Part shown: piece after piece, positions 1 to 64,000 of the stretch | Layout: each line of letters opens with the position of its first letter | Numbering within the stretch: position 1 is the stretch's first letter | NCBI RefSeq assembly: GCF_006345805.1 | Contig: NC_042997.1 | Coordinates: 37,758,001-37,822,000 of the forward strand | Length of the DNA: 64,000 nucleotides | Source of the DNA: Octopus sinensis | Lineage: Eukaryota | Direction of reading: 5' to 3' | Position numbers and translations under genes: made by a program | Notes under the pieces: model-generated | Database searches by the model: none | Told to the model about the DNA's origin: nothing | What the model saw: the letters and a program-made list of their open reading frames with translations, nothing else

Positions 1-75
1 GTTCATATTCCATGTACTCGTTCTTCGTATTTTTTTGTTGTAATCGTTTCGTGACGTCCTGTGCCCACATATGCA

Positions 76-80
<5 letters not shown>

Positions 81-114
<34 letters not shown>

Positions 115-117
115 TAT

Positions 118-148
<31 letters not shown>

Positions 149-153
149 GATAT

Positions 154-220
<67 letters not shown>

Positions 221-232
221 TATGTGTGTGTG
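81..232. repeat. (TA)n followed by (GATA)n microsatellite
   Basis: Direct reading of the sequence. Confidence 0.95.
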
Positions 233-483
233 TGTATGTTTGGTTGTGTATACGTGTGTACGCATGCGAGCATGTGTGTGTACGGAGTCAACCGACGCGT
301 ATGGACATTAGAGGCATTGTTACCAGCATTATGTGCGAGTTGGTGAAAATACAATGGGCTGCTACTGATGCACTTCCACAACGTATTTCAATATTGTATT
401 GTTCTGTAGCATATATTGTTAGCGTTACTTATTACTTATGGTTTTACAGACTGTCTTGATTACGATAATAATACGCAAGACCA

Positions 484-525
<42 letters not shown>

Positions 526-543
526 GCATAATACATATATATG

Positions 544-575
<32 letters not shown>

Positions 576-2839
576 AATATATATATATACATATAGATGT
601 ATACATATATATGTGTATGTATATGCATATATTCATACATATCTGCCTGCACTCAATCACATACACATACACACACACCACATACATATATTTGTGTGTG
701 TATGTATGTAAATATGAGGGCGAATATATATGTTTACTCCTGTCTTTGTTCAAAAACTACTACGTATATGTATATGCGTAAAAGAAAGGGTGAGAGGGAG
801 AGATTTAGGAAGGGAGAACACGAGAAAGGATGGGATGAAAAAAACCTGTTTACTGCATTTGTGTTCTACCTATTGCTTGTATTAATATGTATTAAATTGA
901 AAATACATTTTTAGTATTTTGTTCAATTTTTGCCCATTAACCTGTAGTTGTTGAACATTTATTATCCGATATGTTTATAAAGGAATGCCTATTTTAAAGT
1001 AATTCTCTTTTGGCAAGAAATATAATATTGTATTAAATAAATATTTTTAAAAAAAAAACAGAAAACAAATTGATGCCGATTTCAAATAATACCAAATATG
1101 TATTTAATGTTTTGAAAGCTTTTGAAGATAGTAAAGTATATTAGTGCATTTATGTCGAATATTCTCGTACGAAGTGGAATAAATTCTCCTATATGAACAT
1201 CGATAGTTACTATTTTGCAATTTCGTTAATATTTCATTGTAAGACAGAAAATATAGAAACAAAGAAAGTATCGAGTGACAAATATTTTATTGTATTTCAA
1301 ATAAAATGCGTCAATTTGTTTATATATTAAAAGCGTTAAAGAAAATTGTAAAAGTTCTGTAATTATCTAATCATTAATATGAAATTGGAGATAAGTTTGT
1401 AGTTTGTTTTTTTTTCGGGTGGTTTTCGTTTAAAATTTCTACAATAATTAATTCCACTGTTTTGTTATACAAAGCAATTTCTCAAAACAATGTTTGAATT
1501 TGTATGGCAATGAATATTACTTGCACTATTCAACAGTCTCAAATTTGTATATATTTCCTGAAATTACATTAGCAGAAAGTTAAGAAGGAAACTTTTCAGA
1601 TATACGCTGAGAAAGCATTAAAGAAAGTAGTTTGCTCTACAATTATTCCCATTGTGCATGATTTATTCATGTCTTTAATATATTGTGCAGTTTTCAAGAA
1701 TTGATATAAACTTGTAAAAGTATCAAGCACAAACTTTTAATATACGATGTGTTTGAAATGAAATATCATCTTCTATGAACTAGTATACACATGTATACGA
1801 ATATCATTGTGTGTGAGCGAATGTGGTTTGTTCATGTGTAAAAAGCTCAGCAACCAATCAATTATGGTACATTGCATTCAATCGAAAACTATAGAAATAT
1901 GTCTCTATCTAGAATTTATTTACTTATAAAATATTCATCTCGCAGTAGAAAGAGTCGACCACTCTTTCAATCAAATGCTTCTGTTTATCCTACAAAATGC
2001 TCGCTACTTCCTAAAGATACTGCTAATTCACTAAGTATAAACAGCAATAAAATATTCTTCAAACCGCTATGGTAATATACTCACTATGGTAATATATTCA
2101 GGCGCTCATATTGACTGAAAGAAAAGATGAGTTTGTAATTAATGGAATAAATTAGATCATTTATCTGCACTATCATCATTGACCAGCAGGTAAATAACAT
2201 AAACATTTGTTCGTCGCACTTCAAAGCATTAATATTACAATACAATTAATATAATGATTCAATTAATACGGTCAGATATATTCATATATTTTTATATTCA
2301 TTTAAAACAGATTTTAGGAAAATACATGCGTGTATCTATTGTTATTGTTGTTAGCCCTAGGACATCTGCAATCCAATAAACCCATGACCAAAGAACTTTT
2401 TATGGTATTTTCCTGTTTGAGCGGAAAGAATTACACATCGTCTAACATATCCTATTCTAGAAGACCCGAGATTTAGCCATTATTATTAGCAAGTCAAGTA
2501 AATACTCTAAGGTTCATATTTTGGCTAATATATTTTTATATGTATATGTGTAGCCACTCTTATGAGTGAGTGGGAGTAAATGTATTTATTAGAAATGCAT
2601 TCGTGAATATTTTGTGTAATTTATATGTGAAATGTTAACCGGTAAACAGATGTTAACCGATAAAGAGGTTTTTTCACTGATTATTTCAATACTAAAATTT
2701 GTTGGTTTGTAAATCTAATCCACATAAAATTAGTGTGTATATCTTTTACACGTGTATCCATTTATATATGCACACTCACACACACATATGTGTGTATTTG
2801 TATGTGTATGTGTGTATGTGTGTGTGTGTGTATATTTTT

Positions 2840-3994
2840 TATTGAAGCATCATTCAGTCAGGTTGATTGCCCGGGCCAGCCTGACTACCTTCTTCCATCC
2901 TTCCCGATCTTCCATTAGTGTTTTTATGTCTTCAACTTCGCATCCAAACACTTCTTCCGTTGTCTTACAGCTGCTTTGGTACAATGATTTAGTGTACACA
3001 TCAAAACACATTACTCACAAGTTCCTCTTTACTCCTCCAGCAGTGGCCAGTAAACTTCAATCTCCTCTCTTGGGTGGTTGATGAGAACGTTGGTACATTC
3101 CCATATAACCGTTGTTTACTTGGGTGCTCCCTCCAAGAGATGTTAAGCACTGCACTTGACATTCTGATGTAGTCTCTTGGTGAGAGTCCGAGTCAGAGAT
3201 CCATATACAAGCACAGATTTAACAATTGTTCTGACAAACTGTCTCTTTAATTTACCTGGTAGGGTTGACTTCCATATTGTTCTAAGACAGTATCTAACTG
3301 CTCAAGCCTTAGCAACCTGCGATTTAATATCTTTTTCAGTGGACACGGTATTGCTGCCTAGGGCGGCGAGCTGGCAGAAACGTTAGAGCACTGGGCGAAA
3401 TGCTTAGCGGTATTTCGTCTGCGTTACGTTGTGAGTTCAAATTCCGCCGAGGTCGACTTTGCCTTTCATCCTTTCGGGGTCGAAAAATTAAGTACCAGTT
3501 ACGCACTGGGGTCGATGTAATCGACTTAATACCTATGTCTGTCCTTGTTTGTCCCCTCTGTGTTTAGCCGCTTGTGGGTAATAAAGAAATAGGTATTGCT
3601 GCCTAGGTAAGTGACATTTTTCAATGGCTTCTATTTTGTTCAGGATGATATAATCCTATGTTACCGGCAGTATTTTCTAGCAGATGGAGTAAACGTTCAG
3701 TATCTCTTGTGTTGCCTTCGAAGAGCGCATTGTCATAATCGGCGTCAGTCAATCAGGTGTCCAGATATCCTCTGCTTCTAGACTTCTGTAAAGTTAAACC
3801 CAGATTATTGAGGCACGTAATACATAAACGAGGCACAGGATGAACGAGTCGGGAAATAGTGTGTCACCCTGCAGTACTCCTGTACGAACATCGAAGAAGA
3901 CAGTATCTCCATTTGGTGACCGCAATTTCGCTCGGGTATTTTTATACAGCATCATTACTGCCTTTATTGTTTCATCAGGGATTCCATATGCCAT
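2840..3994 (-). mobile_element. Degenerate RTE-clade LINE reverse transcriptase fragment, interrupted by a SINE
   Basis: The minus strand gives YGIPDETIKAVMMLYKNTRAKLRSPNGDTVFFDVRTGVLQGDTL (RT QG motif), a degenerate DADYDNAL (YADD region), then YLGSN-VSTEKDIKSQVAKA*A after the SINE is removed. Stops and frameshifts are present. Confidence 0.8.
3363..3591 (+). mobile_element. tRNA-derived SINE, family A (central domain resembling Meta/MESC), with 16-bp TSD
   Basis: A-box-like GCTGGCAGAAACGTTAG, B-box GAGTTCAAATTCC and central GCCTTTCATCCTTTCGGGGTCGA. TSD GGTATTGCTGCCTAGG at 3347-3362 and 3592-3607. Near-identical copy at 29783-30008. Confidence 0.9.
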
Positions 3995-4810
3995 AAATAT
4001 ATGTACATATATATATGTATATACAAATTCGGTATGTGTTGCGTTCCTTTACGGGATAAATTAAAAGAATGTATAAGCAAACGACGTAACGTATACTGAA
4101 TTTAAGTATGAACAGGAATTTAAGTATGAACAGACAGAGGGTCCATAATCCTTCATCAGTTATCGACCAATGGTACTGTTCAGTTTCGCACCTTTAACGA
4201 TAAGACTGAGTGCTTCCCAATTGGCGGTGCACGCAAAATAAAATTTTTCTTGCGTAGAATTAGGGACAAGAGCAAACAAAAAGAAACAAAACAAGCAAAA
4301 CGACACAGAGTGTAATTTAGGACGGTGGAACAAGATACGGCCTTGGGCCAAGGAGACGAGAATAGTGGGTAACGCTTAGAAAATGTTTTGAAGGATGGAG
4401 AACGTTCTCTATGTGCACTTGAAACTGTATTGTCTATTTCAGTATGCACTTACTCATGCACACACATACTCGCACCAATAGGAGCTTTTCTGTTTCGTTC
4501 GGTTGCATATTGCTTTATTTGCATCGATTTATGGGTTGCAAGAATGATTATTTTTTTGTCACATTCTCTTAAATATTTTGTGTGAAGGTTTTGCTTTCGT
4601 TAGATCAGTATACTTAAAATCAAGATTCTTAGCCCTTGAGTGTATATCGTAATTCAATGCAGCTTAGCAAAAATGTGTTTGTCTTTTTTAATTTTTTTTT
4701 TCAGAGGAAACTAGTTCAGTTTTCTTGAAGACAAAGACAAAACATTTTCAACATTTTTAGTGACACAATTAATATCTATAGGGTTTAGAGTACTAAGATA
4801 ATCCATAATA

Positions 4811-5324
4811 CAGTGTTTCCCAACCTTTTTTCCCGGCGCCCCACTTTTTCATAGCAAAAGTTTTTACGCCCCACCTTTTCCCATGTCCACTCACATTTAC
4901 AAGTACATGTGGGCCTACTTACAATTGAAAAAAAATCAAAAATTAAAAAATTGTATTCAAAATACAAAAAAATAGTTTGAGAATTGAAACAACAGGCACT
5001 AAAAGTGCATAACACCCAATAAATCGATAAAATTATTACGATTTCTCATGTTTTTAAAAAATGTCAATTTATAAAGAATAAAGAAACACGTTTTTTCAGT
5101 TCAATTATTTGACGGTCAGCTCGACTAATTTAGTGAGAACCCTGTGCCTGATGCATACAGCACAAGTTTTTAATTTGAGGAGACAACTTTGTTAATTTCA
5201 GTCGTAAATCGCCACGTTTTGTAATCTCAAGCCGGTTTCTCAAGCCCACGTCTATGCCCCGCGCCCCACCTGAATTTTCTCAGGCCCCACCAGTGGGGCG
5301 TACGCCCCACCTTGGGAATCACTG
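4811..5324 (-). mobile_element. Non-autonomous hAT (Charlie/Buster-like) deletion derivative
   Basis: TIRs CAGTGTTTCCCAA / TTGGGAATCACTG and 8-bp TSD CCATAATA (4803-4810, 5325-5332). Minus strand 5240-5130 encodes RNRLEITKRGDLRLKLTKLSPQIKNLCCMHQAQGSH*, typical of the Buster/Charlie transposase C-terminus. Confidence 0.92.
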
Positions 5325-6417
5325 CCATAATAGAAGATATAGCAAAAAGTTCATGAAATTAAAACTAGAGTGCAAAATGTTCTTGGTATCATTCATCTAG
5401 TACTATGTACCCATTGTTAATATTTTCACAATGTTGATTTATTCGAAAGCCAAAGGTTTCTGAATCTTATCAATTAGAATTGTTGGTTTCTTTCAAAATC
5501 AAAAGATTGAAAACCATTTTAAAGATTTATCTTTACAATTAAACAACATTAATTATAGAAAATTTTATTTAGTTGTTGTACTTAATTAAACAATGCTTTG
5601 AAGTCACTTAACTTCTCGTGAATGTTCGTCTTAACATTTACTGCTTTACAACCAGAATTAGGAAATCTTTTCATAACCACTAAAGTGATTTGATCAATGA
5701 TTGCCAGACATAATTTGTCCGCCTAAAATCATTACGGGACATCAAGTAATTGATAGGATGCATTAGTCCGTAACAGAAACTTCACTGTCCGAATGGATTA
5801 TTTAATTAATGTTACCGCCTCATTCTACCGAAGATAATTTCAGATGAATAAACGTACATCAGTATCAAAGTCATAATACTTTGAAAATAAAAGTTGATTA
5901 GAAAATTATTAATATCCTGTTCAATATATGTCATTCATATTGTATTACACTTTGATAATAGGCATATTTGACAAATTTTAAATATATTACATGTTAATTT
6001 CCACTCAGCATATTAATTTCTTCTTCATATATTTCTCATTTAGAGGCCTTTGATATTTTTCCTATTGTTATATTTATAACAATTCTTAGAGTGAACATAT
6101 TACAAGGAATTATATATCCGTTCATAATATCTGTAACTTGGTATTGAGGATAATAATTTACATATCCCCACTTTCCCTTTCTAACACCCTCGTCTTCTGT
6201 TCTAATATAGTCATCTTCGTAGCTATTCCTCTGTTTAATTCTATGTGCTAATATATAGGTGTTATATTACTGCTATGGTTATATAGCTGTGTGCCTTCTT
6301 TTATTCTTGTATCTCAAAGGAATAATACGTCTAGCCACGCATGTATGTACATATTTGCTTACTCATGATACGGATTTTACACCTATACATCTCTATACAT
6401 ATGATTCCCAGTTCTGC

Positions 6418-6450
<33 letters not shown>

Positions 6451-6455
<5 letters not shown>

Positions 6456-6820
6456 TTATATAAATAAGGATAATTATTTATATAAATTTATATATTCGTT
6501 TCGTCATTATATTCACTGCGGTGATATTTTTGACCATATCGCACGAGGAGTTTTAGGTGGGCAATTTAAACTGGCTGTGTGCCTACGTGCATATATACGT
6601 CCGTATAGGTAAGTATTCGTATGTTGTATATATATATTTGTATTTATGTGCTACTTTCTTATGCAGAGCCAGAAATCTGGGATCTGGAATTATCCAGTAA
6701 TTTTTTGCTAGTTTATTTTGTTTTTTGCCTTCTCTTCTTTAATGTGCTTTTTTGCCAAATAGATGTGGCTGCTATTTCCAGCATGGGTGTATCTCTTAGA
6801 TACTCTAAATTATAATTTTA
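6451..6820 (+). mobile_element. (TA)n-embedded element homologous, in opposite orientation, to 35606-36090, with the 5' half of the hammerhead deleted
   Basis: Shares GGGCAATTTAAACTGGC, GACCATATC and GCTATTTC..CATG blocks with the reverse complement of 35606-36090. Keeps GAAATCTGGGATC but lacks the CTGATGA box. Confidence 0.7.
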
Positions 6821-9295
6821 AATATATATATAAGCAGAGCTATACGTGGGCAGGTACAGAAACGCGCGCACGTACACACAAGTAGCCTCACAAGTTAACA
6901 TTCAAACACGCACAAATATTTAAACAGAAAACCTATGGACACCGATATTAAATAAGCAAGACAAAAATCAATGAAACTTAACGCCTGTGCATTTACCAAA
7001 ACACTTGCAATAATACACCCGCTCTCTAATACACATCCTCAAACTTATAAATACAATGAATTTTAGTGTATCTTGTTTGCTTACATCACGATGGCATGTC
7101 ATTGATAAGCTCGTGAATGGAAATAAAATGACACCGGCAAACCAATTGATAGAGTGGTTACTGAAATGACTGGTCGTATATTTGATTAGTTACCTGATTA
7201 ATTAGTTAATTAGCCAAGTATATGGAAGCGAATCATGCATTTGCTTGCTTGCATAGCTTAAATGAACTACCAAAATATACATATATACATTTGCATAGAT
7301 TTATTTTTATATGCGTATATAGATGTATATACGTATATATGAATGCATATATTCACACACACACGCACGCACATACACACACATGCACACATGCATACAT
7401 ACATATAGACGCATATATAAACCAAAAACGTTGTATATTTGTATATTGTATAAAGGAAATGCAGGTGTATATTGTTTGATCGAAATAAAATTTGAGTTTA
7501 TTTTTAGAAACTAGGGTGATCAGATGACTTGTTTTAGACAGAAGAGGCCGGCTTGTGATCACTCTGTTCTCTGTCAGACGATATCTATAATATGAGGCTA
7601 ATTTGCCCTTTCCTTTCGTATCAGTAAAGTCTGTTCTGCATATCTATACGATAATAATCTCGATATAATTTTATAGCAATACTTACTTTTGTGTCCATAG
7701 TTTTTTCCCGTATTTCATTAGGACTATTCACAGAGTAGGAAAAAGCAACCAAATTATTTCGTTACAGAAAGCCAGGACCAATTCTCTATCAGTCATTTAA
7801 TAAGCTGTTAGCTCTTGGTGTACCTCCACAGAATATAAATGTTCTCCCTTACTTAGTAAAGTAGATTTGTTCCGCTTCTGTTTTTTTACGAACATCGAAA
7901 AATCCAACATATAAAGAATCGACACAGCCACGAGATACTTTAAAACTAATCGTTTACCTATTTATTACTTAAAACAAATACGTTATTTGTTTGTTTTTTT
8001 TCTCTTTACTTCAAATTAATTATACTTTTTGCATTACAGATTAATCAATTAACTTTGTAAAATATGAATATATCTCTATGCTTATTCTCAATGCCCCTTC
8101 ACTTTGGTTGATGTGGTAAATTGAAAACTGTTATATTGTATACTTGAATTATTAGCTTAATCCCTGTGCTGTTTAACATCAATAGAATTATGCTCGTAGT
8201 GCAAGTTAAACTTCTGTAACTTCAAAAGCTGTTACGTAATTTAACCTTTTTTAGATTGAACATCGTTCTAAATTTACTTCTGTTTTATAAAATTTCACTT
8301 GAAACGTAATGGCATGCTATATGATGTTGCGTTTTCTTTAGTTTTGTTTTGTTTTGTCAATAATTTGGATGCATACAAGAAAGTATGCTCAAATGTGTAG
8401 AGTGATTGAATATTTTGCCCTATTTCGAGCCTGTAAAGAGATGCCGAAAAGTAAGATTACATTTATCTGTGAACAGGTTAAAGAATTTAGATTTATTGCA
8501 AAAAAAGAAACTGGAGAATAATAACCTTTATGCTTTTTCTGCACTAAGCCGTTGTGATGTAGAAATTGGCAATATGGAAGATATGCAGCTGAAAGCTGTA
8601 ATCGCAGATAAGCATAAAGTTATTACTCATATTTTTGGTATGTCATCATTGTTATCATATTTTTCTACAGCTCGATTAACTCAAGATTACAAAATCATGG
8701 CTGTAGAACTCTGTAAAGTGTAGCATGCTGTGAAGCATAATCTGTTATATAGAAATGTTAGTTGTGGAATAAAAGTAGATAAAGAATTGTTCAGCGACTC
8801 ATTTATGGTGCAAAATGAAACATGAGGGAAAAAACTAAGCCACAAGCTCTATGCTAGAATATCCTAGTACCACCCTCTGTATAAAGCATGTGAATTACAT
8901 AAATGAATATGATTTGATTTTTGAGTAGCAACTAGAACTTTAAATGTAGTACCAACGAAGTGTTTCCCAATAATTCTGATACACTTTCATTTCGAAAAGC
9001 ATTTATAACTTGACGTTTACTGCGATGACAGTTACTAATGAAACAAAAAGCATCAGGGCCTGATCTGAAAAATGTATCTACGCTCACTGCGCACAATGCA
9101 AGATTAAATGATGGAAAGCAGGATTATGTTGATCAAAAATTGGAAATGTCTCGAAAAAGATTATTCCTGCAACTGTCCAATACATATTTGCATAATATCA
9201 CTAAATTTGCTACAGGAAAACTTGTGCTCAAAGACATTTATTTCAGAAATTGTGTGAATTTGAGAATTTTATTTGTAATAAATCATGTCATGTAA

Positions 9296-9298
<3 letters not shown>

Positions 9299-9333
<35 letters not shown>

Positions 9334-9381
9334 TCTCTCTCTTTCTCTTTCTCTTGTCCCTCTCTCTCTCTCTTTTCTCTC
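9299..9381. repeat. (CT)n microsatellite
   Basis: Direct reading of the sequence. Confidence 0.9.
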
Positions 9382-11699
9382 GTATATATAGTCTAACATC
9401 TCAACACCATCTATTGGTCTAACTGCTTTGCCTATTCTACACCCGCTTATCTCATCTATTCATAATGCCGTGACAGCTTTAATTTGGAGAAAAGGCCTTG
9501 ATGTTTTCATATTGAATATCTCCATTCTCTATAACTCCAACACCTGCTACCCCTTTTTCATTTTATCTCCTAAATCATGATGCGTAAATGGGAAGAGATT
9601 GTACTTTGGCAAAATCTACCTGCCTTTTCTGATTTTCCTGTGACTTTGTTCTCTTCAACATGTTCTTTTCTCCTCACGTCTCTCTCCGCTCATATATAAC
9701 GGTGACGCAAATCTGCAACTTTTTCTGCTAAACCTTAGCTTCTCACCATTCTCTCTCACTCACTACTCTCGTTCACTAATCCCCTGGTTACCTCAACCCA
9801 ATTTTCCCTTCATCTGCGATTTTCTACTGTCCTCCTATGTTTTGTTTTCTTAACATACCACTATAACCACTCCTCTACACCTCTGCACTGACTTATCACT
9901 CTGTAACTTACAATCGCATTCACACTACTTTATTTCTGTTTTTCGATGCTAATAATGCCATGATTCTTTCTTTCTCTCTCTGTCTCTCTCTGTATCTCTC
10001 TCTCTCTTTCTCTCTTTTTTCTCTCTCTCTCTCACTCACTCACCAATACACATGTAGTAACACTACAAAGAGCACCTTGAACACTTACAAACTGTCTGAG
10101 CCATACTGTCATAGCAGATGATCCGCACCAACCTATCACTGGGTCCACATGATCAACCCACAGCATTACCATTATATTTTGTTCCCTTCCCCGCCACATT
10201 AATCCCTGGCATTATTCTTCGCTTCCCTTCTTCTCTGTTTCCATTACTCATGCTCTACCTTCTTCTATTGGTTATTCCCCTCAAAATACATCTGTTCATT
10301 TCATCGTGGCATGCGATTTTCGCTTTGCAGGCTGTCTAGCGAGCCTCAACGGTACTGGTACTACTATATTTTGACAGAATACTTAAACACCGAAAAAACC
10401 TAAAACATTATTTGCTGCGTTTATTTGAGAAGAAGTGACATACAACCCCTTGAAAATGCTTTGGGTTTGAAGTAAATGCCTTTGAATTATTGAAGATTTA
10501 GTTCTTGTTCCTCTGTCACACCTTTCAATTATTCCCAGACACATTTGAACGAATACAAGCGAAATCATTTAACACAATTTCGTTTCACCGAACCAAGGTG
10601 TTTCAGCATATAAGCTATTAGCAGAAATTGAAATCAAATTTTAATGAAAGACACTTTTATTCTTTTTTTTCTTGGCAATGATCTGCAATCTTAACTAGCT
10701 TATCCATGAGCCATGTGACAAATGTGTAACAGATTTCATTGTTGTCTCTGAAAGAACCATAAAGAAAATAAGCGGCAAGTATTACTTCTCTGAAAACAAC
10801 TTTCAAAATAAATTGCCGAAACTTACAATAATTATAAGAGACATATATGCTGGAGAATCATGTGATTCAGTCGAAGGTCAGTAACGACCAGGATATTAAT
10901 ATATATGAATTAAATGAAGCATATGGGAGAGTAAGGGTAATTTTCAATACTCGTGAGATGTGTAGAAAACCACAATGTAGAACGTTGTCCTACGCGATGA
11001 TAAATTTTAGGCACCTTTCACAAACATAAGCGCTTGTATTTGCTCTATTCCATGCATCACCCTGAATTAGTAGTTCCAATGATGACCTTTGTATGGAGAA
11101 ATGAAAACAAGCATGTACAAGTGGACACCGTCGAACTAAAGATTCAAATATTTAACAGTTTCTCTGAAAATTGTCCAGATCTGTACAAATCACTCGTGGG
11201 CAATAGAAAACCCTTGGAGATGACAAGTAAAGGTTTTACAAATCAATTACATCATGTAAAAAGTAGACATTTATTTCAGGTGAATTAAAATTAAAATTGA
11301 ATATAAACATTTAGGATCTTTCACACAAAGTGTATAGAATGCATATTGACAGTCATATCGATGCTGCTTTAGAGAGTAAATTGTGAAATGTTACTTTGAT
11401 GTCAAATACACGTAGTAATAAATCTATCTCCAGCGGATTAAAAAAGAAGAAAAAGCTCACGTTCCATTTATATGAAACTAAAGGATTAGACTATGGCAGC
11501 ATTTACTAGATAAAATAGCGGGAGATAACCTACTTGCCCTGAAGACAATCGAGGAAATAAAGGATGATAAATTTGAAATAAATAAATAAATAAATAAAAT
11601 GAATACAAATAAAACTAACGCAGAGTAACAATTATTTGGAGACGATAAAAAAAACCACAATACAATTAAAGACATAGATACACGGTACAGCTGTTGATA

Positions 11700-12043
11700 A
11701 TGTTGCACAAAACTGTATGAAATATTAAAATTTCAAACACAAAAGCCGGAAAAATATTCACGAACGCAAATATGAACTGCAGTCAGTTAAATTTTTAATT
11801 ACTGTAACAAATGCAGAAATAGAAGAAATATATTTAGGTCAGACTGGAAATGCACTATCAGAACGTTCACGTGAGCACCGACGGCAAATCAGATATCCAG
11901 TTGTCTGTCAGTTACTTTTGAGTAATCATCTAGCAACATGTGGTCGGAAAATATTTATATTTCCATTCTACAAACTACACAGTCCAAATGAAATTGAGAG
12001 AAATAACTTTATTAATAAATTCCAACCCAAGCTAAATAAATAA
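11700..12043 (+). mobile_element. Penelope-like element remnant, GIY-YIG endonuclease C-terminus
   Basis: 11822-12043 reads EEIYLGQTGNALSERSREHRRQIRYPVVCQLLLSNHLATCGRKIFIFPFYKLHSPNEIERNNFINKFQPKLNK*. This has YIG-like YLGQTG, R..EH, H...C and a terminal FI..F.P.LN. An NMNCS motif lies upstream in a shifted frame. Confidence 0.8.
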
Positions 12044-12185
12044 TAATACTAATATTTAGAGGTACTATTTCTTCTTCTACGACCACTACAACTAACAACA
12101 ATAACAACAATACTAAAGGTGCTTGTGATGACAATAGCTATGTCAAGAGGAAAGTCAGTAAAAATCATCTTATTTTGGTGTTTAA

Positions 12186-12405
12186 CCCTTTAGTGTTCAG
12201 ATTACTCTGTTAAATGTAATACTTTTTCACTCAAATTGTTTTGAATTAATCATGCATTATCTTACAGCTTTGAGGTTTCAATGATGTGAATATTTATTTT
12301 TTGAATGTCAATGTAGGTTAGGTTTGAGGGGCTAAATATGGCCAGTTTGATTATAAAACATATAGAATATTTGGGCCAGATATGGCCGGTTTAAACACTA
12401 AAGGG
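12186..12405. mobile_element. piggyBac-type MITE
   Basis: 12-bp TIRs CCCTTTAGTGTT / AACACTAAAGGG, flanked by TTAA (12182-12185) and TTAC (12406-12409, a mutated TTAA). Confidence 0.75.
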
Positions 12406-12994
12406 TTACCACAGCTACTCATACCACCACCATCACCACCGCCGCTAACAACAGCAACAATAACAATAACAAAGGAGGTGATAATTGTGATGATGAAAAT
12501 TGAAATGTAAAATTCCCTGGGAAATGTCGTTTACAACGTTAATAAAGATAACCCAACAATTGCTGCTTTGGCCAGGGTCAAATCCAGGTCTCTTGACATG
12601 TTCAACAAACCGTGACGCCTAAACCAAACACCAATCAGCTTAAGTAATTCTGATGGGTCAGAATACAGTTTGCTAAAATTAACATTCTGGAGCCTGTACC
12701 TATACAAATGTATTTAAGGCACACAGCTTAGCCATCTCGCTACAGTTGAAAATTGTAAAACAAAACTGTCACCATTACAACATGAATCCGAAGATTTCAT
12801 AACTTAATGCAAAAAAATACTAGCTTAATCAGAATGGATATTTAATATTCTATCATTTCATTATATTATCTTATATTATATTATTATAAGATTGTAAATA
12901 AAACGTGACAATCAGACAAAGTTGGAATTTCTTTCAGTAACATCTGTGTGTGTGTGTGCATACACATATGTATGTGTGTATGTTTGTGTTTGTG

Positions 12995-13034
<40 letters not shown>

Positions 13035-13091
13035 GTGTGTGTGTGTGTGTGTGCATATATAGTGATATATATATATATATATATATATACA

Positions 13092-13464
13092 TACTCTTTT
13101 ACTCTTTTACTTGTTTCAGTCATTTGACTGTGACCATGCTGGAGCACGGCCTTTAGTCGAGCAAATCGACCCCAGGACCATTTCTTTGTAAGCCTAGTAC
13201 TTATTCTATCGGTCTCTGTTACCGAACCGCTAAGTTACGTGGATGTAAGCACACCAACATCGATTGTCAAGCGGAAACAAAACAAAACACACACAAACAT
13301 ATACACACACGTACATATAAATATACATATATACGACGGGCTTCTTTCAGTTTCCGCCTACCAAATCCACTCACAAGACTTTGGTCGGCCCGAGTCTATA
13401 GGAGAAGACACTTGTCCAAGGTGCCACGCGGTTGGTAAGTAGGCTACTTACCACACAGCCACTC
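13092..13464 (-). mobile_element. tRNA-derived SINE, family B (CORE-like)
   Basis: Reverse complement of the family head GAGTGGCTGTGTGGTAAG, CORE-like GCACCTTGG.CAAGTGTCTT and (GTAAAAGA)n tail. Internal deletion in the tRNA head. Confidence 0.88.
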
Positions 13465-15371
13465 ATATATACGTGTGAGGGGGGTGCGCGCGCATGTGTG
13501 TGTGCATATATATATATAAGGTGCTTTTATGAGTGTGAATGTTTGATATGATCCAGTAGTATACATACAACGTGTATACACACAAGCAGGTATGTATGTC
13601 TCTAATCTTATTGTTTTTTATCTGTCCTTTATCTTTTATCTTAGTGTTATTTTTTATTATTTATCATCCTTGTCATCACGGCAAATAGGCTAACTCATTA
13701 AGTAACCCCATCTATTTTATCAAGTAAATGGTGCCTACGACTAGTATGTGATTCTTCTTCTTCTTCCTCCATTCTCTAAAGGAGTGGAGAGATTTATTAC
13801 CATGTATATTTAACAGCAAAATACCATTCTCCAATTCCCCCTCTGTACTGGCAGATGAGAGAGTCAATATTATTCTATACTCTTTGTGTGAAATATCCTA
13901 ACCGTTAAAATTTATTTTAATTTTATATTCACCCGAAGAAAACAGTGTTTTTTTTACATGATGTAAAATCGCAGAAATAAAGTATGATAAATAATAAAAA
14001 TAACAGTAAAATAAAAAGTATGAATGAAATTAGCATACAATGATCATCAATAAAAGACACGTCTGAAGCAATTGTAGTAGCCTCAGCCCATTTGTGTTAT
14101 ATTACATCACAAAGGAACCGTTGTATAGTCAATCCATATTGGGCCGCGGATTGCATGCCGAAGTATACGCTTGTAAGATCTTACGTATACATTAAGTGTA
14201 TTTGGTCTGTGCTTGCAAATATATGCTTAACCGGAAGAACAAATACGTATATATTTTCGTAAGTACATGGGTATCCGTAAACACTGTTGGTATACGGGTA
14301 TGCTGTCCTCGACTCTACTTTAGAGTTTTTGTGATTTGTTATTAACATTTATCGATTCTATTGGATTCTGCATATAATTATATGTGTGCATGTGTGTGTG
14401 TGTATGTTTTTTGCATATGTATATATTTGAGTGTATACGTGTGTGCGTCCCCGCGCAAAGGACAAATCCTCCCAAAAGTTATTTATTATGGATAAAAAAA
14501 GTATATAATTTCTACTATTCATTGGACACTTCTACAACTGTATCTACAATATGAAATCATTCTTTCAGTAGAGAATAATCGATGTTGATCACCAGAAACT
14601 TTTTTTGGCACTACACTGATACATTATATTCAATGAACACAAAAAAGGCATGGGTAAATTTTAGGTTAATTACAAATTATATAAATTAGAGCTATGTTGA
14701 TTTCCATTGATAATAAATATACACATTTATTTTATTGATGCGGGAAACTGCTTTAAGTGACATCTTTAAATTGCATCAATAACAAATGTCAAAATTAATA
14801 AACTATTTACTTTAAAAACAAATGGAAAAAAACTAGTGAGCGACATGTTCCTCCTTTGGAAACACCTCATTTATACTCATTATAAGAAAATAGTTTTCTG
14901 TGAAATATCTTATTGCCACTGAGATTTCTGTAGTTCATCATTGTCTACATACGAGCCAGCAAGTAGAGACCCCTTGATGTCCTTTAATCTTATTTCGTAT
15001 AGACTTATTAGTCTCAAAGCTGGGTTTTTTATGCTTTTTACAGTATTCGTGTGCTTGTTCGTAAGTATTGGCCTTTCTACCAAAGAACGCATACATTTAT
15101 AATATTGTGGCCATCTTAGGTAAGCATAATACTTAAACATTTTCAATACAATATTTGAAGAAATTCACTTCAGCCTGATTTTGCATATAATTTTATAGTA
15201 ATCTATAACATGCAGGAATTTCTAGTTACTTTTTTTCACCAAATTTCAACTTTCAGCGAGTTAAATTTTGAAAGCAGAAATTTGCAAAGACGTCTGGTTA
15301 AAAACTTAGTAATATTATATTTGTAAAAATTTTGAAAAGCATATTCTTATAATTTATACTCATTAACTTTA

Positions 15372-15720
15372 TAGATGCAGGAGTGGCTGGGTGGTAAGTA
15401 GCTTGCTTACCAACCACATGGTTCCGGGTTCAGTCCCACTGCGTGGCACCTTGGGCAAGTGTCTTCTACTATAGCTTCGGGTCGACCAAAGCCTTGTGAA
15501 AGAAGCCCGTCGTATATATGTATATATATATATGTATGTGTGTGCGTGAGTTTGTGTGTCTGTGTTTTCCCCCAACATCGCTTGACAACCGATGGTGGTG
15601 AGTTTGCGTCCCCCTAACTTAGCTGATCGGCAAAACAAACCGATAGAATATGTACTAGGCTTACAAAGAATAAGTCCTGGGGTCAAATTACTGAAAAAAG
15701 TAAAAAGAGTAAAAAGAATA
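15372..15720 (+). mobile_element. SINE family B
   Basis: A-box TGGCTGGGTGGTAAG, B-box GGTTCAGTCCC, CORE-like CCTTGGGCAAGTGTCTT and GTAAAAAGAG tail. Confidence 0.9.
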
Positions 15721-15843
15721 TTATATGCTGTTACTGTTTATATTATGCTTGCGTGCGGGTTCGTTTACATATGAGGATATATAACGTATCATTACTTAGC
15801 ATTTCCATTGTTAAGATGTGAAATTCCATGTTTTAATATAACA

Positions 15844-16257
15844 TACTCATTTACTCTTTTACTTGTTTCAGTCATTTGACTGCGGCCATGCTGGAGCACC
15901 ACCCTTAGTCGGGCAAATCGACCCCGGAACTTATTCTTTGTAAGCCCAGTACTTATTCTATCGGTCTCTTTTTGCCGAACCATTAAGTTACGGGGACGTA
16001 AACACACTAGCATCGGTTATCAAGCAATGCTAGGGGAACAAACACAGACACACAAACATATACACACACATACATATAAATATACATATATACGACGGGA
16101 TTCTTTCAGTTTCTGTCTACCAAATCCACTCACAAGGCTTTGGTCGACCCGAGGCTAGAATAGAAGACACTTGCCCAAGATGCCACGCAGTGGGACTGAA
16201 CCCGGAACCATGTGGTTGGTAAGCAAGCTACTTACCACACAGCCACTCCTGCGCCTA
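15844..16257 (-). mobile_element. SINE family B, full length
   Basis: Full reverse-complement copy from TAGGCGCAGGAGTGGCT to the GTAAAAGAG tail. Confidence 0.92.
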
Positions 16258-16549
16258 TGAGTGTATAATTAAACGTTGGAACTCTCATCTCATTTATATT
16301 CTGTATTTTCAGGGCTAAAATATTTTTGAGGTGTTAGCGTTTGAAGTATTGAAATATATAAAATGATATTTCTTCTAAAGAAACTTAGATGAACAAATTC
16401 TCTCTTATCGTCATTTTTGCAAATTTAGAGTCTGTACAAAAACGGTGCTTTCATACACCCCCACCCCCACACACACAAACACAAACACACACAAACCCAA
16501 ACACACGCACAAACACACACATGTGTATGTGTGTATATATAAACACATT

Positions 16550-16762
16550 CAATATGTGACCGCGTGTGTATCGTTGGCGATTTTCTTTCTCCGTCTTCCA
16601 TTCCTGGACCATTCCTTTTTCTATGTTTCTGACGAAGAGCTCCGCCCGAAACGTTAAATCCTCCTTCTTTCTTTCCTTTCCTGAGCGTACAATAACACTA
16701 TACTTCTTCCACGTCCTCGCGTTGTTGTGTTTTCTCTTTATGTTTTCATGTTTGGATTAACT
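16550..16762 (+). mobile_element. About 210-bp (TA)n-associated element with a minimal hammerhead (Penelope pLTR-like), family H1
   Basis: Homologous copies at 25822-26030 (-) and 54931-55135 (-). All abut (TA)n at the TTTGGATTAACT end. Hammerhead at 16625-16659. Confidence 0.8.
16625..16659 (+). ncRNA. Minimal type I hammerhead ribozyme motif
   Basis: GUUU CUGACGA A GAGC-UCC-GCCC GAAA C GUU|AAAU. Stem I is GUUU/AAAU. Stem III is only the palindrome ACGU, so it could form only in a dimer. Confidence 0.65.
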
Positions 16763-16768
16763 TTATAT

Positions 16769-16824
<56 letters not shown>

Positions 16825-16943
16825 ATATATATTAAACTTTTAATACTTTTGATATATATTTAAAATAATATAAATGAATTAATTTTATGTATTGGCTTAA
16901 GTTTTTCATTGTTTGATTTGCCTAATAGTTGTTTTATCTCTAA

Positions 16944-16992
<49 letters not shown>

Positions 16993-17015
16993 ATATTATA
17001 TATATATATAATATA

Positions 17016-17059
<44 letters not shown>

Positions 17060-17256
17060 TATTACATTATATAAAAGGGCTTAGTAAAATAAATTACTTT
17101 GCCGCATACTGAACTCATTAGAAATAGCAGCTAAAAAAACATTTATAAAACTATTTCTAATACTTAAAGAAAACCTCTCTCATATAGTGTTTGCTCAATT
17201 CAACTCACGGAAGTATGGGGGGTAGAGACATTAAAAAATCAGATGCAAAGGTTATT

Positions 17257-17309
17257 TGAGAACGTACGTTTCAAGATTAGTCAAACTCGACACTTCTATC
17301 ATCAGCTCA
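17257..17309 (-). ncRNA. Type I hammerhead ribozyme
   Basis: Minus strand: UGAG CUGAUGA U AGAAGUGUCGAGUUUGACUAAUCUU GAAA CGUAC GUU|CUCA. Stem I is UGAG/CUCA and stem III is the palindrome ACGUACGU. Confidence 0.8.
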
Positions 17310-17813
17310 GAACTCCCTGGTTTGGATTTGAAAACACTGAAAGTGGGAGCATACTCCTTCGGCCTCCTATCGCTTTTGAAGATCCGCTCGTAACTAACAG
17401 TGCCAATAAACCCAAATATGCAAGCGAAGAATTTCTGCTCTCCCCTTTCCACCAGCGTGGGTTAAAATCAGCAAACACTATGCTTTTTTCGGTAAAATCC
17501 GAGGCATTTAAATAGAGAGAGATGAATTATAATTTCAACAATTGAGGGTAAAATTAATTAATTAATCAATTTCACCAAGTGTTCAGTATGCAAAGGGACC
17601 ATTTAAGGCGAATTCAAATTATTACATTATATAAAAGGGCTTAGTAAAATAAATTACTTTGCCGCATACTGAACTCATTAGAAATAGCAGCTAAAAAAAC
17701 ATTATAAAACTATTTCTAATACTTAAGAAAACCTCTCTCATATAGTGTTTGCTCAATTCAACTCACGGAAGTATGGGGGGTAGAGACATTAAAAATCAGA
17801 TGCAAAGGTTATT

Positions 17814-17866
17814 TGAGAACGTACGTTTCAAGATTAGTCAAACTCGACACTTCTATCATCAGCTCA
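17814..17866 (-). ncRNA. Type I hammerhead ribozyme, identical second copy
   Basis: Same sequence as 17257-17309, offset by 557 bp. Confidence 0.8.
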
Positions 17867-18072
17867 GAACTCCCTGGTTTGGATTTGAAAACACTGAAAG
17901 TGGGAGCATACTCCTTCGGCCTCCTATCGCTATATATATATATATATATATTAAATTAGAGATAAAACAACTATTAGGCATATCAAACAATGAAAAACTT
18001 AAGCCAATACATAAAATATATATATATATAAAATATATATATATATATAAAATATATATATATTATATATAT

Positions 18073-18134
<62 letters not shown>

Positions 18135-18562
18135 CAAGTTTGCTTTACTTTTACATGACATTATTTAATGATATATGTTTAGCAAAGCAAGAATAGTAAC
18201 AGTTGGTTGTATACTTACCAAAATTATTTAAAATTTTTTTCTACATCTTACATGTGTGTTTTATGTATGATTATCTCTATGTGAGCCCACTACCTACACA
18301 GAAAGAGGCTTTATCCATTCCCTGTCATTCTAAACTACGAAATTATGTATGCAGCCAGCTACAGGCAAATAATGAAATGATTTAGAAGGGAAGCAAGCGA
18401 AATTAATGTGCCAGGTATCTTCTGAAAGTAACCTGACGGGACACACCTGTTTCTTTCACACCAGTTCTTTAGAATCTCATCCGTGTGAGATAGATTGATC
18501 GAAGCGCTAGTTGTGATTAATAAATTATCACATGCATTCCATTTTCTTTTCCTCTTATTTGT

Positions 18563-18598
<36 letters not shown>

Positions 18599-18856
18599 AA
18601 CAATCGTACGCACACAAACAGATATATATATATGTGCGTGGGCATATATTTTTTTAACAACATATATATATATATAGTTGTTTAATGAGAGACGAAAGAT
18701 GGAAGACCACGAGAAGTTTTATTAATCACTACAATTGTTTCGGCCCATGCTGCGTCGATCCATCACAGGGTCTCATTAACCAAATGCATAATGAACACAG
18801 TGAAAGTGACCGTGCGTTAGCAGTAAGCTACTTGGGGTAAAACATTCGTTTTATTA

Positions 18857-18897
<41 letters not shown>

Positions 18898-18905
18898 TAT
18901 ATATG

Positions 18906-18943
<38 letters not shown>

Positions 18944-19528
18944 CATATATACACATATATATATATGTGTGTGTGTGTGTATATTTGTAGAGAATACATA
19001 TGTATTTATGTATTAATGTGCATATATATATAAATATACATACATATGTATTGCATTTATACTTTCAAGTAAACTAGGTTGGTTTTCTAAAAGTTAGTAA
19101 CAGAATATTTTACTAACATTTTAATATTGCATGTATCACATGATTAAAATCTCTCTTTTCTTGTTATTTCAGCAAAACGTTAAGAACATCACGATATAAC
19201 ATTTCTTTCTATTTCATGGAATTGTACGTTTGAGTTCAATTTTCCAATTAATAATCCATTATATTTTCTTATAAACAATATTATAAGATGCAATTATAAA
19301 TTTTATTAAAAAAAGTCTATGTACTTCGACAAATTCTTGAAATATTATATAACATTATAAGCAAAAACATGTAACATACAGAATCTATGAAGAATGTATC
19401 CACCACTATTCCAAGTACATGCAAAGAACAAGTAAAGCAAAACTTTTCGTTTACTGTATGACCTGTAGATACACTTTCATGTTTCATGTGAAATAGCAGA
19501 TTCTATACATACATACACACACACACAC

Positions 19529-19577
<49 letters not shown>

Positions 19578-19611
19578 TATATATATATATATATAACATA
19601 TATATATATAT

Positions 19612-19669
<58 letters not shown>

Positions 19670-20112
19670 ATATATATAAGTATAAATATATATTTATATA
19701 CACATATATATATAATATATATACATAAGTATAAATATATGTATTTTCTCATACATACACAAACAAACGCATGCATAGAAACTACGCTTGCATATGCACA
19801 CAGGAACCAACCTAACTTTTACCCTCCTCTTCCCTCTCTTTATAGATACATACGTATATGTTATCGTACATTCGCATATAATAAGATTAGTTCGATGATG
19901 TTTTCGTATGATAATTGTCGAACTGATTCCTATCCAAATAAATATGAAGGTAAACAAAGAAAAAAAGATATAAAGTATAAAACACAAATTTTACCTCAGG
20001 ATGTCGCAGATAAAAATGTATTAAAACGATCTGAATGTCTACTAATACACGCAGTACTATTAGAATATTTTATGAATATTATATGGTTTATATATATATA
20101 TATATATATATA

Positions 20113-20162
<50 letters not shown>

Positions 20163-22824
20163 TATACCTTCAGAACTGTTTTTACGGCTTTTATATATAA
20201 CATGCCTTAAAAGAAGAATGCAAATTTGATTTTTTTGCAAAAATTTTAATGGACTTTAAATTAGAATATATACATATGACATATGATCAATTTTATAGGA
20301 AAATGTGTGTATGCACACACATATACACAATACATACACACTCGTTCATATATATGTATATATATATAAGTATATATATATGTATATATGTATGCATGTA
20401 TGCATGTGTATACATACATATACATAGATATTTACATACATAATTATATAACTATATACCTGTAATATATTTATATATGAACACATATTATTATACATAT
20501 ATTTATACACATACATATATGTGTCTGTCTGCGGGAGCGTGTACAAATATATGTATGTATGTATGCCTGTATGTATGTCGATATATGCGTATGTATGCAT
20601 GTAAGTATGCATGTATGTACATATGCTGGTATGTAGGTAGGTAGCTAGCTAGCTAGGTATGTACTTATGTGTGTATGTACGTATGTATGTATGTATGTTT
20701 TTATGTATGTATGTATGTATGTATTTATGCTTATAAACGCATACTTAAACGGCAATGCATTCTTAGGGATGGAAATATTTCCTGTTGAGGAAAAATGCGA
20801 AAGAAATTGCTACGTAGCATTAATAGCCTATTAATCATAATTTAATGCTATTTATTTCTACTATTTCCAACGTCTGTTTTAATAATTCTAATATTGTATA
20901 TAGTAACTATTGATTCAATATAAATAGGGAATATTATTTTGTTTGCTTCATTGCCTCTTAAAAGGTATATTTACACACATACAAAAATGAAGATACATAA
21001 ATATGTTCGCTCATCCTATAAAGCTAACAAGATGTTAGATTTGAAGAAAAATATTTATCAGCACACACGACATTGATTTATATGAATTAGCATTTAACGT
21101 ATCGATTTTCCCTTCTGCCTGATACTGTAGAGATATATTTTATATCAGAAAGCGACGTAGACGAACAAAAGCTGACTTAATAGTATAATTCATCATACTT
21201 GTTCAACAAACACAAAGTAACAACACCTTATGAAAGGAAAACGACTGTAGAATCATTACATCTTATCCTTCTCAAAGTACGAGGTGTATACGGACAGAGA
21301 AATTGAAGCTGGATAATGAAACCCATAGAGAAAACGAATTTTAAAGATATTTTGCCAATAAACTGGGAATATAAATCTCAACCCAGCAAAGGTCTATTCG
21401 ATTTGAGATCTTGAGATATGTGCTGTAACTGCGACTGAGAAATGTTCTGTAACTATGCGGCTGATGTTAGTTAGCTTTCAAAGTCATATTGAGTGGTTTG
21501 AGTATCGCTGAATGCATATATTGATGTAGTTATTCAAAACACATGCACGTGATACATTCTTGTTTCACTTTCTTATTCATCAACAATATTAAATGTGTTT
21601 ATTATAGTATCCGGTGTTGGTGCAGCACAGCTAAATGAACGGGAATGTGAGAATATTAGTGGTTTTGGCATAATATTATTACTACCGCTGTCTGAGACAG
21701 TTCTCCGTCAGTATTTTACCTTGGCTATATATTTTACAGCGAAAAATATCTACTGATTAATTGTTTCAAAATTTTAATATTGAGAAGCCTAAATGACCTA
21801 ATTTGTAAACGATTTATATCATAATTGAATATAATACCTAATTACACATTGAGCTTAAGATCTAAAGAAATTTTTTTGTTAAATATTTTGTAAAATCATC
21901 TAAAGTAAATATTCTATATGTGCCAGTCTACATACTTACAAATATTGAAAGTGGATCGTAAATTTTAAGATCAAGAGTTAGTCGTAAGTATTTTGGAAAA
22001 TCTTTCATTACAATTTCTAACCTTGCAATGGCAATTAATATAATAGATGCAGGGAGTGTACGAATTTGGGTGTACGAATTGCAGTTAGAAAACTTGATGA
22101 TTAAAATCGGTACCACATGGGGCTTTTTCTATATTTGGCGCCGTTAAAAGAAGAAAGGAGCATATGGAACTTTTAATGTCAGATGTCTGTGGAAACAAAC
22201 TATTTGAAAATTATTTTGACAAACGTATGTCATTTTATATATTTTTGTCTTGCTGATGCGAAAAGCTTTTACCTATTACCTAAGATTTTCTCACAAATTA
22301 AAGTTAACGATATCATTATTTGTAATTCAACGTGTTGTATGATGAAATGTTAGTACCAGGAAGGAATTATGTACTTCATCTAACAAAATACAATTGAATG
22401 TGAGAAAATAGATTTTAACAAAGGGTTCTATTCATTTTCTAGGTTTATATCGCTTGTTCGTTTATTTACCATGAAAGAAACTCTATTATAAATACCACCG
22501 TAAAGTCTGTTTTAGCAGAACATCCACGTTTAAGTGGGAATAAATATTACCACTTGGTATTAATACTGCCTCTGTCGCTAATATATCTTTTTTAACAAGT
22601 GAACTGGCTAATCGCAATACTAGTGCCTGTTCTGGTAATGATTTCCTATATATCACTAGCGAGGAGATAAGTCGCTAGCGGTCGAACATCCATCAGCGAT
22701 GAGATTAAGGAAGATCGATATGTGTCATAGTGGTCTCGGCGCTGAGGTTGGTGGTGATTTATCTCCCCGTGAGTGATATAAAGAAGCAAGCATGCATTCT
22801 GCACCAAAACCTGTATAACAGTTT

Positions 22825-23211
22825 GTGGAGGCGCAATGGCCCAGTGGTTAGGGCAGCGGGCTCGCGGTCTTAGGATCGCGGTTTCGATTCCCAGACCGGG
22901 CGTTGAGAGTGTTTATTGAGCGAAAACACCTAAAGCTCCACGACGCTCCGGCAGGGATGGTGGTGATCCCTGCTATACTCTTTCACCACAACTTTCTCTC
23001 ACTCTTACTTCCTGTTTCTGTTGTACCTGTATTTCAAAGGGCCGGCCTTGTCACTCTCTGTGTCACGCTGAATATCCCCGAGAACTACGTTAAGGGTGCA
23101 CGTGTCTGTGGAGTGCTCAGCCACTTACACGTTAATTTCACGAGCAGGGTGTTCCGTTGATCGGATCAACCGAAACCCTCGTCGACGGAACCGACGGAGT
23201 GCTTCCATCCC
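22825..23211 (+). mobile_element. tRNA-derived SINE, family C, full length with 10-bp TSD
   Basis: A-box TGGCCCAGTGG, B-box-like GGTTTCGATTCC and a tRNA-like head. TSD ATAACAGTTT at 22815-22824 and 23212-23221. Confidence 0.9.
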
Positions 23212-23706
23212 ATAACAGTTTATTTTATAATAAATACGGCAGTAATTATTTTCTTACTCTTCGAATTGTGTCCCTACACCTTACAAGAACAAATACTGTA
23301 GACTTTTTGACTTCAGTGTATATTTTGTTCATTGTCTTAATTCCTCAACACAAAGTAGGCAGGCCTTATGGGGAGCCCACTTCTGATCTTGGTCTCCTAA
23401 TTTCACCCCGAAAGGAGGCCGAGTAACAGTTTTTGACAAATTTAGTAATGTTTCTCCGAAGCTTCTTAGTCATACATTTGTCACAAATGAAGCAAAATTT
23501 ATCCGTGCTTGCTGTGTATCATCTACAAGACGTCTTTCTTTGAAATGAGGTGGAGGTCATTAAGGAAAGAGGAAGAAGAATCTTTTTTTAACAGCGTATA
23601 TTTGATTTACCATCAAAATGTACACATACAATTAAAGAAGCATGTGACTACCCGAGGAGTTCATCACCACATCTTTATTGGGTCATATTCTACATTAAAA
23701 TGTAGC

Positions 23707-24109
23707 GTGTGGTAAGTAGCTTGCTAACCAACCACATGGTTCCGGGTTCAGTCCCACTGCGTGGCATGTTGGGCAAGTGTCTTCTGCTATAGCCCCGGGC
23801 TGATCAATGCCTTGTGAGTGGATTTGGTAGACGGAAACTGAAAGAAGCCTGTCGTATATATGTATATATATATATATATAAGTGTGTGTGTATATATTTC
23901 TGTGTCTGTGTTTTGTCCCCCTAGCATTGCTTGACAACCGATGCTGGTGTGTTTACGTCCCCGTCACTTAGCGGTTCGGCAAAAGAGACCGATAGAATAA
24001 GTACTGGGCTTACAAAGAATAAGTGCCAGGGTCGATTTGCTCGACTAAAGGCGGTGCTCCAGCATGGCCGCAATCAAATGACTGAAACAAGTAAAAGAGT
24101 AAAAGAGTA
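23707..24109 (+). mobile_element. SINE family B
   Basis: Matches the other family B copies and ends in the GTAAAAGAGTAAAAGAG tail. Confidence 0.9.
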
Positions 24110-24929
24110 TATGATCCAGCAAAATGTAACATGATACAATAAAACAATGCTTGTAGCATATATCAGGAAAACTCTTGACGAAATAAGTGAATTAAAAAAA
24201 TTTTAAAGAAAGGTTTCGGAGGGGTGATGCATACCTTGCGCGCAAACAAGGGTAAAATATCTAATTTTATTAAAAATAATCTCAGACGAATTCATATTTC
24301 AACGAAATTACATCAAGAGTCATTTCCCTTGATTATCGTTCATGCATGTATAATAACAACAACATCAACGAAAAATAACATTTTGGTTCACCCGCCCGCC
24401 AGTTTTGAAGATAAATCAAAGCAAAATTTAACGACTTTGAGCCACTCACCCAAAGAGTATTTCTGCCAAATTTGGGGAAAATCGTTTCAGTCATTTTCCA
24501 GTACATTTGCAAATAGAAAAGCAAACAGACAAAGACGAGCGACTACACTCACACTGCTTCGCTTACTCGTGCAGGGTTAACAATGGCTTTTCACATAAGC
24601 AACGTGACCTTGTAAAGCACCTCTGCTTTGTACAACACATGCGGTTCACTAAAGCTAATACACATTTGTATATAGCTGAAGCAGTCTCAGCATTCCCAGG
24701 TGCTTATTTTTAAACTCACGCCTGTTATTTATAATGCAAATAGTTTATTTAAATGTGGCAATTAATAGTAATAGTGAAAGACAATATTCAAATTTGGGTA
24801 GAATGGTAAAATGCAATAAGAGATTTTGTGAAATATACTCAGTGGTTCCGCGGACCCCTGGGATCCCGGAAGCCCTGGAGGTCCTCAAAAGTAGAACGGA
24901 GGGGGGGCGTGAACTAAATTCAAAATGTC

Positions 24930-25331
24930 ATGTATAGCCTTATGTGATACATACGGAGTCGAGTTTCTGGGTGGTTACCCGTCCTCAGCGTGTTTTAATC
25001 ACATGCTAGTGATGAAAAGTCACTCCACTTGCAAATACTATAAACGTATGTCATTTTATATATTTTTGTCTTGCTGATGCGAAAAGCTTTTACCTATTAC
25101 CTAAGATTTTCTCACAAATTAAAGTTAACGATATCATTATTTGTAATTCAACGTGTTGTATGATGAAATGTTAGTACCAGGAAGGAATTATGTACTTCAT
25201 CTAACAAAATACAATTGAATGTATAGCCTTATGTGATACATACGGAGTCGAGTTTCTGGGTGGTAACCCGTCCTCAGCGTGTTTTAATCACATGCTAGTG
25301 ATGAAAAGTCACTCCACTTGCAAATACTATA
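24930..25331 (+). repeat. 113-bp direct duplication flanking a 181-bp copy of 22221-22401
   Basis: 24930-25042 matches 25219-25331 with 1 mismatch. 25042-25222 matches 22221-22401. Confidence 0.92.
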
Positions 25332-25450
25332 TGCTTTTTCCTGCGACAAACCATCGCTAATCTCGAAAAAGGAAAAATAAGCTATATTAAATCTCTGAGC
25401 AAGATGTAAACTGTAGCAATATGGAATCGTAACAACCGAGCGTGGCGTCC

Positions 25451-25565
25451 TATATGGGACAGTGCTACTGACGTTTATAGCACAATGAAGACACCTTTTC
25501 CAGCTGGTTAACGACATATATGTGTATGTATATATATATAGATAGATAGATATATATACACATGT

Positions 25566-25620
<55 letters not shown>

Positions 25621-25738
25621 TGCATGTGTATATATATCTATCTATCTCTATATATATATACATACACATATATGTCGTTAACCAGCTGGAAAAGGTGTCT
25701 TCATTGTGCTATAAACGTCAGTAGCACTGTCCCATATA
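25451..25738. repeat. Fold-back inverted repeat (arms about 115 bp) centred on (TA)n
   Basis: 25451-25564 is the reverse complement of 25623-25738. The ORF track shows [22 protein letters not shown] on both strands. Confidence 0.92.
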
Positions 25739-25821
<83 letters not shown>

Positions 25822-25826
<5 letters not shown>

Positions 25827-26030
25827 ATCCAAACATGAACAAAGAGAAAACACAACAACGCGAGGACGTGGAACAAGTATAGTGTAATTGGGCGATTACG
25901 AAAGGAAAGAAAGAAGGAAGTTTTAATGTTTCGAGCGGAGCTCTTCGTCAGTGATGTAGAAAAAAGGAAAAGTCCAAGGAAGGGAAGACAGAGAAAGAAA
26001 ATCGCCAACGACACACACGCGGTCACATAT
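25822..26030 (-). mobile_element. Family H1 element with a hammerhead core (25921-25955)
   Basis: Minus strand CUGACGA A GAGC-UCC-GCUC GAAA CAUU. Homologous to 16550-16762. Confidence 0.8.
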
Positions 26031-26100
26031 TGAAATGAGTGGAAAGAATGTGTGAAGAAAAAGTTCTTTCAAAGACAGGAGAGTGCAATATATATATATA

Positions 26101-26600
<500 letters not shown>

Positions 26601-26849
26601 ATTAATAGGGGTCCGTGGGAAAACTCATTTGAATAAACGGGTTGGGAACCACTACTCTAGGTAATAGGATACTTTCTTTGTGAGTTTTGAAATCAGCAAG
26701 TAAAAATTCATCAGTTTCATCCCAGTAAAATAGTTATTTTGTCGGGTGAGGGTGGCCACATACATTTTTTTCTTTTCTAAGGTAATCCGTTTCTGTACAC
26801 ATTCTGTGTCAAATGTTTGGAGCTTCATAAATCTCAATTGTTCATTAAC

Positions 26850-27000
26850 TTGTATATGATTTAAAAACCAATTAGCCAGTCAGTAAGTAGGAGGGGATAT
26901 CAAAGAATAATTAGAATATCATCTGCATGTAAATTGATTACGGCCGAGAACAGATTCTTTTATTGTTTGATGCAAAATAATTTCATCGATTATCTGAATC
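26850..27000 (-). mobile_element. Highly degenerate LINE RT remnant (CR1/L2-like)
   Basis: The minus strand gives ESVLG (QGSVLGP-like) followed by NLHADDI (YADD-like). Confidence 0.4.
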
Positions 27001-27184
27001 TATTACTAACTCGCGATTCTAAAGTAGATCCTACTACATGCAGCAGGTACTTGACGTCAAGTGGAAAAATATCAAAATCCTCATCCTCAACAAATTAATA
27101 CATTCATTAGTATTGCAGATAAAATACAATAATTTGCAAACATGTCAGCACTACTTTCAATAAAAGAAGTTCTTTATATATATA

Positions 27185-27242
<58 letters not shown>

Positions 27243-27281
27243 TATATATATAATATGTATATATATATATATGTATGTATG

Positions 27282-28014
27282 TATAAAAATTATATATAAA
27301 AATACAAAATGGGACAAGAACGCAAAACTCACAAAGAGACAACACAAAAAAAGGGACGGGTCATTCGAAGCCTCTAATCTTCAGTCAGGAACCAGATGAT
27401 CCTAGCAATTTCGGCTGATTAATCCTGATATCGCTCCGATCCGGCCAGCCCCAAGGAAAACCTAAGCTGCGAGCATTAGATTTCTTGGAAAAAGGATAGA
27501 ATGTATACGAAACAAGGACAGAAAAACGGACGATGCAATACGAATATGAATACAAAAAACAAAAATAAAAAACAAGAATTGTAATAACAGGACAAAAACA
27601 GCGGGTGCCTTACGACTTTAGACAGTTGAACTTAACTTGGCTGGCGTATTTTGAAATAAATGCCTTTGCGGCAGACGAAGAAACCGGTGTTGTCGTGGCG
27701 GCGGTCAAATGCTGAAAGGCTAGTTAACCAGCGGTCACGTGAGAGGAGAGAAGAAGAGAGAGAAAACCAGGGGGCAGAGGAATTAAAGAGAGAGAGAAAA
27801 AGAGGGACAAAGGCACCAAGGGTGGGGGAGAAAGAAGGAATTAAAGAGGAGACCAAAGAATCAGAGGCAAGGAAATAGAAAGACAGAGACAGTGAAGTAT
27901 AGAGAAAGTGTGTGTAGAAGTCGTACAATGGTGGAATGTTTACATACATTGTGTCGTCCCTTTGTGTGTTTTGCGTTTTTGTCCCATTTTGTATTTCTAT
28001 ATATAATTTCTATA
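27282..28014. mobile_element. About 730-bp (TA)n-flanked element bounded by 66-bp inverted repeats
   Basis: 27282-27347 matches the reverse complement of 27949-28014 with 6 mismatches. The interior is purine-rich. Confidence 0.65.
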
Positions 28015-28061
28015 TAAATATTATTGCAGCGTAACGTACACCTTGTTCTCTTATGTATATA

Positions 28062-28685
<624 letters not shown>

Positions 28686-29782
28686 ATATATATATATATA
28701 ATATGAATAATAGTAGGATAACGAAATAAACTATTAGACCATAGTTTATTTTCCTATATCAAAATGTTTACAAAATATGAACAGGATGTTTTTACTAAAT
28801 GATTTGCATTAAGGGATGTATAATATTGCCAGGGCTACATATCAAATAATGTTAATTCTGTGCCCATTTTCATTGAATACACAACATTAACAGTTAAGCA
28901 AGGTAAAAAGATTAAGCATAAACAATTCAAGTAATATCGTAAAATTCATTTTCAAAATAGCAGCGTAGATTACAACCTATTCTTCGGAATATACAGTTGG
29001 AAATTGGCTTCATTTATACATTGTAAAATGCCATTGTTATTGTTATAAATTGTTAATAATGCGCATTGGAAAAACAGATGCTAGAGTCGCTTGGAAAATT
29101 ACATAGATTATAATGGAATAAAGATACCCACAAGTGCATTAGCTACAGCATTAGTATAGGAATTCATGAAATAAGCGTCGAAAAAGTTAACTTTATAAAT
29201 AACTAGACTGTTTCTAGGTAGACGTAAACAGGAGTATTGTATAGAACCTCGTGCTTGTCAATATTACTCGTTCTAAATATTTAAATTAACGTCACTACAC
29301 GTAATTTATCTACAAGGTTGAGTATCCTTATAACTGAGATATAACTCGCTATGGCATTATGTTGGGTATCTCTACATTATAAATGTGATTTCCTTCGCAC
29401 ACTGAAGCCGAAAAAGTAGATTAGATTCCCAGACGCATCCAGTGTATTTCATTTAATTAGCTAACTTTACATTGGTCACATAACATCTGATTTAGAGAAT
29501 ACCCAACACTGAATTTGTGTAAATTAGCGGCAGGATTTCAAATCAGAGGTTTAATTAATAATAACGTTTTGTGTTATATGATTCATTATCACAGAATTCC
29601 TAACTTGGATTCCCTCTCATATACATAAATTTTTACGTCACTATACTGGGACATATTTAATAGCCGGAATTTTCTAGACGTACATCACGCTACATACACA
29701 GATAATGAACAAGAACATATCATTTAATGTGTTCTTCATGACCGTTAATATTAGAAGAACTTACTAGTAAAAGACTCTCAGT

Positions 29783-30008
29783 GCGAGCTGGCAGAAACGT
29801 TAGCACGCCGGGCGAAATGCTTAGCGGTATTTCGTCTGCGTTACGTTGTGAGTTCAAATTCCGCCGAGGTCGACTTTGTCTTTCATCCTTTCGGGGTCGA
29901 TAAATTAAGTACCAGTTACGCACTGGGGTCGATGTAATCGACTTAATACCTATGTCTGTCCTTGTTTGTCCCCTCTGTGTTTAGCCCCTTGTGGGTAATA
30001 AAGAAATA
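29783..30008 (+). mobile_element. SINE family A
   Basis: Nearly identical to 3363-3591. Confidence 0.9.
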
Positions 30009-33000
30009 AGTATTGTAAATATTTAGAAACTTGTATATTTTTGACTCTGTAAGGTGAAATTATAGAAATGTTAAGTGAGAGTTAAAGAATGGGGAAAAAA
30101 GCCTGGTCAATAGTCACAGGAATGCTCTTTTTTGAAACGTCTAATCACCTCAACCAACAGCCTGTGAATTAGCGTTTTGTATTGAGATCAGCAACAACGG
30201 TACAGTGTGCATGACAAGAAAAGGAAAAGGAGAAATATTGTCAAGTGAGTTTGTGTATAATGTTACGCTACCTTCAATCTGAGAAACGAAAACTTTGTAG
30301 TACCAATAAAAGAGAAAGACAGAAACGACTTGTCTGCCATCAGTGGAGTTGTAATCAGTTAAAGAGTTAGTATTTGCCAAACAGTAGAATAGGATGCTTA
30401 TCTCTGAATCTACATCTAATGGTTTTCAGATAACGGTACTTGAAAAATTGATATGAATAATACAAATTTCGCCTCTTCTACAATGAACTTTATTCTTATA
30501 ATGTTCTAGTATCTGAGGGATGTTGAAACTGACGTATATTTTAAGAAGCCCTCAAAAAGTTTTAATTCAGGTAAGGATTTAAGATCAAATAATCAAATGT
30601 AATGATTCAAAATTAAATGTTCCGAATCATCGCGAAATTATAGACTACACTCGAAGAACATACCTGTTAGAAGTGAAAGGGCTTCAGAAGGAATCGACTT
30701 CACATATCTGGATAATACTAGTGATCTACACAAATTAATTAGTCATGAGACATTCATTAGGAAATATTTATTATAAAGAGAAAATTGAACAAAGTTTTGC
30801 GTTTCATGTGCAATCACATAAAATCTCATGTTACTTAGATATATCAAAAACACCATTTCGTACATATTTGCATAAATTCTTATCTTAATTTTATATTTTG
30901 CATGTTTGTAGTGAATTTAAAGGAGAAATCAATATCGTATTCATCTGTTACTCACACGTCTCATTAAGAGGATCCATATTTAAAATATGAACAATTTCAC
31001 TCTTGAAAAATACGTTATCTAGTTAATTGATTAACTCATAAAACCGGCATTGAATATTCGAGATTCTCAATAAGTTACTCAATGGAATTTATGCTGCTTT
31101 GATTGCTTCCCCTAGGTTTTGTTCTCAACATCACTTTTGATTGTATTTGTTGACATTTATTGCAAAGCAATGATACAAAACAGACATTGAATCATTAATT
31201 TACGTAGGCGATATTTCTGATACGAAGGTGTGGGGAATAACTTTATTTCATTGGAAATTTTATATATTGTATTTACTCTTTATATATCCATGCATCCATC
31301 TATCAATATATACATACATACACACATAGTTGTGTGTTTGATAAATTGTCATTATCATTTTATTATTTAATCAAATATGTTTTGTTTAATATTTCCTTGA
31401 TTTACTTTTCAAATATCATAGCTTCAAAGAGGCATGATTTCGAATATCGACGCCATTATATTAGTTAATTTTGATGTCACTAACTCATGTAATATTTCGC
31501 ATTAGGATTTTCAAGATATGTATAAAACAAGAAAGAAAGTGTGTATACTTACAAGAATGTTATGCATTTATATTGTAATATATTATGAGCTATAAATGTA
31601 AGCGTGAAATTATCCAATCCTAAAACTAAAGCACACCAGTTTTTGTTAAACTGATTCTTTAAGACGCGATATAGAGCAATGAATAAAACGTCCTTCCTGT
31701 AGACAAAATATAGTAGACGTTGCTCGTGCTATTGAATCATTTTTAGTTTATTTGACCACATGATACGAGCTGCATTTTAATCATCGTCACGTATTGTCAA
31801 TATACACGCTCTTGAATTAATATTTCTACATATTATGATTCTATATACCTACGCACACTGAAATTTTTCTGAAATTGAAATCTCATTGTGATTTACATTT
31901 CCTTACTCCAAGAAATGTATTTGTCATTGTTTTCGCCGAATTTGAAACTCAACTGCAAATTCTGTAAAGTGATGTTTCTATGAAAAATATTAACAGAGAA
32001 GAGATTCTTCACCAGCAAACCAAAACTCATTTATTGTTTGTCGAATCTGCTATAAAGAACAGCTAAGTATATATTCCAAATTCTAGACCATCGTAAATAA
32101 GCAATCAGAAATAAGACACTTGATGAAGATCGGGCATAAAGATTTTAGCATGGTTGGGTATTTGTAAACACTGACACAACTGAAAAATAGAGGTAATGGT
32201 CGGATAAAATTATAGTATCATTAACAACCGATCTCTAACATTATACATAAATTCTTACATTACGTTATAACATAAAATACAACTTAATTGTATTAAGAAT
32301 GAAATACGTTTACTGAGAAATATTAGAAGAAAACTTATATATTTAAACAATAAATATCTTTCAAGTAGTGTTGCCGATGTAATTCAAAACATAATTCTAA
32401 TAGGATTGAAAATGCTGCTGTCATTGATGGGAACATCGGCTTGTTAGACAGTGCTTCTGAGCACTAACAAGTGAGGTGCGATGAAGGCGTATTCACGAAT
32501 ATTACCAGAAGAATGGATGCAAAAGGAAATTAAGAAGCTCACGTTAAAATGTAAAGAAAATGTACTATTCTGTGATATACTATTATGAAACCATTAAATT
32601 GAAATATTTCGGTTGGTTTTACTTAGTTCATTCCTTCTCTGTCACCGGACAGCTGACAATTAGCTAACTTTGTTGGTGATATTAATATCATGTCAATAAA
32701 AATGTGTCCACATGTTCTAATACCATTAAGAGATGTTAATGAGGTATATCGTCTAGAAAAAATATAGTTAGTGTGCCGAGGTGTTACTACGTTAGATATG
32801 TTGTTGACGATACCAATCGAAACGTCCCAACGTTTACTTACGATTATCCTTAGAAATTCCACATTATATAGTTACATCATAGCAAGCAGCGTATGTGAGC
32901 TCTCTCGGAGTCGAATCAACAATAACGTATCAGACATCAGTTTAAGATACTTAACTCACCGTAAGTTTATTAGTATCCCTGCATCTAACTACTCAATACA

Positions 33001-34268
33001 CAGACGATTATTTTAATAATTGTTTCTGATATAGACATAAGGCCTCAAATCTGAGGAAGGACCCTAGTCGATTATCGTTCTTGATTGGTAGATTATTTAT
33101 CGACCAGGAGATGTGCAGTGTAAATCCCTGTGGAGAATTGAACCCAGAAAGTAATAAGCCGATAGAAAACCGCTTAAGTATTTTTACCCGATGTGTTAAC
33201 GATTCTGCCAGTTCAAATGAATTATTCTTAACGTGTGACAGAGAAATTCTTGAATGTAAAATTGCTTCCATTATGAAATGCTAACCGCATCTCTCGTTTG
33301 AGTCATATATCAAATCCAACGCAGTAAAGAATTATATTACACATAACACATTGTGTCAGTCGCATTCCCCCTCCATCCCACCCACCCCAAAATTGAGAAT
33401 TACAAAGCTCTTTCAGTTGAACGATGCTATTATCCGAATTAATGAAGCATAAAAGATTTTTAAATTTGATTAAGTAAAATTATTATCTTTTTATTATACT
33501 CGAATAACATATTTTTATCATGGACGCTACGGATATTTGGAAGCCACATGTCTTACAAATCTTGTCCATAATCGAATAATAACACAAGTTAAATGCTATA
33601 GCTATCTGTTTATTTTCTGTCTTTTCTTTTTCTTTTTTTTTTTTTTGCAGAGTTTGATGTGTGTGTTGGCACAAAAGAATGGATTATGAATTATTCTTTG
33701 GATAATATTTTGAATTAAATCATGAATAATTACTGATTTTATTTAAAACCAGATTGGATGCAGCTAGACTGTAATGAAATAATTAAATAACTGCAGTTAA
33801 ATTTTTTAAACATTGCATCGTTGACCAAACAGAGAAAGGTTACAGATTATTGTATATTTAAATCTGAAAGCTGGTGCACTAGTGGGAAAGGAATATGTCA
33901 ATGTTGTATTTACATATTTGCGAATAATAATATCCAAAATGGAACAAATAGGATAAACGATGATAATATTGCTACAAAATAAAAAACATTGATTTCTAGA
34001 AATAATCGAAAGAACTACACATATTTTGCTGCTAGTTGAATGCATAATCGTATAAAAATATTCAACAAATCAAAGCATATGTACAATGTACCTGTCAATA
34101 TCAACTTCCGTCAACCAAATGAAAGTATATACGTCCAACTATGAAATGAGATACATATAAATATGCAATCAGATTTTGCGTGTATAATACTCGCCATATT
34201 TATATGTACAAAGTATACAAATATATATGTACTCTATGAATCTGTATGTATATTCTTTAACTACATGC

Positions 34269-34325
<57 letters not shown>

Positions 34326-34720
34326 ATGTGTGTGTGTATATTATATATATATATATATAGATATATAGATATATATATTGTGTACGGGAAGTGCATTTAT
34401 GCAAATTAAAGCAGTTACAGACACACATTATAGATAATTTAAATAATCAATAGAAGTTTAGATATATTCCAATATAAAGTAACATATCTGGGGAATATCT
34501 TCGCCTGAGAATATATATCACTTCTTCGAGATAATGTCGATCACAGAGTATTAAAGTAGAAGTGTATTATACAGAGGTTTTATTTAAATATCAACAGGAG
34601 AATTCTAGAAATATACGTACAGTAAATACATGTGTATAGGCGTATATATATATATATACATACATGCGTGTGCATATGCGTTTGTGTTTGTGCACACATT
34701 TATATATATGTATCTCTCTT

Positions 34721-34776
<56 letters not shown>

Positions 34777-34814
34777 AATGTATTTGCATATACGTACATA
34801 TGTATGTATGTATG

Positions 34815-34862
<48 letters not shown>

Positions 34863-35542
34863 TGCATTCACACACATATGTATAAATATTAAAAAATATT
34901 TGTGTATATATTTATTTATATACGCATGTATGTATAAATATGTATATATCTGTGTGTGTATATATATGTATATTTATGTACATATATATATGCATACATA
35001 TGTATACTTATATATGTGTGTGTGTATGTATATGTATGCTTATATTTATATTAATGTTTGTAAATTTTCCGTTTCCTGTTTTTTATTTTTGTGCTTCCTG
35101 CTTTCTGTTTTACATTTCTACTCGTGTCCATTCTTCGTCGAGTTGTTCTTGTTCAACACATTGTACAGATAGACTCCTACACTCGCACAGTCACCCGCCT
35201 CCTCTTCCTTTCCTAGCACTCCCCGTACAACATCGTTCCTTCCTGACCCTGGACTCTCTCGCACGTTATTGTTTTTCTCCTTTAGCCACTTTCCCCTTCA
35301 TACTCCTTCTTTCCATCTTTTCTATATTTTCCTGATAAACGAGCAGCATTTGAGATATCAAGAAATTTCCCCCTTCGCTTTAAGCGTTCAGCAAAAGCAA
35401 TATTCGTTAAAGCTTATTCTTCCTGTGTTGTATTGTTTCATCTAATGTCATTAATTTCTTGTTATATATTTGTGTATGTTTGTGACCACGTGTAATTGTG
35501 TGTATACAAACGCACGTACTCACAAATACGCAGACACACATA

Positions 35543-35605
<63 letters not shown>

Positions 35606-35607
<2 letters not shown>

Positions 35608-36090
35608 TAAAAATAAGGGTGTCTGAGAGACACCAACATGCCGAAATAGCAGTCTAATTCCTGACTCTAAAAACCACGTTAAATGTTCATATCGCACGAT
35701 GAGATAAGACAGAGGGACAAAATAGACTAGAAAAAGATATTACCGAATAATTCAAGATCCTGGATTTCTAGCTTTGCTTTAAATAAGCTTTGCCGTCATC
35801 AGTTGAATATATCAGAGCACATAAATACATATATGTATATACAGAACAAACGTTATACTTACATATACGAACGTCCATACATACATATATATTCACGTAT
35901 GTACAAGGCCAGTTTAAATTGCCCGCCAAACACCTCATAAGCAAGATATGGTCAACATAAACATCACAGTGAATATAGTGACGAATTATATAAATTTGTA
36001 AATAAGGATAATATCGATATTTAAATGTTGATATTATCAAGTGGCCAGCATGGGAAAAAATACCATACAATGGTAATAATTTTTTACAAC
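35606..36090 (-). mobile_element. (TA)n-embedded hammerhead element, family H3
   Basis: Bounded by (TA)n on both sides, with a homologue at 6451-6820 and a hammerhead at 35750-35808. Confidence 0.75.
35750..35808 (-). ncRNA. Type I hammerhead ribozyme
   Basis: Minus strand: AUUCAA CUGAUGA C GGC-AAAGCUUAUUUAAAGCAAA-GCU A GAAA UCCAGG AUC|UUGAAU. Stem I is 6 bp (AUUCAA/UUGAAU) and stem III is UCC/GGA. Confidence 0.8.
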
Positions 36091-36103
36091 TATATATATA
36101 TAT

Positions 36104-36680
36104 ATACAAAATTTAGAGGAATGACCACTAACAGTGGACAGCTTGTATGATAGATATAGACGTCAAACTCGCTATTTACCACGAAGAATCTGTTTCAGCA
36201 AAAACCAAAGTTTAAAATAAGACAAATGAAAATATTAGAAAAATTTTTAAAAAAACTATTACCTACGTACTAATTAGTTTCACTTGTTAATATTTACGTA
36301 TATGGATACGTAAACATCTGCAAGATCATCAGCGTAGTCTGTGGTTAACGAAATACAATTTCCAGAACTAGATACAGGGCGCTCGACCGAAATCCAGCAT
36401 GTATAAACGCTACAAATTATATTTATGTGTATCCTTCAAATGCCTTCACTTTGGCGCGCTGAGATCGGAAATTACTCTGCAGTTAAAAAACTACAGCAGT
36501 TAATTTACCAGCTAGAGAACATTTTTTTATTTAAAAATTAAATAAGGGTAGAAATTGATATTAATCAATTAAAACCAGTGGCCTAGCATATTTTTTTTAA
36601 AATCCGAAGATTAAAAGTTTTATACATACAAAATTTAGAGGAATGACCACTAATAGTGGACAGCCTGTATGCTAGATATA
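36104..36680 (-). mobile_element. Retrozyme-like element: 522-bp monomer plus 55-bp terminal redundancy
   Basis: Direct repeats at 36104-36158 and 36626-36680 (3 mismatches), with an internal hammerhead. Confidence 0.8.
36263..36337 (-). ncRNA. Type I hammerhead ribozyme
   Basis: Minus strand: CUACG CUGAUGA U CUUG..AUGUUUACGUAU-CCAU-AUACGUAAAUAU..CAAG U GAAA CUAAUUA GUA|CGUAG. It has a perfect 5-bp stem I, a long stem II and a palindromic stem III. Confidence 0.88.
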
Positions 36681-36711
36681 TACATGCTTGTGTATGTGTG
36701 TGTTTATGTGC

Positions 36712-36770
<59 letters not shown>

Positions 36771-37224
36771 CATGTGTGTGAATGCTTATGTATAGATGAA
36801 AGCAGAAACGAAAAGACAAATGGTTTGGCAAGGCTTAACAAGGACATGTAACTTAGCTATATAATAAAAAGTTATACATTGTCCCTAGTACCTGTTTCTA
36901 GAATTCCAGCTATTGGAACACCGTGTCGTGCATCCACTGTTACGTTTGTTTAACCTAAACCTCTCCTTCATCGGAGCGGATGAGGTTAAATAGATGTATC
37001 ACTGGGTGGATATTACTCATCAATGATATTGTGATTTAATTTTTTCGAGAAAAAGAAGAGAAATCCAATTAAAAATTCATTTGTAATAGGGATTCGTTCG
37101 GTGAACCCACGAACAAATGAAGAAAATCGGTAATGTCCACGAGTAGAATCGAAACACGGAGAATGGTTCGATTATAATCGATGGCCAAGGAAAATGGATG
37201 TTAGCAGTTCCAATGCTGGCTAAT

Positions 37225-38214
37225 GGACATTGCCGATGTTCTTCTAGCAACTCGAAACCCAATTTATTAATGGTTTCAACGTTGTGAGCGACCGTATGTG
37301 AACATGCATTGTAGTGCAACAATAACTTGACAATAGACCGCCTCGTTTGGTGTAACTTGCTGGCATAAGTTTGTTGGCCAACATTTTATTGCATCTTACA
37401 CTGATGGCTGTAGACTTTCTTTCCAAATAATGGTCCAGTTTGCATCCTCAAAGACGTTTAGTATTACAATTTCTGTGAAAGTTTGAATCTCGAACTACTT
37501 TTCCGCTAGCGATTCCGGATGTTTCCACGCCGCACTCTACTTTTTGGATTCTGGCTCAAAGCGATGGACCCAGGCCTCCTCTCCTGTAAATATTCTCTCA
37601 AAAAATGCTTGCCTTCATATTTGTAGTGGTCGAGTAAGCGTCTACAAATCGCCACACAATTGCTCTTAAGCGCTTTTGGCAGCTCTCTTCATTTCCATCT
37701 CACACAGACTTTAGGGAATGAAGCATGTCGTGCATGATTTCGTATGCAGACTAGGACTAATTTCCAGAGAACATGCCACCTTATCAATGGCAATTTGTCG
37801 GTTCGCCAGAAACATCTTTTGAACTTGTTGAATCTTTACTTTTGTGGTGGAGGTTGCTGGATGTCCTGCTCCCTATTCGAGCTTCACAACTGTCCTGCCA
37901 GTTTTAAAGTTGTCGATCCATTCACACACTTCTACGCAACAGAGCGCTGTCCGCGTATTGTACTGAAAGCCTGCTATAAATGCAAGCCCCAAACACACAT
38001 TCAGACCAGAGAAATCGGTTCACCCATCTCTGATCTTCCTTTAAGCAGGCTGAAATCGGAACAGGGATGGTTACCTGTAAGACACACACACTAAAAACGG
38101 AGTGATGAAGGATAAACTTCAGTTACGTAACCACAAGTGTACCGCCTTTAAGGTAATGCAGCCGACCTAAAGAACATTTTGGAGAAACTGCAGGTAATTG
38201 TTTACTTCCCCTTG
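37225..38214 (-). mobile_element. Mariner transposon remnant
   Basis: The minus strand gives LLHYNACSHT (LLHDNARPHT-like) and a degenerate TGDETW-like segment near 37570-37590. TIR-like end TA|CAAGGGGAAGTAAACAATTAC at 38214. Confidence 0.75.
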
Positions 38215-38216
38215 TA

Positions 38217-39420
38217 TATAGGTACGTACGTATGTATGTATGCACGTATGTATGCATATATGTATGTATGTATATATGTATGTACGTATGTATATATGTA
38301 TGTTTGTATGTATGTATGTATGCATGTATGTATGTATTTTATGTATGTATGCATGTATGTATGTATGTATGTATGTATGCATGTGTGTATGTATGTATGT
38401 ATGTATGTATGTATGCATGTATGTATGTATGTATGTATGCATGTATGTATGTATGTATTATGTATGCATGTATGTATGTATGTATGTTTGTATGTATAAT
38501 ATGTTTGTATGTATGTATGTATGTATGCATGTATGTATGTATGCATGTATGTATGTATGTATGTATGCATGCATGCATATGTATGCATGCATGTACGTAC
38601 GTATGTATGTATGTATGTATGTATGCATGTATGTATGTATGTATGCATGCATGTATGTATGCATATATGCATGCATACATACATGCATGTATGTATGCAT
38701 GCATACATGTATGTATGCATGCATGTACGTACGTATGTATGTATGTATGTATGTATGCATATATTTATGTATGTATGCATGTATGTATGTATGTATGTAT
38801 GTATGCATGTGTGTATGTATGTAGTATGTATGTATGTATGCATGTATGTATGTATGTATGTATGCATGTATGTATGTATGTATTATGTATGCATGTATGT
38901 ATGTATGTATGTTTGTATGTATATATGTTTGTATGTATGTATGTATGTATGCATGTATGTATGTATGCATGTATGTATGTATGTATGTATGCATGCATGC
39001 ATGTATGTATGCATGCATGTACGTACGTATGTATGTATGTATGTATGTATGCATGTATGTATGTATGTATGCATGCATGTATGTATGCATATATGCATGC
39101 ATACATACATGCATGTATGTATGCATGCATACATGTATGTATGCATGCATGTACGTACGTATGTATGTATGTATGTATGTATGCATATATTTATGTATGT
39201 ATGCATGTATGTATGTATGCATGTATGTATGTATGTATGTATGCATGTATGTATGTATGTATGTGTGTATGTATGCATGTGTGTTTGTATATATGTATAT
39301 ACGTAAGTATGTATGTATGTTTGTATGTATGTATGATTGTATGTATGCATGTATGTATGTATGTATTATGTATGTAGGTATGTATGAATGAATGCATGCA
39401 TATATGTATGTGTTTGCGTG
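38217..39420. repeat. Compound (TATG)n/(CATG) satellite with a higher-order duplication of about 426 bp
   Basis: The variant pattern repeats at an offset of about 426 bp. ORF-track entries 38339-38704 and 38765-39130 are near-identical. Confidence 0.9.
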
Positions 39421-40329
39421 TGTATACGTACACTATTTATAAAATTATTTACATGTGTAAATTTAATCTCTTAAACTCATTGTGTAGACAAGTCAAGAAC
39501 ATTCGCCTCACGTATTTAAGTGCAATGGAGAAGCTTCACATGGTCATTGTCAAGTTACTGGGAGAGAGGAAGAGAACAAGAAGGCAAAAATCGAAATTAA
39601 AACATTACATGTATGAAAATGTTTGTAGCAAGCCTTACTTTTGCTTATTTGATGAACCACTAGATCTATAGATGAAACGTGCAACTTAACAAAAGGACTG
39701 AGGCAACAGGTTTGTGGAGTAGTGTACAAACGTACTTTAAATATGCATTCTTTCAGAATTGCTGTCCAACTATATCATGCTTTTAAGTTGTATGTGCAAC
39801 TACAGAACTTATTGAGGATCAACTCGGCTAGTTTTGCGCTTTTCATGATCATCTCAACAGCCGTGTTTACTTTAAGCCATCTATGCATAGAGAGGTGGAA
39901 ACCACAAGCAATCTGACAGATACATTGAAAGCTATTAATGAATAAGTTTAATGATCCATGGATTTTCTGAAAGGACACAGTCGATTAAATCAGCCCAGTT
40001 ACTCTTCTGCTCGTTTGATTGACCTGAGAAACGGAAAACCGGATTCGTCCACAAAAATCTTCACCTGAAGAAATAAGAAACGCAGCAAACGTTTTAAGGT
40101 TATTTCTTTGATATACTATAAAATTAATACTAATATTAACATTGGTAAGTTTTCATACTGACACACTGCGAGGCGATTTGCAATTCAGTGAACAGTTTAA
40201 TATAGTCTTTACAAATCGATCTAGGCAGGAATTTGTAGATTACATTGCGTAAATGTAACTGAACTCCCAAAACTGATATTCTAGTGTTACTGCAGTGTTT
40301 GCAGGACATTTCAGCGCATATTATGATTT

Positions 40330-40865
40330 CAGAGTCCATCCTAGAAATGTATTACAATTATGTTCCTCTGGGACTGTAGAAAGTCAATAACTGTAACAAA
40401 GATACAAAGGAGCAGCTTCCAAAGAGTTGATAAATTGGAGCGGAAGATCTTAGCACACTGATTATTGCAGGGTTGGAAGGTGGATATAAGAAAGGGGATG
40501 AAAGGAGATGGGTTTGTTGGGAATATTCGTGCGAAACTGGCATGAGCCCAGTCACGTATAAAAAGCAGAAAAAGGTCATAGTAATATTAGGAAATCGAGA
40601 GAAATGTGCGATACAAGTACGGTTGAGTTACGGCTGTGAGTAACATTTCTGTACACAAAAGAAAATATCCACGCCTACTGTAGAAAGATTGTACCAGTTG
40701 TGAGGGCAATATTCCAATATTCCATTAGGATGCGTTCCTAGCCATAAGAAGGATTTTTTGGCCATGAAAGACACTCGGTAAATATGTTATCTCACACTGA
40801 AAATTACTGTGAGTTTTCAAAATATGGGGTATTTGAGGACATATTTCCTCAATATGAAATGGACC
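40330..40865 (-). mobile_element. Old LINE (CR1/Jockey-like) 3' remnant
   Basis: Minus strand ILEYCPHNW resembles the LEYC..W motif found downstream of RT. Confidence 0.35.
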
Positions 40866-41003
40866 TTTTGTGTGTCTTGTTGAGAAAGACAATATTAGTT
40901 TATGTCCATTGGTTAGTTTACGCGGTCTCTGTTTGTAGAGTATATGATGACCAGCCTGCTATATCTATGCTACGACTAAATGATGATAATTTGAGTATGT
41001 TAT

Positions 41004-41391
41004 CTTTTTCATTTACTTGTTTCAGTTATTTGACTGCGGCCATGGTGGAGCACAGCTTTTAGTCGAAGAAATCGACCCCAGGACTTATTCTTTGTAAAAC
41101 CTAATACTTATTCTATCGGTCGTTTTTGCCGAGCCGCAAATTACACGGACATAAGCACGCCAGCATCGGTTGCCCAGCGATGGTGAGGAGACAAGCACAA
41201 ACACACAAATACATGCACACATACATATACGACGGGCTTCTTTCAGTTTCCGTCTACCAAATCCACTGAGAAGGCTTCGGTCGGCTCGAGGCTATATTAG
41301 AAGACACTTGCACAAGTTGCCACGCAGTGGGACCGAAAACAGAACTGTGTGGTTGAGAAGGAAGTCTGTTACCACAGCCACTCCTGCGCCT
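41004..41391 (-). mobile_element. SINE family B, diverged
   Basis: Reverse-complement match to the family B head, CORE-like block and tail. Confidence 0.85.
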
Positions 41392-42469
41392 GAATAGGGG
41401 TTTTTGTTTGTCGTGTTGAAAAAGACAACATTAGTTTACGTCCATTGGACAGTTTACGATATCTGTTTTTAGAGTATTTGTTGGACGACTCTGTGATATT
41501 ATGTTACGACTAAAGATGATACTTTGAGTGTGTTAGGGAGAAATTAATGTAATTTAATCTCCATAAATCTGTATGTTGTTAAGTAATGAGCAAGGTGTGT
41601 GTTATAACCGAAATCTTGGGCACATCGTATCTAACAGTGTGAGAAAAAATATTTCTGTCAACACAAGTTGCGATAGCTTAGCAAACTAAGAGATGAGAGA
41701 TGGAAGAAGGAACACAGAGACAAGACATTTCCATTGGAGATTTTTATGCCAGGCAGCTTTGCTGATATCATGGGTAACATCATCGACTTCACCGAATATC
41801 TCCAAAGCGAGAGCCCACTTGCGGATGTCATAATCAAACGTCACCGATGGATGTTGCTTCTCAGAAAATGTTTAGGTGTTGTCAAGTGGAAACAGAAACA
41901 CACAAATGAAGAGAGAAAGACAAACAAACAGAGACAGAGGTATACAGACAGACAGTGATAGAGAGAGACAAAGAGGCGGTGAGAAAGACTGCTTTCTTTT
42001 TAAGATGTTGGAGTATAGCCATGTTAATGGCTGTCTTCATTACTTTAGTAATATTAAAATATCAGCATGGTAGGCTGATAAGCAAGGTCAGAGGTCCATC
42101 AGGTATTAATTAATTATAGTTATATCATTAACGTTAACAGAAATAATAGAAACATACAAGAAAGACAAAAGTATTTGCAGAGATGGAGAATCAAAATAGA
42201 AAATGAAATAGATAACGCGTAACAAATAGCAGCAGTATAAAAGGATATCTTTATGATATCTAAATTTTCGTAAATTTTATTTCATTACAAGAATAAAGTA
42301 TTATCCTGAAAGTGTGGCTGGTTCAACACATGTCGAATTGCTAAAACAGACCGATAGAATAAATACCAGGATTTAACAAAATGAATAAAATTTCTTCAAA
42401 GCGTGGCCGCAGTCTAATATGAAAGATGAAAGAAGAAATAGAATATACAAACGCATACACACACACAAG

Positions 42470-42590
42470 TATACATACATGCATACATACATACATACAT
42501 ACATACATACATACATACATACATACACACATACATACATACATACATACATACATACATACATACATACATACATACATACATACATAC
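42470..42590. repeat. (TACA)n microsatellite
   Basis: Direct reading of the sequence. Confidence 0.95.
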
Positions 42591-43361
42591 ATTTGCGGTG
42601 AATTAACTGTCACAAAAATGAAAATAATACTGACATCTCATTTTAATAGAAATATTTACCAAAATTACATAAAAATAACTTGAATTATTAATGAATAAAT
42701 TTATACAATAAATTGCTTTCAACCACGACCTCCAGACGACTTCAGAATCTCCTGCAACTCTTCTGGACGGTCTCCTTGTTTTAAGTTGGTGAATCCTCCC
42801 AAATGCGCCCCACACACACAATAATCAAGGGCGTTACAGTCTGGGGAGTTAGATGGCAAGATGTTAGGGGTGATGTGGTCGCAGAAATTAACAGCCATGA
42901 CTAGGTTCTCCTGTTTGTGCAGCATGGTGCAGAGACCTGTTGCCAGACATAGAGTCTCCCAACAACCACCTTCTTGATCCAGAACAGCACTACCACCTCC
43001 ATGTGGGAAGAAGAACAGAGGCACAACGTCGCCATCACTAGCGATCATTCTAAGGACCATGACATTGACTGAATGTTTAATTTTTATCACTCTCGATACA
43101 TGTCCTCAGATTGAACAGTTCTCAGACTGACACCCAAACAATCTGAAATGTTCACATTGGAGCTTCCGGCGCAAATTCCAAGCAGTACAGCATGTCGTTT
43201 CCAAATTTCTAGTGGAGTGAATTGCGTCTTGATGATGTTTCTCTCATAGACGGTACCCAACTAACCTTACTACACTGTGGAGTCGACATTATCAAAATCA
43301 ATGTGCATGCGTGAAATTAAAAAAATATATATAATGGCAACAATTTACCCATCGCACCTTG
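42590..43361 (-). mobile_element. Tc1/mariner-superfamily deletion derivative
   Basis: The minus strand gives KHSVNVMVLRMIASDGDVVPLFFFPHG and PNILPSNSPDCNALDY (WPP.SPD.NPLDY-like). Degenerate TIRs at both ends. Confidence 0.8.
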
Positions 43362-43403
43362 TGTGTGTGTGTGTGTTTGTTTGTGCTTATACACGCACAA
43401 TAT

Positions 43404-43917
43404 CTCGCAATATCACGGATGCAGTTGTACATCGTTAACCAGTAAAGGAGATGTCCTCCTGGCGTTAAAAAATCGTAGTAAAGTCGTTTGAAATGGGCAG
43501 CCATGTTGAAGTAGCTATGAAAGATACTTGTTAGTACAACTACTGCGTTGATCTCTGAGAGTGATTTTAGAACTAACACTTTTGCTTGTTGTAATATCAA
43601 AGACTGTATGTGGCTCGAAATTATATATACATTGCGAGCTATTGCCATCACTATCAGACGAGGGGTCCAGTACTGAAGAGAGGCAAAAATAGCCCGAAAC
43701 TAGGCTGGTTCCGTCGCTAGAAGGTGGTAGAGATACGGTCCTCTGCTCGCCATATCTCAGTTGCAGCTGTGCATCGTTAACCAGCTAGAGGAAATGTCCT
43801 ATTGGGGTTACAAAATCGCAGTAGATCGAACAGCTATGTTGAAGCGGCTACGAACATTAGTTGTTAGTACAACTACTGCGTTGATTCCTTAGAGAGATTA
43901 TAGAACGTGCATTTTTG

Positions 43918-43920
<3 letters not shown>
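43404..43920 (+). mobile_element. Old retrozyme-like element: about 342-bp monomer with diverged direct repeats and a central damaged hammerhead
   Basis: Repeats at 43404-43588 and 43746-43920. 43667-43708 reads CCAGUA CUGAAGA GAGGC-AAAAAUA-GCCC GAAA CUAG G CUGG, with the cleavage triplet lost. Confidence 0.65.
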
Positions 43921-43970
<50 letters not shown>

Positions 43971-44039
43971 ATGTATGTATGTGTGTATGCATGCTTGTGT
44001 GTGTGTGTATGTGTCTGTATCTGTCTATGCATCGGAAAA

Positions 44040-44960
44040 TTAATATTGATAAGGATCATAGTATGGATAGATTAGGTGCAGAGATATACGAATATGGTGA
44101 TGAACATCACTGTACAATGTTGATAGGATGCAATTCAGAGTGTTTGGCACAGAGAAGTGGTGTGATGCGATTATGGAGATACTCTATAAATCGAAAGGTG
44201 GAAGGGATGTCTGCTATAATTTTGGTGACATCTCTCTGTTAGCTGAGGCTGGAAAGGTCCTTTGTATGGTAATGCTAAAGAGGTTCTACAAGAATGACAA
44301 TGTGGATTTATAAGTGCTTGGTGTGGTGTACTATGGATATGATACTCTCAGGTAGATAGTTCCAAGAGAATCTCATCGAACAGGATATGGACTTATATCA
44401 AGTTTTTATTAATCAGAGAAATTATTTGATTCTGTAAATACAGTTGCACTTGAGAGATCCCGAAAAACTGTTGCCCTGAAAAAATTGTGAGAATGCTTAT
44501 ACAATTTCCTGACGAAATGGAGGTAAGACCTAATGTTGCAGGTACCTTGTCAGATCCAATTTCTGTAGAAACTGGTGTAAAACAGGGTGATATTTCTCTA
44601 CCTGCCTTGTTTGCTCTGTATTTTACCATAGTCTTTCTAATAGTTTTCGGAGATCGTGCTGAAGGGGTCTATATAAGATAAAGGGCAGCGTAGGGATTTA
44701 AGGAATTTGTAACGATATCATCAATATTGTCTTAGGAAAATTCTTGGGATAATTTAGAAAATGGCGATCAGTGATGCGGAGGTACTTGAGAGAAGTGTTA
44801 GTAAGAGTGAGGAATCGAGGATTCTGCAAAGTCGTTTTAGGTGAGGTAGACATTTGGTGAGGATGAAGAAGTAAGAACCCACAGTAGAGAAGAATCCATA
44901 GCCACTCATAATAAAAAAGAGTACTGTTGGAATGTTTCAGTGAAAATCTCAATAAAATGT
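44040..44960 (+). mobile_element. Degenerate RTE-clade LINE RT fragment
   Basis: Segments LYKSKGGRDVC..ISLLAEAGKVL, SDPISVETGVKQGDISLPALFALYF and AEVLER..GRHLVRM. Confidence 0.8.
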
Positions 44961-44961
44961 A

Positions 44962-45385
44962 AGCACAACAGACATTATATAATGATTTGGGATAAAGAAG
45001 TGAAACTGTGTACAGTTGTGGAAATTAACTGTGGAAGCTAACATCAGGCTGAAGAGACTACCTACGCTAAACTATAGAGAAATCTGCAGTTACTCTATCC
45101 AGATTACAAGTTCAGGTTTATACCTGTAATTAGTGATAGGTAACACACTGCCTAAATACCAATCTTGATAAATTAGGTTTCTCAAAACCAGAAAAGAGAA
45201 AACTAATTCGAAGACTATAGAACCAATCCATCATTGGATCTGTAAAATCTGTAAAACTTTACGGAAGTTTATCATTTAAATATATATGAGAATGTCTAGA
45301 TATGCAACTATATGCATTAGTTTACATGCATAAAACAAAATATATAAATCTCACATATACATACATACATGCGTACATATATATA

Positions 45386-45454
<69 letters not shown>

Positions 45455-45600
45455 CATACATACATACATACATACATACATACATACATAAAAATACCCT
45501 GTTGTTGATATTGAAATTCCAATGAGGGAGCCTTGGATCTAGGTTAGAAACCGAATATTTCTCTATTGGCAAGAAATCTTGAAATAAAACTGAATAATGT
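44962..45600 (+). mobile_element. 3' end of a LINE with a restriction-like endonuclease, ending in (CATA)n
   Basis: HNR..IMIWDKEVKLCTVVEINC and NLQLLYPDYKFRFIPVI, ending KICKTLRKFII*. A 3' UTR and (CATA)n follow. Confidence 0.7.
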
Positions 45601-45789
45601 CATACATACATACAGACAGACATACAGACATGCATACATTCATACATGCATACATACATATGTACATACATACATACATACATACATACGTACATACATA
45701 GATACACACATACACACATACATACACACATACATACATGCATACATACATATACAGTAACTGCTTTTACGTATTCGAAAAAAGCAGTT

Positions 45790-46400
45790 GCTAGAAAGAA
45801 TTATTGAAATGGGCCATTGGTAATGCAATGTGAGGCCATTGTATGACTTGAGCCTGGCCGAAGATTTACACATTCTAATGCATAATGCATAGCTGTGCTG
45901 GCTGGCAGAAGAAACATGTACCACAGTGTAAAGTCTTTTTGACATGCCTTTTCAATCCTCCAATTGAAAGGCACATCTTTACCCAGGTAGCACATGTTCT
46001 GTTATGAACAATAGCCGTATCACAATTTACAGGGTAAAAATTCCTGTGAGTTATCTGGTGGCTGACCAGGCTTGCATGGCTCAAGCATTTCCTCCGATAA
46101 ATCACACGCATAAAAAGCAACATGCCTTCATTTTGTACCGCTTCATTCTTTCTCAGCCTTCTCTTGATTTTCTAGTACTTTATGCTCACTCTTTCAAACT
46201 TCGAACAACCACTGTGCACCTATTCCCTCCATCCATTGCGGTCTTTTGCCTCTCTCTCCCAATAAACGACTGAAATCACTGTCTGTGGAAGAGCAATTCT
46301 GAGGCAGTCCATGAACATCATTTTGGAGTAATGTGCTGTCCTCCTACAACCGTCCAGCTCAGCTCACCATTCAAAAGTTGTTGGCAACCTTAAACATACA
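45790..46400 (-). mobile_element. RTE LINE 3' end remnant
   Basis: The minus strand gives WEREAKDRNGWRE and a C-terminal RKCLSHASLVSHQITH zinc-finger-like segment. Confidence 0.6.
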
Positions 46401-48225
46401 GCAGTAAAGTACTTAGAATTGTCCTATAGTGTATATAATTAGTATATTCTTGAGTTTGGAAAAGCGTCTGTAAAGTTTTGTCATTTTCGTATTCTCTTTT
46501 CTTTTCCATAACCCAAATCCCAAACTAAATATAAAATACATTGTAATGGGACATTAGCATAATATATGCTTAATTAATTGTTTATTTCATTATGAAATTT
46601 TTGTCACATGATTTTTAAATTCTTTGTTATGTTTGGCTTTAGTTTAACCTTGTTATCGTATCCAAATTTTTAATAGATTTTTATGTTATACTGTTTAAAA
46701 TAATTTTATTGCCAATTTTAAAACCATAACTTGTTAATTCAACAATAGCATATTGATTATTTTCCTTGATATTAGCAAGTCAAATTTAAATACATTTTTT
46801 GAATACAGTTATACCGTTGCAGGACAGCAATTATCTTAATTAAAATTTCTGAACACAACTAGTGTAACGCAAAGATAAATCGTTGCTTTCAAATGAAAAA
46901 TGAAAGTCAATGTGGTAGAATTAATTCACTTCTTTTATACACACACTGAACCAGTGCGATTGCAACGGGGTTACCTTTTATACTCGAAACTAACGATTTT
47001 CCTTTACAATATTAAAATGGTAATTCATTTGTAATAAATGTTGCACCAAACTTTTCTTGTAAATAGAAGAAGGATTTAGGAATATATTTTACATATGGTT
47101 ATTTTCAAGAATACAAAGGATCTGGTTTTAAAGAGAGTAGATTCAATATGTCGCCTAGTTTAATACATTGTCTAACAGGCTTCCAATCTTTTGCAACCAT
47201 TTGGGTCAGTTAAAAGTCTCTGCATAGATTCTTCTCCTATCACACCATCAGACACCAATCTCAGTCATTGTCAGTATTCGTCTTTTACTTAAGACGGTAT
47301 GTTTAAATATATCAATGTATGAACACCATACTTACTCACTGCTATCATCGTTCCAATGAAGCAGCACCCATTTATCCATAGCATTTTCACCGTCTTTCAG
47401 AATAAAAGGACACTGGATAATATAATCCAAGATAGAGAATAGCATAATCTTTATCTAGTCAAAAGAGAAGATATGACCACAATTTGAATTGTTCAGATCA
47501 CAGTTCTGCTTCCCCATAGATGACATTGGTTAAACAACTGCTGATTATATCTTCATAGTGGGGTTATAAATGTTTATAACTGCAATCAATACAGAGCTAG
47601 TTTAACGTCAGTTCAAGTAACCACTTTCGCAAATATAATTGGTCAAATGTTCACATTTGCATTGTATATAATGTGTTTAATGTTATTACGATGTATCTAT
47701 TTGGATAATTGTAATTTATGTAAAAGTTAAAGTGTTAAACTTCTGTCAGTTTGGAAAGCTTATTAAATTTAATCATAGCATTAAATAAATCTATCATACA
47801 TAATAGAACGATAATATTTTGCTTGAGCTAAATCCTGTAAGAGGTAATCTAAAATAATTTCTAAAATTGGCACGAAGCCACACATTTCTAAAGGAGAAGC
47901 AGATTCGATGAAATCAATTAAGTAATACCTCTAACAACCAGAATCAACAGGACTTCATTTTAACTCAGCAGTGAAAGGTGCAAAAATAAACCCTAAAACT
48001 GAATTAATTTTTTTCCGCTACCCAAGCGCTGAAAGACATATAGACCACTTAATTTCAATAATTAGAAAAATTAAGGAGTAAAGATTCAATAATTTCTATG
48101 CAAACAACTATGTTTGTTCTTGTTAATTATAAGGAATATATTTTATACACTTTTGTACTTTCAAAGCAAATTTTGTAAAACCTTATGCATATATGTTTCA
48201 AGAAACGAATATCCCTAATACATGC

Positions 48226-48283
<58 letters not shown>

Positions 48284-49140
48284 GCTGTTGTTATAGTTGT
48301 TGTTGCTGTTGCTATTGTTATTAGTATTAATATTACTGTTGAAAAAGCGGCCGAGCTGTCAGAATCGTTAGCAATCTGGACGAAAAGTTTTGCGGCATTT
48401 CGCCCGTCATTATGTTCTGAGTTCAAATTCCGCCGAGGTCGAGTTTACCTTTCATTCTTTCAGGGTCAATAAAATAAGTACCAGTTAAATACTGCAGTCG
48501 ATGTAATGACTTATTCCCACCCCACCCCGCCAAGCTGACCTTGTCGCAAAAATTTGAAATTATTATTATTATTATTGTTGCTGTTACTATTGAAAAGACG
48601 GCGGGCGAAATGCATAGCTTTATTTAGTCTGGAGCTACGTCCTGAGTTCAAATTCCGCCGAGATCGACTTTGCCTTTCAGCTTTGCCTTTCAACCCTAAA
48701 TTAAATACCAGTGAAACACTGGAGTCGATATAATCGACCCCAAAATTGCAGGCTTTGTGCCTTTTGTAAAAGGGATTGTTATTATTACTGAAGGCATCCA
48801 GATGGAAGAGTCGTTACCACTCCGGACAAAATTCTTAACATCATTTCGTCTGTTTTTACGTTCTGATATCAAATTTCATCATATAGGGGTCTATAAGATA
48901 AATATAAAGAATTATTATTATTATTATTGTGGCTGAATATTTAGCAAACCAGACAAAATGCTTAAAGGTATTCCTTCTGACCTTATGCTGTGAGTTCAAA
49001 TTCCACCGAGGTCGAGTGCATCTTTCATCCTTTCGACGTATTTAAAATATAGTGCCAATCACATACCAGGATCGATCTAATCGACTTCCACCTATCCTCA
49101 AAAACTACTGGCTCTGTATCAAAATGTGAAACTATTTTTA
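48226..49140 (+). mobile_element. Cluster of four degenerate family A-type SINEs separated by (ATT)n tracts
   Basis: GAGTTCAAATTCC.CCGAGGTCGA blocks near 48419, 48644 and 48992, plus a weaker copy near 48860. Each copy is preceded by (ATT)n. Confidence 0.75.
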
Positions 49141-50625
49141 TTATATATGGGGCACTGTTTTTTAACTTAGAATATTCAATGAAGGCTTAGTCTCCCCTTT
49201 CATGAGCAGCGAGTTTTATTCGCTATAATTGATAAGTGGCAATCTTCGAATCAGATTTTAATCAATCGGTTTTATCCGTCAAGAATGCGCCCATTTATAA
49301 ATTTTGATTGTTTATCGTTAGACTACATGCTGCGAAAATTATAGGTACTGAAGTGTTTCCTGTTCGAATTTTGACATAGAAAGGCCATATTAGTACATGG
49401 TATTGTTGATAAATTTGAAGGTGCGAGGCATTATAAGTCGACGTATTTTACAACATAAACGAGGTTTACTAAATAGTGATAAGGCCAAGCTTTAACGGCA
49501 GAGAATCAATGGAATTTCAGGACATCATCTGGGAAACATATCCTTGTGGAGCGGCAGAATCGGTAGCTGGCGGAATGCTCTAGAACAAGGCTGGAACAAA
49601 ATCGGAAGGAAATTTGTGACTTTCACATAAGAAATGAATTGCAAGAAAGCTGTAACTGAAAAGAGGATAGCAAAGTTGTATGCTCACTGTTTGTGATATA
49701 TTGACTTTACAGAATTTTCTTCAGCATACACGTACACACATTTATGCGTGTGCGTCTGTTTATGTGTTTGTGCTTGTAAAGAACAAACAAAGCAACATCA
49801 ATACGTTATGAATATTATAATTATCATTATAATTGTATTAATTCGGCTGTAGCTGTATAGCGTTATTTAAATTTCGCATTAGCAGGCACGTTTAGATGAT
49901 GGCTTGAAATATTTGTTGTACCTTAAAAGTTAAGTAACTGCATATGGCTTCAGCTGCACACACACTCACACACAGTTATATACACTCGCATATATATACA
50001 CACGCATACACCTATATGTCTATACACATACATACACCTATATGTCTATATACATACATACACCTATATGTATGCATGTATACAAATAAACACGCATATA
50101 TGACATCATATGTGCAAAGAAAACTCATGTATATATTACAAATACATAATAGAGCATTCCAAAAATAATTAGAGATAAGTTAAATGTAGTTATAATATAA
50201 CCACTCATCTTTGTATTCATTCGGCATCTGCTATCATCTTAAAAATACTTTATTATATTAAATTAATAGGATTATATGTATTCTAAATAACATTTATATA
50301 CTTTCATAATATATTAATAAAATCTTTTTTGCGCAGCTATTTTTCTTTCTATCAGAAACAACATATCAAGAGATATCATTATGAGAAAACACATGAAATA
50401 TTGGAATTGTAATTAGCTACAGCATAAGAGATTCATTGTGCATTATATTCTAACAAACAAGCATATGTACACATTACATTGTACACCATGCATTCACAAA
50501 CACATGCAGATGTCAAAGCGTTGTATACTGAAACATATATAAATAGTCACATACACACGCGTGCTTGCGTTTGTATTAGTTTGATCCTTACTCTGTGAGT
50601 AGTGTATCTTCAACGTAAATGTGAG

Positions 50626-50663
<38 letters not shown>

Positions 50664-51048
50664 CAAACGAATATAGACACAATCTTCCCCTCACAATCCA
50701 AATATCATTTGGACAATGCAACAGATATGAGGCTTCTTGATTTAGTAAATAAAAAATGATGCATTGATGCTTTATGCACACACACACATACACACACACA
50801 CATACACACACACACATACACACACACACATACAGGTATGTATATGCATATGTGTGTGTGGGTGAGTGTGAGTGTGTGTGTATGTGTGTCATCATATATA
50901 TGCATACATATATATGTATATAGATATGCGTATATATTTACCTCATTATATATATTGTATATTACAAGTGTGTATGTATATGTATATGTATATATATATG
51001 AAAAAACAAGTAAAAAATAGAAAATGCTAAAATAATTTTATAGTGAAC

Positions 51049-51094
51049 ATTTCAGTACCGGTTTCGGTCATTTTGAGACCTTTTCAACTGTAAC
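51049..51094 (-). ncRNA. Type I hammerhead ribozyme, U3-A8 core variant
   Basis: Minus strand: GUUACAG UUGAAAA GGUC-UCAAAAU-GACC GAAA CCG GUA|CUGAAAU. Stem II is perfect and stem III is the palindrome ACCGGU. Confidence 0.75.
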
Positions 51095-51250
51095 GATTAA
51101 ATAATTAAATTTAGAAAAATTAGAAGAAAAGTTTTTTTAAAAGAATATTTCTATAGTAGTGTTCAGATTTAAGTGGCATTCTGCCTTTCTCTGACTCCCT
51201 TGTTTGCACTTGTGTGTTCGAGGTATATATATACGTTCATTACATATCAT

Positions 51251-51285
<35 letters not shown>

Positions 51286-51650
51286 TGTTCAAACGAATAT
51301 AGACACAATCTTCCCCTCACAATCCAAATATCATTTGGACAATGCAACAGATATGAGGCTTCTTGATTTAGTAAATAAAAAATGATGCATTGATGCTTTA
51401 TGCACACACACACATACACACACACACACACATACAGGTATGTATATGCATATGTGTGTGTGGGTGAGTGTGAGTGTGTGTGTATGTGTGTCATCATATA
51501 TATGCATACATATATATGTATATAGATATGCGTATATATTTACCTCATTATATATATTGTATATTACAAGTGTGTATGTATATGTATATGTATATATATA
51601 TGAAAAAACAAGTAAAAAATAGAAAATGCTAAAATAATTTTATAGTGAAC

Positions 51651-51696
51651 ATTTCAGTACCGGTTTCGGTCATTTTGAGACCTTTTCAACTGTAAC
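51651..51696 (-). ncRNA. Second copy of the U3-A8 hammerhead
   Basis: Identical to 51049-51094, offset by 602 bp. Confidence 0.75.
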
Positions 51697-51847
51697 GATT
51701 AAATAATTAAATTTAGAAAAATTAGAAGAAAAGTTTTTTTAAAAGAATATTTCTATAGTAGTGTTCAGATTTAAGTGGCATTCTGCCTTTCTCTGACTCC
51801 CTTGTTTGCACTTGTGTGTTCGAGGTATATATATACGTTCATTACAT

Positions 51848-51882
<35 letters not shown>

Positions 51883-52374
51883 GTTCATTACATACCTTCT
51901 GTATACCTGCATACATACATACATATATACATACATATCTTGATATATTTCAATATTTTAGGCTATTATACCATATGCAATTAACTTCTCTGCAAAAACA
52001 AATATCATAACTCTTTGTTCTCAACTGTTTTCAATTTGATGTTTGTTGTATATTTCATAAGCGTATGTGCGAAGCTCCAGAAAAATATTCTGTTGAATAG
52101 AATCTTTAATCGTTTAGGATAAATTGCTTCGAGAAATTTAAGTATTGAGCAAAATCAATTGTATTTATTCATATATGTGAGCGTTGAGATGTACATCTAT
52201 TCTTTCTTTGTAAAAGTCTGAGAACTGTTGAAATTCACCTAAGAAACAGTCTCTTCTGCCCACGGACTGCTAAAAGCATTCTGTGGTGTAGCGAGTTTAT
52301 TCAGCGAGAATAAACTGTATAAGTACCTTGTTTTATACTTCATAAACACAAAACCCTCTATAGCGTATTAATCA

Positions 52375-52670
<296 letters not shown>

Positions 52671-53752
52671 TATACAAAGATTGATAGACATATATGCACA
52701 CATACGCATACAAATAGACATACTCACGCGCTCACATAGTGCGCGCTCACTCACATACAGATACATTGAAGCACATATTTATGCTTGTTTTTGTTAGTTT
52801 GTTTGTAAACGCATTCGTGCATGCAAGTGGATGAGGATGTAAAGGAGAGAGAAAGAGAAAGTATGTGAGCTAATGAGCTCAGCAGTAGACGGACAGAATA
52901 GACATTAAGAACAGCTATCAAAGTACTGTTTTCTGCCATTGATTGGAACTGACGTGTGTTCAATCATGTTGGACTGATGACAAAGTAGTGCTCTGCATGA
53001 CCTGAGTATGGGAAATAAAGCCAATAACTATATACAAATGGAATGTTGCATTAATCCATGGAGAGTATAGGCAAATACAATTGAGGCTTTCAACATTCCT
53101 TTCATTCTGTCGTGACTGACTAAATTCGGTCAAATTTATGCTTCTTACAGCTGAAAATGTAACTGAAGTATCGAGTGAATATAATAGAATCTATAGCTCG
53201 TTTCAAAGCAGATGAAAAAATTAAAGGAAAAATTAATGTGATCGTGGACGACAATCGGAGAGAGTGAATGAAAATATAGTCAATATATATATATCACCCT
53301 TATACGATTTTTAGTGCCTGTGAAAAAACAATTATGTTGGTTATTTTCACAGAGTTTTGCGTTCATATACTTGGCTCTCTTTGGTACATGTTAAACTCGA
53401 GTTTAGAATTATTTAAACAATGCCATTACATTGTTAATCAGTGTTTTGCTGCATTGCTTTTCTTAAGAAATGTATATTCACTTGTAGCACTTTCATTTGG
53501 TTTACACTTACACACAATACACTACGTCGTTCATTTTTCGTCTACACTGCTTATGATTAAGCTAATAAAAGCCGTATAACGGAGTTATATAAATACTAGC
53601 TGTAGATCGTTAAGCTTCATGAAATAGCTTTGCATATTAAGCCAAAAATATGCTGTAGCTGTTTCAAAGCCGAGCCAAAATACAAAGTAATGTAGATAAA
53701 GTGTTCGGTGTATGTACTTGGTTCATGTTTAATAGATTGATTGAATTGCTGT

Positions 53753-53797
<45 letters not shown>

Positions 53798-53807
53798 AAT
53801 GTATGTA

Positions 53808-53848
<41 letters not shown>

Positions 53849-53886
53849 TGATTGCTGTGAGTATATATCTATACACACACACAGAC

Positions 53887-53956
<70 letters not shown>

Positions 53957-54289
53957 CATATTAGACTGATTGAATTGTTGTGAGTAGATAAATAAGACCT
54001 AACAATAACCAAGTTAATGATATTGCATAAGGTCAGCTATTATCGATTATAACTAAAATCGCAGCTGACGTTTTGCCGACTTCAGGTATAAATTTATTTA
54101 CTGATGCAATATATGTGGCTTTCGTTTTTTAAAACGTTCGGAAATGATTTGGAAGAGTCTTGGCTAATATTTCTAGCGGTTCGACACACCATCTACAAAC
54201 TTTCCTTCGCTGAGATTGTTAATTATTTGAAATGAGATCGTAACCTACTCTAGAAAAAGCGACGTCATGCCGTATAGATTCTTGAGTAA

Positions 54290-54595
54290 TCTAAATATCT
54301 AAAACTAAGAATGTGCACCTGTCTGTCTGTATGTGTACATCACTAAAACTCTAGAAGTACATTACCGATCTTATTCACATTTTACATATGCCTCACTGAG
54401 GGTCCATGCAGTGTCTGGGCCCAAAAAGTTTCAACTTCTTGCCTAATGCTAGCCGAAACAATCTCTTATATCTTACACTATTGCAGCATTATGTGTCAAA
54501 AGTGAAACAATAATACCCCTATTGTAATATGAGATAATAATTTTAATGCTTTCAATTTAATAATTTCACTATCAAAACAGAATCTATTATCTGAT
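54290..54595 (+). mobile_element. Helitron 5' fragment
   Basis: The start A|TCTAAATATCTAAAACTAAGAATG..CTGTCTGTCTG resembles the Helitron at 28062. The 3' end is missing. Confidence 0.5.
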
Positions 54596-54631
54596 ATATA
54601 TATATATATTATATATATATATATGTATATA

Positions 54632-54692
<61 letters not shown>

Positions 54693-54899
54693 ATATATAT
54701 GTATATATATACATGTCTACCCACACATATGTATGCATATATATATGTGTGTATATATGTATATACATCTGCACATATATATGTGTATGTATATATATAA
54801 TTGTACATGTATAGATGTATATATATATACATGTGTATTTGTAGATTTTTATGTATATATAAATGTATATGTATGTATATATATGTGTAAATATATATG

Positions 54900-54930
<31 letters not shown>

Positions 54931-54935
<5 letters not shown>

Positions 54936-55135
54936 ATCCAAACAAGAAAACAAAAAGACACAACGCAAGGTCGTGGAACAAATAAAGTATTATTGGACGC
55001 TTAGGAAAGAAGGGAAGAAGGGGGGGTTGACGTTTCGAGCGGAGCCCTTTGTCGGAAACATAAGAGAAGGAAAGATCCCGAGAAGGGAAGACAGAGGGAA
55101 AAAAATCGCTAGTGATACAGACGAGGTCACATACT
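54931..55135 (-). mobile_element. Family H1 element with a mutated hammerhead core
   Basis: Minus strand GUUU CCGACAA A GGGC-UCC-GCUC GAAA CGUC (55059-55029). Homologous to 16550-16762. Confidence 0.75.
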
Positions 55136-55192
55136 AAAAGACATTTATATGTATATATATATATATACATTTATATGTATATATATATATAC

Positions 55193-55268
<76 letters not shown>

Positions 55269-57934
55269 GTATATTTCTATTATGTTATCATGTATGAAAT
55301 TTGTAGTCAGGTAAATTTTAAAATTTGGTATCTGCTCATTTTGCGCCATTACTATTGACAATCTTTATCTTTTGTTAGATAGCTGACCCATATATTTCTT
55401 TATTCTAATTTATTTTGCTCTGTATAAAGTATTTATAAATAGTTTTTTTTACCTATTTATGTTTAGAGACTAGCTTAAGGTGATCTGCTCTACGCGCAAG
55501 TGAAGGTGTGGTTGTTACTTTCTGTTGCTTCCTTTCTGTTTCTTAAATCTTGCCTTGATTTTCAAAATTTGGAACCCATTTTCCGCGCTTAAATTAGAAA
55601 TCCGTTTCCACTTTACCATGTTGAAAATTTGATTGAAGTCGGGCAAAAGTTGTCCAGTCTAGATCCTCAAGTGTCCCCACTTTTACCGCTAAGCAACCAC
55701 TGTAGCGCCCCAAATCGAGGAAGACAGGCTGATATCCGAAAGACAGAAACGACAAACACTTGTCAAAGTCTGGGTTTTGTTGCCCTTGTAACCACAGTTT
55801 TTGAGATAGGGGTTTCTAACCTAGTCCGGTCGCTTCCTCGCCTCTTTTCACATGTTCTGTCTAACGAAAATATGTTATTAGTAGGCTTAGAATGTTGTGG
55901 ATGTCAGGAATAGCGTACCTTCAATATGTTAGTTCAGCTGTTTTTGATTTGTGTTGCAGTTCGTCAAGAAGGGAATGATTTCTGAGGTGCTTAATATGGA
56001 GAATATTTTTCCCTTCATTTTTTAGCTCTAGGTTTCTTTAGTTATTTCTTTTGCTTTTGTTTAGCAAGTGCTGTCTGAGAACTACTATTCGATATTCGAA
56101 GGCTGTCAGCATTGATACAGAATATGTACTGTCTTCGTCTTTTCTGAGATAGAGCTTGTCAATATAAGTGTCTATGGAAGGTTACAGTTGAATTCCAGAC
56201 CATGTAGATTTTAGTGTTTCTTTTCTGAGTTTCCTCTACAGACCAGCCTAGTATCTGTAGAGCTACTGCAAATACATTGTGGGATATTGTCTCGCTGTAA
56301 AAAGAAAGCTCCGGCCACCATACTTTTGTAAGTTTGATATGATATTTTGAAAGCACAGTATCTTTTCTCAATGCACCTTCGTATATATTTTCAACAAGCC
56401 CTTGGTATTTATTGCATTATTTGTGTGGAACAGGAGATATAGAAATGCCGCTGATGCACAAGTTCTGGGAGACTAATTCTTCTCGTTCAACCATCAAATA
56501 CGAACACTTCTATTTGGCTGAATTCCATTACTATATCAGCTAAAATTATTACTACTACCAACTGATTTACAGTTTTGTAAACAATTTGAGCCTAGCTCTT
56601 TTGGCCATACGTACGTATGTATGTAGGTTTGTATGTATGTATGTATTTATCTATGTATGTATGTTTGTATGTATGTATGTATGTATGTATGTATGCATGT
56701 ATGTATGTATGTATGAATGTATAAATGTATGTATGTGTGTGTATGTATGCATCTACGTATATTTAAGTTTGTTTGCATGTATATAAGGAGAATCGGGAGC
56801 ATTATATGCATTAATTTTTGCCTTTTAATTAAATGATTGTGCAATGTTTTATATTTCTAACAAATTGTCTGATTTGTGGAGAAGGCTGTGAAATATTATA
56901 CCGCAGAGAAATTTGAAGGACGGACAGCCTAAGCTATTCGGCATCATAGAGAGCCCTCATCCAAGCGAAACATTTTATTGTGCGCTGTTAGAGTGTGAGA
57001 TATGGATAATTGAACATTTGAATGAACAAATTTTACAATTCGATGGTAACAGTGTTTTCAGTAACATACGTGTTGTTTTATCTATGCTTTTATTCAGTAG
57101 TAGGGGGAGTGACAACTATTATGATTTGATGAAAATCTATAAATTTGGCATATGAATATATCGAAATATCAGTATGTAACTCTATGTATCCATACATATG
57201 TAGGTTTATATGTATAGATCTACTTATGCATAAATATTAATGTGTATGTGTCTGTGTGCGCATGTATGCGCCCGTGTCTATGTGTGAATGTATGCATATA
57301 AATGTATGATTACTTGTTGTTGTGCGAATGTGTGTTTGTTTGTGCCTGATCTTCCGTGAAACATCAATACTGTCTTGTCATAGATGTTTAATCAGTGTTC
57401 GAGGCTATAAAAGAAAATTTAAAATGTGTCATTCTCTCATGAATTATTAAAACAATCCGGAGTAGCTGAGTGAGAAAAACAGTGCAACAATTTCGATAGA
57501 AAAGTTTCAGTAGTCATATCACAATTGGGTCACCTATTAATATTCGAGATTTTCTCAAGTGTGAGGCTAAAAACAAAAACAAAAACAAAAAAAAAACAAA
57601 TGAAAGTAAAACCATGATAAGAAATATGGTAGACCGTTTCTTTAACTTCAACGTTAAATTATAATGTTTTTAAAGCAGCGAAATAACAAAACCATTACCA
57701 CGCATACCACGGTATTTAAAGCAGTTCTTTATGTCCTCAATTCACATGCCACTGAGGTTGATGTTAGCTTTCGTCTTTTTGTAGACTATAAACGAAGAAT
57801 CAGTCAAGCACTGAAGCCGATATAATTGACTAAATTCATCCCCCTCCCCCCACCCAAATCCAGGCCTTGTGCCTCGAGTAGAAAAAATGTTGTCGAACAA
57901 ATTATTATTATTATCATTATTACTATTATTAATG

Positions 57935-58162
57935 CAGCGAGCTGGCAGAACCGTTAGCGCGCTGGACGAAATGCTTAGCATTATTTCATTCGTTGCTACG
58001 TTCTGAGTTCAAATTTCACCGAGGTCGGCTTTGCTTTTCATCACTTCGGGGTCGATAAATTAAGTAACCGGTGAAGCACTGGATTCGATGTAATTGAAAA
58101 TTCCGCGCCCACAAATTTCCTGTCTAGTGCCTATAGTAGAAATTATTATTATTATTATTATT
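57935..58162 (+). mobile_element. Family A-type SINE with (ATT)n tail; a more degenerate copy lies at about 57680-57895
   Basis: GCGAGCTGGCAGAACCGTTAG, GAGTTCAAATTTCACCGAGGTC and CGGGGTCGATAAATTAAGTA. Confidence 0.8.
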
Positions 58163-58164
58163 AT

Positions 58165-58745
58165 ACACATGCAACAGATTAGACTGTTGGAAAATAAGGA
58201 TTCCTAACGTCGGGCTACAAGTAACCTTAGATGTCAAGAACCCTCCTAAGTATCCAAGCTCTCCCTAATAACACTAATTTCTGGAGCTGTACTAACCTGG
58301 GTTTTATGCCTATTTCCTCTATCCATCTGTTCAAAACTTTAGGGATACTTCTTAATGTACTTATAACTACAGTGACACATTTAACCAGCACTTTCCATAG
58401 TCTCTGTAATCCAATGGCTATGTCCTGGTATTTTGCCATTTTTTATATACCTCTCTTATTAATGTTTTCATCATTTGGGGTTGTTAAGTCTTTGATCTGG
58501 CACTTTCTATTCTTTTTGTCTACTACTACTACTTAATCAGGCGTTCTAGCTCGTACTATTCTGTCAGTCTGAAGGTTAAATTCCCACAACATCTTTTATT
58601 TCGTACTCTCTAGTATTTACTAGGTTCATGTCCATATCATTTATCAGTATGATCAAATCTTAGGTTTCTACATATATCCCAGTAGATTACTCTCATTAGG
58701 TTGTCATGTCTTTTCTTGTACTCTTCTGTGCCAATAGTGCTATTT
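58165..58745 (-). mobile_element. R4/Dong-like LINE 3' fragment (restriction-like endonuclease)
   Basis: YKKRHDNL, LWEFNLQTDRIVRARTPD, KYQDIAIGLQRLW and LQKLVLLGRAWILRRVL. The 3' end abuts a (TAA)n tract. Confidence 0.85.
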
Positions 58746-58789
58746 TTTGTATGTTATATATATTTCTAAGTCCTAATGTTTTTGTTATG

Positions 58790-59620
58790 TATTTGTCTGA
58801 ATTTTTTTTTTAATACCTAATGCGCCCGCTATGATAGGAATTGTTTTTGTTTTTAGATTCCACATTCGAGTTACCTCTATTTCCAGGTCTTTGTATCTTG
58901 AAAGTTTCCCCATTTTTTTAGAGAAAAGTTGTCATCTGTTGGTATTAATATATAAATGAGAAAGCATTTTTTTCTTCATGATCGTGACCATTATATCTGG
59001 CCTATTGTCCTTAATTTCTCTGTGTGTTTTGGCATATCCCGTAGAAGTGTTGCTTTCTCATTTTCTGGAATGTGCTTATACTACCTTTTTCTGTTGTTAT
59101 CACATAGTGTTGGCATAGATTCCAGGGTATGTAGGTCACAACTCTGTTGTGTCTGTGAATATATTCCTTCTTAACCAGGACTGGGCAACCAGAGACAATA
59201 TGATTTATTGTTTCTTGTCCATCTCCACATATTCTCTAGTTATTTGTTATGTTTCTTTTCATTATATGTCTTTGGTAATTTCTGGTGGGGAGGCTTTGGT
59301 CCTGTGCTGCAATTAAAAATCCTTCAGTCTGTGCTTTGAGTCCTGAGCTTCTCAGCCATTGCTGCTATTATGCTTTGTCTATGTCTATTGCGTTTATTTT
59401 AGCCCAGTATTTGCCACGAAGGGGCTTTTCTTGCCATAGTGATCATGATCAGTTGCTGTTCTAGTTTTAGTTTGAATTTCAGTTGTTTTACAGTTTTTGT
59501 TGTTTCTTCTTTTTCTTCATAGTTGTTAGGTAGTATGAATTCTTGCTTGCATTTGTCAGCTTCCTTAAATACTGAAAACATTATTTTTTAATCCTGTTTT
59601 ACGGCTATTTGTATTAGTCT
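58790..59620 (-). mobile_element. Second R4/Dong-like LINE fragment (CCHC knuckle and RLE domain)
   Basis: WLRSSGLKAQTEGFLIAAQDQSLPTRNY, RICGDGQETINHIVSGCPVL, EYIHRHNRV and YKDLEIEVTRMWNL. Flanked by a long (TAA)n tract. Confidence 0.88.
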
Positions 59621-59625
59621 TTGTT

Positions 59626-59628
59626 ATA

Positions 59629-59702
<74 letters not shown>

Positions 59703-59752
59703 CATCATTATTATTATTAGTATTATTATTATTATCATCATCATCATCATCA

Positions 59753-59804
<52 letters not shown>

Positions 59805-59820
59805 GCTGTTGTTGTTGTTG
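59626..59820. repeat. (ATT)n/(ATC)n/(GTT)n trinucleotide microsatellite
   Basis: Direct reading of the sequence. Confidence 0.95.
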
Positions 59821-60631
59821 ATGTTTTTTATCGCTGATGCTGCTGTTGTCGTTACACAATAAGAAATGTGACATAAGATTTATAATAAATGGAGACAGAT
59901 ACTGCTTACTGAATTGAACATTATTTCGACAGCGCAACTGCGTTCTTCGGGAGCAAAAGTGAAAAATGCAAAAAAAAAAATGCAGAATTGCAGAAATTCG
60001 AAATTTCACCCGGAATATCCTGCGTTCTTTTTTTAGACAAAAAGTTGTTGACTATTTTCCATAACTGGTAATAAAGAAAAACAGAATGAGAATAAAGAAG
60101 AAGAAGAAAAACAAACAGAGAAATCGTGATAAAGAATACAGTAAAAAAAAACGACGTTTCAGGAATTGTGATGGAATTCTGGCATTTTGTTTACTTCTGC
60201 AGCTCCTGACGTTAGTAATTCACAAATATGTTTATTCTCACTGGTTTGAAGGCTAAAAGTACACTTCAAGTATTCCTCAGGTTTACAGCTGTTTGATGTA
60301 GAATATTAGGCTTTTGACGTAAATGTACCTAACGTCATATCTCTGCACATTGAACCTTTTATATTAAATTTTCGTTTTGTGCAACCAACATGTATAAACT
60401 TGATTTTAGTACATTCCGCAACGTACACCAAACAGAAATCCTTACAGGTCTCACCGTCTTTATGAATCATAACATTTTTGTTATACTTTCTGATGGATTT
60501 GACTTAGCTCATGTGGTTGCGCAATGAAGAGAACCTTACCGCTGTTGCAGCTTTTTTCGTGGTAAAGCGTTCGGAAACTCTAATGGAGTTTTTATTTGGA
60601 ATAGAAGGCAACGATAAATAGTTTTATTGCA

Positions 60632-61458
60632 TCTATTTACTACATATGTGGGAAATTCTGTGTGTGTGTGTTTTACCGATTTTGATGAAACATAATACGG
60701 GAGTAGAACTTATGTTTAGAAACCTCATGGCATACTCAGATTGTTGAAAAAAATTGATAATAGGGACCCTGGAAGTGATCCTTACATATATCTAATATAT
60801 TTCATTTTAACACCCAAGAGAAATAATCAATTCTCCCAGATTTTAACAGCCAAGGAAAGTAACCCATTCATTTTCCTAAATCATTTAATATAAATCAAAT
60901 TAAGTATTCTTATTTCTTAGTGCTCGCAATTTATTCTGTACAACCCTTAAACAAGTAAATAGTATTTGCCTAATCAATAGAATCACTATACCAACACTAG
61001 CGCCGCTGAGGGTAATATTCATTGGGAGCACACAAAAGCCCTTTTCAGAGTTATTTACATTGAATTGTTATTTTCTCATATCTGATTAGCCTGTTATTAC
61101 GTAATATGCTTCACGATTTTAGTATACATACCTTATTGGTATTTCCTCCTAAGTTCTATATACTCTAGGAACGCATTAAAGCCCTTTTCGGGGCTACTTC
61201 ATTTGAATTCTTACTATCGGGTAACTAATTTCATGTTATTACATAACTGACTTCAGAACTTGGCTATTCATAATTTACTAGGAATTCCTGAAAATCAAGA
61301 TCCTGTGTAAGACAGTTTGGTATTCTCTGTAAATGCACAAATCCGTTTTAAGGGTTACATAATGTATATTGTTGTAAATGGATTAGCGAAACAGTTATGA
61401 GAAGCGAACCAAGGGATAAGCCCCGCTTTCTCGGGAATTACCGGGTACGTCAGCAAGT
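60632..61458 (+). mobile_element. Degenerate non-autonomous Helitron with internal subrepeats of about 145 bp
   Basis: 5' TCTATTTACTA..TGTGTGTG..CCGATTTTGATGAAAC and 3' CTCGGGAATTACCGGG..GCAAGT (degenerate hairpin and CTAG). Subrepeats start at about 61035, 61178 and 61340. Confidence 0.55.
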
Positions 61459-61774
61459 AGTATAAAATAAGCGAACGAAGAAATGAGGATTTAAAAAAAA
61501 AATGTTGGTAACCATCATGCAATATTTTTGAAATGCTACAAAAATTTCGGTGTCAGTTCATCACTGAAGGAATTTGGTTATGAAATTTACCTCGTCTGCT
61601 AAAACTTTGGCGTAATATTTGATTTTCATTGCTAAGTTTAGCTATTCCATTTGTAATTTCATTTAATCGGTTTCTTATAACCCCTATCCCAGGCCAAATC
61701 TCTTTTGTTTCAGAAACTGGGATTCCGTAAAGAACAATGTGATTGTTCCGTATGAACAATGTGATTGTTCATAA

Positions 61775-62160
61775 ATTATTATTTTCAGTGACGTGTTTCC
61801 TCTGACAGATGTTATATCAGCACTATACCAAATGAGCGAGCCACATCCCTTGACCTGATCTCCTTAGCGTCAATCTTTCTCCTTTCACATTCTAAAACCC
61901 TCCTTAGAATTCTTGCTGTTCCTAACAGGGCTGTTTTCTGCAACACTCCGTTCTAGTGGTAATTCTCAGTCTCTGATGCCAAGCATCCAGATTTTTCTAA
62001 CTGCTTCCAGTGCGACAGCCATAATCGGAACCACTTCTACGTACCTGATTCTCCATAGTTCCATGATTCCCCAATTCAGCTGCTGATATTCCTCCGCTTT
62101 CCTTCTCAGTTTGCCTGTGGCAATACCCATAATAATTGGGTTTTTTTCTTTTCTGACACC
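61775..62160 (-). mobile_element. R4/Dong-like LINE 3' fragment
   Basis: KAEEYQQLNWGIMELWRIRYVEVVPIMAVAL and VLQKTALLGTARILRRVL, with a short TAA tail. Confidence 0.8.
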
Positions 62161-64000
62161 AGAGTAGAGAATATTGAAAACCAAACTGTCTTACACAGGA
62201 TCTTGTTTTTCAGGAATTCCTAGTAAATTATGAATAGCCAAGTTCTGAAGTCAGTTATGTAATAACATGAAATATAAACAATACAGCCACGTTAGTAAGA
62301 TTGTAACGTTTCTCCTATCCACATTAGGAGTCGATGCTTTTGGAGTAGCACCTTAACTCCTACACACTTTCATTCGCTCCAGAATTTGCTGAAGGAAAAT
62401 GAATATATTATTTAGCATTTCTACTCCATGAATAATGCATAAGTATCTGCAAGAGACAATATCCGACTTGAGAATCTATTAAAACACCACACAGTTTCTG
62501 CTATGGTACAGCAGAATTAATATGGCGTTAGAAAGTAATGAGAAAGCTCTATCAAGAGGCATTGCTAAAACGTGTAAACAAACAATAAAGAATAAACAAA
62601 CAAGACTTTTTTTTAAATACGCTTCCAATGTATAACAATTAGGGAAAATGACCTAAAAATGTATCCATGCTACAAAGAGGTAAAATAAAATAGTACAAAG
62701 AGTAAATATAGATAAAGTGATCTGACAGAAAAGGAAGGTAAGGTTTATTTTTCCTTCGTACGTTGAAATTTAGCTACACAAAAAGAACATGAACATCCAG
62801 CCCAGAACCGATTATATGCAGGGTATATGGTATAGGAATAGAAACATAACTGGTGATAATAGATGGATTGCAAATGGTAAAGGGGTAGAATATTTTTAAA
62901 ATTAAAATCATACCCGCGTCTGTAACATTATGCAGAGTCTAAAATTATTTTTACACAGAACACACACTTTTATGCATATAGTATTATACTAGTAACAAAA
63001 GTCATACATGAGGAATAAGAAAAATATTTTCCCAATGCTATAATGCAGCACAGAGAGAATGAATGCACTACAATTCCAATTCACAGAAGACAAATTGAAC
63101 CTAACAAATAAATGGGATACTAAATTACTACAAGGCGAAAGGAAGCATACAACACAGCAACGGTAAATTTTATATCACATTCCATCACTCTACCACACGA
63201 ATAAAAGACAATGCATTCTATACATCAAATACACAGTGACGGTATAAACATATCTTTCGATCATACGTGCGTGGTTGTATTTGTGGATGCGTTTGCCAGT
63301 TTTGTTCGTGGGTGTGGTGGAAACAGTTGCAATCATGTTGATATTGCATGCGGGGTGGGAGGAAGAAATTTCTGCCTTCACATGGAGACTCCAGGAATTA
63401 ATTTTAGGCCGTTATTTTTTTATTTTATTTTTTTGTATTTCTCTCTTCTTCATTGCACAAAGCCAGACATTTTTGTGGCACTGTAGTTATTCCTAGTGTC
63501 GTAGTTATCTCTACTATTGTTATTATTTCTAGATTTATTGCCCAACATTTTGCTGGCAACTGTTATGAATTTTATTAAATACTTTGGCATTTTCACCGCT
63601 TTGACTTTTTTGCTGATATAAATATTTTTGGTTGCATCTCCCCCTATCGCTCTTCATGTTTGTAGCTTAGACTTTCAATACGTTTTTCACATCCTTTCTG
63701 CATTGCATTATCACTCTTCGTCTTCTTCATGTTATGTTGTTTGTATTACGGATGTTGATTTAGTCTCTTCTCCTAGTATTGTTCCTAGTTTCACAGATTA
63801 TATTGCAGCACAAGTATCAATGTAAACGTTGATTTAATTCATTTATACTACTAACACGTTTTCTCTAATACCTGGGATTAAATATTTGTTATTCTCTGAA
63901 GTCAAATTCACTGAGGCGTTTGACAGTTTAAACGTCAAAGGTACGACCATGGCTGCTTTCTACAGCACGACTCTTGTTTATCTTCAACAGTGCTCCTGAC

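Follow-up and report, generated by a model that had tools for sequence, protein, structure and literature searches.

A dispersed hammerhead-bearing tandem repeat family in Octopus sinensis whose insertions carry the signature of Penelope-like elements

A pair of near-identical direct repeats, each with a predicted hammerhead ribozyme, found within a 64,000-nucleotide stretch of the Octopus sinensis genome (positions 37,758,001 to 37,822,000 of NC_042997.1, hereafter the window), is a truncated copy of a multicopy, dispersed family of non-coding tandem repeats with a unit of about 560 nt. Judged by its sequence, the family is likely to represent a new family of a known class, the animal non-LTR retrozymes, as it possesses every feature in the description of that class in PMC7229834 that can be tested from sequence. 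Its insertions combine two fixed 3' ends, 5' truncation, inverted arms and TA targets, which is the two-site 'tail' signature of Penelope-like elements (PLEs). The unit is therefore likely, with a probability of roughly 0.8, to be copied into TA microsatellites by a PLE reverse transcriptase (RT) and GIY-YIG nuclease, from an RNA that is predicted to cut itself and would circularise as a monomer of about 560 nt. Mobilisation by PLEs is favoured because the two 3' end sites, the inversions and the TA flanks match features described for these elements, and because intact PLE frames are present in the same genome.

The movement of animal retrozymes is still argued from co-occurrence and homology. 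In a recent preprint, for instance, the case is made from co-occurrence and pLTR homology, with local amplification also being invoked (bioRxiv 10.64898/2026.07.22.740005). By contrast, the insertion ends of the octopus family are direct evidence, from the genome itself, that ready-made arrays are inserted in the manner of PLEs, and no pLTR homology was found. This young family maps two priming sites to the base, and its arrays arrive as inverted, multi-unit insertions; as the genome also harbours intact candidate helpers, both trans-mobilisation by a PLE and the choice between a circular and a multimeric template become testable in one system. In the literature covered, which took in the preprint's main text, neither a description of this retrozyme family nor one of tail or inversion signatures in retrozymes was found.

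The window copy and its family

Local alignment of the window copy (Table 1) confirmed the two near-identical repeats, the identical minus-strand hammerheads and the 557 nt spacing of the predicted cuts given in a preliminary description of this DNA. The repeats share 316 matches and no substitutions, and differ only by three single-base gaps, all in homopolymers. The arrangement had been described as repeat (319 bp), unique sequence (241 bp, 17375-17615) and repeat; these lengths stand, the second repeat being 316 bp, but the middle is not unique, as it belongs to the repeat unit. Likewise, the framing of the insertion as a self-contained cassette has to be abandoned, since it comprises 1.57 units, truncated on the 5' side, of a tandem repeat present in many copies, and insertions of this family begin and end inside the unit, never at the ribozyme cut.

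Table 1. Features of the window copy, with unit positions numbered from the predicted ribozyme cut
Feature	Position	Strand	Details
Entire insertion	17056..17931	-	5'-truncated, 1.57 units; unit positions 444-557, 1-557, 1-205
One complete unit, predicted cut to predicted cut	17261..17817	-	Non-coding, strongly self-paired (predicted)
Upstream type I hammerhead (predicted)	17814..17866	-	Predicted cut after GUU, 17818/17817
Downstream hammerhead (predicted)	17257..17309	-	Identical to upstream hammerhead; predicted cut 17261/17260
5' direct repeat (316 bp)	17616..17931	-	Outer boundary (17931, unit position 444) reflects random 5' truncation
3' direct repeat (319 bp)	17056..17374	-	Outer boundary coincides with the 'near' 3' end of the family (unit positions 190-207)
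'Tail' segment, about 95 nt, internal in window copy	17528..17623	-	Near site (~195) at 17623; far site (~290) at 17528
(TA)n tract, 3' junction (target)	16948..17055	.	From sequence
(TA)n tract, 5' junction	17932..17951	.	From sequence

The released monomer had been expected to be non-coding, and scanning the six frames of the window insertion indeed revealed no long open frame; the GC content of the full unit is 35.7%. The suggestion that the insertion is young was also borne out, with two substitutions separating it from its nearest copies. The homopolymer indels had alternatively been ascribed to consensus error, which is probable, as the 5' direct repeat has the shorter run at all three positions, a form that is rare in the family; across 45 loci, the longer run is the majority form at each (89/92, 157/165 and 135/148). 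Consensus or assembly errors are thus the most likely source of all three indels, meaning that the window monomer would be about 560 nt in length, rather than the 557 nt of the assembly.

Genome-wide, the hammerhead pattern was matched exactly 2,730 times and the reversed control not once, so the window motif is not a chance occurrence, and the original reading of a retrozyme-type element with a hammerhead was upheld. When sister families are included, the number of matches rises to 4,035. A search by unit similarity returned 201 matches at the best 39 of 1,358 candidate places. The copies form head-to-tail tandem arrays with one type I hammerhead per unit, and extrapolating from the first 100 pattern hits, which correspond to 49 insertions, suggests that there are roughly 1,300 insertions in the genome. 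Two sister retrozyme families, also with units of about 560 nt (L068:9142-9704; L136, L140 and L149), have homologous 3' regions (z 18-31); their stems II and III are altered yet still paired, and the predicted cut follows GUC in one of them and GUA in some subfamilies. Family sequence was also found in assembled contigs from independent public runs, six of them presumed RNA runs and two whose type is not stated, such contigs being uninformative on strand, ends, level and circles and hence not counted as evidence of expression.

In its composition, the family resembles animal non-LTR retrozymes as described in PMC7229834 and in the preprint (bioRxiv 10.64898/2026.07.22.740005): these too are tandem repeats without coding capacity, have one type I hammerhead in every unit, a GC content under 45% and a highly self-paired monomer, and occur as thousands of motifs alongside PLEs. 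By its sequence, the window copy falls under the preprint's definition of an 'active' element, namely two consecutive units with complete hammerheads. The unit of about 560 nt lies above the 170-400 nt range given in PMC7229834 and inside the 51-972 bp range of the preprint.

The predicted hammerhead

In both window copies the minus strand carries the motif CUGAUGA-stem II-GAAA-CGUACG-UU (17862-17818 and 17305-17261). This provides the parts of a hammerhead, comprising a stem I of UGAG/CUCA, a core of CUGAUGA and GAAA, a U.U at the base of stem II, and a stem III formed by the palindrome AACGTACGTT (17818-17827 and 17261-17270). An Rfam scan returned no hit at the gathering threshold for the window hammerhead, and none of the four hits at E<=10 was a hammerhead; the Rfam models miss the motif, which was identified by its core and its pairing. 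Among 14 variants from three families, 90.6% of helix cells are paired, a share that falls to 30-40% when the pairing is slid. Five of the 16 hammerhead pairs are changed on both sides, and one shuffle in 500 attains the covariation score; the set consists of related sequences, picked with a motif in which the core and a portion of stem I are invariant. Covariation, to which a single sister family contributes most of the two-sided changes, backs the predicted hammerhead structure as support rather than as proof.

The sequence of stem III differs among families, and its self-complementarity is kept. For the palindrome, the predicted stability of a duplex (-11.6 kcal/mol) greatly exceeds that of a hairpin (-1.4 kcal/mol), which fits the dimeric cleavage described for metazoan type I hammerheads (PMC4209133; PMC7229834) and accords with the earlier proposal that the palindromic stem III could permit a dimeric ribozyme. 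Folding predictions also indicate strong self-pairing of the monomer, in both linear (z -6.95, with 0 of 100 shuffles as low) and circular form (z -6.3). By analogy, release of the monomer and its circularisation are plausible.

Several observations argue against ribozyme activity. The window hammerhead, with its cut site at GUU, has two weakening features, the U.U at 10.1-11.1, a pair that is non-standard in 11 of the 14 variants, and a very short stem III; in addition, the predicted lowest-energy fold of the isolated motif differs from the hammerhead, and in a recent in vitro test only one of nine predicted retrozyme dimers cut (bioRxiv 10.64898/2026.07.22.740005). A short palindromic helix III is described for the axolotl HHR_Amex1 and a U.U at the base of helix II for HHR_Amex2 (PMC7229834); unlike in either of these, both weakening features are found here in one ribozyme.

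Insertion ends and candidate helpers

The anatomy of the family was determined from the 49 insertions behind the first 100 pattern hits on chromosome 1, mapped by BLASTN against the window monomer. This sample comprises insertions with the exact hammerhead pattern, and within TA sequence their ends are placed to within a few bases. Two internal sites account for 78 of 81 arm 3' ends: 41 are at a far site, about 290 nt after the cut, and 37 at a near site, about 195 nt after it (range 190-207), whereas two of the remaining three arms end at 159 and 171 and one runs beyond the stretch analysed. The 5' ends are scattered over unit positions 14-533, and across the 49 insertions and 81 arms neither a 3' nor a 5' end lies at the predicted cut. 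Two inverted arms, joined 5' to 5', make up 32 of the 49 insertions, pairing a near end with a far end in 28 cases; the other 17 are single-armed, as is the window copy, which has its 3' end at the near site. The 3' flanks are TA-rich in 74 of 80 cases, each insertion contains between one and six hammerheads, and all arms consist wholly of unit sequence.

Target site duplications are unreadable inside (TA)n, and long flank duplications are rare, a single case being found among those sampled insertions whose flanks were long enough. At the insertion junctions of L004, L006 and L063, flanking DNA was occasionally duplicated over some length, in direct or inverted orientation. A CCCT-(A/T)n-TATA motif ahead of the 3' ends was noted by eye only.

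Partial tandems, inverted 5' copies, a tail at one end and microsatellite targets are described features of PLEs (PMC8557442), and in vitro work with purified PLE protein showed cleavage and extension on both strands of AT-rich DNA, with reverse transcription starting at two internal sites in the RNA that define the tail (PMC11167929). As described for endonuclease-bearing PLEs (PMC8557442; PMC11167929; PMC4209133), the octopus insertions are 5' truncated, include partial tandems and inverted 5' copies, have a tail at one end, target microsatellites and appear to have internal RT starts downstream of the hammerhead. Unlike PLEs, they have no ORF, and their tail of about 95 nt exceeds the usual 30-40 nt. 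Similarly, non-autonomous Chlamys elements such as MRC1, formerly mistaken for LTR elements, are PLE passengers with pLTR-like and multicopy head-to-tail insertions (PMC8557442). By that account, Chlamys generally have 3' sequence in common with an autonomous family and most have no hammerhead, whereas the octopus unit has a hammerhead and no matching partner among the PLEs sampled.

In the favoured model, the arrays would be transcribed on the hammerhead strand, after which neighbouring hammerheads may join through the palindromic stem III into a dimer that cuts. A PLE protein would nick (TA)n and begin reverse transcription at an internal position of the RNA, some 195 or 290 nt past the cut; priming of both DNA strands, one per site, would generate an inverted two-armed insertion. 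Synthesis would pass the cut site repeatedly, implying that the template is either a circle or an uncut multimer. The window copy would represent one arm primed at the near site and stopped after 1.57 units.

Candidate helpers are present, a GIY-YIG search of the genome having produced 147 matches among the best 150 of 5,029 candidates. Autonomous PLE open frames of 781 aa and 775 aa contain RT and GIY-YIG domains (RVT_1 falling just below the cut-off), and have 840 homologues at E <= 1e-30. The autonomous copies sampled terminate in (TA)n, with two 3' ends and tails of about 30-35 nt. The 775-aa family has a hammerhead motif in its 3' UTR, likewise with a U.U at the base of stem II and a palindromic stem III, many copies having CCG in place of CUG in the core; no hammerhead motif was seen in the 3' UTR of the 781-aa family. 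A second, upstream open frame, of 479 and 280 aa from stop to stop, is found in young autonomous PLEs (L107:1674-5374, L112 and L110), the 479-aa frame having no significant Pfam match. At L110:7521 (+), a well-paired hammerhead motif is situated antisense, immediately upstream of the first open frame of the PLE.

No sampled PLE end resembles the unit beyond shuffles, and the unit contains no PLE coding remnant. The similarity of the 3' region of the unit to three PLE 3' regions and two other hammerhead repeats was not above that of shuffles (z <= 1.3). In 30 PLE loci and 22 longer stretches, homology to the unit occurred only as separate nested insertions. Furthermore, tblastn of five unit samples against 125 PLE proteins gave no significant match, the best (E 0.01) being outside the window unit. 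The search for a partner covered about 60 PLE-bearing loci of the 5,029 first-look candidates.

Template, alternatives and neighbouring repeats

A cut linear monomer copied a single time is ruled out as the template, because insertions extend across the cut, in some cases repeatedly, and none terminates at it. A circular RNA is somewhat favoured. Units differ less within arrays than between them, by 3.8 against 21.7 substitutions among 76 units of mixed subfamilies and by 0.54 against 4.15 among 57 units of a sister family. In arrays with three or more units, variants are fixed in all units in 14 of 18; of 75 variable array-columns, only one column varies for the same letters in two arrays, and one two-armed array of nine units has zero substitutions. 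This homogeneity leans towards single-monomer templates, with exceptions: in-register variants, counted from the 3' end, are common to both arms in L062 (four columns), L064 (one) and L173 (one), and L164 and L198 have mixed unit types within the array. A test of arm register over 10 loci, which did not capture L062, was not significant (p = 0.056). Array homogeneity could also arise through assembly polishing or gene conversion.

The junctions at the cut site are precise, 169 of 184 distinct contexts having the standard sequence, 10 that of the GUA subfamily and five a single change, and such precision fails to separate circles from uncut multimers. The preliminary description had envisaged divergent RT-PCR or a junction read at GUU/CUCA as evidence of circles, but neither is diagnostic, since ligation there recreates the sequence of every tandem array; linear multimers or genomic DNA could therefore equally yield the signal.

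A tentative proposal, held at somewhat less than even odds, is that the insertions record a viroid-like circle of about 560 nt, rolling-copied by a Penelope enzyme from two internal priming sites, one for each DNA strand, to give palindromic concatemers. If true, animal retrozymes would be directly proven to transpose by way of circular ribozyme RNAs, and a passenger RNA could be recognised by its helper without common sequence. PLE mobilisation might also proceed without a circle, from an uncut multimer or from a linear RNA with template jumps, the hammerhead being weak or acting at another stage. Such a route, which is quite possible though short of probable, differs from the best explanation at the template step only. 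It would accommodate the in vitro work on PLEs, in which ribozyme cutting was dispensable and the main template was uncut RNA, with no read in those assays ending at the cut site (PMC11167929), as well as the in-register variants common to arms, the mixed arrays and the weak features of the hammerhead. It accounts less readily for arrays of 7-9 identical units that are distinct from other arrays, with within-array variation almost never common to two of them, for the strong predicted self-pairing of the exact monomer and for the hammerhead pairing kept across families; moreover, retrozymes of coral, mussel and axolotl do form RNA circles (PMC7229834).

The unit could also be the 3' terminal repeat (pLTR) of an unsampled autonomous PLE, with the loci being its truncated stumps; the preprint describes retrozymes as similar to PLE pLTRs (bioRxiv 10.64898/2026.07.22.740005), and just a small part of the candidate PLE loci was inspected. 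This is nevertheless unlikely, given that arrays continue through up to nine full units and never into coding sequence, that each arm in the sample is purely unit sequence, and that the tblastn comparison with PLE proteins found no significant similarity. Satellite DNA spread by duplication at the DNA level, or an assembly duplication at the window locus, is less probable still. The homopolymer errors do reveal an imperfect assembly, and in L065 some variants recur with a period of 2, as local duplication might produce, but neither process can produce base-precise 3' ends common to unrelated loci, random 5' ends and inverted near and far arms; single-armed insertions like the window copy recur in the sample, and the family is present in independent public runs. 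The least credible reading is that of a plant-type LTR retrozyme, with two hammerhead-bearing LTRs flanking a unique core. As in plant LTR retrozymes, two hammerheads bracket a monomer in a repeat-spacer-repeat layout, but in the window copy alone. The plant elements are described as having type III hammerheads, true LTRs, PBS/PPT and 4-bp target duplications, whereas the octopus hammerhead is of type I and the middle is part of a tandem unit; other copies have any 5' end, one to nine units and inversions, and it is the variable 5' ends that refute this reading.

Two further repeat families with hammerheads have ends in the TA tract where the window insertion sits. The inverted flanks at 16829-16947 (+) and 17952-18020 (-) were considered as terminal inverted repeats of the cassette and rejected, as they represent 3' ends, truncated on the 5' side, of a different abundant repeat, the best 40 matches to which all have 96-100% identity; longer copies of this repeat have their own hammerhead motif with a palindromic stem III, and two 3' ends. 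A third family, at 16561-16762 (+) with further copies at 25822-26021 (-) and 54931-55123 (-), ends in the same tract and has a minimal PLE-type hammerhead motif at 16629-16660, with one stem II change relative to most public-run contigs. Elsewhere in the window, 11736-12950 (+) is a decayed PLE 3' fragment, in which a GIY-YIG end with 74% identity to the L110 protein is followed by a degenerate hammerhead, and a further hammerhead-like motif with a plausible stem I is found at 43673-43710 (+).

Follow-up and report, generated by a model that had tools for sequence, protein, structure and literature searches.

A 577-bp insertion on Octopus sinensis contig NC_042997.1 comprises a 522-bp unit followed by a 55-bp re-reading of the unit's own start, with a hammerhead ribozyme motif lying inside the unit, and it raises the question of what kind of RNA was copied, and by which enzyme, to leave slightly more than one unit in the genome. 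The initial annotation had proposed that a reverse transcriptase (RT) ran more than once around a circular RNA. We examined this proposal in a window of 64,000 nucleotides (positions 37,758,001 to 37,822,000, forward strand) and among copies of the same repeat in the searched genome (G000).

Layout of the insertion and its hammerhead motif

The structure described in the initial annotation was recovered. Direct repeats at 36104-36158 and 36626-36680 lie 522 bp apart and align at 93.3% over 60 columns (BLAST, E 1e-20), with 3 differences in 53 scored columns across the 55-bp pair, and the hammerhead with its GUA cut lies inside the unit at 36263-36337, on the minus strand, which the annotation had left unstated. 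The minus strand is the RNA sense of the copy, with a truncated 5' end at 36680 and a 3' end at a site termed A (36104). Unit positions are numbered in RNA sense from 36680 as position 1, which places the hammerhead cut after position 413. The unit is 31% GC and holds no stop-to-stop open reading frame (ORF) of at least 90 aa inside 36104..36680. The 5' truncation falls at position 1, and there a TATAT belonging to the unit abuts the TA target, so that the 36626..36680 repeat meets its flank through TATAT microhomology, and a short TA run is also found at the 5' junction (36681-36684). The features of the insertion are as follows.

36104..36680, minus strand: whole insertion, 577 bp, equal to 1.1 units of a 522-bp non-coding repeat
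36626..36680, minus strand: 5' copy of the 55-bp redundancy, monomer positions 1-55, putatively the second lap of RT
36104..36158, minus strand: 3' copy of the 55-bp redundancy, ending at fixed site A, the family 3' end in 52/98 arms
36534..36625, minus strand: "tail" between sites A and B, about 90 nt, internal in this copy
36536-36534, minus strand: site B, the family's second fixed 3' end, 34/98 arms
36647..36659, minus strand: small hairpin (predicted fold) about 20-30 nt upstream of site A, with a second copy at 36125-36137
36553..36570, minus strand: AU hairpin (predicted fold) directly upstream of site B
36092..36103, no strand: (TA)n target at the 3' junction, read from the sequence
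36263..36337, minus strand: type I minimal hammerhead, GUA cut between 36268 and 36267
36337-36333/36267-36263, minus strand: helix I, CUACG/CGUAG, 5 pairs
36332-36326, minus strand: CUGAUGA core (motif scan)
36325/36282, minus strand: U·U next to the core (motif scan)
36324-36283, minus strand: helix II, a long interrupted hairpin of 17 pairs (motif scan)
36281-36278, minus strand: GAAA core (motif scan)
36277-36270, minus strand: helix III palindrome CUAAUUAG, C-UAAUUA-G, dimer type

The hammerhead at 36263-36337 was the sole match in the window under a strict motif scan, while a relaxed scan returned six hammerhead motifs in four elements and Rfam at its gathering score gave no match anywhere in the window. 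Among family copies, N7 is the only core position that commonly varies, and the 5' core is damaged in 9 of the 57 copies examined. Helix I is represented in 140 copies by a variable pair (U-A in 107, C-G in 23, U·G in 5, broken in 4, gapped in 1), and 99% of helix cells pair in a 12-copy alignment. The hammerhead thus appears to be under constraint, which we count in favour of the reading preferred below; the helix I covariation lends this only modest support because it reflects one compensatory event in which both changes are CpG-type transitions. A lower substitution rate in the 5' core (1.8% vs 4.8%) was left unused, since some loci had been chosen by ribozyme similarity.

Two properties of the motif bear on its activity. 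The G10.1-C11.1 pair, highly conserved in the minimal hammerheads of Penelope-like elements (PLEs) according to PMC4209133, is replaced by U·U in 41 of the 44 strictly parsed copies among the 57 examined, and the minimum-energy fold predicted for the lone hammerhead RNA (-22.7 kcal/mol, z -3.7) contains helices I and II, yet has CUGAU paired to AUUAG, which blocks the core. Given the U·U at 10.1/11.1 and a monomer predicted to fold with a blocked core, cleavage may be poor. Animal type I ribozymes are described as working in a dimer mode through helix III (PMC4209133); for the CUAAUUAG palindrome an intermolecular duplex of -11 kcal/mol is predicted, through which two hammerhead copies can pair in the model. 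The copy in the window, having a single ribozyme, is likely a dead end that cannot release unit-length RNA.

Family ends and the Penelope-like footprint

The genome contains 199 exact matches to a 21-nt stretch of the ribozyme core (control, 0) and 216 to a 30-nt stretch of the tail, and similarity searches gave 856-2712 first-look candidates, which makes this small non-coding repeat a dispersed and ageing family with roughly two hundred copies or more. Ends were mapped on the first 100 of the 199 core matches in genome order, a choice made against length bias. These correspond to 94 loci; with L129 left out as part of the same cluster as L128, they provided 98 anchored arms, one of them a segmental duplicate. 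Arm spans have a median of 383 and a maximum of 967, and 29/98 arms exceed one unit, by 2-445 bp.

The 3' ends of these arms fall at site A (about position 55) in 52 cases, at site B (about position 145) in 34 and elsewhere in 12. TA-rich DNA follows 38/52 of the A ends and 29/34 of the B ends (67/86), and public contigs have loose (TA)n ends at 36534/36541 (site B) and 36621 (site A). In contrast to these two fixed sites some 90 nt apart, the 5' ends are variable; they are frequent at the 36647..36659 hairpin (14/198 5' ends in monomer bin 21-40). None of the 98 3' ends and none of the 98 5' ends lies within 10 nt of the hammerhead cut.

This distribution separates the components of the original proposal. 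Circular permutation of the copy ends, expected under it, fails on the 3' side, where 86/98 arms end at two fixed sites, and free permutation of both ends is rejected. Only the 5' end varies, and variable redundancy therefore fits 5' truncation on any more-than-unit template, circular or tandem-linear. Reading past one unit was borne out, and a circle is favoured on evidence given below; the variable redundancy cited for it is not specific to a circle. The differing redundancies themselves (55, about 180 and 319 bp) are real, and the longest, measured here as 318 bp, is of the same kind as the 55-bp one, whereas the 181-bp pair (22221-22401/25042-25222) is not directly comparable, since by eye it looks like part of a split dimer.

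Arms also occur head to head. Among 45 such rows, both ends fall at A or B in 23, and at least one arm ends elsewhere in the other 22. The 23 resolved pairs comprise 22 A/B (one a segmental duplicate), one A/A and no B/B, against an expected A/B share of 0.47 calculated from solo arms (27 A, 17 B; p ~1e-6). The first 30 of the 216 tail matches gave 21 rows, with 14 A/B, 2 B/B and 5 unresolved, in a set that cannot show A/A and has four loci in common with the core-match set. Fold-back self-priming was rejected as a general source of the inverted arms: in 12/22 A/B rows it is the A arm that extends further upstream, indicating that each DNA end was likely primed separately, and at L107 and L179 the arms do not overlap. 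In the short head-to-head insertions L216, L221, L230, L233, L234 and L235, the 5' ends of the two arms often lie near the same unit coordinate (512/512, 491/491).

PLEs are reported to leave partial tandems and an inverted truncated arm, with a 30-40-bp tail often at only one end and a bias towards (TA)n (PMC8557442, PMC3846280). In vitro work on one PLE protein, a predicted dimer, showed that it cleaves both strands of AT-rich DNA and begins cDNA synthesis at two internal positions, and these define the tail (PMC11167929). The two fixed 3' ends, the A/B pairs and the (TA)n target of the octopus family are this PLE tail and inversion footprint, which the initial annotation had not recognised and which identifies the copy in the window as probably a non-autonomous, PLE-mobilised monomer of retrozyme type. 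A PLE RT/endonuclease acting in trans would nick (TA)n and start cDNA internally at A or B, with one site used per DNA end when both ends prime.

The RNA template

The hammerhead cut is crossed by 13/45 tail-anchored arms and only 1/45 stops near it; arms thus cross the cut freely, and cleaved linear RNA is not a simple template. To compare the repeats within over-length copies, we took 40 arms from all searches with overlaps of more than 30 bp, leaving out duplicates, indel zones and edges. Twin repeats differ at 6.4% of positions (173/2695), compared to 9.9% between copies, and they agree at 151/159 subfamily-diagnostic sites. By half of the 6.4% figure, the copy in the window is ageing, with about 3% change per repeat since insertion. 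No polarity recurs, any given difference between 5' and 3' repeats being found in at most 3/22 copies. The agreement implies that both repeats were alike at insertion and that lineages went through bottlenecks of a single unit, something that a circular template provides automatically.

Termination provides a second line of evidence, with 60 stops in 14114 nt of the first lap compared to 25 in 2316 nt after it (ratio 2.5, p=2e-4). A rise after one unit is as expected if RT must displace its own cDNA. The effect is seen for A arms (p=0.001) and is weak for B arms (p=0.054), and it is confounded by the predicted hairpins upstream of A and B. A shared non-family 5' flank was sought among 52 arms longer than one unit, and none was found. 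The folding score of the whole unit (z -3.45) was not taken as evidence for a circle.

On these sequence comparisons a circular template is favoured, with somewhat better than even confidence. In the corresponding scheme, transcripts of a master locus with two ribozymes would be cleaved at both of them, probably by ribozymes acting as a dimer, and the product would be ligated to give the template, a likely circular RNA of 522-534 nt. For the copy in the window, RT would have begun at A, completed one full lap and fallen off 55 nt into the second. We consider it reasonably probable that this is a 5'-truncated 1.1-unit copy put into (TA)n by a trans-acting PLE enzyme working on such an RNA. The two fixed 3' ends, variable 5' ends, A/B pairs, read-through of the ribozyme site and seamless unit junctions are seen directly. 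A more specific version, in which a PLE protein dimer loads on one ribozyme-made circle at two sites, uses A to prime one DNA end and B to prime the other, and tends to stall on meeting its own cDNA after one lap, is put forward tentatively, as a possibility that falls somewhat short of even odds.

The strongest competitor keeps the PLE-driven insertion and replaces the circle with linear RNA, transcribed from a tandem (pLTR-like) master of at least two units and left uncleaved, the 55 bp being plain 5' truncation and the ribozyme having no part in copying. All end statistics (A/B, the TA target, read-through of the cut) fit it equally, a 1.85-unit copy exists (L202), and for the single PLE studied in vitro, uncleaved, unprocessed RNA is reported as the dominant substrate, with the ribozyme dispensable and no RNA-seq ends at the cut (PMC11167929), which counts against the circle. 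A mutation in one unit of the master should, however, sit in one repeat only, yet the twins agree at nearly all diagnostic sites. Moreover, over-length arms have no common non-family 5' flank, the rise in termination comes one unit after the start of each individual arm, and arrays of three or more cores were absent among the 100 listed of the 199 matches, with unassembled arrays possible. Two complete ribozyme cores are present in just 2/261 family arms, from which masters would be rare or unassembled. We regard a tandem transcript as unlikely, while giving it appreciable weight.

Alternatively, the RNA could be a ribozyme-cut linear monomer, with RT reaching the 5' end and then jumping to the 3' end of either that monomer or a different one, making a seamless product like that of a circle. 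This would explain seamless junctions and common variants without ligation, and template jumps have been invoked for PLEs (PMC3846280). Failed jumps should nevertheless pile up 5' ends at position 414, where 0/98 core-anchored arms end (a count informative in lap two alone), and among tail-anchored arms just one of 45 ends there while 13 cross, so that we judge end-to-end jumping improbable. Finally, a target-site duplication, which the initial annotation had rightly discounted, or a local DNA-level tandem duplication without retrotransposition, is effectively refuted, even though both repeat copies adjoin microsatellites, which make the empty site unreadable: the 55 bp are family positions 1-55, found on many contigs with seamless continuation on both sides, and 29/98 arms have such overlaps with the same fixed 3' ends. 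As family rather than target sequence, the redundancy owes its length to the 5' stop point.

Related elements and known systems

Other elements of the window carry related features. Directly downstream of the insertion, 35607-36092 (minus strand) is a copy of exactly one unit (about 484 bp) from a sister hammerhead family, with its ribozyme at 35748-35810; the copy makes a full round from that family's own site A back to it, overlapping by 3 letters. For this sister family 2362 candidates were counted, and its second 3' end lies about 106 nt further along. At 17057-17931 (minus strand), a 560-bp unit has a 318-bp redundancy (17057-17374/17617-17931, 99% identical) and two hammerheads with U·U beside the core, ends in (TA)n, and is flanked by a 54-bp inverted repeat (16894-16947/17952-18005). 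Being younger and having two ribozymes, it is a better master candidate than the 36104..36680 copy. The element at 22221-25331 (minus strand) is built from a 289-bp hammerhead unit and appears to be a dimer interrupted by 2.5 kb of inserted DNA; a portion of the element is 70% like L253:1034-1111, a locus with a PLE-like ORF (E 4e-5). A broken PLE remnant lies at about 10200-12046 (plus strand), its C-terminal endonuclease part 75% identical to an intact 775-aa RT+GIY-YIG ORF elsewhere in the genome. At 50660-51223 and 51286-51825, repeats of 117 and 181 bp, perfectly identical and spaced about 600 bp apart among microsatellites, represent a recent duplication or an assembly artefact.

Candidate partners were sought in the same genome. 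The unit contains no RT+GIY-YIG ORF, and tblastn matches in five family loci are not continuous with an arm. The 775-aa RT+GIY-YIG lineage is intact, with RVT_1 below and GIY-YIG above the Pfam cut-off; a second lineage, with a 717-aa ORF and no Pfam match at E 0.01, is presumably PLE-like, judging by its motifs. No DNA similarity to the unit was found in 60 PLE-like loci from both lineages, a small part of the 7557 and 6239 candidates. The sole match, L240, was rejected as a partner, being a family copy that lies next to a fragment. Two near-identical 717-aa ORF elements (L250/L251, minus strand) have pLTR-like repeats with 3' ends about 70 nt apart, the shorter of which reads TTGTAT before (TA)n, as at the family's site A, in these two copies only. 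Among public sequence runs, no holder of the family is recorded as RNA and contigs alone were found; five runs that are presumed to be RNA contain family pieces as contigs, which cannot show strand, ends or circles.

Non-LTR retrozymes are short non-coding units that carry type I hammerheads; their circular RNAs have been shown in coral, mussel and axolotl, and PLEs have been put forward as what probably mobilises them (PMC7229834). Li, Clavereau and Pollet 2026 (bioRxiv 10.64898/2026.07.22.740005) tie retrozymes to PLE pLTRs and also give counts of solo monomers. Cervera and de la Pena suggested in 2014 that a circle is copied over more than one unit (PMC4209133), and the circular-template model is itself not new (PMC4209133, PMC7229834); both the spreading enzyme and the circular template are stated to be open in PMC7229834 and bioRxiv 10.64898/2026.07.22.740005. 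Among the papers listed by a literature search, none was recognised from its title and abstract opening as dealing with the present family, which is no proof of its absence from print.

The family ties a retrozyme-type unit to a PLE insertion footprint and yields predictions that can be counted: cDNA should start at A and B, each DNA end should use just one of the two sites, and RT should stall after one lap. If two-site loading on a circle is true, A/B pairing and the one-lap termination rise would be genome-scale evidence that animal retrozymes are copied from circles, perhaps PLE pseudo-LTRs as well, and would name exact RNA sites for in vitro tests. These two observations are the parts most worth carrying forward, and they are best tested on younger families.

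Like the non-LTR retrozymes of metazoans (Cervera and de la Pena 2020, PMC7229834; bioRxiv 10.64898/2026.07.22.740005), the family has a non-coding, low-GC unit within the reported 51-972 bp, a type I hammerhead, dispersed monomers and PLEs in the same genome, and a circular intermediate copied by a PLE RT is proposed there too. It differs from them in that multimers are nearly absent; in addition, two fixed ends and A/B pairing are mapped here, while insertion ends are unmapped in the available parts of the retrozyme sources. Unlike an active retrozyme, the copy in the window has one ribozyme and counts as a "monomer" under the two-motif rule of Li and colleagues; it would be like a retrozyme progeny copy, having one ribozyme where an active element has two. 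Its motif resembles PLE minimal hammerheads (PMC4209133) in being type I, with a 5-bp helix I, a long helix II and a tiny palindromic helix III for dimer formation, and departs from them in having U·U for G10.1-C11.1 and a helix II that is a 17-pair interrupted hairpin. With EN+ PLEs (PMC8557442, PMC11167929, PMC3846280), the family shares the partial tandem, truncated 5' ends, a tail that separates two 3' ends, a head-to-head inverted arm with the tail at only one end, the (TA)n target and a ribozyme upstream of the initiation sites. It differs from them in that no sequence link to a coding PLE was found, its unit has no ORF, and its tail measures about 90 nt rather than 30-40.

What the first reader, a model, noticed from the sequence alone, without database searches (positions are those of the whole stretch)
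51049..51696. Tandem hammerheads with a compensated U3-A8 catalytic core
The core is UUGAAAA instead of CUGANGA. C3U and G8A together keep the 3-8 Watson-Crick pair that hammerhead catalysis needs, which argues for selection on ribozyme function rather than decay. Stem II is perfect, and stem III (ACCGGU) is likely stable only in a dimer. The 602-bp duplication supplies a second copy in cis.
Basis: partly seen in the sequence, partly recalled or inferred. Interest (0 to 1): 0.7.

Follow-up and report, generated by a model that had tools for sequence, protein, structure and literature searches.

The report
Retroelement hammerhead relic, locally duplicated
Two identical copies of a small hammerhead-ribozyme motif with an already published core variant (U3-A8) lie 602 bases apart in microsatellite-rich animal DNA; they are likely the leftover end of a Penelope-type retroelement copied by an ordinary local duplication, and are predicted to cut RNA poorly if at all.

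Summary
The motif is real. Two identical type I hammerheads lie on the minus strand (51048-51095, 51650-51697): core UUGAAAA, perfect 4-bp stem II, palindrome ACCGGU, 7-of-8-pair stem I. The strict descriptor found 0 hits in 907 shuffled windows.

U3-A8 is not new. It is published for about 1,300 Schistosoma Penelope hammerheads, one with the same UUGAAAA core, and for other natural hammerheads. A toy model favours inheritance from a U3-A8 family over a chance double mutation, but no family member could be fetched. That would show past selection on the mobile element, not at this locus.

The motif sits in a 224-bp island flanked by (TA)n, likely a 5'-truncated retroelement end. The duplication starts and ends in (TA)n, carries host microsatellites, and resembles other near-identical duplicates here.

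In cis the complete double hammerhead formed in 0 of 4 folds.

Verdict: new member of a known kind, low interest.

The parts
51048..51095 (-). Hammerhead motif, copy 1 (type I). Stem I 5' strand 51088-51095; core U3-A9 51081-51087; stem II 51066-51080; GAAA 51062-51065; palindrome ACCGGU 51057-51062; A17 at 51056; predicted cut between 51056 and 51055; stem I 3' strand 51048-51055
51650..51697 (-). Hammerhead motif, copy 2, identical to copy 1 (core 51683-51689, A17 at 51658)
51000..51223 (-). 224-bp island free of simple repeats that carries copy 1; (TA)n on both sides; U-rich tail reaching (TA)n 56 nt after the cut site; likely a 5'-truncated retroelement 3' end (inferred)
51602..51825 (-). 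Identical 224-bp island carrying copy 2
50627..51280 (.). Duplication unit 1, from (TA)n array to (TA)n array; island plus microsatellite-rich flank; longer (CA)n array
51252..51881 (.). Duplication unit 2; 0 substitutions in 562 columns against unit 1, (CA)n array 24 nt shorter; about 37% simple repeats against 15% for the window

Best explanation
Two identical type I hammerhead motifs with a U3-A8 core and a palindromic helix III lie in a tandem duplication bounded by (TA)n arrays, and they are likely one 5'-truncated 3' end of a Penelope-type retroelement, inherited from a U3-A8 family and later copied with its flank. Shown: the motif, the 224-bp island between (TA)n runs, the duplication and its boundaries. 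Inferred mechanism: in the parent element two hammerheads would pair through ACCGGU, each core borrowing the partner's cleavage strand, to cut the retroelement RNA slowly. A truncated copy inserted into a (TA)n run. Slippage or unequal exchange between flanking (TA)n arrays (or an assembly join of two alleles) then doubled about 600 bp. The copy here is predicted to be weak or silent: A17 can pair with U3 and extend stem I over the cut site, and no transcript is known.
For: Motif beyond chance. Palindromic 15.2-16.2/loop 3, G10.1-C11.1 and U-rich/AU-rich flanks match the published PLE hammerhead consensus; U3-A8 is published in about 1,300 S. mansoni hits, and 2 of 56 representative rows carry it, one as UUGAAAAA (PMC4209133). 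Truncated PLEs leave single 3' hammerheads, and related PLE clades show a microsatellite insertion bias (PMC8557442). The window holds a PLE endonuclease relic at 11729-12043 (hits to RT + GIY-YIG proteins, best E 5.7e-19) and 3 copies of a C3-G8-type hammerhead repeat that end in (TA)n 96-107 nt downstream. Dimer of 50-mers: -24.9 kcal/mol as a double hammerhead against 2 x -9.8 for monomers. U3-A17 closes at a further -2.2 kcal/mol, with P 0.76 in the one cis fold where stem I forms; the C3-G17 analogue is a proposed trap in minimal hammerheads (PMC3884650). Toy model: likelihood ratio 233-915 for family U3-A8 over double decay, posterior 0.54-0.998 by prior.
Against: No PLE coding relic next to the island: tblastn of 150 PLE-like proteins and a profile of their C-termini found nothing significant there; the upstream stop-free frame had no hit among 2049 candidates. 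The extra base between A9 and G10.1, present in 54 of 56 published rows, is absent, and a 4-bp stem II with a CAAAA loop resembles canonical retrozyme-type hammerheads. No other copy of the island lies in the window, so the family consensus is unknown. (TA)4 lies within 60 nt downstream of 8% of random positions, so the (TA)n end is weak evidence. G17 hammerheads with tertiary contacts do cleave, so the A17 trap may not silence it.
Confidence: 0.62

Rival explanations
1. The carrier is a non-LTR retrozyme or satellite-like element with a canonical type I hammerhead, and the 224-bp island is a stray monomer.
For: 4-bp helix II, no base between A9 and G10.1, 2-bp helix III with a 2-nt palindromic loop, and a CAAAA loop aligned to HH9's CAAAAA. 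224 bp and 29% GC fall in the published monomer range of 150-450 bp, GC below 50%.
Against: The tandem unit is 602-626 bp and 37% simple repeat. The island folds no better than shuffles (z -0.4 linear, -0.5 circular). Helix I aligns to HH9 with a 4-nt gap, so the loop 1-loop 2 contact is doubtful.
Confidence: 0.17
2. This is a decayed C3-G8 hammerhead in which C3U plus G8A (or C3U plus loss of G8 from a CUGAAGAA core) happened by chance.
For: G8A alone is seen in the decayed copy at 55055 (CCGACAA). The missing 9.1 base allows the one-deletion route. All 3 copies of the neighbouring C3-G8 family carry lesions.
Against: The rest of the motif is nearly intact (one stem I mismatch), which makes a paired double hit unlikely: likelihood ratio 233-915 against it in a toy model. 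U3-A8 families are published.
Confidence: 0.13
3. The duplication was retained because it builds a working cis double hammerhead, cutting a host transcript or releasing a 602-nt circle.
For: Inter-copy helix III is predicted with P 0.93, 0.98 and 0.52 in 3 of 4 transcript windows. Dimeric constructs cleave better than monomers in published systems.
Against: P falls to 0.04 in the window spanning the whole duplication; both stems I formed in 0 of 4 windows, one stem I in 1 of 4, there with U3-A17 paired. Zero substitutions between copies leaves no time signal for selection. Other near-identical duplicates without the motif exist. No host gene found: 0 of 150 ORFs reach a Pfam cut-off. PLE hammerheads are slow even as dimers.
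Confidence: 0.04
4. The second copy is an assembly artefact (two alleles joined through (TA)n arrays); the genome holds one copy. Compatible with the best explanation of the motif itself.
For: Copies differ only in microsatellite length and both junctions lie in (TA)n.
Against: Recent true duplications look the same; no reads were available.
Confidence: 0.25
5. The motif is a chance look-alike, perhaps a diverged piece of other repeat DNA such as 43110-43155.
For: Below Rfam gathering score; fold z only -1.19; a 46-nt 76% match at 43110-43155.
Against: 0 hits in 907 shuffles; the 43 kb match has E 0.15-0.36, lacks the stems and does not extend.
Confidence: 0.02

Closest known systems
Minimal hammerheads of Penelope-like elements, U3-A8 families of Schistosoma mansoni (Cervera and De la Pena 2014, PMC4209133; read: main text parts 1-2 of 4, supplement parts 1-2 of 3)
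   Same: Type I, palindromic helix III needing a dimer, G10.1-C11.1, U3-A8 core (row S. mansoni(4) reads UUGAAAAA), AU-rich flanks, mostly solitary copies.
   Different: No base between A9 and G10.1 (as in only 2 of 56 rows, M. japonicus and Saccoglossus(2), which also have longer palindromes and A17); helix II 4 bp against 7-8 bp typical of S. mansoni; A17 combined with U3 (0 of 3 published U3 rows; 6 of 53 C3 rows have A17, my count from the figure text); no ORF attached.
Canonical metazoan type I hammerheads / non-LTR retrozymes (PMC7229834; passages read) and Rfam Hammerhead_HH9 RF02275
   Same: 4-bp helix II, short palindromic helix III, CAG/CUG at the base of helix I, A-rich loop 2.
   Different: Score 19.7 against cut-off 52; helix I spacing off by 4 nt in the HH9 alignment; repeat unit 602-626 bp of microsatellite-rich DNA rather than 150-450-bp monomers; core U3-A8.
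Natural U3-A8 hammerheads of Perreault et al. 2011 (PMC3088659; passages read)
   Same: C3-G8 covarying to U3-A8 in several natural hammerheads, stated to be active in vitro by earlier work.
   Different: The paper suggests that tertiary contacts offset variant cores; this motif has none shown, and lacks a monomeric helix III.

Membership tests
Hammerhead ribozyme (type I) | Core U4 G5 A6 A9, G12 A13 A14, A15.1-U16.1, H17 | tested here: met
   H17 = A
Hammerhead ribozyme (type I) | Watson-Crick pair possible between positions 3 and 8 | tested here: met
   U3-A8; a competing U3-A17 pair is predicted
Hammerhead ribozyme (type I) | Helices I and II, G10.1-C11.1 | tested here: met
   7 of 8 and 4 of 4 pairs
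Hammerhead ribozyme (type I) | Helix III | tested here: inconclusive
   Not possible in a monomer; 6 bp in a dimer
Hammerhead ribozyme (type I) | Self-cleavage after H17 | not testable with these tools
   needs an assay
Rfam Hammerhead_HH9 (RF02275) | Gathering score 52 bits | tested here: not met
   19.7 bits; not filed under this family
PLE minimal hammerhead | Palindromic 15.2-16.2 and loop 3 | tested here: met
   ACCGGU
PLE minimal hammerhead | U-rich 5' and AU-rich 3' flanks | tested here: met
PLE minimal hammerhead | Unpaired base between A9 and G10.1 | tested here: not met
   absent; also absent in 2 of 56 published rows
PLE minimal hammerhead | Lies in the pLTR/3' end of an RT + GIY-YIG element | tested here: inconclusive
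   no coding relic adjacent; truncated copies need not have one; works like one, membership not shown
PLE minimal hammerhead | Multi-copy genomic family with covarying stems | not testable with these tools
   no eukaryotic genome collection; none elsewhere in the window; 0 of 79 GTDB hits relevant
Non-LTR retrozyme | Tandem monomers of 150-450 bp | tested here: not met
   unit 602-626 bp, two copies
Non-LTR retrozyme | Loop 1-loop 2 tertiary nucleotides | tested here: inconclusive
   CAAAA loop and upstream GUU align to HH9, spacing differs by 4 nt
Non-LTR retrozyme | Expressed as circular RNA | not testable with these tools
   no RNA data

The most novel reading that the evidence does not exclude
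A retroelement family, probably cephalopod, uses a U3-A8 core together with an A17 cut site, so that U3 switches between a locking pair with A17 and the catalytic pair with A8; and a microsatellite-driven duplication has just assembled two such ribozymes in cis into a new circle-releasing unit, a retrozyme caught at birth from host DNA.
Probability: 0.04. Interest if true: 0.65.

Novelty: new member of a known kind. Interest (0 to 1): 0.2.

Why it matters
As it stands it adds one more animal example to a published class of retroelement hammerheads with a published core covariation. I found no report of a U3-A8 hammerhead in a cephalopod, but the library misses subscription papers and repeat databases. 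The one useful new point is the U3/A17 combination: it predicts a self-locking pair analogous to C3-G17 and gives a cheap test of whether positions 3 and 17 constrain each other in natural hammerheads. If the duplication did release a circular RNA, it would show how retrozymes can arise from retroelement debris.

Tried and rejected
Family consensus from public DNA: the one GTDB scan gave 79 loci, all bacterial; 0 of 79 read as a C3-G8 or U3-A8 core with a proper cut site and stem I, and none matches the flanks, so they are chance. Phage and plasmid blastn gave only short AT-rich matches, best E 0.2 and 0.001 among the rows shown, none covering the motif.

A protein search of a frame across the motif could not be run because the frame has stops. 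The stop-free frame upstream gave no hit. A word-index search with the endonuclease relic gave none of 43 candidates; the full HMMER search then found 151.

The 43110-43155 look-alike was rejected as a paralogue (E 0.15-0.36, no stems; it lies in a stretch that reads like a Tc1/mariner transposase, a recalled label). Rfam miRNA and snoRNA hits over the duplication are microsatellite hairpins below cut-off. The low energy of the 602-nt circle against shuffles (-144 against -109) comes from (CA)n/(UG)n pairing and is not taken as evidence. No tRNA; no host gene: 1 of 150 ORFs had a Pfam hit, below cut-off (150 of 151 candidate ORFs sent). The organism could not be checked. Lunse et al. 2017 and Przybilski and Hammann 2007 are not held; I saw only their titles in reference lists. 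The eLife 80360 value for the U3-A8 double mutant was not seen; only text passages and the supplement list were. My remark printed that the cis dimer is a pseudoknot was wrong; one search tests the nested form.

Full report
Setting. The window is AT-rich (26-40% GC), full of microsatellites and dispersed repeats, with no Rfam family at gathering score, no tRNA and no ORF at a Pfam cut-off. It looks like intergenic or intronic animal DNA; my guess of an octopus is recalled from the repeat content and was not verified.

Observation. On the minus strand, 51095->51048 reads CGUUACAG UUGAAAA GGUC UCAAAAU GACC GAAA CCGG UA CUGAAAUG, and an identical copy lies 602 nt away. This is a type I hammerhead: stem I 7 of 8 pairs, core U3 U4 G5 A6 A7 A8 A9, stem II 4 of 4 pairs with G10.1-C11.1, GAAA, palindrome ACCGGU, cut site after A17 (51056; 51658). 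The isolated motif folds with stems I and II. A strict descriptor gives these 2 sites and 0 hits in 907 shuffles. Rfam HH9 aligns weakly (19.7 bits, cut-off 52).

Is U3-A8 new? No. Cervera and De la Pena 2014 (PMC4209133; main text parts 1-2 of 4, supplement parts 1-2 of 3) report U3-A8 in S. mansoni Penelope hammerheads with about 1,300 hits beside about 2,000 standard ones. Of 56 representative rows, 2 are U3-A8, one reading UUGAAAAA, and 1 is U3-G8 (my count). Perreault et al. 2011 (PMC3088659; passages) report the same covariation in several natural hammerheads and cite in vitro activity. Against easy equivalence, Roberts et al. 2023 (PMC9901934; passages) state that only the G3-C8 swap rescued their ribozyme and all other double mutants in that region were low.

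Inherited or decayed? The family consensus could not be fetched: GTDB, phage and plasmid searches gave chance hits only, and the window holds no further copy. A toy model with 0-2 lesions among 25-33 other constrained positions gives a likelihood ratio of 233-915 for a U3-A8 ancestor, posterior 0.54-0.998 over priors from 0.005 to 0.39. Two cautions: the motif lacks the base between A9 and G10.1 found in 54 of 56 published rows, so loss of one base from a longer core is an alternative register; and G8A alone occurs in a decayed neighbour at 55055. Inheritance is likely. It speaks to selection during the element's mobile past, not at this locus.

Carrier. Each motif lies in a 224-bp island without simple repeats (51000-51223; 51602-51825) with (TA)n on both sides and a U-rich tail ending 56 nt after the cut site. 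The window also has a PLE endonuclease relic (11729-12043; relatives carry RVT_1 and GIY-YIG) and 3 copies of another hammerhead repeat, C3-G8 type, ending in (TA)n 96-107 nt downstream. Truncated PLEs leave solitary 3' hammerheads, and related clades favour microsatellites (PMC8557442; passages). But no coding relic adjoins this island, and the 4-bp stem II, missing 9.1 base and CAAAA loop also fit canonical retrozyme-type hammerheads. I put PLE end first and retrozyme monomer second, and do not file it formally under either.

Duplication. It runs from one (TA)n array to another (50627-51280 against 51252-51881), with 0 substitutions in 562 columns and one 24-nt (CA)n indel. About 380 bp of each unit lies outside the island, and 37% of the unit is simple repeat. 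Of 7 near-identical pairs found in the window, this is the only one with the strict motif; 17056-17374/17616-17931 is 99% identical and also touches (TA)n arrays. Such local duplicates cover 3.3% of the window. Slippage or unequal exchange at (TA)n, or an assembly join, explains it without reference to the ribozyme.

Mechanism and activity. Helix III cannot form in one copy. Two 50-mers give a double hammerhead at -24.9 kcal/mol against -9.8 per monomer, in line with the published dimer model (PMC6765202, passages). In cis the result depends on transcript ends: inter-copy helix III had P 0.93, 0.98, 0.52 and 0.04 in four windows; both stems I formed in 0 of 4, one stem I in 1 of 4. With U at position 3, A17 can pair with it and stack on stem I; this is 2.2 kcal/mol more stable in the dimer and has P 0.76 in the one cis fold with stem I. 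The equivalent C3-G17 pair is the proposed reason G17 blocks minimal hammerheads, though ribozymes with tertiary contacts tolerate it (PMC3884650; abstract and introduction passages). None of 3 published U3 rows has A17, against 6 of 53 C3 rows (too few to test). These are secondary-structure predictions and an analogy, not measurements. PLE hammerheads are slow even as dimers. I predict weak or no cleavage here.

Verdict. A real hammerhead motif of a known retroelement kind with a published core variant, doubled by an ordinary local event. Shown: motif, non-chance, island, duplication anatomy. Inferred: PLE origin, family-level U3-A8, duplication route, A17 trap. Untested: transcription, cleavage, family consensus, reality of the second copy. 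Interest 0.2.

Noticed in passing
window 11729-12043 (+): Penelope-type GIY-YIG endonuclease relic; 151 relatives at E <= 0.001, long ones with RVT_1 + GIY-YIG. No hammerhead seen downstream.
   Followed up: partly
window 16548-16762 (+), 25822-26034 (-), 54931-55139 (-): Three copies of a repeat with a C3-G8-type minimal hammerhead (core starts 16629, 25951, 55055; palindrome AACGUU), each with lesions, ending in (TA)n; likely PLE 3' ends.
   Followed up: partly
window 43673-43710 (+) and about 18730-18770 (-): Two further decayed hammerhead-like motifs with palindromes CUAG and CAAUUG after GAAA.
   Followed up: no
window 17056-17374 / 17616-17931; 24930-25042 / 25219-25331; 22221-22401 / 25042-25222: Other 99-100% identical direct duplicates without the motif; the first touches (TA)n arrays and has a 54-nt inverted pair nearby (16894-16947 / 17952-18005).
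   Followed up: partly
window 25451-25738: A 290-nt near-perfect palindrome centred on (TA)n, next to the 25822-26034 repeat end.
   Followed up: no
window 42722-43200 (-), 37080-37385 (-): Frames that read like Tc1/mariner transposase relics (recalled motifs; no Pfam hit).
   Followed up: no
window 13090-13464, 15371-15692, 15842-16258, 23707-24110, 41003-41391; and 3363-3598, 29783-30015, 48347-49087, 57934-58097: Two dispersed SINE-like repeat families, 70-97% identical between copies.
   Followed up: no
window 51234, 51836, 51882: A 13-nt word next to (TA)n is repeated at the island's 5' junction and once outside the duplication, a sign of earlier slippage at this array.
   Followed up: partly
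window 38213-39411: 1.2-kb (TGTA)n/(CATG)-type microsatellite with an internal higher-order repeat of about 426 nt.
   Followed up: no
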